Shown here one piece after another: positions 1 to 32,000 of a stretch of 32,000 nt of DNA. Numbering within the stretch: the first letter of the stretch is position 1; every line of letters starts with the position of its first letter. Below the pieces are notes generated by a model, which saw only the letters and a program-made list of their open reading frames with translations, searched no databases and was not told the DNA's origin. Source of the DNA: Alphaproteobacteria bacterium (GTDB taxonomy: Bacteria > Pseudomonadota > Alphaproteobacteria > Rs-D84); assembly GCA_031549365.1 (NCBI GenBank), contig JAVBPX010000007.1, positions 42,303 through 74,302 of the forward strand, read 5' to 3'. The position numbers and the translations under genes are program-made.

Positions 1-342
1 ACTCGGCAGATAAATCCCGCATGTATAGGCCGAGGATCTGGAAATAAATTTTCGCCAATTCACACAATACATATTAGGCATGTTTTGAAAGATGGTGTAA
101 TAATTAGTTATGCCAGGACACATCAGGGCAATTATAGTATGTTGGCTTTCGTAAAAGCGGATGGCACAAAAGGCAATATTGTTGATGGTCAGGAGGTTCC
201 AATAAATGAAAATTCATGTTTAGCAAAAACTGGAACATATCAATATAAGGCAAAGTCAACAGATACTCAACTTACCACCATCGAAAAATGGGAAGTTGTA
301 AATCGTTACCTTGATGAGCCTAAAGCAGAAAAGACTAAATAA
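1..342 (+). CDS. hypothetical protein, 3' portion (frame open to left window edge)
   Basis: Frame 1 has no stop codon from nt 1 to the TAA at 340-342. The track ORF 85..342 starts at an internal TTG. No family recognised. Followed by a hairpin at 353-376. Confidence 0.4.
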   Translation, partial: TRQINPACIGRGSGNKFSPIHTIHIRHVLKDGVIISYARTHQGNYSMLAFVKADGTKGNIVDGQEVPINENSCLAKTGTYQYKAKSTDTQLTTIEKWEVVNRYLDEPKAEKTK

Positions 343-352
343 TCCTAAAACG

Positions 353-376
353 AACCCCGGAATTAACTCCGGGGTT
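353..376. terminator. hairpin between convergent genes
   Basis: AACCCCGGA-attaac-TCCGGGGTT forms a 9-bp perfect stem between the + ORF ending at 342 and terL ending at 385. The flanking T-tract is weak. Confidence 0.5.
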
Positions 377-384
377 GGCAATAT

Positions 385-1842
385 TTAATCGATTGGTTTC
401 AATGCATAGATCATACATTGAGATAAGGCATCAACCTGATCTTTATATTTAGTTCCTGGAAATCCCAGCAACTCTTTTTTAAACTCTGGCCACCATTCAA
501 GTTCATTTTGAGGGAATAACAATTCACCTCGTTCTATGCAAACACTCACCCCATACAGACGAGATACTTTATCTGTATCAGGTTTTATTGCCTTCATATT
601 AAAATGCCATCCACATTGATCCACATCATTATTTAACAATTGTATCAATTGGGTTCCGCTCGCCTTGTCTTCTATTAACATTTCAACGGGGTAACTAGAT
701 CCCACATTGTATTTCCATACGTTATAAGCTTTCTTTACAAGATCCACTAATTCAGGCATTTCCCATTTGCCTCTATAAACCTCGACCAAATAAAATTTAT
801 ACGCATTTCGCTCTCGAATTTGGGCAACCACACAACAAGCAGAATAAGCATTATTTTCTCCAACCTTACAGGCCGTATCCCAACTGAGGAATATTTTATG
901 AATTTTTCGCCCGTCCACCTTTTGCAACTTTTCGATATCAAAATATTTTAACCATTTTTCTTTTACTATGCCACCTTCTGGCGGGCAAGGTTCTTGTTGA
1001 TGTTGGGCTTCGAATAGGTATTCGCCTTGGATGTCTTTTATTTCGTTAACCATATCCATATTCTCACGTACAGGGTGTAACAGTTCTCCTCTCATGCGAA
1101 CAAAAGATTTTTGAATATTAAAAATGCGATCTTCCCATTTCCACGTTTCATCTTCCGTTGCAATAGTTGGCAACTTTATCAATTTAAACCCAATGTTTGA
1201 TTCTAATAAAAATCCGGTCAAATCATCCTGATGCAGGCGTTGCATTATCAGCATAATCTTGCCATTCGTTTTATCATTCAAACGTGTACAAAGAGTTGAC
1301 CCATACCATTCATTTACTTTGTTTCGCTGAGTATCTGACATTGCATCCGATGGTTTCAATGGATCGTCTATTATAATCCAATCCGCACCACGACCGGTAA
1401 GTGTACCACCAATTGATGTGGACATACGTCCACCCCCACGCGTTGTTTCAAAATCATTAACGGAACGTCTGGATTGCTCAATCTTTGTTCTCGGGAACAA
1501 CTCTTGATACCATGGTTGCATCATGACACGCCGACAATCACGGGCAAACTTTTCAGCCAATTCATCATTATAACTGATACAAATAATGTTTGTTTCCGGA
1601 TTGTGACCTAGCAAAAAGGCCGGCAATGCCACAGAACAGATTATCGATTTCGTATACCGCGGTGGGATATTAACAATAAGGCGATTATTCTTGCTCTCTA
1701 TCATATACATAATTTCATGGCAAATTATATCAATATGCCAATTGTCCAGATATGTATCCGATGACACTTCGCCAAAAACCTTGCGTACAAACTGTTTAAA
1801 TTCAGTACGTAAAATTGCATTTAAAATTTGATTTTCATTCAT
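385..1842 (-). CDS. terL: phage terminase large subunit
   Basis: The 498-aa ORF has an N-terminal ATPase-like region and a C-terminal nuclease-like region (..SWDTACKVGENNAYSACCVV..) typical of alphaproteobacterial prophage/GTA-type large terminases. Start set at ATG 1842 (MNENQ..), preceded by GAAGGGGAAG. It overlaps the upstream gene's stop by 8 nt. Confidence 0.8.
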   Translation of the reverse strand: MNENQILNAILRTEFKQFVRKVFGEVSSDTYLDNWHIDIICHEIMYMIESKNNRLIVNIPPRYTKSIICSVALPAFLLGHNPETNIICISYNDELAEKFARDCRRVMMQPWYQELFPRTKIEQSRRSVNDFETTRGGGRMSTSIGGTLTGRGADWIIIDDPLKPSDAMSDTQRNKVNEWYGSTLCTRLNDKTNGKIMLIMQRLHQDDLTGFLLESNIGFKLIKLPTIATEDETWKWEDRIFNIQKSFVRMRGELLHPVRENMDMVNEIKDIQGEYLFEAQHQQEPCPPEGGIVKEKWLKYFDIEKLQKVDGRKIHKIFLSWDTACKVGENNAYSACCVVAQIRERNAYKFYLVEVYRGKWEMPELVDLVKKAYNVWKYNVGSSYPVEMLIEDKASGTQLIQLLNNDVDQCGWHFNMKAIKPDTDKVSRLYGVSVCIERGELLFPQNELEWWPEFKKELLGFPGTKYKDQVDALSQCMIYALKPID

Positions 1843-2221
1843 TGTCTTCCCCTTCATTTTTTTCTTTATTAAAATAAGCACTCAAAATTTCTTTATCATC
1901 CGGTGCCATAATGTGATTCTTCACGGCTTCCCGATCAGCATTTTTCTCATCAATTACCAACATATGCGTAAGCAAAGTCTGAATAGCTTTGATGTCTCCT
2001 TTGATGGCCTTGTTCACCGTTTGTAACAAGATCAGTGCCTTTTTGCTAATTTTCACAGTTTTTCCGTCCCGAACAACTTGCGCTTTTTCGGACAACAGAT
2101 CATCTAATAACCTGTATGTATTCTTACTGCCACGTGTTCGGCCTTTGACATTGCCGGATTGACCGGGTTTAAATTGATTTTCTTTGGGTGGTTTCATGTA
2201 ACCAACTTCATATTTTTTCAT
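1835..2221 (-). CDS. DUF5681-type protein, likely terminase small subunit
   Basis: Carries the N-terminal motif PPKENQFKPGQSGNVKGR, recalled as the DUF5681 signature. It lies directly upstream of terL. Its ATG overlaps the methyltransferase stop (ATGA at 2218-2221), and an AGAGGTGA SD is present. Confidence 0.55.
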   Translation of the reverse strand: MKKYEVGYMKPPKENQFKPGQSGNVKGRTRGSKNTYRLLDDLLSEKAQVVRDGKTVKISKKALILLQTVNKAIKGDIKAIQTLLTHMLVIDEKNADREAVKNHIMAPDDKEILSAYFNKEKNEGEDNE

Positions 2222-3525
2222 TGTGTCACCTCTTGCTTTTCGGCCAGTAATTCGGAATATTTTTTACCGTCACTAACACGCACGGCATCAATCGAAAACA
2301 TATCAAAAAACCGCCTGATGGCGGTGTCAACATACAACGGTTCCAATTCTATCCCATAACATATTCGTCTTGATTGCTGCGTGGCAATCAATGTTGATCC
2401 CGAACCCAGGAAAGAATCCAACACAATATCGCCACGTTTGGTAACGTCCAAAATTGCGTCTTTCAACATCTCGACTGGTTTAACGGTCGGATGTAATTTA
2501 ATGTCGTTTTTATGATGACCGAACGAATTCACGCCAGCATAATTCCAAACATTGGTGCGATATCGTCCATGGCGTCCAAGTTCAACATTATTGATGTGGC
2601 TTTCTTTGCCATTACGGAATATAAAACAAAGCTCATGTTGCGACCTATAAAGCGAACCCATACCACCGGACGATTTACACCAAACACACATGTTGATAGG
2701 ATTACCGAACACATCGCCACCCGCAGCGGTAATTTCGCGAACGTGCCTCCAGTCGGTGAAGTTGTAGTGTAATGACCCCAGGCGAGAGAACTTAGCACAC
2801 AATTCAAAATTCTTGCGCAGAAATTCTGTAAATTCATCGGACTTCATCTCACCCGATGCCATAGCAAATTCTTTGTGCTGAATACTGCCAGACCCACAAA
2901 CATGTCCAGATATTTTTACGTTATACGGCGGATCTTGCAAAATCATATCTGCACGTTTATCGCCCATCAACTTTTCAAGCGTGTCGGATTCCAAGCTGTT
3001 TCCGCAAATAATTCGATGTTCACCAATTTGCCAAATATCACCGACATTCGTCACGATTTCGTCTTCCGAAATAAACGGAATGGCATTGGCTTTCGGGTCG
3101 GCGTGCTTTTCATCCGGATTCATCAATACATCAATTTCGATATCATCAAACCCGGTAATCGAAATATCAAAATCATCGCATATTGTTTCCAATTCTGAAA
3201 TTTCCATCCGCAACAGGTCTTCGTTCCATCCGCCATTCATGCAAATTTTGTTATCGGATAGGCGATACGCTCGCTTCTGTGCGGCCGTCAGATGCGACAG
3301 GCGTATAGCCGGCACAGTATCCATCCCAATTACCTGTGCCGCAGCCAACCGACCATGGCCAGCAATAATCTCGCCATCTTCGTCAATCAATATCGGATTA
3401 TTAAAACCAAACTCTCGAATTGATGCAGCAATCTGCTGCACCTGTTTTTCCGGATGGTTCTTTGCATTTTTAGCATACGATCGAATTTGATCAATTGCGA
3501 CTTGTTCAACTGATAGGTTTTTCAT
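2218..3525 (-). CDS. ParB-like nuclease domain fused to beta-class N6/N4 DNA methyltransferase
   Basis: The N-terminus resembles a ParB/Srx fold (..FGFNNPILIDEDGEIIAGHGRLAAA..). The C-terminus has DPPYN (motif IV) followed by DSFLGSGST (motif I). Start set at ATG 3525, which has a strong AGGAGG SD; the track ORF extends to 3573. Confidence 0.85.
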   Translation of the reverse strand: MKNLSVEQVAIDQIRSYAKNAKNHPEKQVQQIAASIREFGFNNPILIDEDGEIIAGHGRLAAAQVIGMDTVPAIRLSHLTAAQKRAYRLSDNKICMNGGWNEDLLRMEISELETICDDFDISITGFDDIEIDVLMNPDEKHADPKANAIPFISEDEIVTNVGDIWQIGEHRIICGNSLESDTLEKLMGDKRADMILQDPPYNVKISGHVCGSGSIQHKEFAMASGEMKSDEFTEFLRKNFELCAKFSRLGSLHYNFTDWRHVREITAAGGDVFGNPINMCVWCKSSGGMGSLYRSQHELCFIFRNGKESHINNVELGRHGRYRTNVWNYAGVNSFGHHKNDIKLHPTVKPVEMLKDAILDVTKRGDIVLDSFLGSGSTLIATQQSRRICYGIELEPLYVDTAIRRFFDMFSIDAVRVSDGKKYSELLAEKQEVTQ

Positions 3526-3636
3526 TTTATACCTCCTTTTATACTGTTTACAGAGGCCTGCATTTTTAAGCACGCCTCGATAATATACCCTAATTTGAAT
3601 TCACAATGTTAAAATGGCTAAAATTTGACGGTTTCA

Positions 3637-3683
3637 CTTATTGCTAGTTTTAATATCTACTAGCAAAAAGAACTAGCAATAAG
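3637..3683. promoter_or_regulatory. operator-like inverted repeat in the MTase/Fic divergent intergenic region
   Basis: CTTATTGCTAGTT (3637-3649) is the exact reverse complement of AACTAGCAATAAG (3671-3683). A third half-site, ACTAGCAA, lies at 3659-3666. TATAAA at 3709-3714 and AAAGGGG precede the Fic ATG at 3728. Confidence 0.5.
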
Positions 3684-3727
3684 ATTATTTATTAGCTATA
3701 CTAAGAGTATAAATAAAGGGGCAGAAC

Positions 3728-4762
3728 ATGGCAGATTTTTCAGAATATAAAAAACTGGGCGAGCCAGATAAAACCGCAAAAAGCGAAATATGGGAAATGG
3801 CCACTGGTCTGCAAAAAGTCGACGGATTAAAAACATCTGAATATTTGCGAGATTTGGCACGTAAAAACATCGAGGGCAAGCTTTCCATTTACCAAGTCCA
3901 AGAATCTGTGCGTCAGTATTATAAAACTCCAAAAGGAAGGTCAGAGTTTTGGGGTTCAGAGGAAGCAGACCTTGTTTCTGCGCATATAAGCGAAATACTC
4001 TCAGAACAAACATTTGCTTTCAGTCCTGCGGAATACATCTCTATTCATGGGCGTCTATTTGCAGGTATTTTGGACGACAAAATTACTGGAAAAATTCGCG
4101 ATTATAATATAATCAAAGACGAATGGGTATTGGGCGGAGAGTCCGTAAGTTACGCCAGTGCAAACAGTATCGCGACAACATTAGAATACGACTTTGATCG
4201 TGAAAAGTCTTTTGATTATAAAGAATTGAGTGAACGCGAAATGGCCGAGCATATCGCAAAATTTGTATCTGGAATATGGCAAATTCACGCATTTGGCGAA
4301 GGCAACACACGAACAACAGCCGTATTCATTATAAAATATTTGCGCACACTTGGCTTTGACGTAAATAACGACCCATTTGCCAAACATTCTGATTATTTCA
4401 GAAACGCATTAGTACGTGCAAATTATACCAACATTAAACTTGGTGTTCATGCGACCATAGAATATCTAAATAAGTTTTTTTATAACCTGTTACTGGGTGA
4501 GAAAAATATGCTCCATAATAGTAGTCTGGTTATTATACCTGGCAAAACTAAAGAAAAGACTGCGAAACCAAAGAAAACAAAAGCACGAGATACATTGTTA
4601 ATGCTAATCGCTGAAAAGCCGGACATATCAATAGAGGAAATGTCCAAAAAGACAGGTCTTTCCGTCGGTGGCGTGCGGTGGAATATTGATAAATTAAAAT
4701 CCGATGGCGTTATCCATCGTGTAGGTGCCAGAAAATTGGGTCATTGGAAAATATTAAAATAA
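3728..4762 (+). CDS. Fic/DOC family protein with C-terminal winged-helix domain
   Basis: The Fic-motif region HAFGEGNTRTTA deviates from the canonical HxFx(D/E)GNGRxxR. The C-terminal ~60 aa (..ISIEEMSKKTGLSVGGVRWNIDKLKSDGVIHRVG..) look like a wHTH. Confidence 0.8.
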   Translation: MADFSEYKKLGEPDKTAKSEIWEMATGLQKVDGLKTSEYLRDLARKNIEGKLSIYQVQESVRQYYKTPKGRSEFWGSEEADLVSAHISEILSEQTFAFSPAEYISIHGRLFAGILDDKITGKIRDYNIIKDEWVLGGESVSYASANSIATTLEYDFDREKSFDYKELSEREMAEHIAKFVSGIWQIHAFGEGNTRTTAVFIIKYLRTLGFDVNNDPFAKHSDYFRNALVRANYTNIKLGVHATIEYLNKFFYNLLLGEKNMLHNSSLVIIPGKTKEKTAKPKKTKARDTLLMLIAEKPDISIEEMSKKTGLSVGGVRWNIDKLKSDGVIHRVGARKLGHWKILK

Positions 4763-4815
4763 GTATGGTCGAATAACTTATTTAGCTTAAAGATTCATCC
4801 ACCAATCTTATCAAC

Positions 4816-4846
4816 TTGACTTCCCAGGCCGTGTAAGCGTTAGTAT
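4816..4846 (+). promoter_or_regulatory. promoter-like element upstream of the DUF5681-fragment/DUF2924 genes
   Basis: TTGACTTCCCA-N6-GTAAGC-N-TT. The same pattern recurs at 6926-6956. The -10 assignment is uncertain (GTTAGT or TAGTAT). Confidence 0.4.
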
Positions 4847-5108
4847 GGACATGTATAAACAACCGCCAAAACATAGCCAATTTAAGCCTGGACAATCGGG
4901 GAATCCACGTGGCCGACCACGACGTTTGAACAAAGACTTTATGGACTTGACTTCTCGCTTCTTTGAAGCAGTAATGAACGCAAAGGCCGGGAAACCGAAT
5001 GCCATCATCAAAATAAATCAGATACGAAGGATATTGCATGAAACCAAAAATATACCTGCCAAAAACTCTGGACGAACTACAAAAACTAAGCCACGAGAAA
5101 AAATCTGA
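4845..5108 (+). CDS. DUF5681-like fragment (second, shorter copy)
   Basis: PPKHSQFKPGQSGNPRGRP parallels the motif in ORF 1835..2221. At 87 aa, its 3' part is overlapped by the DUF2924 ORF in another frame. It may be a remnant. Confidence 0.35.
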   Translation: MDMYKQPPKHSQFKPGQSGNPRGRPRRLNKDFMDLTSRFFEAVMNAKAGKPNAIIKINQIRRILHETKNIPAKNSGRTTKTKPREKI

Positions 5109-5496
5109 ATTATGGTCGCGATATGTACCACATCCATACAAACGGCAAATCCGTGCATTATGGTATTACGTTCGGTGTGAAAATATGAACCTAAAAATCG
5201 AATCCAAACACATGACAAAGATTAGGAAATATTTGGATAACCCAGAACGATGCACAGACCGCGCATACAAAATAAAATACAGCCTGCACCCGGGAACGGA
5301 AATCACAAAAACATTCCGTGGTTTGGAATTCAAAGTGTTGGTCGCCGATAATGGCGACTTTCTTTATGACGGGAAACGATACAAAACATTATCACCAATC
5401 GCCAAAGAAATCTGTGGGATAAAAGTATCCGGCCCAGACTTCTTTGGCCTGCGAACAAAAAGGATAAGGAATACAAACAAAACGACAGATGTTTAG
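5038..5496 (+). CDS. DUF2924 domain protein (recombinase-associated)
   Basis: The C-terminal pattern ..GTEITKTFRGLEFKVLVADNGDFLYDGKRYKTLSPIAKEICGIKVSGPDFFGLR matches the DUF2924 consensus as I recall it. That family usually sits beside large serine recombinases. Confidence 0.6.
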   Translation: MKPKIYLPKTLDELQKLSHEKKSELWSRYVPHPYKRQIRALWYYVRCENMNLKIESKHMTKIRKYLDNPERCTDRAYKIKYSLHPGTEITKTFRGLEFKVLVADNGDFLYDGKRYKTLSPIAKEICGIKVSGPDFFGLRTKRIRNTNKTTDV

Positions 5497-6689
5497 TTTG
5501 TTCTGAAAAATCCCAACTTTCCAATTCTTATTTGATGTGGGGCTTGAACGACCCATTTTGGGTCACTCATTTTTACATCATCAAATAAAACTGCGCCTTG
5601 ATTAATCAATCGCCGAATATCAGAATTTGATTTGTCTGGCATACATAATTTCACAATATCAAATACAGAATGATTTCCGACCGTTAGGTGAATAGTTGGT
5701 GCGTCTTTTGGAAACTCATTTTTTGAAAACGTATCAATAAAATTCTGTTTCGCGTTTTCCGCTGCTACGTCGCCACGAAACAACCGAACGATTTCAGTCG
5801 CAGCAAAAACTTTTGCATTCCGTGGATTATTTTGAATATCCAACGTTTTAATTTGTTCCAATGGAATCCGTGTGTTCCAACGTAAAATCATATCAATTGC
5901 AACATCTGGCATTGCCATAATTTCACCAAACATTTGATCTGAATTCGAATCCAAAAACACACCTTTGCGAAATGATTTTGACATCATCGGTTCGCCCGTA
6001 TTTGGATTGGTCATTAATTGCAAAATCAGGCAAAACTTTTCCTTACCCAACTTTGTTTTAACCAATTGACGACCCAACAATGCATTAAAAGTTTGATCGG
6101 TCCCACAAACCTCAACATCTGCATTTAACGCCACGGAATCGAACCCTTGTAATAACGGGTACAGAAATTCATGCAGATGAACAGGTTTACAATCATTAAT
6201 CCTTTTTTGAAACATATCTCGTTCCAACATTCGTTGCACCGTTGTTTCAGACGCCAATGTTATAAATTCGGACAATGAAATCTTATCCAACCATTCGCTG
6301 TTGAATACGATTTGTGGTGGGTTGATCGGATCGTCGAAATCCATCAAATTTTTAACTTGTTCGCGCCAACGCATTGCGTTTTCGGTTGTCTCTGCTCGTG
6401 TTAAACACTTGCGCGCACAACTGCGATCACTGGGGTCGCCGATGCATGCTGTAAAATCTCCAAAAACCAAAAACACTTTGTGCCCCAATTTGCGAAACTC
6501 TTCCATCAACATAAAGTTTTGCGCATGCCCAAGGTGCAAAGCACTAAATGTTGGATCAAACCCGATAAACATATTTAATTTATGCGTCAACGCATGTTCA
6601 ATAAATTCGTCTTTTGATGGCAAAGCATCAACAATAAGTCCTCGACTGAAAATTTCTTCCAGTTTTTGGCGTTCATTAATTTTATTCAT
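5493..6689 (-). CDS. tyrS: tyrosine--tRNA ligase
   Basis: Class I signatures HLGH (HIGH) and MSKS (KMSKS), ~400 aa, and a C-terminal S4-like domain (..DIRRLINQGAVLFDDVKM..). AAGGGA SD before the ATG at 6689. Confidence 0.9.
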   Translation of the reverse strand: MNKINERQKLEEIFSRGLIVDALPSKDEFIEHALTHKLNMFIGFDPTFSALHLGHAQNFMLMEEFRKLGHKVFLVFGDFTACIGDPSDRSCARKCLTRAETTENAMRWREQVKNLMDFDDPINPPQIVFNSEWLDKISLSEFITLASETTVQRMLERDMFQKRINDCKPVHLHEFLYPLLQGFDSVALNADVEVCGTDQTFNALLGRQLVKTKLGKEKFCLILQLMTNPNTGEPMMSKSFRKGVFLDSNSDQMFGEIMAMPDVAIDMILRWNTRIPLEQIKTLDIQNNPRNAKVFAATEIVRLFRGDVAAENAKQNFIDTFSKNEFPKDAPTIHLTVGNHSVFDIVKLCMPDKSNSDIRRLINQGAVLFDDVKMSDPKWVVQAPHQIRIGKLGFFRTN

Positions 6690-6777
6690 AATATTATCCC
6701 TTGTTTTGTTGTTTTATCATATCGAAAGTTTGGTATTTATTCCCTTAAGCGCGAAACTTCCGTATGACAGACAACGC

Positions 6778-6864
6778 CTAAGGGCAGATATAGTAATAGT
6801 TACCTACATACATCGGCGAAGATGCAACAAAACAAGGTTTAAAAAAGGTTTCATGTGATGACAT
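6778..6864 (-). CDS. candidate leader peptide in the tyrS 5' leader (MSSHETFFKPCFVASSPMYVGNYYYICP)
   Basis: 28-codon ORF with an AAGGA SD 6 nt upstream of the ATG. It contains 4 Tyr codons, including TAT-TAC-TAT in a row. It lies between the predicted tyrS promoter and tyrS. It is too short for the ORF track. Confidence 0.3.
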   Translation of the reverse strand: MSSHETFFKPCFVASSPMYVGNYYYICP

Positions 6865-6887
6865 GATAATTCCTTGGTTTCCGCATC

Positions 6888-6916
6888 AATATATTCCAGA
6901 TTTCCCCAAAAGTCAA
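6888..6916 (-). promoter_or_regulatory. sigma70-like promoter for tyrS
   Basis: On the minus strand, TTGACT (6916-6911), a 17-nt spacer, then TATATT (6893-6888). This predicts a ~190-nt leader. Confidence 0.55.
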
Positions 6917-6925
6917 GTATTCCAT

Positions 6926-6956
6926 TTGACTTCCCACACAACGTAAGCATTCATTG
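6926..6956 (+). promoter_or_regulatory. promoter-like element upstream of the serine recombinase
   Basis: TTGACTTCCCA-N6-GTAAGC-N-TT, a paralog of 4816-4846. Its -35 lies back to back with the tyrS -35 (AGTCAA-N9-TTGACT, 6911-6931). Confidence 0.45.
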
Positions 6957-6976
6957 TGGTAACCAAGGGGGTAAAT

Positions 6977-8476
6977 ATGCCAAAAATTAAATGCGCGATA
7001 TATGTTCGTAAATCGACCGAGAAAGGTTTGGATATGGAATTTAATTCATTACATAACCAAGAAGATTCTTGCCGATCATACATCGCATCGCAATCATTCA
7101 ACAACTGGGAATATTACAAAACATACACTGATGGTGGAATATCTGGTGGCACCATGGAGCGCCCCGCATTACAACAAATGTTGAACGACATCGAACACGG
7201 ATTGATACAAATTGTGGTGGTTTACAAAGTCGACCGCCTGTCACGACCCATCATGGATTTTCATAATATGATAAAACGTTTTGAAAAATATAATTGTGAT
7301 TTTGTTTCAATTACCCAGGCTTTTGACACATCCTCATCAATGGGAAAACTGACGCTGAATATGTTATTGTCGTTTGCCCAATTCGAACGCGAAGTATCAT
7401 CGGAACGTGTCCGCGATAAAATCCGAGCCAGCAAAGCCAAAGGCCTGTGGACTGGCGGAATGCCAAAATTGGGATACGATATTATCAATCGTAAATTGGA
7501 AATAAATCTGGACGAAGCCGATCAGGTTAAATTCATATTTGAAACATATTTGATTGTTGGATCATTGTCTGAATTATCCGAAATTACCCGCGGCCGAAAT
7601 ATCACTATGAAAAAATGGACAACCCAAACCGGTCACATTATGGGTGGTGGAATATTTTCAACCAGTTCATTAAACCGATTATTGCACGAAAAATTATACA
7701 TTGGAAAAATTGAAAACAAACGCACAAAACAATTCTTTGACGGTCAACACGCGGCCATTATTTCGCCGGAATTGTTTGATGCTGTTCAACAAAAATTATC
7801 CGACCAAAATCGCCGAAAAACTGAAACCACTAAACAATCAAACAATTTATTATCTGGTAAAATATTCAATGCCAATGGTCGGGCATTCACCAACCAATCA
7901 ACAACGGGCAGTGATAAACGATATTACGCCAGTCCTGGGTTTTACATTCCCGCCCACGATGCCGAAAGAATTGCCACAGAAACCATTGTTGAATTATTGG
8001 ACGCAGACCTTTCAAAACTGCCGCCCAACACAGCGATGTCCATGAAGCAAATTGATTTCAACGGATTGGAATATTTACAGCAACGCGAATTAATCAAGTC
8101 GTTAATCGCCAAAATCATATATGCAAATAATCAAATGACATTCTTCATAAAGCCCGACCCCGCTGTAATCCGACAATTCGCAACCAACACAATCAATGAA
8201 AACAATACACCAATGGATTTCATCATCGACAACAATACAATCATTATAAAACGTGATATAGTCTTTATGAAAGGCATCAGCAGCAATAAGTATAATGCCG
8301 GTAAAACAGGAATGCTGACTATCACCGACAACAACCACCTTATCACCCGGGCATTCGTGATTGCTTGGCGATTCCGTAAAATATATGAAGAACATGGCGA
8401 CACGAAACTACTGGCTAAAATGGAAAAAACATCATTGCGAAATGTTTTTAAATATTTGAATATTGCATATCTGTAA
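6977..8476 (+). CDS. large serine recombinase
   Basis: N-terminal resolvase catalytic domain (..KCAIYVRKSTEKG.., ..VVYKVDRLSRP.., ..SFAQFEREVSSERVRDK..) followed by a recombinase domain. Start set at ATG 6977 with an AAGGGGG SD. Confidence 0.9.
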   Translation: MPKIKCAIYVRKSTEKGLDMEFNSLHNQEDSCRSYIASQSFNNWEYYKTYTDGGISGGTMERPALQQMLNDIEHGLIQIVVVYKVDRLSRPIMDFHNMIKRFEKYNCDFVSITQAFDTSSSMGKLTLNMLLSFAQFEREVSSERVRDKIRASKAKGLWTGGMPKLGYDIINRKLEINLDEADQVKFIFETYLIVGSLSELSEITRGRNITMKKWTTQTGHIMGGGIFSTSSLNRLLHEKLYIGKIENKRTKQFFDGQHAAIISPELFDAVQQKLSDQNRRKTETTKQSNNLLSGKIFNANGRAFTNQSTTGSDKRYYASPGFYIPAHDAERIATETIVELLDADLSKLPPNTAMSMKQIDFNGLEYLQQRELIKSLIAKIIYANNQMTFFIKPDPAVIRQFATNTINENNTPMDFIIDNNTIIIKRDIVFMKGISSNKYNAGKTGMLTITDNNHLITRAFVIAWRFRKIYEEHGDTKLLAKMEKTSLRNVFKYLNIAYL

Positions 8477-8533
8477 CCCGATAAAGTAAACGAAATCATG
8501 TCGGGCACAAAGTGTTACAGCCTTAACGATTTG

Positions 8534-8592
8534 TTCGAAATATCTACTCAATAATAAAACAGTGCACTGCCGAAAATGGGCATTGTATGTAA
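8534..8592 (+). repeat. 59-bp direct repeat, copy 1
   Basis: TTCGAAATATCTACTCAATAATAAAACAGTGCACTGCCGAAAATGGGCATTGTATGTAA. It matches 10101-10159 at 57 of 59 positions. It contains the palindrome CAGTGCACTG. Confidence 0.9.
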
Positions 8593-8693
8593 CATGGTTA
8601 AAATCATCGACAATCAGGCAAAACCGCACATACGCAGTTCACTATACGAAAATAAAGGAGATAAAAATGGCTGAAACCTGCCACAACAAAAAA

Positions 8694-8714
8694 AGATACT
8701 CAAACTGAGTATCT
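8694..8714. terminator. bidirectional rho-independent terminator-like hairpin
   Basis: AGATACTCA-aac-TGAGTATCT forms a 9-bp perfect stem flanked by an A-run (8687-8693) and a T-run (8714-8718). Confidence 0.6.
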
Positions 8715-8727
8715 TTTTAATAAAACC

Positions 8728-8751
8728 TGGCGGAGGAGAAGGGATTTGAAC
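8728..8751 (-). other. tRNA-like 3' fragment (T-loop, acceptor 3' strand, CCA)
   Basis: The minus strand reads GTTCAAATCCCTTCTCCTCCGCCA. No matching 5' acceptor strand (GGAGGAG) exists upstream. Removing the 8 nt TATCGCTA would restore a T-arm (AAGGG-TTCAAAT-CCCTT). Confidence 0.5.
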
Positions 8752-8890
8752 TAGCGATACCTTCGCTAGTTTTTGTCGCTTTTGTGGCGACAAACGTGGC
8801 TGAACGTCGAGGTTCCATGGGTTTTGCCCATAACCTGCCACAGAATTTCAATCCCTCACAAAAGCCAACATTGTGGCAATACCAGGCGTC

Positions 8891-9316
8891 TTAAATATGC
8901 ACGATTTCGATATCTGGAAAATGTGTTGCCAAATATTCCGCAATCAAACGGCGATGGCATTTATCGGCGGTCTTTTCAGAACACAAAAAACACGCACCAT
9001 CCAAATCATCGGGTTTAAATAAATTCTCGACTTTTCGCGTCGCCAAAATTCCATTAAAAGTCTGTTCGTATTCTGGCCAACCGATTTCGTCGTCTTTATA
9101 GTCTGACAACAGTTCTTTGGTCGGAGCCAGTTCCGGCATATAACAATATTTATCGCCCAATAATTTTTGCAAATTTGCGCCACTTGCCCATGGCACAAAT
9201 CGTGCCACCCGCCACATCCGAATATCAATCAATTTTTTGACGCGCACGGCATCCAGGATATCTGTAAAAATATCCTGACTTTTGCCACTGAAACCGATTG
9301 TATAAATCTTTGTCAT
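8891..9316 (-). CDS. DUF488 family protein
   Basis: IYTIGFSGKS...LIDIR...CFLCSEKTADKCHRRLIAEYL matches the DUF488 pattern as I recall it. Start set at ATG 9316 (MTKIYTIG), 1 nt after the upstream gene's stop. Confidence 0.7.
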   Translation of the reverse strand: MTKIYTIGFSGKSQDIFTDILDAVRVKKLIDIRMWRVARFVPWASGANLQKLLGDKYCYMPELAPTKELLSDYKDDEIGWPEYEQTFNGILATRKVENLFKPDDLDGACFLCSEKTADKCHRRLIAEYLATHFPDIEIVHI

Positions 9317-9317
9317 A

Positions 9318-9965
9318 TTAGTACAAGAATATGCCATTCAGCATCAAATAACAATGGTTTTCTTGCATTAAAAATGGTCGCGCCAGACCAATACGACAAT
9401 GTGCAAATTGTGATGCGGCAACCACTTCGTTCAATTTTTCAACATCATTGGTTTTATCAAAAATATCGCGGATGAATTTACAGCTGACTTTCAAATTATA
9501 TTCTTTTTTTGAATAATCTGTAACCTTGGCGCGTAATTTCCCATTTTCGGTATGAAACTCAACATTTGCAGACGGGATCAAAATTGCACCCAAAGACGCA
9601 CATTTTGTCTGCTTTGGCACATATGAATTTTCTTTTACTTTGTGATTAAAAATACTCTGAATGTCCTTGGATACACTGTCGCGCAACAAGTTGGCGATTT
9701 TCTTACCCGGTTCAAAAACCTCCTGTACTTTGATTGATTCAAATTCAATATCCACATCTTCGGTTCGATGAGGATAGTCACGCGGTTCTTTAAATAGCTC
9801 ATTATTCACAATGATTGATGAATATTGTGGCAACTGGTCTGCTTCCCATTATTTACCATCAATCATCAGCCGCTTCATCAGTCGTTCGTGCGTATCCCAA
9901 CCAGCCACACAAAATTTATCTTTCATACATGTAATGTCCGAGATAATAATATTTGATTTTATCAT
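9318..9965 (-). pseudogene. hypothetical gene interrupted by an in-frame TAA
   Basis: ATG 9965 with an AAGGAG SD opens a 38-codon frame (MIKSNIIISDITCMKDKFCVAGWDTHERLMKRLMIDGK). It stops at TAA (9851-9849). The same frame continues into track ORF 9318..9833 (9965 minus 9833 is 132, or 44 codons). Confidence 0.6.
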
Positions 9966-9992
9966 AATAACTCCTTTATCAAATAAAAAAAA

Positions 9993-10016
9993 AGCCCTGC
10001 CAGAAATAGCAGGACT
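9993..10016 (-). terminator. rho-independent terminator-like hairpin downstream of tRNA-Ser
   Basis: AGCCCTGC/GCAGGACT stem with 1 mismatch, followed on the minus strand by a run of 9 T. Confidence 0.45.
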
Positions 10017-10100
10017 AAAATTAAAAAAAGACGGATAAAATCCGCCTAAACATGTCCCATATTATATCATAAATCGTCAAAAAAATCAATCATAAATTTC

Positions 10101-10159
10101 TTCGAAATATCTACTCAATAATAAAACAGTGCACTGCCGAAATAGGGCATTGTATGTAA
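10101..10159 (+). repeat. 59-bp direct repeat, copy 2
   Basis: Matches 8534-8592 at 57 of 59 positions (AAATAGGG versus AAAATGGG). A partial echo, CGAAATATCTA...CCGGCAG...TTACATAC, follows at 10163-10201. Confidence 0.9.
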
Positions 10160-10305
10160 AGATCGAAATATCTAGGTGTTCCGGCAGATAAAATTACATA
10201 CCATTGCAATAACCTTAAAAACGCATCAAAAAAATCCCCGGATTCCGGGGATAATTCAAGGGTTATCGACTTTGTTAAAAATTGCAGTAAAATCAACAAC
10301 TTATC

Positions 10306-10395
10306 TGGCGGAGAGAGGGGGATTCGAACCCCCGATACCGTTGCCAGTATACACGCTTTCCAAGCGGGCGCGATCAACCACTCTGCCACCTCTCC
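10306..10395 (-). tRNA. tRNA-Ser (anticodon GGA)
   Basis: Folded by hand: acceptor GGAGAGG/TCTCTCC, anticodon loop TTGGAAA, long variable arm (ATAC..GTAT), T-arm GGGGG-TTCGAAT-CCCCC, discriminator G, and an encoded CCA. Confidence 0.9.
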
Positions 10396-10463
10396 GGATT
10401 TCTGGGATTACTATAACCACAAAACTCTAAACTTTCAAGCATAAAATCCATCCATTAAAAAAC

Positions 10464-10497
10464 AAAAAGCCCCAGGACAAATCCAAGGGGCTTTTTT
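10464..10497. terminator. bidirectional rho-independent terminator
   Basis: AAAAAGCCCC-aggacaaatccaa-GGGGCTTTTTT, downstream of the OMP gene on the minus strand. Confidence 0.7.
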
Positions 10498-10518
10498 ACA
10501 AGACCCGTTTCTAAAAGC

Positions 10519-11244
10519 TTAGAAATCAATTCCCATTTTAACACCAAATGACAATTGGTCTACGTCCAAATCCATCATTTCCGGAGCATACCCAACATAA
10601 CCAAACATTGTCATATTTTGGTTAAACATATATGTTGCGCCAGCACGAAAGTCCATAACTGCTGCATCGTCAGACACATCATCTTCCCCGAACATGTTGT
10701 ATTCAATTTCACCCTTTACGCCAACTTTATCAGATGTTTTAATCATCAATTCGCCCAAGATTTTGTAATCCCAGCGCCCGCCATTAACATCAACATAACG
10801 TGCGGCACCAGTTAATCCCCATGACAAATCTGTTCCACCATAGATTTTCGCTCCAAAGGTTCCTTCTTGTTCTTCGCTATCTTGGAATCCGATTCCCCAC
10901 ATACCAAATACATTCAATCCGAACTCTTCGGTATTAACTAAACGGTAATCCAATCCGACTGTTGGCGTTGCTTCTGAACCACCAAAACGGAAATAATCAG
11001 ATGTTGAAAAAGTTACTGACAAATCGTTTGTAATACCATATGCGCCATAAACATCCGTCATCCAATCATCCGCTTGACGTCCGTTGATATCGCCCAAGAA
11101 TTCTTCATTTTGAACAACATATTTTGTATCAACAACAACGTTGAAATGATTTTCAGCTGGACGGTATGTTGGCATCATTGTATTCGCAGCCATTGCAGAT
11201 GTCGCCATCAAAGCAAAAACTGAAGTTAACAATATTTTTTTCAT
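10519..11244 (-). CDS. outer membrane beta-barrel protein
   Basis: Signal peptide MKKILLTSVFALMATSAMA, alternating beta-strand-like pattern, and a C-terminal ..GVKMGIDF ending in Phe. Start set at ATG 11244 with a GGAGAAAGGA SD. Confidence 0.7.
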   Translation of the reverse strand: MKKILLTSVFALMATSAMAANTMMPTYRPAENHFNVVVDTKYVVQNEEFLGDINGRQADDWMTDVYGAYGITNDLSVTFSTSDYFRFGGSEATPTVGLDYRLVNTEEFGLNVFGMWGIGFQDSEEQEGTFGAKIYGGTDLSWGLTGAARYVDVNGGRWDYKILGELMIKTSDKVGVKGEIEYNMFGEDDVSDDAAVMDFRAGATYMFNQNMTMFGYVGYAPEMMDLDVDQLSFGVKMGIDF

Positions 11245-11398
11245 TCCTTTCTCCTTGTTTTTTATTACATAGCTATTGCTACATAACGAATCGTTGCACA
11301 CATCAACAACAAAAGTCAACGGGTAAAAAATCCCATTGCTTTATGGTAAAATTAGATTATAATTTCATTCCACAAAAAGAATTATGAGGGAAATAAAA

Positions 11399-12292
11399 AT
11401 GTCATTTAAATCAGCATTGGAACCCGTTGTGCGCGACGTAAATTCTGCACTTGATAACTATCTAATAATTCCGAACAAACCATTTGATTTAATATATCAC
11501 GCAACTCGATACAGCGTCCTTGACGCAGGAAAAAGATTACGCGCATTTATGACTGTTGAATCTGGGAAATTATTTAACGTTTCATACGATTCCTGTATAC
11601 GTGCTGGCGCCACAATTGAAATGGTCCACGCATTTTCTTTAATACACGATGACTTGCCCGCATTGGATAACGATGACATACGCCGAGGCAAACCATCATC
11701 ACATAAAAAGTGGGGCGAATCGACTGCAATCCTCGCTGGCGACGCTTTGTTGAATCAGGCTTTCTATATTTTATCCTCTGACGAAAAAATATCGCCAAAC
11801 CCGGCAACCCGCCTGGAACTTGTTCGTGTACTTTCCGAATGCACAGGCATGATGGGAATGATATCCGGCGAATTAATGGATTTAATGGCCGAAGATGGCA
11901 AATCGTTCCAAACCATTGCCGATGTCGACATGATTCAATTTTATAAAACCGGACAAATCTTTACATCCACTTTGCTGTTTGGCGCGACACTTGGCAACGC
12001 AACGGATCAGCAAAAAAACGCATTAAAAACTTATGCTCGTACATTCGGTCTGGCGTTTCAAATTACCGATGATATTTTGGATGTCGAAGGCGACCCAGAA
12101 CTAGTTGGCAAAACTTTGCACAAAGACGCAAAATCCGGCAAAGCCACATACATATCAATCATGGGCTTGGAACCTGCCCGCAATACTGCAAAAAAATTAA
12201 TTGACGACGCAATAAACGCTCTATCAATTTTTGATGAACGTGCGGATAATTTACGTGAATTGGCAAAATATACTCTAACTCGGAAATCATAA
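11399..12292 (+). CDS. ispA: polyprenyl (farnesyl/geranylgeranyl) diphosphate synthase
   Basis: First Asp-rich motif DDLPALDNDDIRRG and second motif DDILD. Start at ATG 11399 with a GAGGGA SD; an alternative ATG lies at 11384. Confidence 0.85.
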   Translation: MSFKSALEPVVRDVNSALDNYLIIPNKPFDLIYHATRYSVLDAGKRLRAFMTVESGKLFNVSYDSCIRAGATIEMVHAFSLIHDDLPALDNDDIRRGKPSSHKKWGESTAILAGDALLNQAFYILSSDEKISPNPATRLELVRVLSECTGMMGMISGELMDLMAEDGKSFQTIADVDMIQFYKTGQIFTSTLLFGATLGNATDQQKNALKTYARTFGLAFQITDDILDVEGDPELVGKTLHKDAKSGKATYISIMGLEPARNTAKKLIDDAINALSIFDERADNLRELAKYTLTRKS

Positions 12293-12294
12293 TC

Positions 12295-12852
12295 ATGGCG
12301 GAAAAAATTGATGTATTAAATTCATTCGGCGAAAAAACATGGGACATCCTCGATCGCGACACAATACACAAACTTGGCAAATGGCATCGGGGCATTCGCG
12401 TTTTTATTTTAAATGATAAAAACCAAGTTTTGTTACAACAACGCTCGGCAAACAAAGAGAGCTATCCAAACATATGGGACCTATCTGCGGCGGGTCACGT
12501 TGAATCTGGATCAACATCCATCGATACTGCAATCCGCGAAGTATCCGAAGAATTGGGCCTCACAATAACTCGCGATGAATTAAATTATTTGGGCACACAT
12601 ACAGACTCGGATAATATCTCGGAAAATTTCATAGGTAACGCATTTTATGATATTTTCTTTGTTCAAAAAAATGTTGATATAACTACTTTAACATTACAGC
12701 CAGACGAAGTATCAAATGTCAAATGGCTACCATTTTCTGAATTGGTTGACCTTGTTAATTCTGATCACCCAGAATACATAATTGATCTTATTGAAATTGC
12801 CATGCTTTCAAAAAAATTAAATTATGCTTCAACCCGCCCCACCTGCGAATAA
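12295..12852 (+). CDS. Nudix hydrolase, isopentenyl-diphosphate isomerase (IDI type 1)-like
   Basis: Nudix box GHVESGSTSIDTAIREVSEELGL and an IDI-like N-terminus (..WHRGIRVFILNDKNQVLLQQRS..). The position of the IDI catalytic Cys reads Ala (WDLSAAGH). Confidence 0.7.
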   Translation: MAEKIDVLNSFGEKTWDILDRDTIHKLGKWHRGIRVFILNDKNQVLLQQRSANKESYPNIWDLSAAGHVESGSTSIDTAIREVSEELGLTITRDELNYLGTHTDSDNISENFIGNAFYDIFFVQKNVDITTLTLQPDEVSNVKWLPFSELVDLVNSDHPEYIIDLIEIAMLSKKLNYASTRPTCE

Positions 12853-12862
12853 AATAAAAAAT

Positions 12863-12882
12863 GCCCCGACATATGCCGGGGC
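12863..12882. terminator. hairpin between convergent genes
   Basis: GCCCCG-acatatgc-CGGGGC. A T-rich tract follows on the minus strand. Confidence 0.5.
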
Positions 12883-12899
12883 TACAATTATCCCTTATA

Positions 12900-13277
12900 C
12901 TACTTAAAATTTTGAACCTTTTTCTTGACAGCATCCGACACAACACTGGAAGCTCCTGTTTCATTTTTAATAGCCTCCATCAATATTTCTTTATCCTTAT
13001 TATTACCAATTGATGAATATACTGAATAAAAATCATCAAAATTAAAATCTTTAACCGATATTTTTAAAATCTCGATATAATTATTTTCTTCCAATAAACG
13101 TATCAATAACTCAATATTTTCATCCATAAATTTATAACTGACACCAGCATACACAGCCAACGTTTTCATATCTGCGCGATCAAGAGCATCTTCTAAACGT
13201 TTTTGCTGCTCTAAATGCTTTACAGCTTTTTTTAAACGTCTTCTTCCAAAAATTGATAACATCACCATATCTAGCAT
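12900..13277 (-). CDS. hypothetical protein
   Basis: 125-aa ORF with no overlapping alternative and no recognisable motif. Confidence 0.4.
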   Translation of the reverse strand: MLDMVMLSIFGRRRLKKAVKHLEQQKRLEDALDRADMKTLAVYAGVSYKFMDENIELLIRLLEENNYIEILKISVKDFNFDDFYSVYSSIGNNKDKEILMEAIKNETGASSVVSDAVKKKVQNFK

Positions 13278-13412
13278 TTACCTCATAAAGCCATTATATC
13301 ATACATACTATCTCCAAAACAAATATTTCCATTCATTGTGAAAAAATCCCCAAATTTGCTTTAATTTTTGCAACATGATATAATTCGTTAAAATAAACAA
13401 CGGAAATACGCA

Positions 13413-14063
13413 ATGATAAAAAACAATCCACTCCGCCACGCACTAATCCTCAGCCTGCCCTATCTAATCGCCATAATGGTCGCAGTAATATTATTTATAA
13501 TATCTGACCTCTACATTGAACATCCTGGCATAAACAACATGTTCATCAGTGTGGCCTCCACCCTGATCGGTGTTCCGACGGTGTTTTTATGCTATGACAT
13601 CATCCGGCACTTTACAACAATGGATCTGCGTCGTTCTTTGTTTAATCATTTTTCATTGGAAATGAACAAATCGATCCATGAAATTTTATTAACATTTCAA
13701 CGAATGCTCCGAAAATCAAGCGGCAAAACAGATGAACTCTATATCTTAAAATCATTAAACAAATCGGAAATCCAAAAACGCTTACGCATAAATGATTTGG
13801 ACGTAAAAACATTGCATAATCAATCGATACACTTAAATTCTATCATACACGGCAACGCATACCGCTCGGCCCTATCGCGCGAAGAAATGCTAATGCTCGT
13901 AAACTTTTCGCGTACATTAAATGCGTTGATCCACGAAATGACTTTGAACGATAACAAACATCGCAACCTGGACGTAATCGCCACATTAATGATTGAATTA
14001 TTGAACATGATGGACGAACTCTCTGGCCTGGGCGAAACCGAAGGCCTCATCGAAATAAACTAA
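13413..14063 (+). CDS. hypothetical membrane protein
   Basis: Two N-terminal hydrophobic segments (LILSLPYLIAIMVAVILFII; FISVASTLIGVPTVFLCY) followed by a helical-looking region. No family recognised. Confidence 0.45.
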   Translation: MIKNNPLRHALILSLPYLIAIMVAVILFIISDLYIEHPGINNMFISVASTLIGVPTVFLCYDIIRHFTTMDLRRSLFNHFSLEMNKSIHEILLTFQRMLRKSSGKTDELYILKSLNKSEIQKRLRINDLDVKTLHNQSIHLNSIIHGNAYRSALSREEMLMLVNFSRTLNALIHEMTLNDNKHRNLDVIATLMIELLNMMDELSGLGETEGLIEIN

Positions 14064-14223
14064 AACCAAACAACAAAACACCTATCCTAAAAATCGTTCA
14101 TATACCTAAAACAAAAAAACAATGGTTTCAAACTAAAAAATCGCGTCCGAATGTGGAATAAAATAAATAGTAAATATTTATTTTATGGAACAGAAACAAC
14201 AAATTTTTAATTTGTATGTTTCG

Positions 14224-14341
14224 CCGTTTGAATGGAAAAATTTATCGTTTTTCAAGGCCCGCTGTGTATATAAACATACATGACCGAGCCCAGGTCCGAA
14301 AAAATCATCAGCCACAGGATCCCCAATAATTTTTCCCACGG
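14224..14341 (+). repeat. nested palindromic element, degenerate copy D
   Basis: Apex TGTAT-ATAAAC-ATACA (14265-14280). The flanking arms GGAAAAATTTAT.../...AATAATTTTTCC are imperfectly complementary. Confidence 0.45.
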
Positions 14342-14343
14342 TT

Positions 14344-14470
14344 AAATCGTTTCAAAATGCGATGATTGGGTGAATTGCCGAAGTTTTTTGACGCGACGGA
14401 GCATATATAGACATATGTGACCCGCGCAAAAAACTAGCAATGCGCCCAAGGGCGCATTTTCAAACGATTT
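14344..14470 (+). repeat. nested palindromic element, copy C (127 bp)
   Basis: Terminal inverted repeats AAATCGTTTCAAAATGCG and CGCATTTTCAAACGATTT. Apex CATAT-ATAGAC-ATATG. The right end contains the last 3 codons and the stop of virB11. Confidence 0.8.
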
Positions 14471-15419
14471 CTGTAACGGCGCGCAACGCCCCATCCCTGG
14501 CCAACTGCACCACATGAATCTTTTTCTTCATTTCGGCCATTAATTCGGATCTGTTTAAACTCGGCTTGGTATGCAAAATTCTGTCTGCAAATGCGGCATA
14601 TGCTGCCTCGGCTGATTCTGCATGAATGGTTGTATAAAAATGATCATGACCTGTGCCCATCATTTCCCACAAAATCCCGGCATTATCTGTCGAAATTTCA
14701 CCACCGATGATCACATCTGGGGTCATACGCACAACCAAATCCAATAATTTTGCATAATTAAAATTATTGTTTTGTTCGGTACGTGATAAAATAAAATGAA
14801 CCCGGTTTTCTTGCGGCACTTTAACCTCACGCGCATCTTCAACTGTAATAACGCGCAAATTTCTGTCCAACAAAGTCAACAAATGATTTAAAAACGTGGT
14901 TTTACCGGTGGACGTAGCCCCAGAAATCAAAATCGGCGACCCATCGTTAATGGCCGCCATCAAACGTTCATACGGATCATCTGGTCGAACCTTGCCGCGC
15001 TTTTTAATTGACTTCAAAGCCTCGCCTTTTTTCAAATGATAATTTTCAAAAGATGTATCTTTCGCCATAGTCCCACGAATATTTAACGCAACACCACCCG
15101 TAACATCATTATCGTCATACATAACATTTGGTCCCGCAATCCCAGTAAATCTGTGATTCCCGGGTAACGTAGCATAAACAACCGGATTCCCATGAATCGG
15201 ATCAAACGGACGTTCGTAAATATTTGCAACTGTATGAATTAAATCGACCAAATATTGCTTTGATAACTTGTCGGACATATGACGCACCCACGGAACTTTT
15301 GTTCCATGCAAACGCATCCAAACCTCGCCCGCCCGATTAATTGCGATTTCCTCGACAAATTCAGGCTCAAAAAACTCGGCCAACGGTTTTATCAAAGTAT
15401 CTAAAACAATATCCGCCAT
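14460..15419 (-). CDS. virB11: type IV secretion ATPase VirB11
   Basis: Walker A GATSTGKTT, ..VITVEDAREV.., ..MTPDVIIGGEI.., and ..GTGHDHFYTTIHAES.. typical of VirB11/TrbB. Start set at ATG 15419 (MADIVLD). Confidence 0.85.
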   Translation of the reverse strand: MADIVLDTLIKPLAEFFEPEFVEEIAINRAGEVWMRLHGTKVPWVRHMSDKLSKQYLVDLIHTVANIYERPFDPIHGNPVVYATLPGNHRFTGIAGPNVMYDDNDVTGGVALNIRGTMAKDTSFENYHLKKGEALKSIKKRGKVRPDDPYERLMAAINDGSPILISGATSTGKTTFLNHLLTLLDRNLRVITVEDAREVKVPQENRVHFILSRTEQNNNFNYAKLLDLVVRMTPDVIIGGEISTDNAGILWEMMGTGHDHFYTTIHAESAEAAYAAFADRILHTKPSLNRSELMAEMKKKIHVVQLARDGALRAVTEIV

Positions 15420-15650
15420 AAAAATCCTCTCTCTGGCATATTTTACCACACCCTAATAAAAAACACAAAAGATAAAAATACCCAAAGGCACGCCACAACT
15501 CCATAATCGCGTCAGAATCTAACAGTCATAATTAATTCAGACAACATTCACACTGTATAAAAACATTCAAAATGTGTCGAATGAGCGTGTTTACGAAGTT
15601 TTTTCAGCGGGAGGAGCGTATACAGACAGACATACCCCTAAAAAACGAGA

Positions 15651-15672
15651 AACGCGCCACAGACGGCGCGTT
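15651..15672 (-). terminator. rho-independent terminator after the first acyl-CoA synthetase gene
   Basis: AACGCGCC-acagac-GGCGCGTT. The minus strand continues TCTCGTTTTTT. Confidence 0.65.
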
Positions 15673-15682
15673 TTCAACGTTT

Positions 15683-17272
15683 TTACTCTTTGCGATCTGG
15701 ATACTCACCCCTATCCAACTTCTCACGAATCTCGTGATGCTTCACTTTTTTCGTGCTGGTCTGTGGTAATTCATCCGTTGTCATCGCGTAATGTGTAACC
15801 CATTTGTACGGCGCAATTTTAACATTTGACGAAGCAATATCAATCGCCAATTTTTGCATTGTTACCTCTGGTTTAACTTGGAATACTCCGTATGCAACCA
15901 TTTTGCCACGAATAACTCGTTCCAAAACAGCAGCCGATAAAATATCAGGATTCTGCAAATACAAATCTTCCAATTCATCTGGATAAACGTTTTTACCGCT
16001 GTCCAAAACGATGACTTGTTTTTTACGTCCTTTTACAACCAAACGGCCTTTTTTATCAAACATCCCCAAATCACCGGTTTTATACCAACCGTCTTCTGTG
16101 AATGAATCTGCATTTGCTTCCGGGTTATTAATGTACCCAGGCATAACAACACGCCCACGAACATAAATTTCTCCAATTCCTTGCTTATTCGGTTCATTAA
16201 TCTTGACTTCGTTTCCAATTAATGGTCCGGCATAAACACGTTTTCCATCAGCATTAACGAATTCCAAATTAAAATTACTTGGCCCAGTTGTTTCTGTCAA
16301 TCCATAACAATCGCCGACTGTCATACCCAATGCTTCGTAAAATTTACGAATAGTTGGTTTTAACGTGGCCCCAGCTGAAATTAAAACAGAAACACGTCCA
16401 CCAAACATTTCATGAACTGGCTTGGTAATTCCTTTAACAATGAATCCTAAACCAATGGCACGCAAAAATCCGCGCATAGCCATAACAGTTTTGAACAACC
16501 AATACACGCGTTTTTCTCTGTAACCATCAATAATTTTTTTGTAAAACACTTCCCACATGCGTGGCACAGCCGGAATAACTTGCGGACGATATTTTTTGAA
16601 ATCAGCCAAAAATTCTTTTGGATTCATGCCCGGCTGTAATAACAATGAACCATCCAGCGCGATTGGAGCAATAATATTAATCACAAATCCATAAATATGG
16701 TACAGAGGCAAAAACCCATAAAATATAAACCCAGTCTTAATAACAGATCTATAATATTGTGCCCCATCATAAATACCCAAAATATTGTCATGCGTTAAGC
16801 CAACAATCTTTGGATTCCCAGTCGATCCCGAAGTAAATGATAATGACGCCAAATCATCCAATTCTACATCGGCGGCAACAAAATCTTTTTCATCGCCTGT
16901 ATCTTTGGAATTAATGTCATACATTTCCGGTCCGCCTTCAACGAACAAGTTTTTCTCGGCCAGAGCAATTGAACAATTCGTACGTGCCATCATGTTCAAA
17001 TGTTCTGTTTTGGCCAATGATGTGTCCAACATTAAAACTCTGGCTCCTTGTGAAACCACGGCAAAATATGAAACCAAAAATTGTGGAGAATTTGAACATA
17101 ACAAAGCAACAGTATCGCCTTTTTTAATCCCCAATTTTTTTGACAAAGTAACCGCACGCAATTTAACCAAGCGCAACAAGTCAGCATATGTCAAATTTTC
17201 CCTTACAAAAAACAAACGCTCTTTATTCTTCTCGCATGTTTCTTGTAACATTTGATATATATTTTTAAACAT
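15683..17272 (-). CDS. AMP-dependent acyl-CoA synthetase/ligase (long-chain fatty-acid-CoA ligase-like), paralog 1
   Basis: AMP-binding motif SFTSGSTGNPK, plus ..GYGLTET-like CYGLTETTG and ..TGDLG..GRKKQVIVLDSGKNVYPDELE. AAGGAG SD before the ATG at 17272. Confidence 0.85.
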   Translation of the reverse strand: MFKNIYQMLQETCEKNKERLFFVRENLTYADLLRLVKLRAVTLSKKLGIKKGDTVALLCSNSPQFLVSYFAVVSQGARVLMLDTSLAKTEHLNMMARTNCSIALAEKNLFVEGGPEMYDINSKDTGDEKDFVAADVELDDLASLSFTSGSTGNPKIVGLTHDNILGIYDGAQYYRSVIKTGFIFYGFLPLYHIYGFVINIIAPIALDGSLLLQPGMNPKEFLADFKKYRPQVIPAVPRMWEVFYKKIIDGYREKRVYWLFKTVMAMRGFLRAIGLGFIVKGITKPVHEMFGGRVSVLISAGATLKPTIRKFYEALGMTVGDCYGLTETTGPSNFNLEFVNADGKRVYAGPLIGNEVKINEPNKQGIGEIYVRGRVVMPGYINNPEANADSFTEDGWYKTGDLGMFDKKGRLVVKGRKKQVIVLDSGKNVYPDELEDLYLQNPDILSAAVLERVIRGKMVAYGVFQVKPEVTMQKLAIDIASSNVKIAPYKWVTHYAMTTDELPQTSTKKVKHHEIREKLDRGEYPDRKE

Positions 17273-17356
17273 TACTACTCCTTACTTGCATTCCACCAGC
17301 AAACCATTCGCTGGCGAATTTTTATGTGCGGTCCCCCACACAAACTATCATTTATT

Positions 17357-17382
17357 GTCATTGCCAATGTAACAAAGCAATC
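17357..17382 (+). repeat. short GTCATTGC...GCAATC hairpin unit
   Basis: GTCATTGC-caatgtaacaaa-GCAATC has the same outer arms as the units at 19449, 22221 and 27414. Confidence 0.5.
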
Positions 17383-17448
17383 TCGGCAATACAAACATTT
17401 CCTCTTACATACTCCAAAATCTGTAACTACACAATTCTCACAAACTAT

Positions 17449-17575
17449 AAATCGTGTCAGAATTATGTAGTTACAAAGAATTTATTGTTTTTTATGGCCC
17501 GCGGTTTACATAAACGTAAATAAGGGTCATAAAAACAATAAACTTGTTGGTAAATGCGTGATTATCACACGATTT
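17449..17575 (+). repeat. nested palindromic element, copy E (127 bp)
   Basis: Ends AAATCGTGTCAGAATTATG / GCGTGATTATCACACGATTT. Middle stem TTTATTGTTTTTTATGGCCC / GGGTCATAAAAACAATAAA. Apex TTTAC-ATAAAC-GTAAA. The right end overlaps the stop of ligase paralog 2. Confidence 0.75.
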
Positions 17576-19163
17576 ACTCTTTACGTTGGGAATACTCACC
17601 TTTTTCCAACATCTTCCTAACTTCATGATGCTTTACCTTTTTTGTACTTGTCTGTGGTAATTCATCATTCGTCATCGCATAATGTGTAACCCATTTATAT
17701 GACGCGACACGCATATTTTGCTTGGCAATACCCTTACCCAATTGCTCCAATGTAACATCAGGCTTAACTTGAAATACGCCATATGACACAGTCTTATTCT
17801 TGACCTTATGTTCAAACACAGCAACATTTTCAACCCCAGGTATTTCCATATATAATGCTTCCAATTCGTCTGGATATACATTTTTACCGCTATCTAAAAC
17901 AATAACTTGTTTTTTACGTCCACGGAAAAATAAATCTCCCTTTTCATCCATGACAGCCAAATCCCCGGTATTAAACCAACCATCTTTGTCAAACACTTCT
18001 GAATTGGCCAATTCGTTGTCCAAATATCCTTTGAATACAGAATGCCCACGAACCCACAATTCGCCAACGCCTTCGTTGTTTTTGTTACGAATTTGACATT
18101 CATTGTTTGACAACGATCCGCCAATTGAAAACGGCTTTCTATGCTTTGTTGGCTTACTGATACAGATTGGTCCCACGGTTTCGGTCAAACCATAGCCCTG
18201 AATAAATCCAAATCCCAACCGGGTATAGAATAATTCGATTTCAGGTTTCGTAGCGGCCCCACCAGCAATTAATAAACGAACACGTCCGCCGAACAAATCA
18301 TGAACCGGCCCAGTTAATTTGCGAACAACAAAACCCAACCCCATTGCTTTTAAAAATTTTTGTGATTTTAAAATAAACTTCAATACGCCGTACATATGCT
18401 TTGCTTTGTAGTTTTCAACAATCTTGTTATAAAATACTTCCCACAATCTTGGCACCGCAGGAATAACATGTGGCCTATATTGTTTAAAATCGGCCATAAT
18501 ATCTTTTGGGTTCATCCCTGGCTGTAACAAAATATTTGCACGATAATGTAACGTCGCCAAAATTTCTACAGCAAATCCATACACATGATACATTGGCAAA
18601 AATCCATATAAACAAGCACCATGATGAATGTATTCGGACATATCTTCCAACGAATTGGCCGTTTCAACCAAATTGAAATGTGTCAAAGGCACAACCTTTG
18701 GCATCCCAGTAGATCCAGAAGTAAATGATAACGAAGCAATTTCACAAGACGCAGCTTCATATGGTTTAAATACAAACCCTTTTTCCAACGCTGGATCTTT
18801 TTCTGTAATATCGTGAAATTTAAAATTCTTGCTTTCAAAGAAAAAACTTTTCTCGGCCAAAATCAATTTACAATTAACAATCTTGGTCATATTTTCATAT
18901 TCATATGGTGTTAAATTGGTATCCAACATCAAGACACGACCCCCGGCCGCCAAAATCGCAAAATACGACAATGGGAATTCTGGAATATTATGCGCCAAAA
19001 TACCAACAGTATCACCTGGCTGAACTTTATATTTTTTTTGTAAATTTACGGCTCTGGCATTAACCAATTCCAAAAATTCACCATACGTAGTTCCCTCACG
19101 GGTTAAAAACACATTGCTTGGGACTTCCCTAACAACCTGTTCCAAAAATTGATACATATTCAT
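17574..19163 (-). CDS. AMP-dependent acyl-CoA synthetase/ligase, paralog 2
   Basis: SFTSGSTGMPK. Long blocks are identical to paralog 1 (GRKKQVIVLDSGKNVYPDELE; YKWVTHYAMT.DELPQTSTKKVKHHE). Start set at ATG 19163 with AAGGA upstream. Confidence 0.85.
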   Translation of the reverse strand: MNMYQFLEQVVREVPSNVFLTREGTTYGEFLELVNARAVNLQKKYKVQPGDTVGILAHNIPEFPLSYFAILAAGGRVLMLDTNLTPYEYENMTKIVNCKLILAEKSFFFESKNFKFHDITEKDPALEKGFVFKPYEAASCEIASLSFTSGSTGMPKVVPLTHFNLVETANSLEDMSEYIHHGACLYGFLPMYHVYGFAVEILATLHYRANILLQPGMNPKDIMADFKQYRPHVIPAVPRLWEVFYNKIVENYKAKHMYGVLKFILKSQKFLKAMGLGFVVRKLTGPVHDLFGGRVRLLIAGGAATKPEIELFYTRLGFGFIQGYGLTETVGPICISKPTKHRKPFSIGGSLSNNECQIRNKNNEGVGELWVRGHSVFKGYLDNELANSEVFDKDGWFNTGDLAVMDEKGDLFFRGRKKQVIVLDSGKNVYPDELEALYMEIPGVENVAVFEHKVKNKTVSYGVFQVKPDVTLEQLGKGIAKQNMRVASYKWVTHYAMTNDELPQTSTKKVKHHEVRKMLEKGEYSQRKE

Positions 19164-19187
19164 TTTTTTTCCTTTTTTATGTTCCAC

Positions 19188-19252
19188 CTGCGTTTATAAC
19201 GGACCAGGCGTGTATCATAACTTCATCTGCGTTTATAACGGGCCAGACGTGT
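19188..19252. repeat. two 26-bp direct repeats (39-bp period) in the paralog-2 leader
   Basis: CTGCGTTTATAACGGACCAGGCGTGT (19188-19213) and CTGCGTTTATAACGGGCCAGACGTGT (19227-19252) match at 24 of 26 positions. Each contains the small palindrome CGTT-TAT-AACG. Confidence 0.8.
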
Positions 19253-19286
19253 TTTGGATTTGCCATTTATACAAAATGACCTCGAT

Positions 19287-19315
19287 ATGATAACTATCCG
19301 CGGGAAAAAAGTCAA
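19287..19315 (-). promoter_or_regulatory. sigma70-like promoter for acyl-CoA synthetase paralog 2
   Basis: On the minus strand, TTGACT (19315-19310), a 17-nt spacer, then TATCAT (19292-19287). Confidence 0.55.
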
Positions 19316-19448
19316 CATCCCAAGAATAAATTACCACTCACCAAAACACACGTAAAATTTTTATTCCAAATTATACCTCTCTCAAAATCCCAACCATATT
19401 AAAACCTCACTCCTGGCGCCCCCGCACCAATCCCAACCATTATATTAT

Positions 19449-19623
19449 GTCATTACTAGGGGCCAAGGCTCCGTGGCAATCTTTATCTCGGCGAAACAAC
19501 GTGCCGACGGATCATTGCAATTAAAAACCATCTCGCCCCTCCGGGGAGAGATAATAAAACATATGATCTTCGATCATCATGTTTTATAGAGAGGGGGAAA
19601 TAAAAACAATAACCACAATTAAA
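19449..19623 (+). repeat. mosaic repeat R1 (GTCATT hairpin unit, extra hairpin, and 113-bp conserved module)
   Basis: The module at 19511-19623 differs from 27444-27556 at 4 positions. It contains hairpins ATCTCGCCCC..GGGGAGAGAT and ATAAAACATATGATC..GATCATCATGTTTTAT. Confidence 0.8.
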
Positions 19624-19836
19624 CCATCCCAAACCCCTGGTCATCCGGATCGCGCAGCCGAGAGGATCCAGTAAAACAAACGTTGCGACAGCAACTTTTT
19701 ATTGTCATCCCTCGAAACCACAACTCCGCTCGAATTCCAACGATATAAAAAACTCAACCATTAAAAATTAATAAACATAAACAAGGGTTCTAAAAAACGA
19801 CGAACCTGTTCCGAGGCGATACGTTTTCATTGATTT

Positions 19837-19957
19837 AAAACATTTCAAAATGCGATGATATGGCGGGTTCTTTTTATTTCCGAGTGGGCCGAGCATATAT
19901 AAACATATGTGATGTCCCCGATGAAAATGAAAAAACGCGCCATTGCGCGCATTTTCA
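19837..19957 (+). repeat. nested palindromic element, copy B
   Basis: Left end AAAACATTTCAAAATGCG, right end CGCATTTTCA, which abuts the virD4 stop at 19958-19960. Apex CATAT-ATAAAC-ATATG. Confidence 0.7.
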
Positions 19958-22108
19958 TTAATTTTTATTGGTATATCCCATTGACGCTCTGTGCTTCTCT
20001 ACTAAAAACTCTGGCACAGCAGGGCTCGGCGGAATCGCGGATTTTTCTATTAATTTTGCATCTTCATATGAACGAACATGATCTGCCTTAATCGGACGAT
20101 TTGCATACCCCTGCAATATTACCAACTGATTTTTTGTACTCATCGTAACAATATCCATTGGGGAAAACAAAACAGATTCTTTTTTCTCGTCTTTTCCATC
20201 TTTTGTTTCAATCTTAATTTTTGTACCCATCATTTCGGAAAATATTTTTGCAGTCTCTAAATTATTCTGGCGCAATACAATCTTCGCCGCGGTGGTTGAC
20301 ATTAAAATTTCCATATTTTCTTTTGAATACTTGGCGGCAATCTGTTGCAAATCTTGCCCAATTAATAAATAAGAAACCTTCTGCCCACGACCCAAATCCG
20401 GCCCTTCGATAACAGCTTGTAATTTCGCCATCTTTGGAAATTCGTCCAACACAAATAACACAGGGCAAGGTCCTAACTTTTTACCCGCATGTTCAAATTC
20501 TGGCGGATTCGCAATTAAAAATCTGGACATCAAAGTAACAAAAATCCCAGTAATTGGATTCAAAGCATCTGCATCAACCTGATTAATGGACAAATAAACA
20601 GTAACAGGTTTCATTTTTCCATCACGCGGATCAATCATTCCACGCAAATCTTCGAAATGGAAATCGGAATGCGAAGTCCTCGCACGCACGGCCGAATTTT
20701 TGAAAATCGCCATTGATGCGGCAACGGTGGACAAAATGGATCCACGTTCACGATCTGGCGTATTTGCCAACTGTGTTAATTCTTGAATCGAGCGATGCGC
20801 ATAACCAAATTGACGCCCTTCGTTCACAGCATCTTGGAACAAATCTTTCATCGGATCTGCCAACGCCACCATTTGATCTCCTTGGCGGCGACGATTTTCC
20901 AATTCTTCTGTAATATTAATCTGACTGGTTGTAATCCAATCCAATAACATAGACAACGAAGCTTCCTTACCAACCCACTGCGGCGGAATCCCTTTCCAGG
21001 TCCCAACCGGCACATAATTCATAATATTCATCTGACCGTTGTTTAATAAATTCCAAGCCCCTTCGGCATTTAAATCATTCATTTTCATATAATAACTTGA
21101 TAATAAAACCTTGTCCTCGGCATCAAAAGTATTTGTTTTAAACCGATGATAAAAATAATCATTTGCGCGCGCACGTTCACACTTGGAAACAATGAATTGA
21201 ATCAAACCTGATAAAGCTGCACGCCCTGATAATGTCCAATGTGGATCGGCGGACGACGCAGCCTTGTCTTCAACCAATACAGCCACCATACTGTCCACAT
21301 ACAAATCGCGCTCGGCCGGATCTTGCGGCACATGCGATGGCGACAAAGGATTCCAACTCGGATAATAAATCCCGGCATCTGGATTATCCTGGCCCGCCCA
21401 ATTGATAATAAACACGGGCCCAACTGTTGAACGATACCCGGACGTCAAATGCGCCAATTCCGGCTTTGGATCATTAACAATCATGGACACAGTATCACAC
21501 TCAAAAATTGTTGGCATAACAACACCCTTGGTTTTACCTGTCCCCGGGGGTGCCACGCATAATACAGATAACGTTTCATCCAACTTTAACCACTTTTTTT
21601 TGAATTGCCCCAACACAACCATAAACCCTTTGAATAAACCCATTTTTTCAACATCTTTTTCCGCCGCTTCCAAAGAACTCTTTTCATCAAACTTATCCTT
21701 ACCATATGGATTGAATTCTTTGACCACCTCGGAATCGCGTAACATATAAATAACAATCTGCCCAACCAATGGAACAATCATATAAATATCAGTGCGAAAA
21801 AAAGCACGCTCAAACCAAGCGGGAATTTCCGCAAATACAGACATTCCAAAACTGCTGACAATATGATTAAAATATAATCCCAACCAAGCCGTGGTGGCCG
21901 TCGAAAATCCGTAACGAAAAATATGTTCAACTGGAAATGATAATGCCAAAACAATGTATGCCAATATTGTTAACGCAAGGCTATACCGCATACGCCAAAA
22001 CATTTGGGCCATTGGGGCTTTTTCATGATCCTTGTACGCAGCAGACGAAAAGATCTTAAACCCTTTTCCCTTACCACCCACAGATAATAAATTTGGTAAT
22101 TTTGCCAT
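19958..22108 (-). CDS. virD4: type IV secretion coupling protein VirD4/TraG family
   Basis: N-terminal transmembrane segments, Walker A PPGTGKTKG, Walker B-like VLFVLDEFPKM, 716 aa. AGAGGAA SD. Confidence 0.85.
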   Translation of the reverse strand: MAKLPNLLSVGGKGKGFKIFSSAAYKDHEKAPMAQMFWRMRYSLALTILAYIVLALSFPVEHIFRYGFSTATTAWLGLYFNHIVSSFGMSVFAEIPAWFERAFFRTDIYMIVPLVGQIVIYMLRDSEVVKEFNPYGKDKFDEKSSLEAAEKDVEKMGLFKGFMVVLGQFKKKWLKLDETLSVLCVAPPGTGKTKGVVMPTIFECDTVSMIVNDPKPELAHLTSGYRSTVGPVFIINWAGQDNPDAGIYYPSWNPLSPSHVPQDPAERDLYVDSMVAVLVEDKAASSADPHWTLSGRAALSGLIQFIVSKCERARANDYFYHRFKTNTFDAEDKVLLSSYYMKMNDLNAEGAWNLLNNGQMNIMNYVPVGTWKGIPPQWVGKEASLSMLLDWITTSQINITEELENRRRQGDQMVALADPMKDLFQDAVNEGRQFGYAHRSIQELTQLANTPDRERGSILSTVAASMAIFKNSAVRARTSHSDFHFEDLRGMIDPRDGKMKPVTVYLSINQVDADALNPITGIFVTLMSRFLIANPPEFEHAGKKLGPCPVLFVLDEFPKMAKLQAVIEGPDLGRGQKVSYLLIGQDLQQIAAKYSKENMEILMSTTAAKIVLRQNNLETAKIFSEMMGTKIKIETKDGKDEKKESVLFSPMDIVTMSTKNQLVILQGYANRPIKADHVRSYEDAKLIEKSAIPPSPAVPEFLVEKHRASMGYTNKN

Positions 22109-22220
22109 TCATTCCTCTTCTCGCGCCTAATTATATCACATTTCGTGAAAAAAGACAGTGGAAAATCATCCCCATTTAATGTTATGATATGTACAAACAA
22201 TGTCATCAAAATTAATAATT

Positions 22221-22265
22221 GTCATTGCGAGGAGTCATAACTCCATAGCAATCATTGCAATTAAA
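22221..22265 (+). repeat. mosaic repeat R3 (hairpin unit plus ATCATTGCAATTAAA)
   Basis: GTCATTGC-ga-GGAGT-cata-ACTCC-ata-GCAATCATTGCAATTAAA, located 15 nt upstream of the ftsL start. Confidence 0.7.
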
Positions 22266-22279
22266 CAACGAGGATTTCA

Positions 22280-22573
22280 ATGCGATCTGACTTCAAACTT
22301 TTTTGGATTGGCTGGGGAATGTTGGCAATCTCTGCCTTAACAGTCATGTTATTACAGGTCGGCTCTCAACAACAATTGGACGAATTAACAAAACTAAAAC
22401 GCGACATTGTAAAATCCCAGCAATACAAAACGGAATTGGAAGCAACCTTTGCATCCCTAACCCGCCCCGAAGTATTACGTTCCGTGGTATCATCCGTATA
22501 TCCAAATTTTGAACCAATATCATTTACAAAAATTGTTGATGTTGAACAATTGCCTCTGCGGGGTCAAATTTAA
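22280..22573 (+). CDS. ftsL: cell division protein FtsL
   Basis: Small bitopic protein with one transmembrane segment followed by a coiled-coil-like segment. It lies immediately upstream of ftsI and overlaps it (TAATG). Confidence 0.65.
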   Translation: MRSDFKLFWIGWGMLAISALTVMLLQVGSQQQLDELTKLKRDIVKSQQYKTELEATFASLTRPEVLRSVVSSVYPNFEPISFTKIVDVEQLPLRGQI

Positions 22574-24225
22574 TGGTTAAACGTAAAAAATTCACTGTTG
22601 GGTCCGACGTAATCACCGACATATTGGGCGGCACAAAATCCCACAAATTACAGGTCGTCGAAAACCCATGGGTTTCACGGATCCAGGTTTTATTGCTCGC
22701 CTTTACAATTATATTCGTCGCATTCGCAATTAAATTATTGATACTCGGATCTGACACATCTTTTCATCGCACACGTGGTGGGGTTGGCAATGCAAACTGG
22801 GATTTTATGCGTGCAGCAATCGTTGATCGACATGGTGAATTATTGGCCGTAAATGTACCGGCAGGACATATCATTGTCCGTCCAAATTTGGTCCGCGATC
22901 GTGACGAAGTGGTCAAAACAATCCGCACCGTTTTTCCAAATGAATCTTACGATTCCTTATTGAAACAAATCACAACTGATTCCAAATATGTATACATAAA
23001 AAAATTCACCTCTGAAACAAACGCGAACAAGATCAAGTCCGCCCGAATCCCAGGCCTCGACGTTGAAATGACAGAAAAGCGCTTGTATCCAAAACGCAAT
23101 TTATTCGCGCATGTTGTTGGTTTTGTTGGATCCGACGGTCGCGGACTCGAAGGTGCTGAAAAATGGTTCGACTCTGATTTACGCGGAAAATCGGATCCAG
23201 TCGCAATTTCAATTGATTCCCGGGTCCAGGCAGTAATGCACCAAGAATTGATGAAATCCGTCCAAAAATTTCATGCAAATTATGCAATGGGCATGTTAAT
23301 TAAATCCGAAACAGGCGAAATGATTGCAATGGTATCCGTACCCGATTTTGATCCTGAAAATCCACTGAATTCTCCTGTCGAAAACCGTTTCTTTAAACCA
23401 TTACAAGGCGCCTATGAAATGGGATCCGTCTTTAAAATTTTCAATACCGCATTGGCAATCGAAACTGGCATTGGACTTCGCCGTGAATACGACGTATCTA
23501 AACCATATACAATCCGTGGAAAAACAATCCGCGACGTCCCATCATTCAAACCACCACGCCCTCATATTTCTGTTGCTGAAATTATGTTGCACTCATCAAA
23601 CGTTGGGTCCGCCCAAATCGCATCCGATCTTCCGGACAATGCACAACGCGAAATGATGAAACGCCTCGGATTTATGGACGCCCTCGAAACAGATTTTGTA
23701 ACAACCGCAAAACCAGTATTGCCTCGCCAATGGGGCCCTGTTGAACGCGCAACAATTTCATTCGGACACGGTATTGCGATAACACCAATGCATTTATTAA
23801 CCGCGGTTAACGCAATGGTAAACGGCGGAATTTATGTAACGCCAACATTGAAAAAACAGGAACAAAATGGCGTTGTTCACGGCCGCCGTGTTGTAACACC
23901 AGAAGTATCCTCTCAAATCCGTCAAATCATGTATTTGATTGCTGAAAAAACCACCGCAAAAAAGGCTCGCATCGCAGGCATCGACATCGGCGGAAAAACC
24001 GGTACCGCTGAAAAATTGGTAAACGGCAAATATGATTCCGGCCGTGTTTTCACAGTATTCGTTGGCGCTTTTCCAATCAACGCACCACAATATACTTTGA
24101 TAATAATGTTGGACGAGCCCAAGGGAATCTCGGAAACCTGGGGCTTTAAAACAGCCGCCTGGAACGCCGTCCCAACCGCAGGCGCGGTAATGGATACGGT
24201 CCTTCCTCTCCTCTTCAACGAATAA
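22573..24225 (+). CDS. ftsI: peptidoglycan D,D-transpeptidase FtsI (PBP3)
   Basis: Transpeptidase motifs SVFK (SxxK), SSN (SxN) and KTGT, plus an N-terminal membrane anchor. Confidence 0.9.
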   Translation: MVKRKKFTVGSDVITDILGGTKSHKLQVVENPWVSRIQVLLLAFTIIFVAFAIKLLILGSDTSFHRTRGGVGNANWDFMRAAIVDRHGELLAVNVPAGHIIVRPNLVRDRDEVVKTIRTVFPNESYDSLLKQITTDSKYVYIKKFTSETNANKIKSARIPGLDVEMTEKRLYPKRNLFAHVVGFVGSDGRGLEGAEKWFDSDLRGKSDPVAISIDSRVQAVMHQELMKSVQKFHANYAMGMLIKSETGEMIAMVSVPDFDPENPLNSPVENRFFKPLQGAYEMGSVFKIFNTALAIETGIGLRREYDVSKPYTIRGKTIRDVPSFKPPRPHISVAEIMLHSSNVGSAQIASDLPDNAQREMMKRLGFMDALETDFVTTAKPVLPRQWGPVERATISFGHGIAITPMHLLTAVNAMVNGGIYVTPTLKKQEQNGVVHGRRVVTPEVSSQIRQIMYLIAEKTTAKKARIAGIDIGGKTGTAEKLVNGKYDSGRVFTVFVGAFPINAPQYTLIIMLDEPKGISETWGFKTAAWNAVPTAGAVMDTVLPLLFNE

Positions 24226-24250
24226 AAAACCAATAATAAAACACCACGCT

Positions 24251-24378
24251 CGAAACATTTCAAACTGTGATAATTGGCACGAATTTTTAAATTTTCAGAC
24301 CCGTGGTGTATATAAACATACATAAGGGTTTGAAAATTTAAAAACTTGTTGTCCCAGGGCGCATTTTCAAATGTTTCG
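24251..24378 (+). repeat. nested palindromic element, copy A (128 bp)
   Basis: Ends CGAAACATTTCAAA / TTTCAAATGTTTCG. Middle stem AATTTTTAAATTTTCAGACCC / GGGTTTGAAAATTTAAAAACTT. Apex TGTAT-ATAAAC-ATACA. Confidence 0.8.
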
Positions 24379-24417
24379 CTCTTTACAAACAACCTGTATT
24401 TATGCTAAACTTAATGC

Positions 24418-25110
24418 ATGGAAAATCGTGGAATTTTGTTTTGGTCTACTATGACCCTCACTCTGATACTTGCAATATATGTATCCGTGCGGGTAATGAT
24501 GGTAACGGCGGGTTCTTCTCCCATCACACGCATATCGAACATAACGTTTTCTCCAGATCCAACAATCATTGATAAACGCCGCGTGGTTCAATTAATGAAT
24601 TTACAAAACAATGTATCTGTATATGAATTGGATATGGATATTATGGTTGAACACATTCAAACAATTCCTGAAATTGAATACGTTTCAATTGCCCGCCACC
24701 CTAATGGAAATCTAACAATCCGCATCCGCGAACGCGCCACAGTTGCTTTCTGGAAATCGGATAACAAATATTATCCCTTGGATGAAATGGGTCGATTAAT
24801 TGACCGCCCAATTTCTGAACGTCCTGAAAATTTACCTCTTTTTATTGGTGCCCAACCAACTGATGTTTCCAAGATAATTAAAACAATAAACAACCACGCA
24901 ATTTTAATGGATCGGGTTGCTTCCATCGAATTGGTCGAAGACCGCCGTTGGAACATTAACTTATCATCCGGCACAACAATTATGCTACCCGAAACAGACA
25001 TCGATACTGTATTAAAAAACCTTGCAAAATATCAACAACGCGCATTACTGTTGGATCGCGAAATTGAAAGAATTGATCTACGTGATAAAAACCGCATATT
25101 GGTACGATAA
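24418..25110 (+). CDS. ftsQ: cell division protein FtsQ
   Basis: N-terminal transmembrane segment, POTRA-like region, and ..RRWNINLSSGTTIMLPE.. typical of FtsQ. It directly abuts ftsA. Confidence 0.8.
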   Translation: MENRGILFWSTMTLTLILAIYVSVRVMMVTAGSSPITRISNITFSPDPTIIDKRRVVQLMNLQNNVSVYELDMDIMVEHIQTIPEIEYVSIARHPNGNLTIRIRERATVAFWKSDNKYYPLDEMGRLIDRPISERPENLPLFIGAQPTDVSKIIKTINNHAILMDRVASIELVEDRRWNINLSSGTTIMLPETDIDTVLKNLAKYQQRALLLDREIERIDLRDKNRILVR

Positions 25111-26982
25111 ATGATTAACCTGAACGAGGATTTTTTCTGCGTCTTGGATCTCGGGCATTCTGGCGTACGCGCCATAGGGGCCGAAGTTTTACACGGAAAA
25201 ATCCAACGTATCCGGGTTGAATGCTATGACTACGATTCAACGGACATGGAATCATTTTTACAAAACGCCTCAACTGGAATTGCCCACACTGTGGACCGAT
25301 TGGAAGATGCCTTTTCCTGCCGCTATCAACGCGTATGGGTATCCGGAAATTTTGGACCAATTAAATCCCGCGTATTTCCAGTCGAAATGAATTTTGAATC
25401 GGATAAAAAAGTCACTCCATCCGATGTAATAAAATTAATATCCAGTCGCGAAAATATCTTGAATAACGAAAACGAACACGTACTACATGTAATCCCAACA
25501 TATTACATCGTTGATAATTTCCGCGATTTAAATTCAATCGTTGGAATGCGGGGTTCCCGCATTGGCGCCATATTCCACAGCATATCTGCTGGCCGCGATC
25601 AAATCCGTGACATTGCATCATGTTTACGTCGTGTGCATTTGGAATCTGAACAATTTTTAGATGTGATGATGGTTGTCGGTTCAACTGAATTAACCGACGA
25701 ACAACGCGAAAATGGGACATTAATAATTGATTTGGGCGCGGGCGCAACACACCTCGGCATTTGGTTTAAAAATCGTTTGGTTTATTCCGAAAAAATACCA
25801 CTCGGTGGAAATAATTTAACCGAAACAATTTCTGACGCAATCGGCGTAAACAAATCAATTGCCGAACGCCTGAAACTGGAAATTGGAACAGCAATCCAAA
25901 ACGATATGGACGCATTTAAATCAATCACTTTTTCTGTCCCAGACGAAAGCGGAATCCCAACCGAACGAATTATCACACGATCCGAAATAACATCCGTAAT
26001 ATCTGATTGGTTGGTTGATTTGTTTGATACAATCGACAAACATTTGGTTGCTCGTAAAAAAGATGGTTATATAAATAACATCGTCCTAATGGGTGGCGGC
26101 GCAAAAATTGGCGATATTGAAACAATCGTCCAAAACATATTTGACAAACCAACAACAATTTTATCCGATTCGGACTTGGTATTAATTAATTCATTATATA
26201 AATTCGTTTGGGGTTCAATGAAAAACGAAATCACAGATTATGAAAATAATCGCCAACAATGGGATTACCGCTGGGTCCAAATTAAAAATTGGTTTGAAAA
26301 ACATTTAACCCCTAAAAACAAAATTCGATTGATAAAAAACCCTGTAATGCCCAGCACACTTGCCTTTGACATGACATCTGAAAAAACTTATCAAACATTT
26401 AGATCTGGAAAAATCGATACAATCCATGTTGACGTAATGGACGGAATGTATGTTGAAAATACAGCCTCTGGAATATCGGAAATCGCATCCATCCGAAAAA
26501 TGACTGATGCACACCTACACGTCCATTTAATGGTAAACAATCCAATGGATTGGATTGAATCCACAGCAAACGCCGGCGCAGATTCAATTTTAATTTCCAT
26601 GGACACTGACGGCGCAATCACATCCCTGAACAAAATAAAATCATTAAAATTACGATGTGGTGTTGCCCTGCATCCAAACAGTCCACTATCTCTATTATTG
26701 CCAATACTTCCGCTTGTGGACGAGGTTATGATAATGTCAGTAATCCCAGGATCTGGCGGCCAACCATTTATCCCAACCTCAATTAACCGCATAACGAAAC
26801 TACGCGCCTACCGTGAAAAACATAAATTAAGCTTTAAAATTTCCGTGGATGGGGGCATAAACGCGGATTCCGCCCCGCTTTGTTGGGCATCTGGGGCTGA
26901 TTTATTGGTTGCCGGCTCATTTCTGGCAAAATCAGAATCTTTTCCATCTGCGGTCCGCCAATTATTACCAAAAAAGGCTTGA
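25111..26982 (+). CDS. ftsA: FtsA fused in frame to ribulose-phosphate 3-epimerase
   Basis: Residues 1 to ~400 are actin-like FtsA (LIIDLGAGATHLGIW, IPLGGNNLTETI, VLMGGGAKIGDIE), ending in the amphipathic segment RWVQIKNWFEKHL. Residues ~407-623 are Rpe (HVDVMDG, HVHLMV, MSVIPGSGGQ, VDGGI, VAGS). No stop lies between the two parts. Confidence 0.75.
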   Translation: MINLNEDFFCVLDLGHSGVRAIGAEVLHGKIQRIRVECYDYDSTDMESFLQNASTGIAHTVDRLEDAFSCRYQRVWVSGNFGPIKSRVFPVEMNFESDKKVTPSDVIKLISSRENILNNENEHVLHVIPTYYIVDNFRDLNSIVGMRGSRIGAIFHSISAGRDQIRDIASCLRRVHLESEQFLDVMMVVGSTELTDEQRENGTLIIDLGAGATHLGIWFKNRLVYSEKIPLGGNNLTETISDAIGVNKSIAERLKLEIGTAIQNDMDAFKSITFSVPDESGIPTERIITRSEITSVISDWLVDLFDTIDKHLVARKKDGYINNIVLMGGGAKIGDIETIVQNIFDKPTTILSDSDLVLINSLYKFVWGSMKNEITDYENNRQQWDYRWVQIKNWFEKHLTPKNKIRLIKNPVMPSTLAFDMTSEKTYQTFRSGKIDTIHVDVMDGMYVENTASGISEIASIRKMTDAHLHVHLMVNNPMDWIESTANAGADSILISMDTDGAITSLNKIKSLKLRCGVALHPNSPLSLLLPILPLVDEVMIMSVIPGSGGQPFIPTSINRITKLRAYREKHKLSFKISVDGGINADSAPLCWASGADLLVAGSFLAKSESFPSAVRQLLPKKA

Positions 26983-27006
26983 CTTCCACCGCAACATCGT
27001 ATAAAT
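26979..27006 (+). promoter_or_regulatory. sigma70-like promoter for rpmB
   Basis: TTGACTTCC...N16...ATAAAT. It overlaps the ftsA-rpe stop codon. Confidence 0.5.
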
Positions 27007-27040
27007 TACAACGGCAATAAGAATACCAAAGGATACAACT

Positions 27041-27322
27041 ATGTCAAGATTGTGCCAAGTAACAGGCAAAAAAACCGAAGTCGGAATGAACGTTTCTCAC
27101 TCGAATCGTCGCACAAAACGTACATTCAAACCAAATTTGCAAACATTAAAATTTCACAGCGAAATTTTAAACCGTGATTTCACATTGAAAATTTCAACAC
27201 GTGGTTTGCGCACTATAACAAAACATGGTGGCTTGGATGAATACTTGATGTCCAAGGGAAATTCCAAATTAACCCCAGACATGTTGGTTATCAAAAAATT
27301 ATTGGTTAAAAAGGCCGCTTAA
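27041..27322 (+). CDS. rpmB: 50S ribosomal protein L28
   Basis: MSRLCQVTGKKTEVGMNVSHSNRRTKRTFKPNLQ is the canonical L28 N-terminus. AAGGA SD. Confidence 0.95.
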   Translation: MSRLCQVTGKKTEVGMNVSHSNRRTKRTFKPNLQTLKFHSEILNRDFTLKISTRGLRTITKHGGLDEYLMSKGNSKLTPDMLVIKKLLVKKAA

Positions 27323-27345
27323 TTCAAACCAAAATCATTAAAAAA

Positions 27346-27367
27346 ACTCCCAAACGGGAGTTTTTTT
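27346..27367 (+). terminator. rho-independent terminator of rpmB
   Basis: ACTCCC-aaac-GGGAGT followed by TTTTTTT. Confidence 0.8.
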
Positions 27368-27413
27368 AATTGCCATTGCAGCACAGCACGACGATAATTA
27401 CAATTAATAATAT

Positions 27414-27556
27414 GTCATTGCAAGAAGCTATGGCTTCGTGGCAATCATTGCAATTAAAAACCATCTCGCCCCAACGGGGAGAGATAATAAAACATATGAT
27501 CTTTGATCATCATGTTTTATAGAGAGGGGAAAATAAAAACAATAACCACAATTAAA
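27414..27556 (+). repeat. mosaic repeat R2 (hairpin unit plus 113-bp conserved module)
   Basis: GTCATTGC-aa-GAAGC-tatg-GCTTC-gtg-GCAATC, followed by the module at 27444-27556, which nearly matches 19511-19623. Confidence 0.8.
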
Positions 27557-27630
27557 ATCCACCATCAAACCAACTTAAAAACTAAATAAACTGTTGCATT
27601 ACAATCCAATAATGCACTATCATATACCTC

Positions 27631-28014
27631 ATGAAATACTTGTCGCTCATTTTCACAACATTACTATTATTCGGCTGCACCTCTATCCAAGAGGGTTCCA
27701 TCGACCAAGCTACCGTGCTACACTGGGAAAACGACCGTGTAACCTTGGACCAATTTACCCGCGATCACAAAGAATGCTTGGGCGTAACCAAACCTTCATA
27801 CACGCCACGCACGCGCCTTGAAAAATTCTTGATGCCAAACGCAGCAACCACCATGCCGAAATGGGATGGACTCTGGGTAACATTCCAATCAAACGAATAT
27901 TCCGAGGGTGGACAACGCATCGTCATGTCCGTCCCATCAAATCAAACTGCAAACTCTGTCGGGGCATACCGCAAATGTATGTTCGGACGCAATTATTTAC
28001 TCAGGTCTGAATAA
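27631..28014 (+). CDS. putative lipoprotein
   Basis: Signal peptide with lipobox LLFGC (MKYLSLIFTTLLLFGCTS). No family recognised. Confidence 0.6.
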   Translation: MKYLSLIFTTLLLFGCTSIQEGSIDQATVLHWENDRVTLDQFTRDHKECLGVTKPSYTPRTRLEKFLMPNAATTMPKWDGLWVTFQSNEYSEGGQRIVMSVPSNQTANSVGAYRKCMFGRNYLLRSE

Positions 28015-28016
28015 AA

Positions 28017-29150
28017 ATGAAAAAAACCATAACTGTTCTGCACTTACTACCGAACTTGAACGCCGGCGGCGTTGAACGTATGGTAATTGAATTGTCAAAA
28101 AATTTAAAGAAACAAAACGTAAATGTAATTGTCGCATCAAACGGTGGACGCGGTGTTGATTATTTACGCGCGGCCGAGGTTGAACACATAAAAATGCCGC
28201 TGCACAAAAAAAATCCACTTTCAATCTGGCGGAATATTTCACGTTTAAAAAAATTAATTAACGAACGCGAAATTGATATTGTACACGCGCATTCTCGGGC
28301 TCCTGCTTGGACTGGATATTACGCGGCAAAAAAAACAAATAAACAATTCGTAACAACATTCCATGGATTTCATAAAACAGGTTGGCTAAAAAAATATTAT
28401 AATCGTGTAATGTCATACGGCCGCCCAACAATCGCAGTATCCAAATTCATGCGCAAATACATAATCGAAAACTATCCAAACATCGACCAAAAAAATATAA
28501 CTGTTGTACACGATGGAATTGATTTGCGAATCTTTAATCCAAAAATGGTAACCGCGCGTCGCCAAATTGATGTATTGCGTGAATATAACATTTCACCTGA
28601 TAAAAAGCTGATAACTCTGGTTGGCCGCATCACCGGGTGGAAGGGTCAACACATCCTAATCTCTGCCTGCGCAAAATTAAAACGTGATGATTATGTTTGC
28701 GTACTTGCCGGCCCGGCCCAGGGTAACGGCACATATTTCCGGGAAATCAAAAAAATGATTAACGACAATTGCCTTAACGACAAAATCGCAATGATTGGAA
28801 ACGTAACTGACATCCCAACATTAATGCGCATTTCTCATGTTGCGTTAAACACATCTGTCCGGGCCGAAGCATTTGGCCTAACCACACTGGAAGCATCTGC
28901 ATTGGGAACCCCAATCATCGCAACAAAAATCGGCGGATCATTGGAAATTGTAATTGATGGCACAACTGGATTCTTGGTTGAACCAAATGATCCTGACGCA
29001 TTGGCAAATGCACTGAATAAAATTTTGGATATGTCGGTTTCGGAACACCACAAAATGGGGGATGCCGGCGTGGCCCAGGCATCAAATTTCTCATCCGAAA
29101 AAATGGCTCGCGGTTATTTATCAGCATACAAAAAAATCCTGTCGGAATGA
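28017..29150 (+). CDS. glycosyltransferase family 4
   Basis: C-terminal GT1/GT4 signature ..EAFGLTTLEASALGTPIIATKIGGSLEIVIDGTTGFLVEP.. on a GT-B two-domain layout. Confidence 0.8.
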   Translation: MKKTITVLHLLPNLNAGGVERMVIELSKNLKKQNVNVIVASNGGRGVDYLRAAEVEHIKMPLHKKNPLSIWRNISRLKKLINEREIDIVHAHSRAPAWTGYYAAKKTNKQFVTTFHGFHKTGWLKKYYNRVMSYGRPTIAVSKFMRKYIIENYPNIDQKNITVVHDGIDLRIFNPKMVTARRQIDVLREYNISPDKKLITLVGRITGWKGQHILISACAKLKRDDYVCVLAGPAQGNGTYFREIKKMINDNCLNDKIAMIGNVTDIPTLMRISHVALNTSVRAEAFGLTTLEASALGTPIIATKIGGSLEIVIDGTTGFLVEPNDPDALANALNKILDMSVSEHHKMGDAGVAQASNFSSEKMARGYLSAYKKILSE

Positions 29151-29932
29151 AACACGTACGAATTTATTCACCTGAAAAATTAACAGAAAATCAAATCATA
29201 ACATTTGACGCACCAACATCACATTATTTAACAAATGTAATGCGCCTACAAAACGGTTCTGAAATCGCAATTTTCAATGGCGGCATTGAACACGCCGCAA
29301 CAATTGAAATTCAAAAAAAACAAACCGTCGCACACATTGGTAAAATCACAAATACAAATGATCCAATAACAAACGCAACACTTGCATTTGCACCAATTAA
29401 ACAATCGAACATGGAATGGATGCTAGAAAAATCAACTGAACTGGGCGTTAAATACCTACAACCAGTTATCACAGAATTCACAGACCAGCCAAAAATGCGC
29501 CTGGATCGCTTTGAAAAAATTCTGGCGGACGCAGCAGAACAATCCGAACGCTTGTCTGTTCCGGAAATATTGCCAACTAAAACTCTGACTCAATTTTTAT
29601 CTGAAAATAAATTACCACTATATTATGGCGACGAACGCTCTGCCCACAATCAACATGATAATTGTCCTTGTCTGGGGTCCAGCCCCCATGACAATCATTT
29701 CGATATTAACTCTCACACATCAACAGGGCCAAACACCAACGAATTATTCCAAAATTCAAAATCTTTAACGAACCAACCCTTCGTCGTATTAATCGGCCCA
29801 GCTGGTGGTTTTTCCGAATCCGAATTTAAAATGCTGGAACAATCAAACGCAATCCCTATGAATTTGGGCAAAACGATACTGCGTGCAGAAACGGCCGCCA
29901 TCGCCGCCCTATCTATCTTATCAATAAAATAA
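29147..29932 (+). CDS. rsmE: 16S rRNA (uracil1498-N3)-methyltransferase RsmE
   Basis: The N-terminal PUA-like region (..HYLTNVMRLQNGSEIAIFNG..) and the C-terminal LIGPAGGFSESE...LGKTILRAETAAIAA are characteristic. Its start overlaps the upstream stop (ATGA). Confidence 0.8.
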   Translation: MKHVRIYSPEKLTENQIITFDAPTSHYLTNVMRLQNGSEIAIFNGGIEHAATIEIQKKQTVAHIGKITNTNDPITNATLAFAPIKQSNMEWMLEKSTELGVKYLQPVITEFTDQPKMRLDRFEKILADAAEQSERLSVPEILPTKTLTQFLSENKLPLYYGDERSAHNQHDNCPCLGSSPHDNHFDINSHTSTGPNTNELFQNSKSLTNQPFVVLIGPAGGFSESEFKMLEQSNAIPMNLGKTILRAETAAIAALSILSIK

Positions 29933-29961
29933 ATAATCAAATTTCAATTATACAACCTATT

Positions 29962-29980
29962 GAAACATTTCAAAATGTTT
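29962..29980. repeat. solo terminal-repeat-like hairpin related to the nested palindromic elements
   Basis: GAAACATTTCAAAATGTTT resembles the two element termini joined without the internal part. Its last base is the first base of the birA stop codon complement. Confidence 0.4.
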
Positions 29981-30669
29981 TATACTGTGATTTCATCTCC
30001 ATAAACCAACATATAATCCGCCCCTCGGCGCAAAACCAAAACACCATCATCATTAATTCCGCACAAAATTACTTCATGTCCTTGGTACTTAACAGTATGA
30101 CCAATAAAATCAGCACGCAACATCCATTCACGACGAATAGGATCAAAACCTTTACTCTTTAATTTGTTCATCCAAAAATCAACCCGATCCAATAATTTTG
30201 TTAAAACATCTTCTAATTTAACATTTTTTGAATACTTTGAAATATAGGTTGTATCGTATTTTACAATATCACCTTTTGCTGGCGACGAAACAACATTAAC
30301 ACCAATTCCAATAATTACAAAATCGCGAACATGCTCAATTAATATCCCTGATATTTTTTTACCTTTAACCAAAACATCATTGGGCCATTTAATCATAGAA
30401 TCAATTCCGAAACTGTCCACAACCTCGGCAACCGCGACAGCAATAGCATATGCAACTAACGAAGATCTTTCTTCCATCTTATACAACAGCGAAATATATA
30501 AATTGCCCTTTGGACTGATCCACTGACGCTTATAACGACCGCGTCCTCTTGTTTGTTCTTCGGCCATAATTGCCATACGATCTATAGCCTTGTTGTCATC
30601 AACAAATTTGCGAGCCTTTGATTGCGTACTATCCAAACTCGGATAAATTTTTAATTTAAATCCTGCCAA
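29980..30669 (-). CDS. birA: biotin--[acetyl-CoA-carboxylase] ligase (group I, no HTH)
   Basis: GRGRYKRQWISPKGNLYISL matches the BPL signature GRGRxGRxWxSP. Start set at TTG 30669, which is preceded by GGAGG at 7 nt. The track ORF starts at TTG 30690. Confidence 0.8.
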   Translation of the reverse strand: MAGFKLKIYPSLDSTQSKARKFVDDNKAIDRMAIMAEEQTRGRGRYKRQWISPKGNLYISLLYKMEERSSLVAYAIAVAVAEVVDSFGIDSMIKWPNDVLVKGKKISGILIEHVRDFVIIGIGVNVVSSPAKGDIVKYDTTYISKYSKNVKLEDVLTKLLDRVDFWMNKLKSKGFDPIRREWMLRADFIGHTVKYQGHEVILCGINDDGVLVLRRGADYMLVYGDEITV

Positions 30670-31135
30670 TTTTGTACCTCCCTGAATCAAAGACTAAAAA
30701 CTGATCACCAAATTGTTTTCTTAAAGCATAAATCATGGTTTCAACAGTATGACTCTTTGCTTTTTCATCATATCCGATCCTAACCATTAAATCATGCCCA
30801 GAAACACCATCATCTCCGGCCAAATACAACAAAACAATTAATTGGCGACCACTCTCGGAAATTGAATTTTTATCAATACCTAATAAATTTAAAATTTTTT
30901 CTTCATGATCACGTATTGCAAAGAACACAGCCTGTTCAAATTCATCAATTGTCATTTTTTTCTTGGGATAAAATATTGCCCTTCGCTCATTTTTACTGAT
31001 ACGATTCGCAAACACAATATCTGCTAATTTATAATCTTTATCAACAATCTTGGCTCCTAAATTTTTCAAAACAGAAACCCAGATTTCTCGATCTGGAATA
31101 TTTAATACAGAACAAATAATTTGGTTTATCGCCAT
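30656..31135 (-). CDS. OmpR/PhoB-type winged-helix protein lacking a canonical receiver domain
   Basis: The C-terminal ..SGRQLIVLLYLAGDDGVSGHDLMVRIGYDEKAKSHTVETMIYALRKQFG...GRYKIG resembles a Trans_reg_C domain. The N-terminal ~80 aa lack the receiver acidic pocket. AAGAGG SD. Confidence 0.45.
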   Translation of the reverse strand: MAINQIICSVLNIPDREIWVSVLKNLGAKIVDKDYKLADIVFANRISKNERRAIFYPKKKMTIDEFEQAVFFAIRDHEEKILNLLGIDKNSISESGRQLIVLLYLAGDDGVSGHDLMVRIGYDEKAKSHTVETMIYALRKQFGDQFLVFDSGRYKIGRI

Positions 31136-31184
31136 AAAAAACCTCTTTCATGAAACATAGCAAACTAGCCTAAACAATGTCCAG

Positions 31185-32000
31185 CTATTTTGAAAAAATC
31201 AAAACCCTTTGAATCCCGGCCAAATCATCGCGCCCATCAATAAATTTCCAACCATGATTGTTAAAAATCCTTCGAACATCATCTGCCTGCCCCTGACCAA
31301 TCTCTAAAAATATATGCCCATTTTCATTTAACATCTTGCTGGCGGAATTTGCCAAAGCACGATATGCATCCAAACCATCAACCCCTGCATACAAGGCCAT
31401 ATGGGGATCAAATTGCGCTGACCTATCCACTCTATCATCACCCTCTGGAATATACGGAGGATTTGAAACAATCACATCAAATTTTTCCAATAACTGAATC
31501 TTAAAATCACGACGTGAAATATGCACACGATTGTATAATCCTAAATTCATAATGTTCCGCATAGCAATCCGAATTGCAGCAAAAGAAATATCAATCCCAA
31601 CACCGGTTGAATTTGGATATACATGGGCCAGAGCACCAATCAAACACCCAGTGCCAGTCCCACAATCTAAAAACCGTAATTTTAAATTCGTATCCGGATA
31701 AAACTGTTTCACAGCTTCAATGATTGTCTCGGAATCCGGTCTCGGATCCAGAGTCCCTCGTGCTGTTTCAAACCACAAACCATAAAATTCACGTCCACCA
31801 ACAATCTTTGCAACAGGCATTCCACGCTTTAATTGCCTAACACGACGGCGAACTTTAAACGCCTGCCACCATGTTAATTCTTTCTTGGCTGCATCAATTA
31901 AACCAACACTATCAACACCTAATAAATGTTTTAAAACTACCTTGGCCTCTAACGGGCCCGCAGCATCACGCAACATTAAAAAAGCATCATTAACCAACAT
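31185..32000 (-). CDS. prmC: release factor glutamine N5-methyltransferase PrmC/HemK
   Basis: DCGTGTGC (SAM-binding motif I) and NPPYIP (motif IV). The ATG lies exactly at the window edge, so the true start is not certain. Confidence 0.8.
   Translation of the reverse strand: MLVNDAFLMLRDAAGPLEAKVVLKHLLGVDSVGLIDAAKKELTWWQAFKVRRRVRQLKRGMPVAKIVGGREFYGLWFETARGTLDPRPDSETIIEAVKQFYPDTNLKLRFLDCGTGTGCLIGALAHVYPNSTGVGIDISFAAIRIAMRNIMNLGLYNRVHISRRDFKIQLLEKFDVIVSNPPYIPEGDDRVDRSAQFDPHMALYAGVDGLDAYRALANSASKMLNENGHIFLEIGQGQADDVRRIFNNHGWKFIDGRDDLAGIQRVLIFSK

Follow-up and report, generated by a model that had tools for sequence, protein, structure and literature searches.

What are the palindromic elements that recur between 14.2 and 24.4 kb of the 32,000-nt stretch of alphaproteobacterial DNA analyzed here (the window), and what could account for their position at the ends of genes? 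The family consists of five intact elements of ~127 nt (127 nt each in A, B and C, 126 nt in E), one degenerate copy and one 5′-truncated copy, and all seven are on the plus strand. The five copies listed in the initial annotation are all present where it placed them, but it overlooked a full copy, B, and the truncated copy, G. In an nhmmer search of the window, both match the family profile. A covariance model (CM R2) was seeded with A, B and D, and it recovered C (E 2.4e-10) and E (E 1.5e-13) although they lie outside the seed. In the remaining 22 kb of the window, neither method found another copy. The copies, and one shorter match to their ends, are listed here:

14224..14341, plus strand: copy F, a degenerate subfamily-2 copy in tandem with A, with a 2-nt spacer
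14344..14470, plus strand: A, an intact subfamily-1 element (CM R2, 149.8 bits)
15558..15684, plus strand: B, an intact subfamily-1 element (nhmmer E 7e-28; CM R2, 107 bits) with the loop ACAGAC
17449..17575, plus strand: C, an intact subfamily-2 element
19768..19836, plus strand: G, a 5′-truncated subfamily-2 copy made up of the loop and right half, directly abutting D
19837..19966, plus strand: D, an intact subfamily-1 element (CM R2, 105 bits)
24252..24377, plus strand: E, an intact mosaic with subfamily-1-like ends and a subfamily-2 center
29960..29983, plus strand: GAAACATTTCAAAATGTTTT, a short palindrome whose match to the elements is confined to their termini

Both decayed copies stand in tandem with intact ones (F with A, G with D), and clustering of repeats has been reported for the pneumococcal BOX, RUP and SPRITE elements (PMC10969869). 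Copy F matches the family profile over positions 21–90 (nhmmer E 1.4e-6), and its apex, GTGTATATAAACATACAT, has the same sequence as that of E; its right arm has decayed, and its fold is no better than chance (z −0.7). Copy G matches profile positions 62–124 (nhmmer E 8.8e-4), and its right end, TTTTCATTGATTT, resembles the right end of D, TTTTCATTAATTT. The short palindrome at 29960..29983 carries the left-end pattern with two mismatches and scores 11.6 bits with CM R2 (E 1.9), which alone is not significant; it could be a solo-end remnant, a footprint or a chance match.

Each intact copy forms one long imperfect hairpin (z −3.8 to −9.3). As RNA, A folds at −57.2 kcal/mol (z −9.3), C at −48.2 kcal/mol (z −8.5) and E at −48.2 kcal/mol (z −8.1), with none of 200 shuffles equal in any of these cases; the folds of D (z −5.0) and B (z −3.8) are weaker. 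The outermost layer consists of terminal inverted repeats of ~20 bp that pair with each other in every intact copy (96.8% pairing in helix 1); the conserved core is TTTCAAAATGCG in the left repeat and CGCATTTTCAAA in the right one. The left-end pattern is matched seven times against 0.99 expected, and the right-end pattern five times against 0.16. Further in, the sequence is variable yet self-complementary, and the apex is a hairpin. Its stems and loops are as first described: CATAT/ATATG in A and D, TGTAT/ATACA in E and F, and TTTAC/GTAAA in C, closing the loop ATAAAC in C, D, E and F and ATAGAC in A. A structure-guided alignment also bears out the C/C mismatch in the terminal stem of all five intact copies, which reflects one fixed difference between left and right ends. 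The motif TTTCAAA, said to be carried on both arms throughout, is found on both only in A and E; in D the left arm has TTTCAAA but the right arm reads TTTTCA, B has TTCAA on both arms, and C has TCAG and ATCAC.

The compensatory change claimed for the stems is present. Both partners have changed in 23 of 50 pairs when four copies are compared, and in 27 when five are; the covariation check, run on the copies in the window, shows pairing above that of shuffled alignments (86% of cells paired in the four-copy alignment, with 0 of 500 shuffles as high). On the plus strand, G:T pairs outnumber A:C mismatches by 17 to 7, and plus-strand RNA is more stable than minus-strand RNA in every intact copy (5/5). 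Both observations fit a single-strand structure that matters. Of course, covariation within a DNA palindrome is no proof of RNA function, because hairpin-templated repair or different master copies give the same signal. As for coding capacity, no reading frame is consistently open across the elements.

The copies fall into two subfamilies, with A, B and D in subfamily 1 and C, E, F and G in subfamily 2. The two are not cleanly separated. For example, the interior of E is significantly like subfamily 1 (z 6.4), and its apex and the stretch AAACTTGTTG match C. Outer stems and apices are likewise shuffled, with AAATCG joined to apex 1 in A and to apex 2 in C, and AAACAT joined to apex 1 in D and to apex 2 in E. 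The copies are mosaics of each other, and they make up a repeat family, not recent duplicates of one locus, which the initial annotation had named as one outcome that would undo its reading.

The intact copies sit against the following genes:

14460-15449, minus strand: VirB11-like ATPase gene, with its last three codons and TGA stop in the right arm of A
15683-17272, minus strand: AMP-binding gene, its TAA stop overlapped by the right end of B
17574-19187, minus strand: paralogous AMP-binding gene, its TAA stop overlapped by the right end of C
19958-22108, minus strand: VirD4 gene, with its TAA stop and last codons in the diverged right outer arm of D
22573-24225, plus strand: ftsI, the 5′ neighbor of E
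24418-25110, plus strand: ftsQ, the 3′ neighbor of E

The two AMP-binding paralogues are 74% identical in nucleotide sequence, and each has an element at the identical position on its TAA stop. Of these two elements, B is of subfamily 1 and C of subfamily 2, an argument for replacement or independent insertion and against divergence in situ. The single orientation described at the outset is found in all copies (7/7), but the added claim that it holds whatever the direction of the neighboring genes comes down to E (and F), because four of the five intact copies set the same end against a minus-strand stop codon.

Some of the elements also carry a predicted terminator, which in A, B and D forms one part of the right arm:

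14439..14458, minus strand: module of A, found by the terminator scan, a GC hairpin, AATGCGCCCTTGGGCGCATT, then GCTAGTTTTT
15649..15674, both strands: module of B, 10 pairs (6 GC) with T runs on either strand
19931..19956, both strands: module of D, reading GCGCGCAATGGCGCGT then TTTTTCATTT on the minus strand

The best intrinsic-terminator matches of the whole 11.5-kb region scanned are those in A, B and D, directly after stop codons, and the module of B accounts for the top two. The scan found no such module in C or E, so that subfamily 1 has a canonical terminator module and subfamily 2 is without one. The view that the elements are something other than plain terminators is correct in that they are not only terminators, C and E having no module, but it passes over the predicted terminators in A, B and D.

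The elements are probably MITEs of the ERIC/Correia type, mobile but small and non-autonomous. They would be moved to TA sites by a transposase whose gene lies elsewhere in the genome. The insertions that survive would be those at low-harm sites, at or in the stop codon of a gene, where on the minus strand the end of the element would supply a TAA or TGA within a few codons. Copies would recombine with each other, giving rise to mosaics of end type and center type, and each element would be transcribed together with its neighboring gene. In subfamily 1 (A, B and D), a Rho-independent terminator would directly follow the stop codon. In plus-strand transcripts such as that of ftsI-E-ftsQ, the whole element would form a hairpin of ~60 bp, which could affect mRNA stability.

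In favor of a MITE, the contexts of the seven copies (five intact, two decayed) are intergenic and unrelated to each other. ERIC-type MITEs have terminal inverted repeats, target duplications and a flanking 5′TA3′ (PMC3184786), and here TA is found at both ends of B and C and at the left of D, with TA/TC in A and CG/CG in E. We infer that TA may be the target duplication, one that is inseparable from the inverted repeat because TA + AA...TT + TA is itself palindromic. Against a MITE, the extreme tips vary between copies yet are complementary within each copy. Ends bound by a transposase do not usually show this, and the pattern points to a hairpin under selection or repair. The copies also have a single orientation and all lie within 10 kb, with none in the other 22 kb, which is odd for a freely dispersing element. 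Finally, the apical stem varies more than the loop that it closes, and one strand has more G:T than A:C, two features that would agree with a functional folded strand. No transposase, RAYT or integrase gene lies in the window, and no autonomous element with matching ends was found in it.

A functional folded strand is what one would expect if the elements were structured cis-acting RNAs, that is, 3′-UTR stabilizers, processing sites or repeat-born small RNAs whose mobility is past. Selection would then act on the plus-strand fold and on the ATAAAC loop as a protein-binding site. The compensatory change in 23–27 of 50 pairs (0 of 500 shuffles as high), the loop kept while its apical stem changes, the greater stability of plus-strand RNA in all five copies and the excess of G:U over A:C (17 versus 7, a small sample) all agree with this, and MITE-derived sRNAs and effects of ERIC on mRNA decay are documented (PMC10969869). 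We nevertheless consider it unlikely. Four of the five intact copies follow minus-strand genes, so the transcript that is certain carries the weaker minus-strand version, and in A, B and D that transcript would stop at the internal terminator with the long hairpin incomplete. Moreover, the covariation comes from only five to seven related copies, and in inverted repeats it arises without RNA selection. No element matches Rfam at E up to 1, except for a chance-level 26-bit VqmR match on B. The folded strand could also be DNA. If the elements were REPIN-like doublets moved by a RAYT, or palindrome-associated elements of the IS200/IS605 type, as the initial annotation suggested, a Y1 HUH enzyme would recognize folded single strands during replication, and uniform orientation would result. 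All seven copies do share one orientation in a window of uniformly negative GC skew, the hairpin has conserved asymmetric internal loops as well as its conserved loop, and G:T is tolerated on one strand. Gene direction explains the orientation equally well, however, since the same end lies on a stop codon in four of the five intact copies, and transposition of this kind seems quite improbable. The ends of IS200/IS605 elements are subterminal hairpins, with no terminal repeats and no duplication. Here the ends are mutual inverted repeats, continuous, bounded by TA and pairing over their whole length, and an IS200/IS605 derivation was rejected; nor are there short GC-rich REP units or a conserved tetranucleotide beside a short hairpin. 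The search for RAYT- or TnpA(IS200)-like genes, run on the window, found no Y1 transposase domain in any ORF.

The gene context suggests two further alternatives. One is that the elements are ordinary bidirectional terminators that were co-duplicated with their genes, diverged in place and never moved. The canonical terminators of A, B and D immediately after stop codons, and the position of B and C behind tandem paralogues, are what this predicts, yet it is highly improbable. C and E lack the module, E lies inside an ftsI-ftsQ-ftsA cluster, and the genes flanking A, B/C, D and E are unrelated. The sole pair that may have been co-duplicated, B and C, differs in subfamily, and conserved ends of ~20 bp in an element of ~127 nt far exceed what a terminator needs. 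The other is an integron-like cassette array in which a site-specific recombinase would act on the elements as folded strands. A gene-element unit does recur four times, consecutively and in one orientation, and the hairpins have the size of attC sites and conserve structure over sequence. This is extremely unlikely, given that the RYYYAAC/GTTRRRY core pair of attC is absent from every copy on both strands and that the window has no integron integrase or tyrosine integrase. The one recombinase that it does encode, 6 kb away in a prophage-like region, is of the large serine type. The “cassettes” would also have to be large genes (VirD4, two 530-aa ligases and the VirB11-like ATPase), and one element lies between ftsI and ftsQ.

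If they are a MITE-type family, the elements add one from a deep, uncultured Rickettsiales-like lineage. The host looks like an uncultured Rickettsiales-like alphaproteobacterium, judging from protein similarity. The best FtsI matches are 53–56% identical, and the FtsI homologues with a source name (~50–54% identity) come from MAGs labeled Alphaproteobacteria or Rickettsiales bacterium. No close relatives were found in the collections searched, and the loci of the best FtsI matches are without copies. One public assembly of this organism, built from short reads, is interrupted within E (L001 stops at position 84 of the element), as expected if near-identical copies exist elsewhere in the genome, and the elements probably break assemblies of this organism. 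For annotation, they account for seven intergenic hairpins, and two type IV secretion genes take their last codons and stop codon from them. As the subfamilies differ in the terminator, they are a natural experiment on whether effects on transcripts are the reason why such elements are kept.

Several known repeat families resemble these elements in part. Rickettsia palindromic elements (RPEs) typically insert in frame within genes and encode a peptide. Compared by description, they are likewise palindromic repeats of ~100–150 bp that belong to Rickettsiales-type genomes and can extend over coding sequence (PMC10969869), much as two genes here have their last codons and stop codon within A and D. 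Unlike RPEs, the elements here have no consistently open frame and touch genes only at their 3′ ends. Correia/NEMIS elements of Neisseria and SPRITE of Streptococcus pneumoniae are also alike by description, with ~100–150 bp and inverted-repeat ends. Correia elements target TA, and both RNase III processing and promoter activity have been shown for them. Both families are co-transcribed with their neighbors as long RNA hairpins, and SPRITE elements have a Rho-independent terminator-like module, cluster and insert beside one another (PMC10969869). A relation in sequence between either family and the elements here is not expected. REPINs, inverted REP doublets that a RAYT moves, are described as long hairpins of ~100 bp with conserved arms and a less conserved center, non-coding and intergenic (PMC3116915). 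The elements here share the long hairpin and the non-coding, intergenic location, but they differ in having TA ends, a conserved apex and no short REP units, and in having no RAYT in the window.

The closest known analogue is ERIC/IRU, a family of 127-bp MITE-like imperfect palindromes of Enterobacteriaceae and Vibrionaceae for which we know of no transposase. The length is the same, as is the arrangement of outer stem, inner terminal repeat (TTCGAGTTGCA...TGCAACTTGAA in ERIC and TTCAAAATGCG...CGCATTTTCAA here), variable middle and apical hairpin, framed by GGAGC and GTGAC in ERIC and in subfamily 1. Both have TA at their ends (PMC3184786), and ERIC, too, is often found at the 3′ ends of genes and co-transcribed (PMC10969869). 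The comparison used nine real ERIC copies, with the ERIC core GTGAATCCCCAGGAGCTTACATAAGTAAGTGACTGGGGTGAGCG verified in E. coli. The three best matches of the ERIC covariance model in the window are C, A and E, on the plus strand, at E values (0.13–0.16; 0.015–1.2 in the reverse direction) that do not make sequence homology significant. An ERIC HMM (nhmmer) has no match in the window, a structure-preserving shuffle test gives z −0.7 to 1.2 across the five copies, and generic palindromes score equally with the ERIC and element models (L005:4006-4084). All that is shared in sequence is the apex frame GGAGC...GTGAC and the end pattern TTC.A..TGC. ERIC differs in having a G:T pair in place of the C/C mismatch and a loop that is not conserved; here the host is alphaproteobacterial, and subfamily 2 lacks the GGAGC/GTGAC apex.

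The link to ERIC is only a lead. One could speculate, with rather little confidence, that the elements in the window, a Peredibacter element beside tRNA-Arg and enterobacterial ERIC form one old cross-phylum superfamily. Its marks would be the inner terminal repeat TTC.A..TGC / GCA..T.GAA, the ~127-nt length and an apical hairpin GGAGC...GTGAC framed by tandem G:A. These would be kept by one conserved partner that recognizes the folded single strand, perhaps a factor that binds or processes RNA, perhaps the enzyme responsible for moving ERIC. If so, a genome with intact, decayed and recombinant copies and strict stop-codon placement would be a useful place to find that partner. Set beside these known families, the elements look like a common kind of bacterial “junk-with-side-effects” and not a new type of system.

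Seven copies of the palindromic element were found in the window by combining a repeat finder, an nhmmer profile and a covariance model. All seven are in the + orientation and confined to 14.2-24.4 kb, and nhmmer and the covariance model gave nothing comparable over the other 22 kb of the window. The ends of the element match TAAAYNTTTCAAAATGCG. The copies are the following.

Copies of the palindromic element in the window
14224-14341, + strand: copy F, degenerate, 2 nt upstream of A
14344-14470, + strand: copy A, intact
15558-15684, + strand: copy B, intact, absent from the initial annotation
17449-17575, + strand: copy C, intact
19768-19836, + strand: copy G, 5'-truncated, directly abutting D
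19837-19966, + strand: copy D, intact
24252-24377, + strand: copy E, intact

The initial annotation had described a family of five nested palindromes, and reading the sequence bears the family out; the copies it listed are real, but the list was incomplete, leaving out the intact copy B. With only A, B and D as its seed, a covariance model picks up E (E 1.5e-13) and C (2.4e-10), and the end motifs are far commoner than shuffling would give (7 found where 0.99 were expected, and 5 where 0.16 were).

As a single strand, the element folds into one long imperfect hairpin, with z of -9.3 for A, -8.5 for C, -8.1 for E, -5.0 for D and -3.8 for B; the degenerate F folds no better than its shuffles. 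In a model-fitted alignment of B, D, E and C, standard pairs occupy 86% of cells compared to 73% in shuffles, 23 of the 50 pairs stay paired despite changes on both sides, and none of 500 shuffles attains the value of the alignment in any of five measures. Sliding the partner columns by 1-3 lowers the pairing to 35-55%. RNAalifold, run on the covariance-model-fitted alignment, returns essentially the same structure, and our own count over all five intact copies gives 214/240 cells paired and 27 covarying pairs. The tips differ between copies but remain paired inside each, and every intact copy carries a C/C mismatch in the terminal stem. The RNA of the + strand is stabler than that of the - strand in every copy (for C, -48.2 compared to -31.5 kcal/mol), and on the + strand there are 17 G:T pairs as against 7 A:C mismatches. 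The compensatory change claimed in the initial annotation is real, yet selection on an RNA cannot be separated from selection or templated repair on a DNA hairpin, and the covariation is compatible with any of these.

The copies fall into two subfamilies. In the first (A, B and D), GGAGC and GTGA flank the apex, and in the right arm a T run comes after a GC-rich local hairpin. The top terminator-scan matches of the 11.5-kb region fall exactly in these three copies, on both strands in B and D and on the - strand in A. In the second (C, E, F and G), the apex is CCCGYGG-stem-ATAAAC-stem-ATAAGGG, and the GC-rich local hairpin of the first subfamily is lacking. The outer stems are shuffled with respect to the apices: AAATCG goes with the first apex in A and with the second in C, while AAACAT goes with the first apex in D and with the second in E. 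Copy E is itself a mosaic, with arms like those of the first subfamily (z 6.4 against structure-preserving shuffles) around a C-like center. Together, these arrangements point to recombination between copies.

The neighboring genes encode a VirB11-like ATPase, two tandem AMP-binding paralogues (74% nt identity), VirD4, FtsI, FtsQ and an FtsA-epimerase fusion. In four of the five intact copies, the right end lies on or around the stop codon of a - strand gene. The right ends of B and C fall precisely on the TAA of their respective AMP-binding paralogues; the ATPase takes its final three codons and its TGA from A, and VirD4 its final codons and its TAA from D. Copy E lies between two + strand genes, with 26 nt separating it from the end of ftsI and 40 nt from the start of ftsQ. 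Since B and C occupy the same position in paralogues and belong to different subfamilies, they are not the result of simple in-place divergence after gene duplication. A TA is present on both sides of B and C and at the left end of A and D; E is flanked by CG on both sides. The 8 nt immediately outside the right ends of E (24378-24385) and C (17576-17584) are identical (CTCTTTAC). Beyond C these 8 nt form, as CTCTTTGC does at B, the final two codons of the AMP-binding genes, and beside E they are intergenic. Either the subfamily-2 elements extend past the hairpin on the right, or flanking DNA travelled with one of the copies.

Several other features of the window can be mentioned. Across 14460-22108, VirD4 and the VirB11-like ATPase are separated by the two AMP-binding paralogues, an arrangement that is unusual for genes of type IV secretion, and all four genes end in a palindromic element. 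A second repeat family, unrelated to the palindromic elements, lies at 19442-19623, 27407-27556, 22214-22265 and 29663-29708; its unit is a small hairpin, TGTCATTGC-(stem-loop)-GCAATCATTGCAATTAAA, and at 19511-19623 and 27444-27556 a 113-nt block (96% identity), with two additional short hairpins in it, comes after this unit. A perfect bidirectional terminator-like palindrome (AAAAAAACTCCCAAACGGGAGTTTTTTT) at 27337-27371, directly after the ribosomal protein L28 gene, accounts for weak Phe_leader matches on both strands in an Rfam scan. At 25111-26982, an FtsA-type actin-fold domain (residues ~84-360) and a complete ribulose-phosphate 3-epimerase domain (412-604) are encoded by one 623-aa ORF, which is either a true fusion or two genes merged by a mechanical ORF call. 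The stretch at 385-8476 is prophage-like, adjoins a class I Trp/Tyr-family tRNA synthetase gene (PF00579) and carries a terminase large subunit, DUF5681, a ParB-DNA methylase fusion, a Fic/HTH protein, DUF2924 and a large serine recombinase. Between this recombinase (6956-8476) and tRNA-Ser(GGA) (10306-10395), 64-nt direct repeats (8529-8592 and 10096-10159, 95% identical) enclose a 1.5-kb segment with small ORFs, one of them a DUF488, and may be the attachment-site-like borders of an integrated element.

Several known classes of element were considered. The same Rfam scan of the whole window, taken up to E 1, gave no match to the elements. Among the readings suggested in the initial annotation was a recognition hairpin for a REP/RAYT- or IS200/IS605-type enzyme. 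The elements are without REP sub-units, which argues against a REPIN, and they are continuous inverted repeats, which excludes IS200/IS605-type ends; nor does the window contain a Y1 enzyme, a transposase or a tyrosine integrase, its sole recombinase being the large serine recombinase of the prophage-like stretch (0.4-8.5 kb). An attC site is rejected because the core sites are missing from every copy on both strands, and the gene context is also unfavorable. The TTTCAAA of the terminal arms could be taken for a 7-9-bp target duplication within a palindromic target, but the same outer stem occurs in more than one copy (AAATCG in A and C, AAACAT in D and E) and is therefore part of the element rather than of the target; this reading is rejected. 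An element-encoded peptide of the RPE kind is rejected as well, as no frame is consistently open. The repeats are a genuine, well-structured MITE-type family, a new family of an ordinary kind, for which mobility, TA duplication, a mobilizing enzyme and any RNA role are predicted. The MITE reading leaves unexplained the variable yet paired tips and the clustering in a single orientation within 10 kb.

Relatives outside the window were sought with exact patterns of both element ends in genome, metagenome and viral collections. The genome collection gave 37 loci, nearly all chance matches within coding DNA; among its hairpins, only those of Peredibacter (L010) and a Bacteriovoracaceae MAG (L005) have a GGAGC...GTGAC apex, and one in Methylotenera (L026) is without it. 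The metagenome collection gave 22 loci, mostly, as judged by eye, near-identical copies of one conserved gut-bacterial sequence, with a single real match (L049), an orthologue of the Peredibacter locus. The two-ended pattern had no match in the viral collection, and element A gave no BLAST match among 72,556 plasmids. Copies A, D and E were themselves not among the matches, so the source genome is absent from the scanned collections. The host FtsI is 100% identical to one NCBI/Logan protein only; the next matches, at 53-56%, leave no close relative for comparison. The named relatives are Alphaproteobacteria or Rickettsiales MAGs, and the loci of the nearest ones (L070-L073) contain no copies of the element. 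An exact-protein look-up led to a 4.6-kb Logan contig of the same organism, which starts in another repeat and stops inside E; such a break is what near-identical copies at other places in the genome would produce, and is no more than indirect evidence for them. Its start is ~80 nt downstream of the 19442-19623 repeat, at a short TGTCAT-containing stretch (window 19700).

The hairpin element of Peredibacter sp. HCB2-198 (NZ_CP174607.1, 1235-1377 of L010) and its orthologue (783-912 of L049, JGI Ga0247813_10103219) are 130-143 nt long, lie directly 3' of tRNA-Arg(TCT) and are 83% identical at an orthologous site in two Peredibacter-type genomes, with at least one compensatory change (C-G to T-A). 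Their ends are the same as those of the window elements, but the search pattern imposed them; the GGAGC...GTGAC apex was not required. The interiors of L010, L049 and L005 show no significant similarity to the window copies, and homology is rejected on that ground; the common ends were dictated by the pattern.

The closest known system is ERIC, which is 127 bp long and flanked by TA (PMC3184786) and which MITE reviews place in the Enterobacteriaceae and Vibrionaceae. In ERIC, the inner terminal repeat is TTCGAGTTGCA/TGCAACTTGAA, a likeness to the window elements, and GGAGC and GTGAC flank the apical hairpin, the same frame as in subfamily 1. The ERIC core was checked in E. coli, and nine real ERIC copies from five genera were aligned to build a model. 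The ERIC HMM has no match over the window. The three best window matches of the ERIC covariance model are C, A and E on the + strand, but at E 0.13-0.16, and the window-family model scores the ERIC copies at E 0.015-1.2. Both covariance models also score an unrelated palindrome on both strands; they reward any long hairpin, and their E-values therefore exaggerate relatedness. With a base-pair shuffle that keeps the fold, z against ERIC is below 1.2 in all five copies. After these four tests (the HMM, two covariance models and the shuffle), homology of the window family to ERIC is rejected as unproven. Similarity to ERIC is significant for the Peredibacter element (nhmmer E 6.7e-4, ERIC covariance model E 0.005, shuffle z 3.6 and 4.7) and not for the window copies; a wider ERIC-like superfamily, suggested by the features of the Peredibacter element, is improbable. 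The window family is ERIC-like in architecture but is not ERIC, and ERIC/IRU is its nearest analogue in build.

Follow-up and report, generated by a model that had tools for sequence, protein, structure and literature searches.

The window analysed here, a 32,000-nucleotide stretch of an Rs-D84 genome, contains a single gene that encodes the cell division protein FtsA and a complete ribulose-phosphate 3-epimerase (Rpe) in one reading frame. That the two form one gene is confirmed: the ORF listing for the window gives one 623-aa ORF with an ATG start and no in-frame stop, just as the first-pass annotation of this DNA had it, and the frame is uninterrupted in 80 of the 80 species-representative genomes kept from a scan of genome contigs, which supports that annotation's reading of a true fusion. 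Judging from the sequence features described below, the product is most likely one membrane-tethered, bifunctional polypeptide of ~70 kDa. Our overall reading, which we consider probable, is that an ancient stop-loss fusion gave rise to one bifunctional, membrane-bound FtsA::Rpe protein with both halves under selection.

Table 1. Features of the fusion gene and its surroundings (window coordinates; residue numbers are those of the fusion protein).
Feature	Coordinates	Strand	Evidence
ftsL-like, first gene of compact division cluster	22280..22573	+	NCBIfam FtsL_COG5462 2.7e-08, below cut-off; no Pfam match
ftsI (PBP3-type transpeptidase)	22573..24225	+	Pfam Transpeptidase 3e-53, PBP_dimer 1e-13
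ftsQ	24418..25110	+	Pfam FtsQ_DivIB_C 1e-16
ftsA::rpe fusion ORF	25111..26982	+	623 codons plus TGA stop; identical protein on record, P0001
FtsA core, residues 1-368	25111..26214	+	TIGR01174 2.5e-48; 7q6f 8e-29; Foldseek target TM 0.83
FtsA subdomain 1C (SHS2 insert), residues 84-158	25360..25584	+	Pfam SHS2_FTSA 2.1e-11
Long predicted helix after FtsA core, residues 371-398	26221..26304	+	AlphaFold2 DSSP
Amphipathic W/K-rich segment WVQIKNWFEKHL, residues 388-399	26272..26307	+	In register with stand-alone FtsA C-terminal tails
Basic flexible linker TPKNKIRLIKN, residues 400-410	26308..26340	+	Low pLDDT, net positive charge
Complete Rpe (beta/alpha)8 barrel, residues 411-618	26341..26964	+	PF00834, NF004076, 2fli
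rpmB (ribosomal protein L28), next gene 3′	27041..27322	+	Pfam Ribosomal_L28 5e-25; SD-like AAAGGA before start
Bidirectional hairpin with T-runs	27337..27370	.	Terminator-like site, 15 pairs
Lipoprotein-like ORF, 127 aa, LLLFGC lipobox-like motif	27631..28014	+	No Pfam/NCBIfam match

We define the FtsA::Rpe family by a single frame that lies 3′ of ftsQ and carries an FtsA core, an amphipathic helix, a basic linker and an Rpe barrel. The window protein has this frame, junction architecture and ftsQ context, and it matches the family profile end to end (802 bits, profile positions 1-590). The search for the same fusion in relatives that the first-pass annotation proposed found it throughout Candidatus Enterousia / order Rs-D84 and allied MAGs; the fusion, called unusual in that annotation, is so among bacteria at large, but within this clade it is the rule. 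In the 80 genomes the frame spans 588-617 codons between stops and aligns as one HSP each, with query residues 2-621 covered, and further divergent cluster representatives carry the same continuous frame. In an exhaustive profile search, about 30 family clusters (50% identity) scored at least 277 bits, whereas the next match reached at most 196 bits and ordinary Rpe proteins at most 190, which sets the fusion family apart as a separate cluster; 18 more full-length clusters stand at 32-37% identity. Divergence from the window extends down to 20-28% identity in the FtsA half and 22-56% in the Rpe half. Pairwise identities average 51% in the FtsA part, 70% in the Rpe part and 32% in the linker. 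These patterns indicate that both halves are under purifying selection and that the fusion predates the divergence of the clade, a group of Alphaproteobacteria that live with hosts and have reduced genomes, deeper relatives and the window lineage included.

Could ftsA and rpe be separate genes in the window's MAG, with a stop or frameshift between them that sequencing or assembly simply missed? Records of the identical protein come from just two contigs, one at NCBI and one in Logan (run SRR23967709), and these may share reads, but the in-frame fusion recurs in each of the 80 species representatives, which were assembled independently, and in numerous further metagenomes (20-56% identity). Sister genomes, to which the first-pass annotation had pointed as a check, contain no stop or frame-breaking indel there: indels across the junction in relatives all have lengths divisible by three, and relatives and window share the same junction architecture. 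There is also no composition break at the junction, GC and GC3 being equal in the two halves of the window gene. The sole split example, a 209-aa "stand-alone" family Rpe (P0143), we reject as a separate gene and regard as a gene-calling artefact of a scaffold gap: TEQSEKYIN occurs on either flank of the N-run as a duplicated sequence, and the frame stays open through the run. We therefore consider an artefact extremely improbable.

The N-terminal half has the complete architecture of FtsA, an actin-like ATPase with subdomains 1A, 1C (the SHS2 insert), 2A and 2B, a four-subdomain fold that it has in common with the FtsA structures from Vibrio maritimus (7q6f), E. coli (7q6d) and Thermotoga maritima (4a2a). 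In FtsA, the C-terminal peptide of FtsZ is bound by 2B, and 1C serves to recruit late division proteins. Pfam places SHS2_FTSA at residues 84-158 (2.1e-11) and FtsA at 205-352 (5e-17), NCBIfam places TIGR01174 (ftsA) at 10-350 (2.5e-48), and 7q6f is the PDB sequence match (8e-29). AlphaFold2 models the fusion protein with an overall pLDDT of 87.5, mostly above 88 within the FtsA core, and Foldseek returns target TM scores of 0.76-0.83 to FtsA structures (7q6f, 0.83), with a lower score for PilM (0.63). The nucleotide motifs comprise phosphate-1 D13/G15, phosphate-2 D207-L-G-A-G-A-T213 and adenosine G328-G-G (G328-G330), all inside the range seen in stand-alone FtsAs, in agreement with the earlier description of this part as intact. 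In most family members, the window included, the corresponding DG, DGT and GGG motifs are intact. We considered whether DxGA, instead of DxGGG, might mark a degenerating FtsA and rejected this, as stand-alone FtsAs also show DLGAGAT or DLGAGTT, P0031 having a phosphate-2 motif identical to that of the window. Compared with FtsA, the window protein carries lineage-specific insertions in two places, at approximately residues 42-50 and 271-280.

These matches identify the window's FtsA half, as far as sequence and predicted fold can tell, as a diverged member of FtsA. Its score of 165.0 bits lies under the TIGR01174 equivalog cut-off of 175.85, ftsZ is adjacent in no fusion locus, and three members of a divergent subfamily (P0137, P0142 and P0146) have lost the phosphate-1 and phosphate-2 aspartates, all of which might be expected if this half were a paralogue or relic and the true FtsA were encoded elsewhere, or if division were FtsA-independent. 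We find this highly unlikely, given that the best sequence and fold matches are to FtsA before PilM and MreB and include the FtsA-specific 1C subdomain, that the gene lies just 3′ of ftsQ (as does stand-alone ftsA) in the window as well as in 79 of 80 related loci, and that the membrane helix at the end of this half has stayed in register. Moreover, a redundant relic of 370 residues would be unlikely to persist at 51% mean identity in genomes of less than 1 Mb.

The Rpe half is a complete, full-length barrel and is predicted to be catalytically competent. Pfam Ribul_P_3_epim (PF00834) matches residues 412-604 (8e-47; 159.6 bits against a cut-off of 21.1) over profile positions 2-196 of 198, and the PDB match, Streptococcus pyogenes Rpe (2fli; 1.2e-39, 37% identity), aligns over residues 6-214 of 220, with a Foldseek target TM of 0.92 and an rmsd of 1.4 Å; the potato chloroplast enzyme (1rpx) has the same barrel. 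The subfamily model NF004076 matches residues 411-617 (2.3e-57) above its cut-off (193.8 vs 165), although the half falls below the TIGR01163 equivalog cut-off (169.2 vs 212.6); the AlsE model NF007266, which bears on activity towards a related sugar phosphate such as allulose-6-P, gives 148 against a cut-off of 271. The metal and catalytic residues H439, D441, D444, H472 and D580 are present, and invariant in alignment A1; also present are the cushioning Met and the phosphate loops P546-G-S-G-G-Q551, G581-G582 and G602-S603, and every motif listed from the letters alone in the first-pass annotation was found (H439-V-D441-V-M-D444, H472-L-M-V, P546-G-S-G-G-Q551, V579-D-G-G and A601-G-S603). 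A change of the canonical FVPN to YVEN was considered as a sign of altered function and rejected, since ordinary Rpe proteins vary here (FVEN, FVKN, FVDN, FVAN and others). Unlike ordinary Rpe, the fused barrel lacks an N-terminus of its own: strand beta-1 begins 11 residues past the FtsA helix. Other Rpe fusions among the matches join the enzyme to thiamine pyrophosphokinase (P0023), PASTA (P0057) or AP_endonuc_2 (P0030). Rpe thus tolerates N-terminal partners in several unrelated architectures, but these partners are neither cytoskeletal nor divisome proteins, and these fusions are unrelated to the FtsA fusion family.

Between the two halves, the structure prediction for the junction that had been suggested earlier gives a long helix, along which the pLDDT of 10-residue blocks drops from 89 to 65, followed by a stretch with pLDDT below 50 (residues 399-408). 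The W/K-rich segment WVQIKNWFEKHL, or RWVQIKNWFEKHL with one more residue (387-399, nt 26269-26307), aligns with the tails of stand-alone FtsAs (P0020, ...KIVAWFKDNI; P0021, ...LSRWFKENFER; P0024, ...TIGAWIKANF), which end in the pattern ...WFKxNF-COOH. As in stand-alone FtsA, then, an amphipathic ...W-F-x-K-x-L helix closes the FtsA part, and this in-register alignment strengthens the likeness to the FtsA membrane helix drawn earlier. Because WVQIKNWFEKHL aligns with their extreme C-terminal helix, we place the join at the old FtsA C-terminus and regard the segment as the probable former C-terminal membrane-targeting helix of FtsA, with a putative role in membrane binding. In the fusion this helix no longer has its extreme C-terminal position: 224 residues follow it, in keeping with the expectation that it would sit mid-protein. 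Its hydrophobic moment is 0.51-0.57, compared with 0.61 for the E. coli FtsA tail and a family mean of 0.65 (0.48 for shuffled sequences); the window value is below that mean, and fewer than half of the family helices (45%) lie above the 95th percentile of the shuffles. The spacing from helix to Rpe barrel is 23-26 residues in 92 of 110 sequences, and the net charge over the 14 residues leading into the barrel is +5 in the window and +6 on average (81 sequences).

A free Rpe might also, or instead, be made through initiation at TTG 26329 (codon 407) or ATG 26347 (codon 413), or through proteolysis of the linker, which is predicted to be disordered and exposed. The codon for the Met of P-I-M-P-S is start-capable in 67 of 81 sequences (ATG in 52, TTG in 15), but it is TTA or CTG in the other 14, and two species, L005 and L014, lack any ATG, GTG or TTG in frame over the 30 codons that lead up to the barrel. 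The 25 nt 5′ of 26329, of 26347 and of 26371 contain no SD-like motif, although about half of the other genes in the window have one; this extends the first-pass observation for the first two of these sites. Its weight as evidence on internal initiation is reduced, however, because the fusion's own start also lacks an SD motif in 81 of 81 sequences, as do all junction starts (0/81): the clade seems sparing with SD motifs at these genes, and their absence would be compatible with initiation. The SD test is uninformative clade-wide and mildly informative inside the window. A promoter scan gave no promoter-like site at the junction, site counts in the region equalling chance expectation. In addition, a stop codon never arose in the linker over very deep divergence, although nothing would select against one if only free Rpe mattered. 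Taken across the family, neither an internal start codon nor an SD motif at the junction is conserved, in line with the earlier view that separate initiation of rpe is not obviously supported, and we judge production of free Rpe to be quite unlikely.

The preferred reading, a single fused product, would work as follows. Translation from ATG 25111 would yield one ~70 kDa polypeptide containing, from N to C terminus, FtsA, the internalised amphipathic helix, an unstructured, strongly basic linker of ~10 residues and the Rpe barrel. The fusion probably arose when, as the genome was compacted, ftsA lost its stop codon at a boundary with rpe where the two genes abutted or overlapped; stop-loss is the simplest origin because the join falls exactly where stand-alone FtsAs end and stand-alone Rpe begins. 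A genome in which ftsA and rpe are neighbouring but separate genes was not found, and that pre-fusion arrangement was also not seen near the closest stand-alone FtsAs (P0020 and P0021). The FtsA half would act in division alongside FtsQ, FtsI and FtsL, and the internal helix and basic linker would bind the membrane. Rs-D84 genomes are smaller than 1 Mb, and most encode the steps of the non-oxidative pentose-phosphate pathway except transaldolase (PMC12306168). The Rpe half may interconvert Ru5P and Xu5P for this truncated pathway at the inner membrane face. A model pTM of 0.60 gives no evidence for a fixed FtsA-Rpe interface.

Two lineages complicate a purely metabolic role. The Rpe pentad HDDHD (H439, D441, D444, H472 and D580) is intact in 115 of 118 family sequences, and nearly all of the 118 keep the phosphate loops. 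In P0135 (26% GC, seen in independent ENA and JGI assemblies) the five residues read YTDHC and the FtsA nucleotide motifs are lost as well, and in P0144 they read NDDNY and the phosphate loops are deleted. These two AT-rich lineages, each retaining a full-length but apparently catalytically dead domain, hint at an additional structural role. Rpe proteins are oligomers and form hexamers, and the 2fli entry contains 12 chains. In a rival reading, the barrel serves FtsA chiefly in a structural or regulatory capacity, for example as an oligomerisation hub or by sensing pentose phosphates, rather than as the metabolic epimerase of the cell. We regard this as unlikely: the near-universal retention of metal, catalytic and phosphate-binding residues and the higher conservation of the Rpe half are the pattern predicted for an active enzyme, and P0135, from an extremely AT-rich genome, may simply be in decay. 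Within the bifunctional reading, the Rpe domain may in addition cluster FtsA protomers, given that solved Rpe structures are oligomers, which would explain why two lineages retained the domain after losing its catalytic residues. In a more speculative version, which we hold to be doubtful, the barrel is an oligomerising, ligand-binding module that sets how FtsA assembles at the membrane, and division of these metabolically dependent bacteria is gated by the pentose-phosphate supply from a host or partner. Such a scaffold would have reached one end-state in the proteins with a dead barrel (P0135 and P0144) and another in those with an intact barrel but an FtsA devoid of nucleotide-binding aspartates (P0137, P0142 and P0146).

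Several metabolic enzymes modulate division as free proteins: UgtP of B. subtilis, OpgH of E. coli, and GdhZ and KidO of Caulobacter, each of which inhibits FtsZ through reversible binding. As in those systems, an enzyme of central metabolism is tied here to the early divisome and might couple nutrient status to division, but it is covalently joined to FtsA. The link extends across an entire uncultured gut clade with genomes below 1 Mb, and a hypothesis of division-metabolism coupling could be tested with one recombinant protein. The fusion would also mean that FtsA has tolerated a folded 24-kDa domain (a basic linker and 210-residue enzyme domain follow the helix) over long evolution, which constrains models of FtsA membrane placement and polymerisation. 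Our literature search found no publication describing an FtsA::Rpe fusion; the pairing is undescribed, and databases label the proteins by the enzyme alone. NCBI and JGI annotate them only as "ribulose-phosphate 3-epimerase", so that FtsA would be recorded as absent from the clade in automated surveys. As a synapomorphy-like character, the fusion may be useful for marking Rs-D84 / Enterousia and the lineages allied to them.

The genes around the fusion form a compact division cluster: the stop of the ftsL-like gene overlaps the ftsI start, the window FtsI is 50-56% identical to FtsI proteins that probably lie on fusion-bearing contigs of Rs-D84-type MAGs, and the TAA stop of ftsQ directly abuts the ATG of the fusion (...cgaTAAATGatt). 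As noted in the first-pass annotation, ftsZ does not follow, the next gene being rpmB, and this distinguishes fusion loci from those of stand-alone FtsA, with their ftsQ-ftsA-ftsZ order. In tblastn searches with E. coli FtsZ, ftsZ was found neither in the window nor in ~90 related loci, with no match within 10 kb, including within 10 kb of ftsI in relatives; as a control, the same search detected the FtsZ of locus L085 at 8e-71. The hairpin downstream of rpmB is a probable end of the transcription unit, a suggestive assignment only, as terminator-like sites in the region are as frequent as expected by chance. Beyond it, the lipoprotein-like ORF has a same-strand tblastn homologue 5′ of ftsQ in 66 of 80 loci, and in L082, L088 and L090 an ORF of 126/127 aa occupies the position just 5′ of ftsQ.

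The ftsA::rpe frame that the first-pass annotation had described is confirmed in every particular: the ORF listing returns it as one uninterrupted frame (see table), and every Rpe motif named there, together with the W/K-rich segment, was found in place. The TAA of ftsQ abuts the ATG of the fusion, and neither GC nor GC3 changes from the FtsA half to the Rpe half over the junction. Both halves belong to well-known families. Pfam matches the FtsA-specific SHS2 insert at residues 84-158 (2e-11), the FtsA domain at residues 205-352 (5e-17) and a full-length Ribul_P_3_epim domain at residues 412-604 (8e-47, profile positions 2-196 of 198). Among NCBIfam models, ftsA TIGR01174 matches residues 10-350 (2.5e-48) with 165 bits, slightly below its cut-off of 175.85, and Rpe NF004076 matches residues 411-617 with 193.8 bits, above its cut-off of 165.

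We reject the explanation that the fused frame is an artefact, because the same open frame recurs in related genomes, where the annotation had suggested looking for it. GTDB species were scanned with one genome each and the best 80 loci were kept; all 80 encode the fusion (query residues ~2-621) as a single HSP in a frame of 588-617 codons between stops, with no stop between the halves. A word-indexed search of 5.8 billion proteins recovered the identical protein and 18 other full-length ones (574-594 aa, 32-37% identity, 91-100% query cover, both Pfam domains), from MAGs labelled Rickettsiales or Alphaproteobacteria. By record title the carriers are Candidatus Enterousia or uncultured alphaproteobacteria, from rumen and from the gut of termites, chickens and humans; they correspond to the GTDB order Rs-D84, which has genomes below 1 Mb (PMC12306168).

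When 1.84 billion cluster representatives were searched exhaustively with an HMM, about 30 family clusters reached 277 bits or more; the next match below them is a 160-aa fragment at 196 bits, and no ordinary stand-alone Rpe exceeds 190 bits. The shorter entries in this match list look like fragments, and one was traced: P0143, a 209-aa candidate for a stand-alone Rpe of this family, comes from a scaffold (XIEF21-1 scaffold_84937, locus L087) in which TEQSEKYIN is duplicated on the two sides of an N-gap. Since the frame carries on through the gap, we rejected P0143 as a scaffolding and gene-calling artefact. This gap, at ~2590-2980 of L087, splits the fusion gene into calls for a 306-aa "FtsA" and the 209-aa "Rpe", an illustration of how the fusion could be hidden by artefacts of this kind. 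The title "uncultured Muribaculaceae bacterium" (Bacteroidota) is given to five fusion MAGs (L002, L004, L006, L035 and L077), several of which are among the window's closest relatives (up to 39% identity). Where checked (L002, L004), they have the Rs-D84-type order of lipoprotein-like ORF (orf126), ftsQ and fusion, and the titles are probably mislabelled submissions.

AlphaFold2, run on a 19-sequence alignment (mean pLDDT 87.5, pTM 0.60), supplied the junction structure that the annotation had proposed predicting: an FtsA domain and, from 411, a barrel, both modelled with confidence, and between them a long helix at 371-398 and disorder at 399-408 (pLDDT < 50). In the PDB, Foldseek found FtsA structures as matches for the N-terminal half (7q6f, target TM 0.83, versus only 0.63 for PilM) and the Rpe 2fli for the C-terminal half (target TM 0.92, rmsd 1.4 A, 37% identity), in agreement with a PDB sequence search (2fli, 1.2e-39; 7q6f, 8e-29). 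To us the most telling result is the alignment of the FtsA half, in which W388-VQIKNWFEKHL-399 appears in register with the extreme C-terminal tails of stand-alone FtsAs (P0020, ...KIVAWFKDNI-COOH; P0021, ...LSRWFKENFER-COOH; P0024, ...TIGAWIKANF-COOH). The amphipathic helix that targets FtsA to the membrane is reported to lie at this tail position; the suggestion that the segment resembles it, displaced to mid-protein, is thus supported. Ordinary Rpe N-termini read M-x(1-6)-I-x-P-S-I-L and the fusion reads ...KHL-TPKNKIRLIKN-PVMPSTL, which, with the register of the tail, makes the join essentially end-to-start, about ten residues separating the old FtsA C-terminus from Rpe strand beta-1. In 92 of 110 family sequences the best amphipathic 14-mer is placed 23-26 residues ahead of the barrel. 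Its hydrophobic moment (Fauchere-Pliska) averages 0.65 across the family (window, 0.51-0.57), compared with 0.48 in shuffles and 0.61 in the tail of E. coli FtsA, and the net charge of the 14 residues preceding the barrel is +6 on average. The predicted arrangement of helix and basic tail is conserved across the family.

The rival to a single product is a separate Rpe, made from an internal start or perhaps released by proteolysis in the exposed linker. The methionine codon of P-I-M-P-S is ATG in 52 sequences, TTG in 15, TTA in 12 and CTG in 2; in two species the 30 codons preceding the barrel contain no in-frame start; and no SD motif precedes a candidate internal start in any sequence examined, including TTG 26329 (codon 407) and ATG 26347 (codon 413) of the window, where an SD-like motif precedes about half of the other genes. 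Together these argue that internal initiation is not a conserved feature, bearing out the earlier doubt about separate rpe initiation, and it may occur in the window as a minor event.

Mean pairwise identity among the 80 species is 51% for FtsA, 32% for the linker and 70% for Rpe, and the window's identity to them is 27% in FtsA and 51% in Rpe. Of 118 family sequences, 115 retain the complete Rpe pentad of metal and catalytic residues (H439, D441, D444, H472, D580), and most, window included, retain the FtsA motifs (D13/G15; D207/G209/T213; G328-330); the window's phosphate-2 motif, DLGAGAT, falls inside the variation of stand-alone FtsAs. Two very AT-rich lineages retain a full-length fusion frame around a degenerate Rpe domain. 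P0135 (L088/L089 10001-11770; 26% GC in L088), found with the same synteny in independent ENA and JGI assemblies, has lost its Rpe residues (YTDHC), phosphate loops and FtsA nucleotide motifs and keeps a 589-codon frame; P0144 keeps its FtsA motifs, and its Rpe is dead by sequence (NDDNY, phosphate loops deleted). P0137 (L090 10001-11716), P0142 and P0146 have an intact Rpe active site, a phosphate-1 Asp replaced by Tyr and a phosphate-2 Asp replaced by Asn or His, which suggests that their FtsA half does not bind nucleotide. In a rough NJ tree the window is nearest to this subfamily, and both have nearby type IV secretion genes and the pair of 127-aa ORF and glycosyltransferase.

The analysis shows the frame and how it is conserved, the two folds, intact motifs for catalysis and nucleotide binding, where the halves join, and an amphipathic helix with its basic linker. 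The best reading, which we regard as probable, is a single bifunctional FtsA-Rpe polypeptide, its division, membrane and epimerase roles being deduced from sequence and predicted structure. The fusion would go back to one event, in the simplest case the loss of the stop codon of an ftsA that abutted rpe in a genome undergoing compaction. The FtsA half would act in division, bound to the membrane via its now-internal helix with the polybasic linker reinforcing. In TIM barrels the N-terminus and the catalytic site are on opposite faces, so a tether at the N-terminus should leave the active site unblocked. Rpe proteins form hexamers, and the 2fli crystal entry holds 12 chains; because Rpe crystallises as oligomers, this domain could also cluster FtsA protomers. 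The sole support for such a possible structural role is that two lineages have kept dead barrels. The Rpe half would interconvert Ru5P and Xu5P for the truncated non-oxidative pentose-phosphate pathway reported for Rs-D84 in PMC12306168.

The new element is the FtsA-Rpe architecture itself. The annotation had considered such a fusion unusual, and we found no description of one among 7.7 million open-access PMC papers and 0.34 million bioRxiv preprints; the Rs-D84 genome paper (PMC12306168) mentions neither FtsA nor FtsZ. The proteins are already in public databases (P0007-P0009, P0011, P0004), named only "ribulose-phosphate 3-epimerase" by NCBI and JGI, which leaves the FtsA half invisible. 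The fusion is robust and clade-wide, which is surprising for a core divisome protein; as a counterweight, domain fusions are common in reduced genomes, and coupling of division to metabolism is here a hypothesis. The nearest functional analogies are UgtP, OpgH, GdhZ and KidO, metabolic enzymes that influence the divisome as separate, unfused proteins; unlike the covalent FtsA-Rpe fusion, they are non-covalent regulators of FtsZ. Public data also hold fusions of Rpe with thiamine pyrophosphokinase (P0023), AP_endonuc_2 (a xylose-isomerase-like TIM; P0030) and PASTA (P0057).

Immediately 5′ of the fusion lies ftsQ in 79 of the 80 loci, and the unit in Rs-D84 relatives is a 126-aa lipoprotein-like ORF, ftsQ, the fusion and then convergent tsaE. 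As had been noted, ftsZ does not follow ftsA: rpmB is next, and searches found no ftsZ in the window or closer than 10 kb to the fusion in the loci examined, with a query that detected FtsZ at 8e-71 in a control division/cell-wall (dcw) cluster. In one Rs-D84 genome ftsZ is not near ftsI either. The window's FtsI is 50-56% identical to that of MAGs in the same group as the fusion carriers, which marks the organism as a divergent relative of the Rs-D84-type fusion clade. The division/cell-wall cluster is fragmented; window positions 22280-25110 plus the fusion form ftsL-ftsI-ftsQ-ftsA, which mur, mraY, ftsW and ddl do not interrupt and from which ftsZ is missing. In the Rs-D84 genome of L092, ftsL-like and ftsI lie elsewhere, beside recJ, lolA, M23 peptidases and tatABC and not far from a SPOR-domain gene. 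The 126/127-aa lipoprotein-like ORF, which accompanies the ftsQ-ftsA::rpe unit, precedes ftsQ in the same orientation in 66 of 80 Rs-D84 loci. It occupies 8850-9230 in L082 and is paired with a GT4 glycosyltransferase in the window, L090 (7960-9274) and five other loci; possibly it has a role in division or the envelope that has gone unrecognised.

The stretch from 385 to 8476 looks like a prophage or integrative element. VirB4 genes also occur near the fusion in the divergent relative L090 and near a stand-alone FtsA in L084.

Features of the window, with coordinates and strand
Feature	Coordinates	Strand	Remark
Terminase large subunit	385-1881	-	
DUF5681	1835-2221	-	
ParB-N/N6-N4 DNA methylase	2218-3573	-	
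Fic/HTH protein	3728-4762	+	
DUF2924	5038-5496	+	
Class I Trp/Tyr-type tRNA synthetase	5493-6689	-	surrounded by element-like genes
Large serine recombinase	6956-8476	+	
tRNA-Ser(GGA)	10306-10395	-	
VirB11-like ATPase	14460-15449	-	type IV secretion
Two tandem AMP-binding (acyl/aryl-CoA ligase-like) genes	15683-17272, 17574-19187	-	between VirB11-like and VirD4/TraG
VirD4/TraG coupling protein	19958-22108	-	type IV secretion
ftsL-like, ftsI, ftsQ, ftsA::rpe, rpmB, hairpin	22280 to 27370		in this order; ftsL-like at 22280, hairpin 27337-27370
ftsA::rpe ORF	25111..26982	+	ATG start, 623 codons, no in-frame stop
Lipoprotein-like ORF, 127 aa	27631-28014		no family match; downstream of rpmB
GT4 glycosyltransferase	28017-29150		paired with lipoprotein-like ORF
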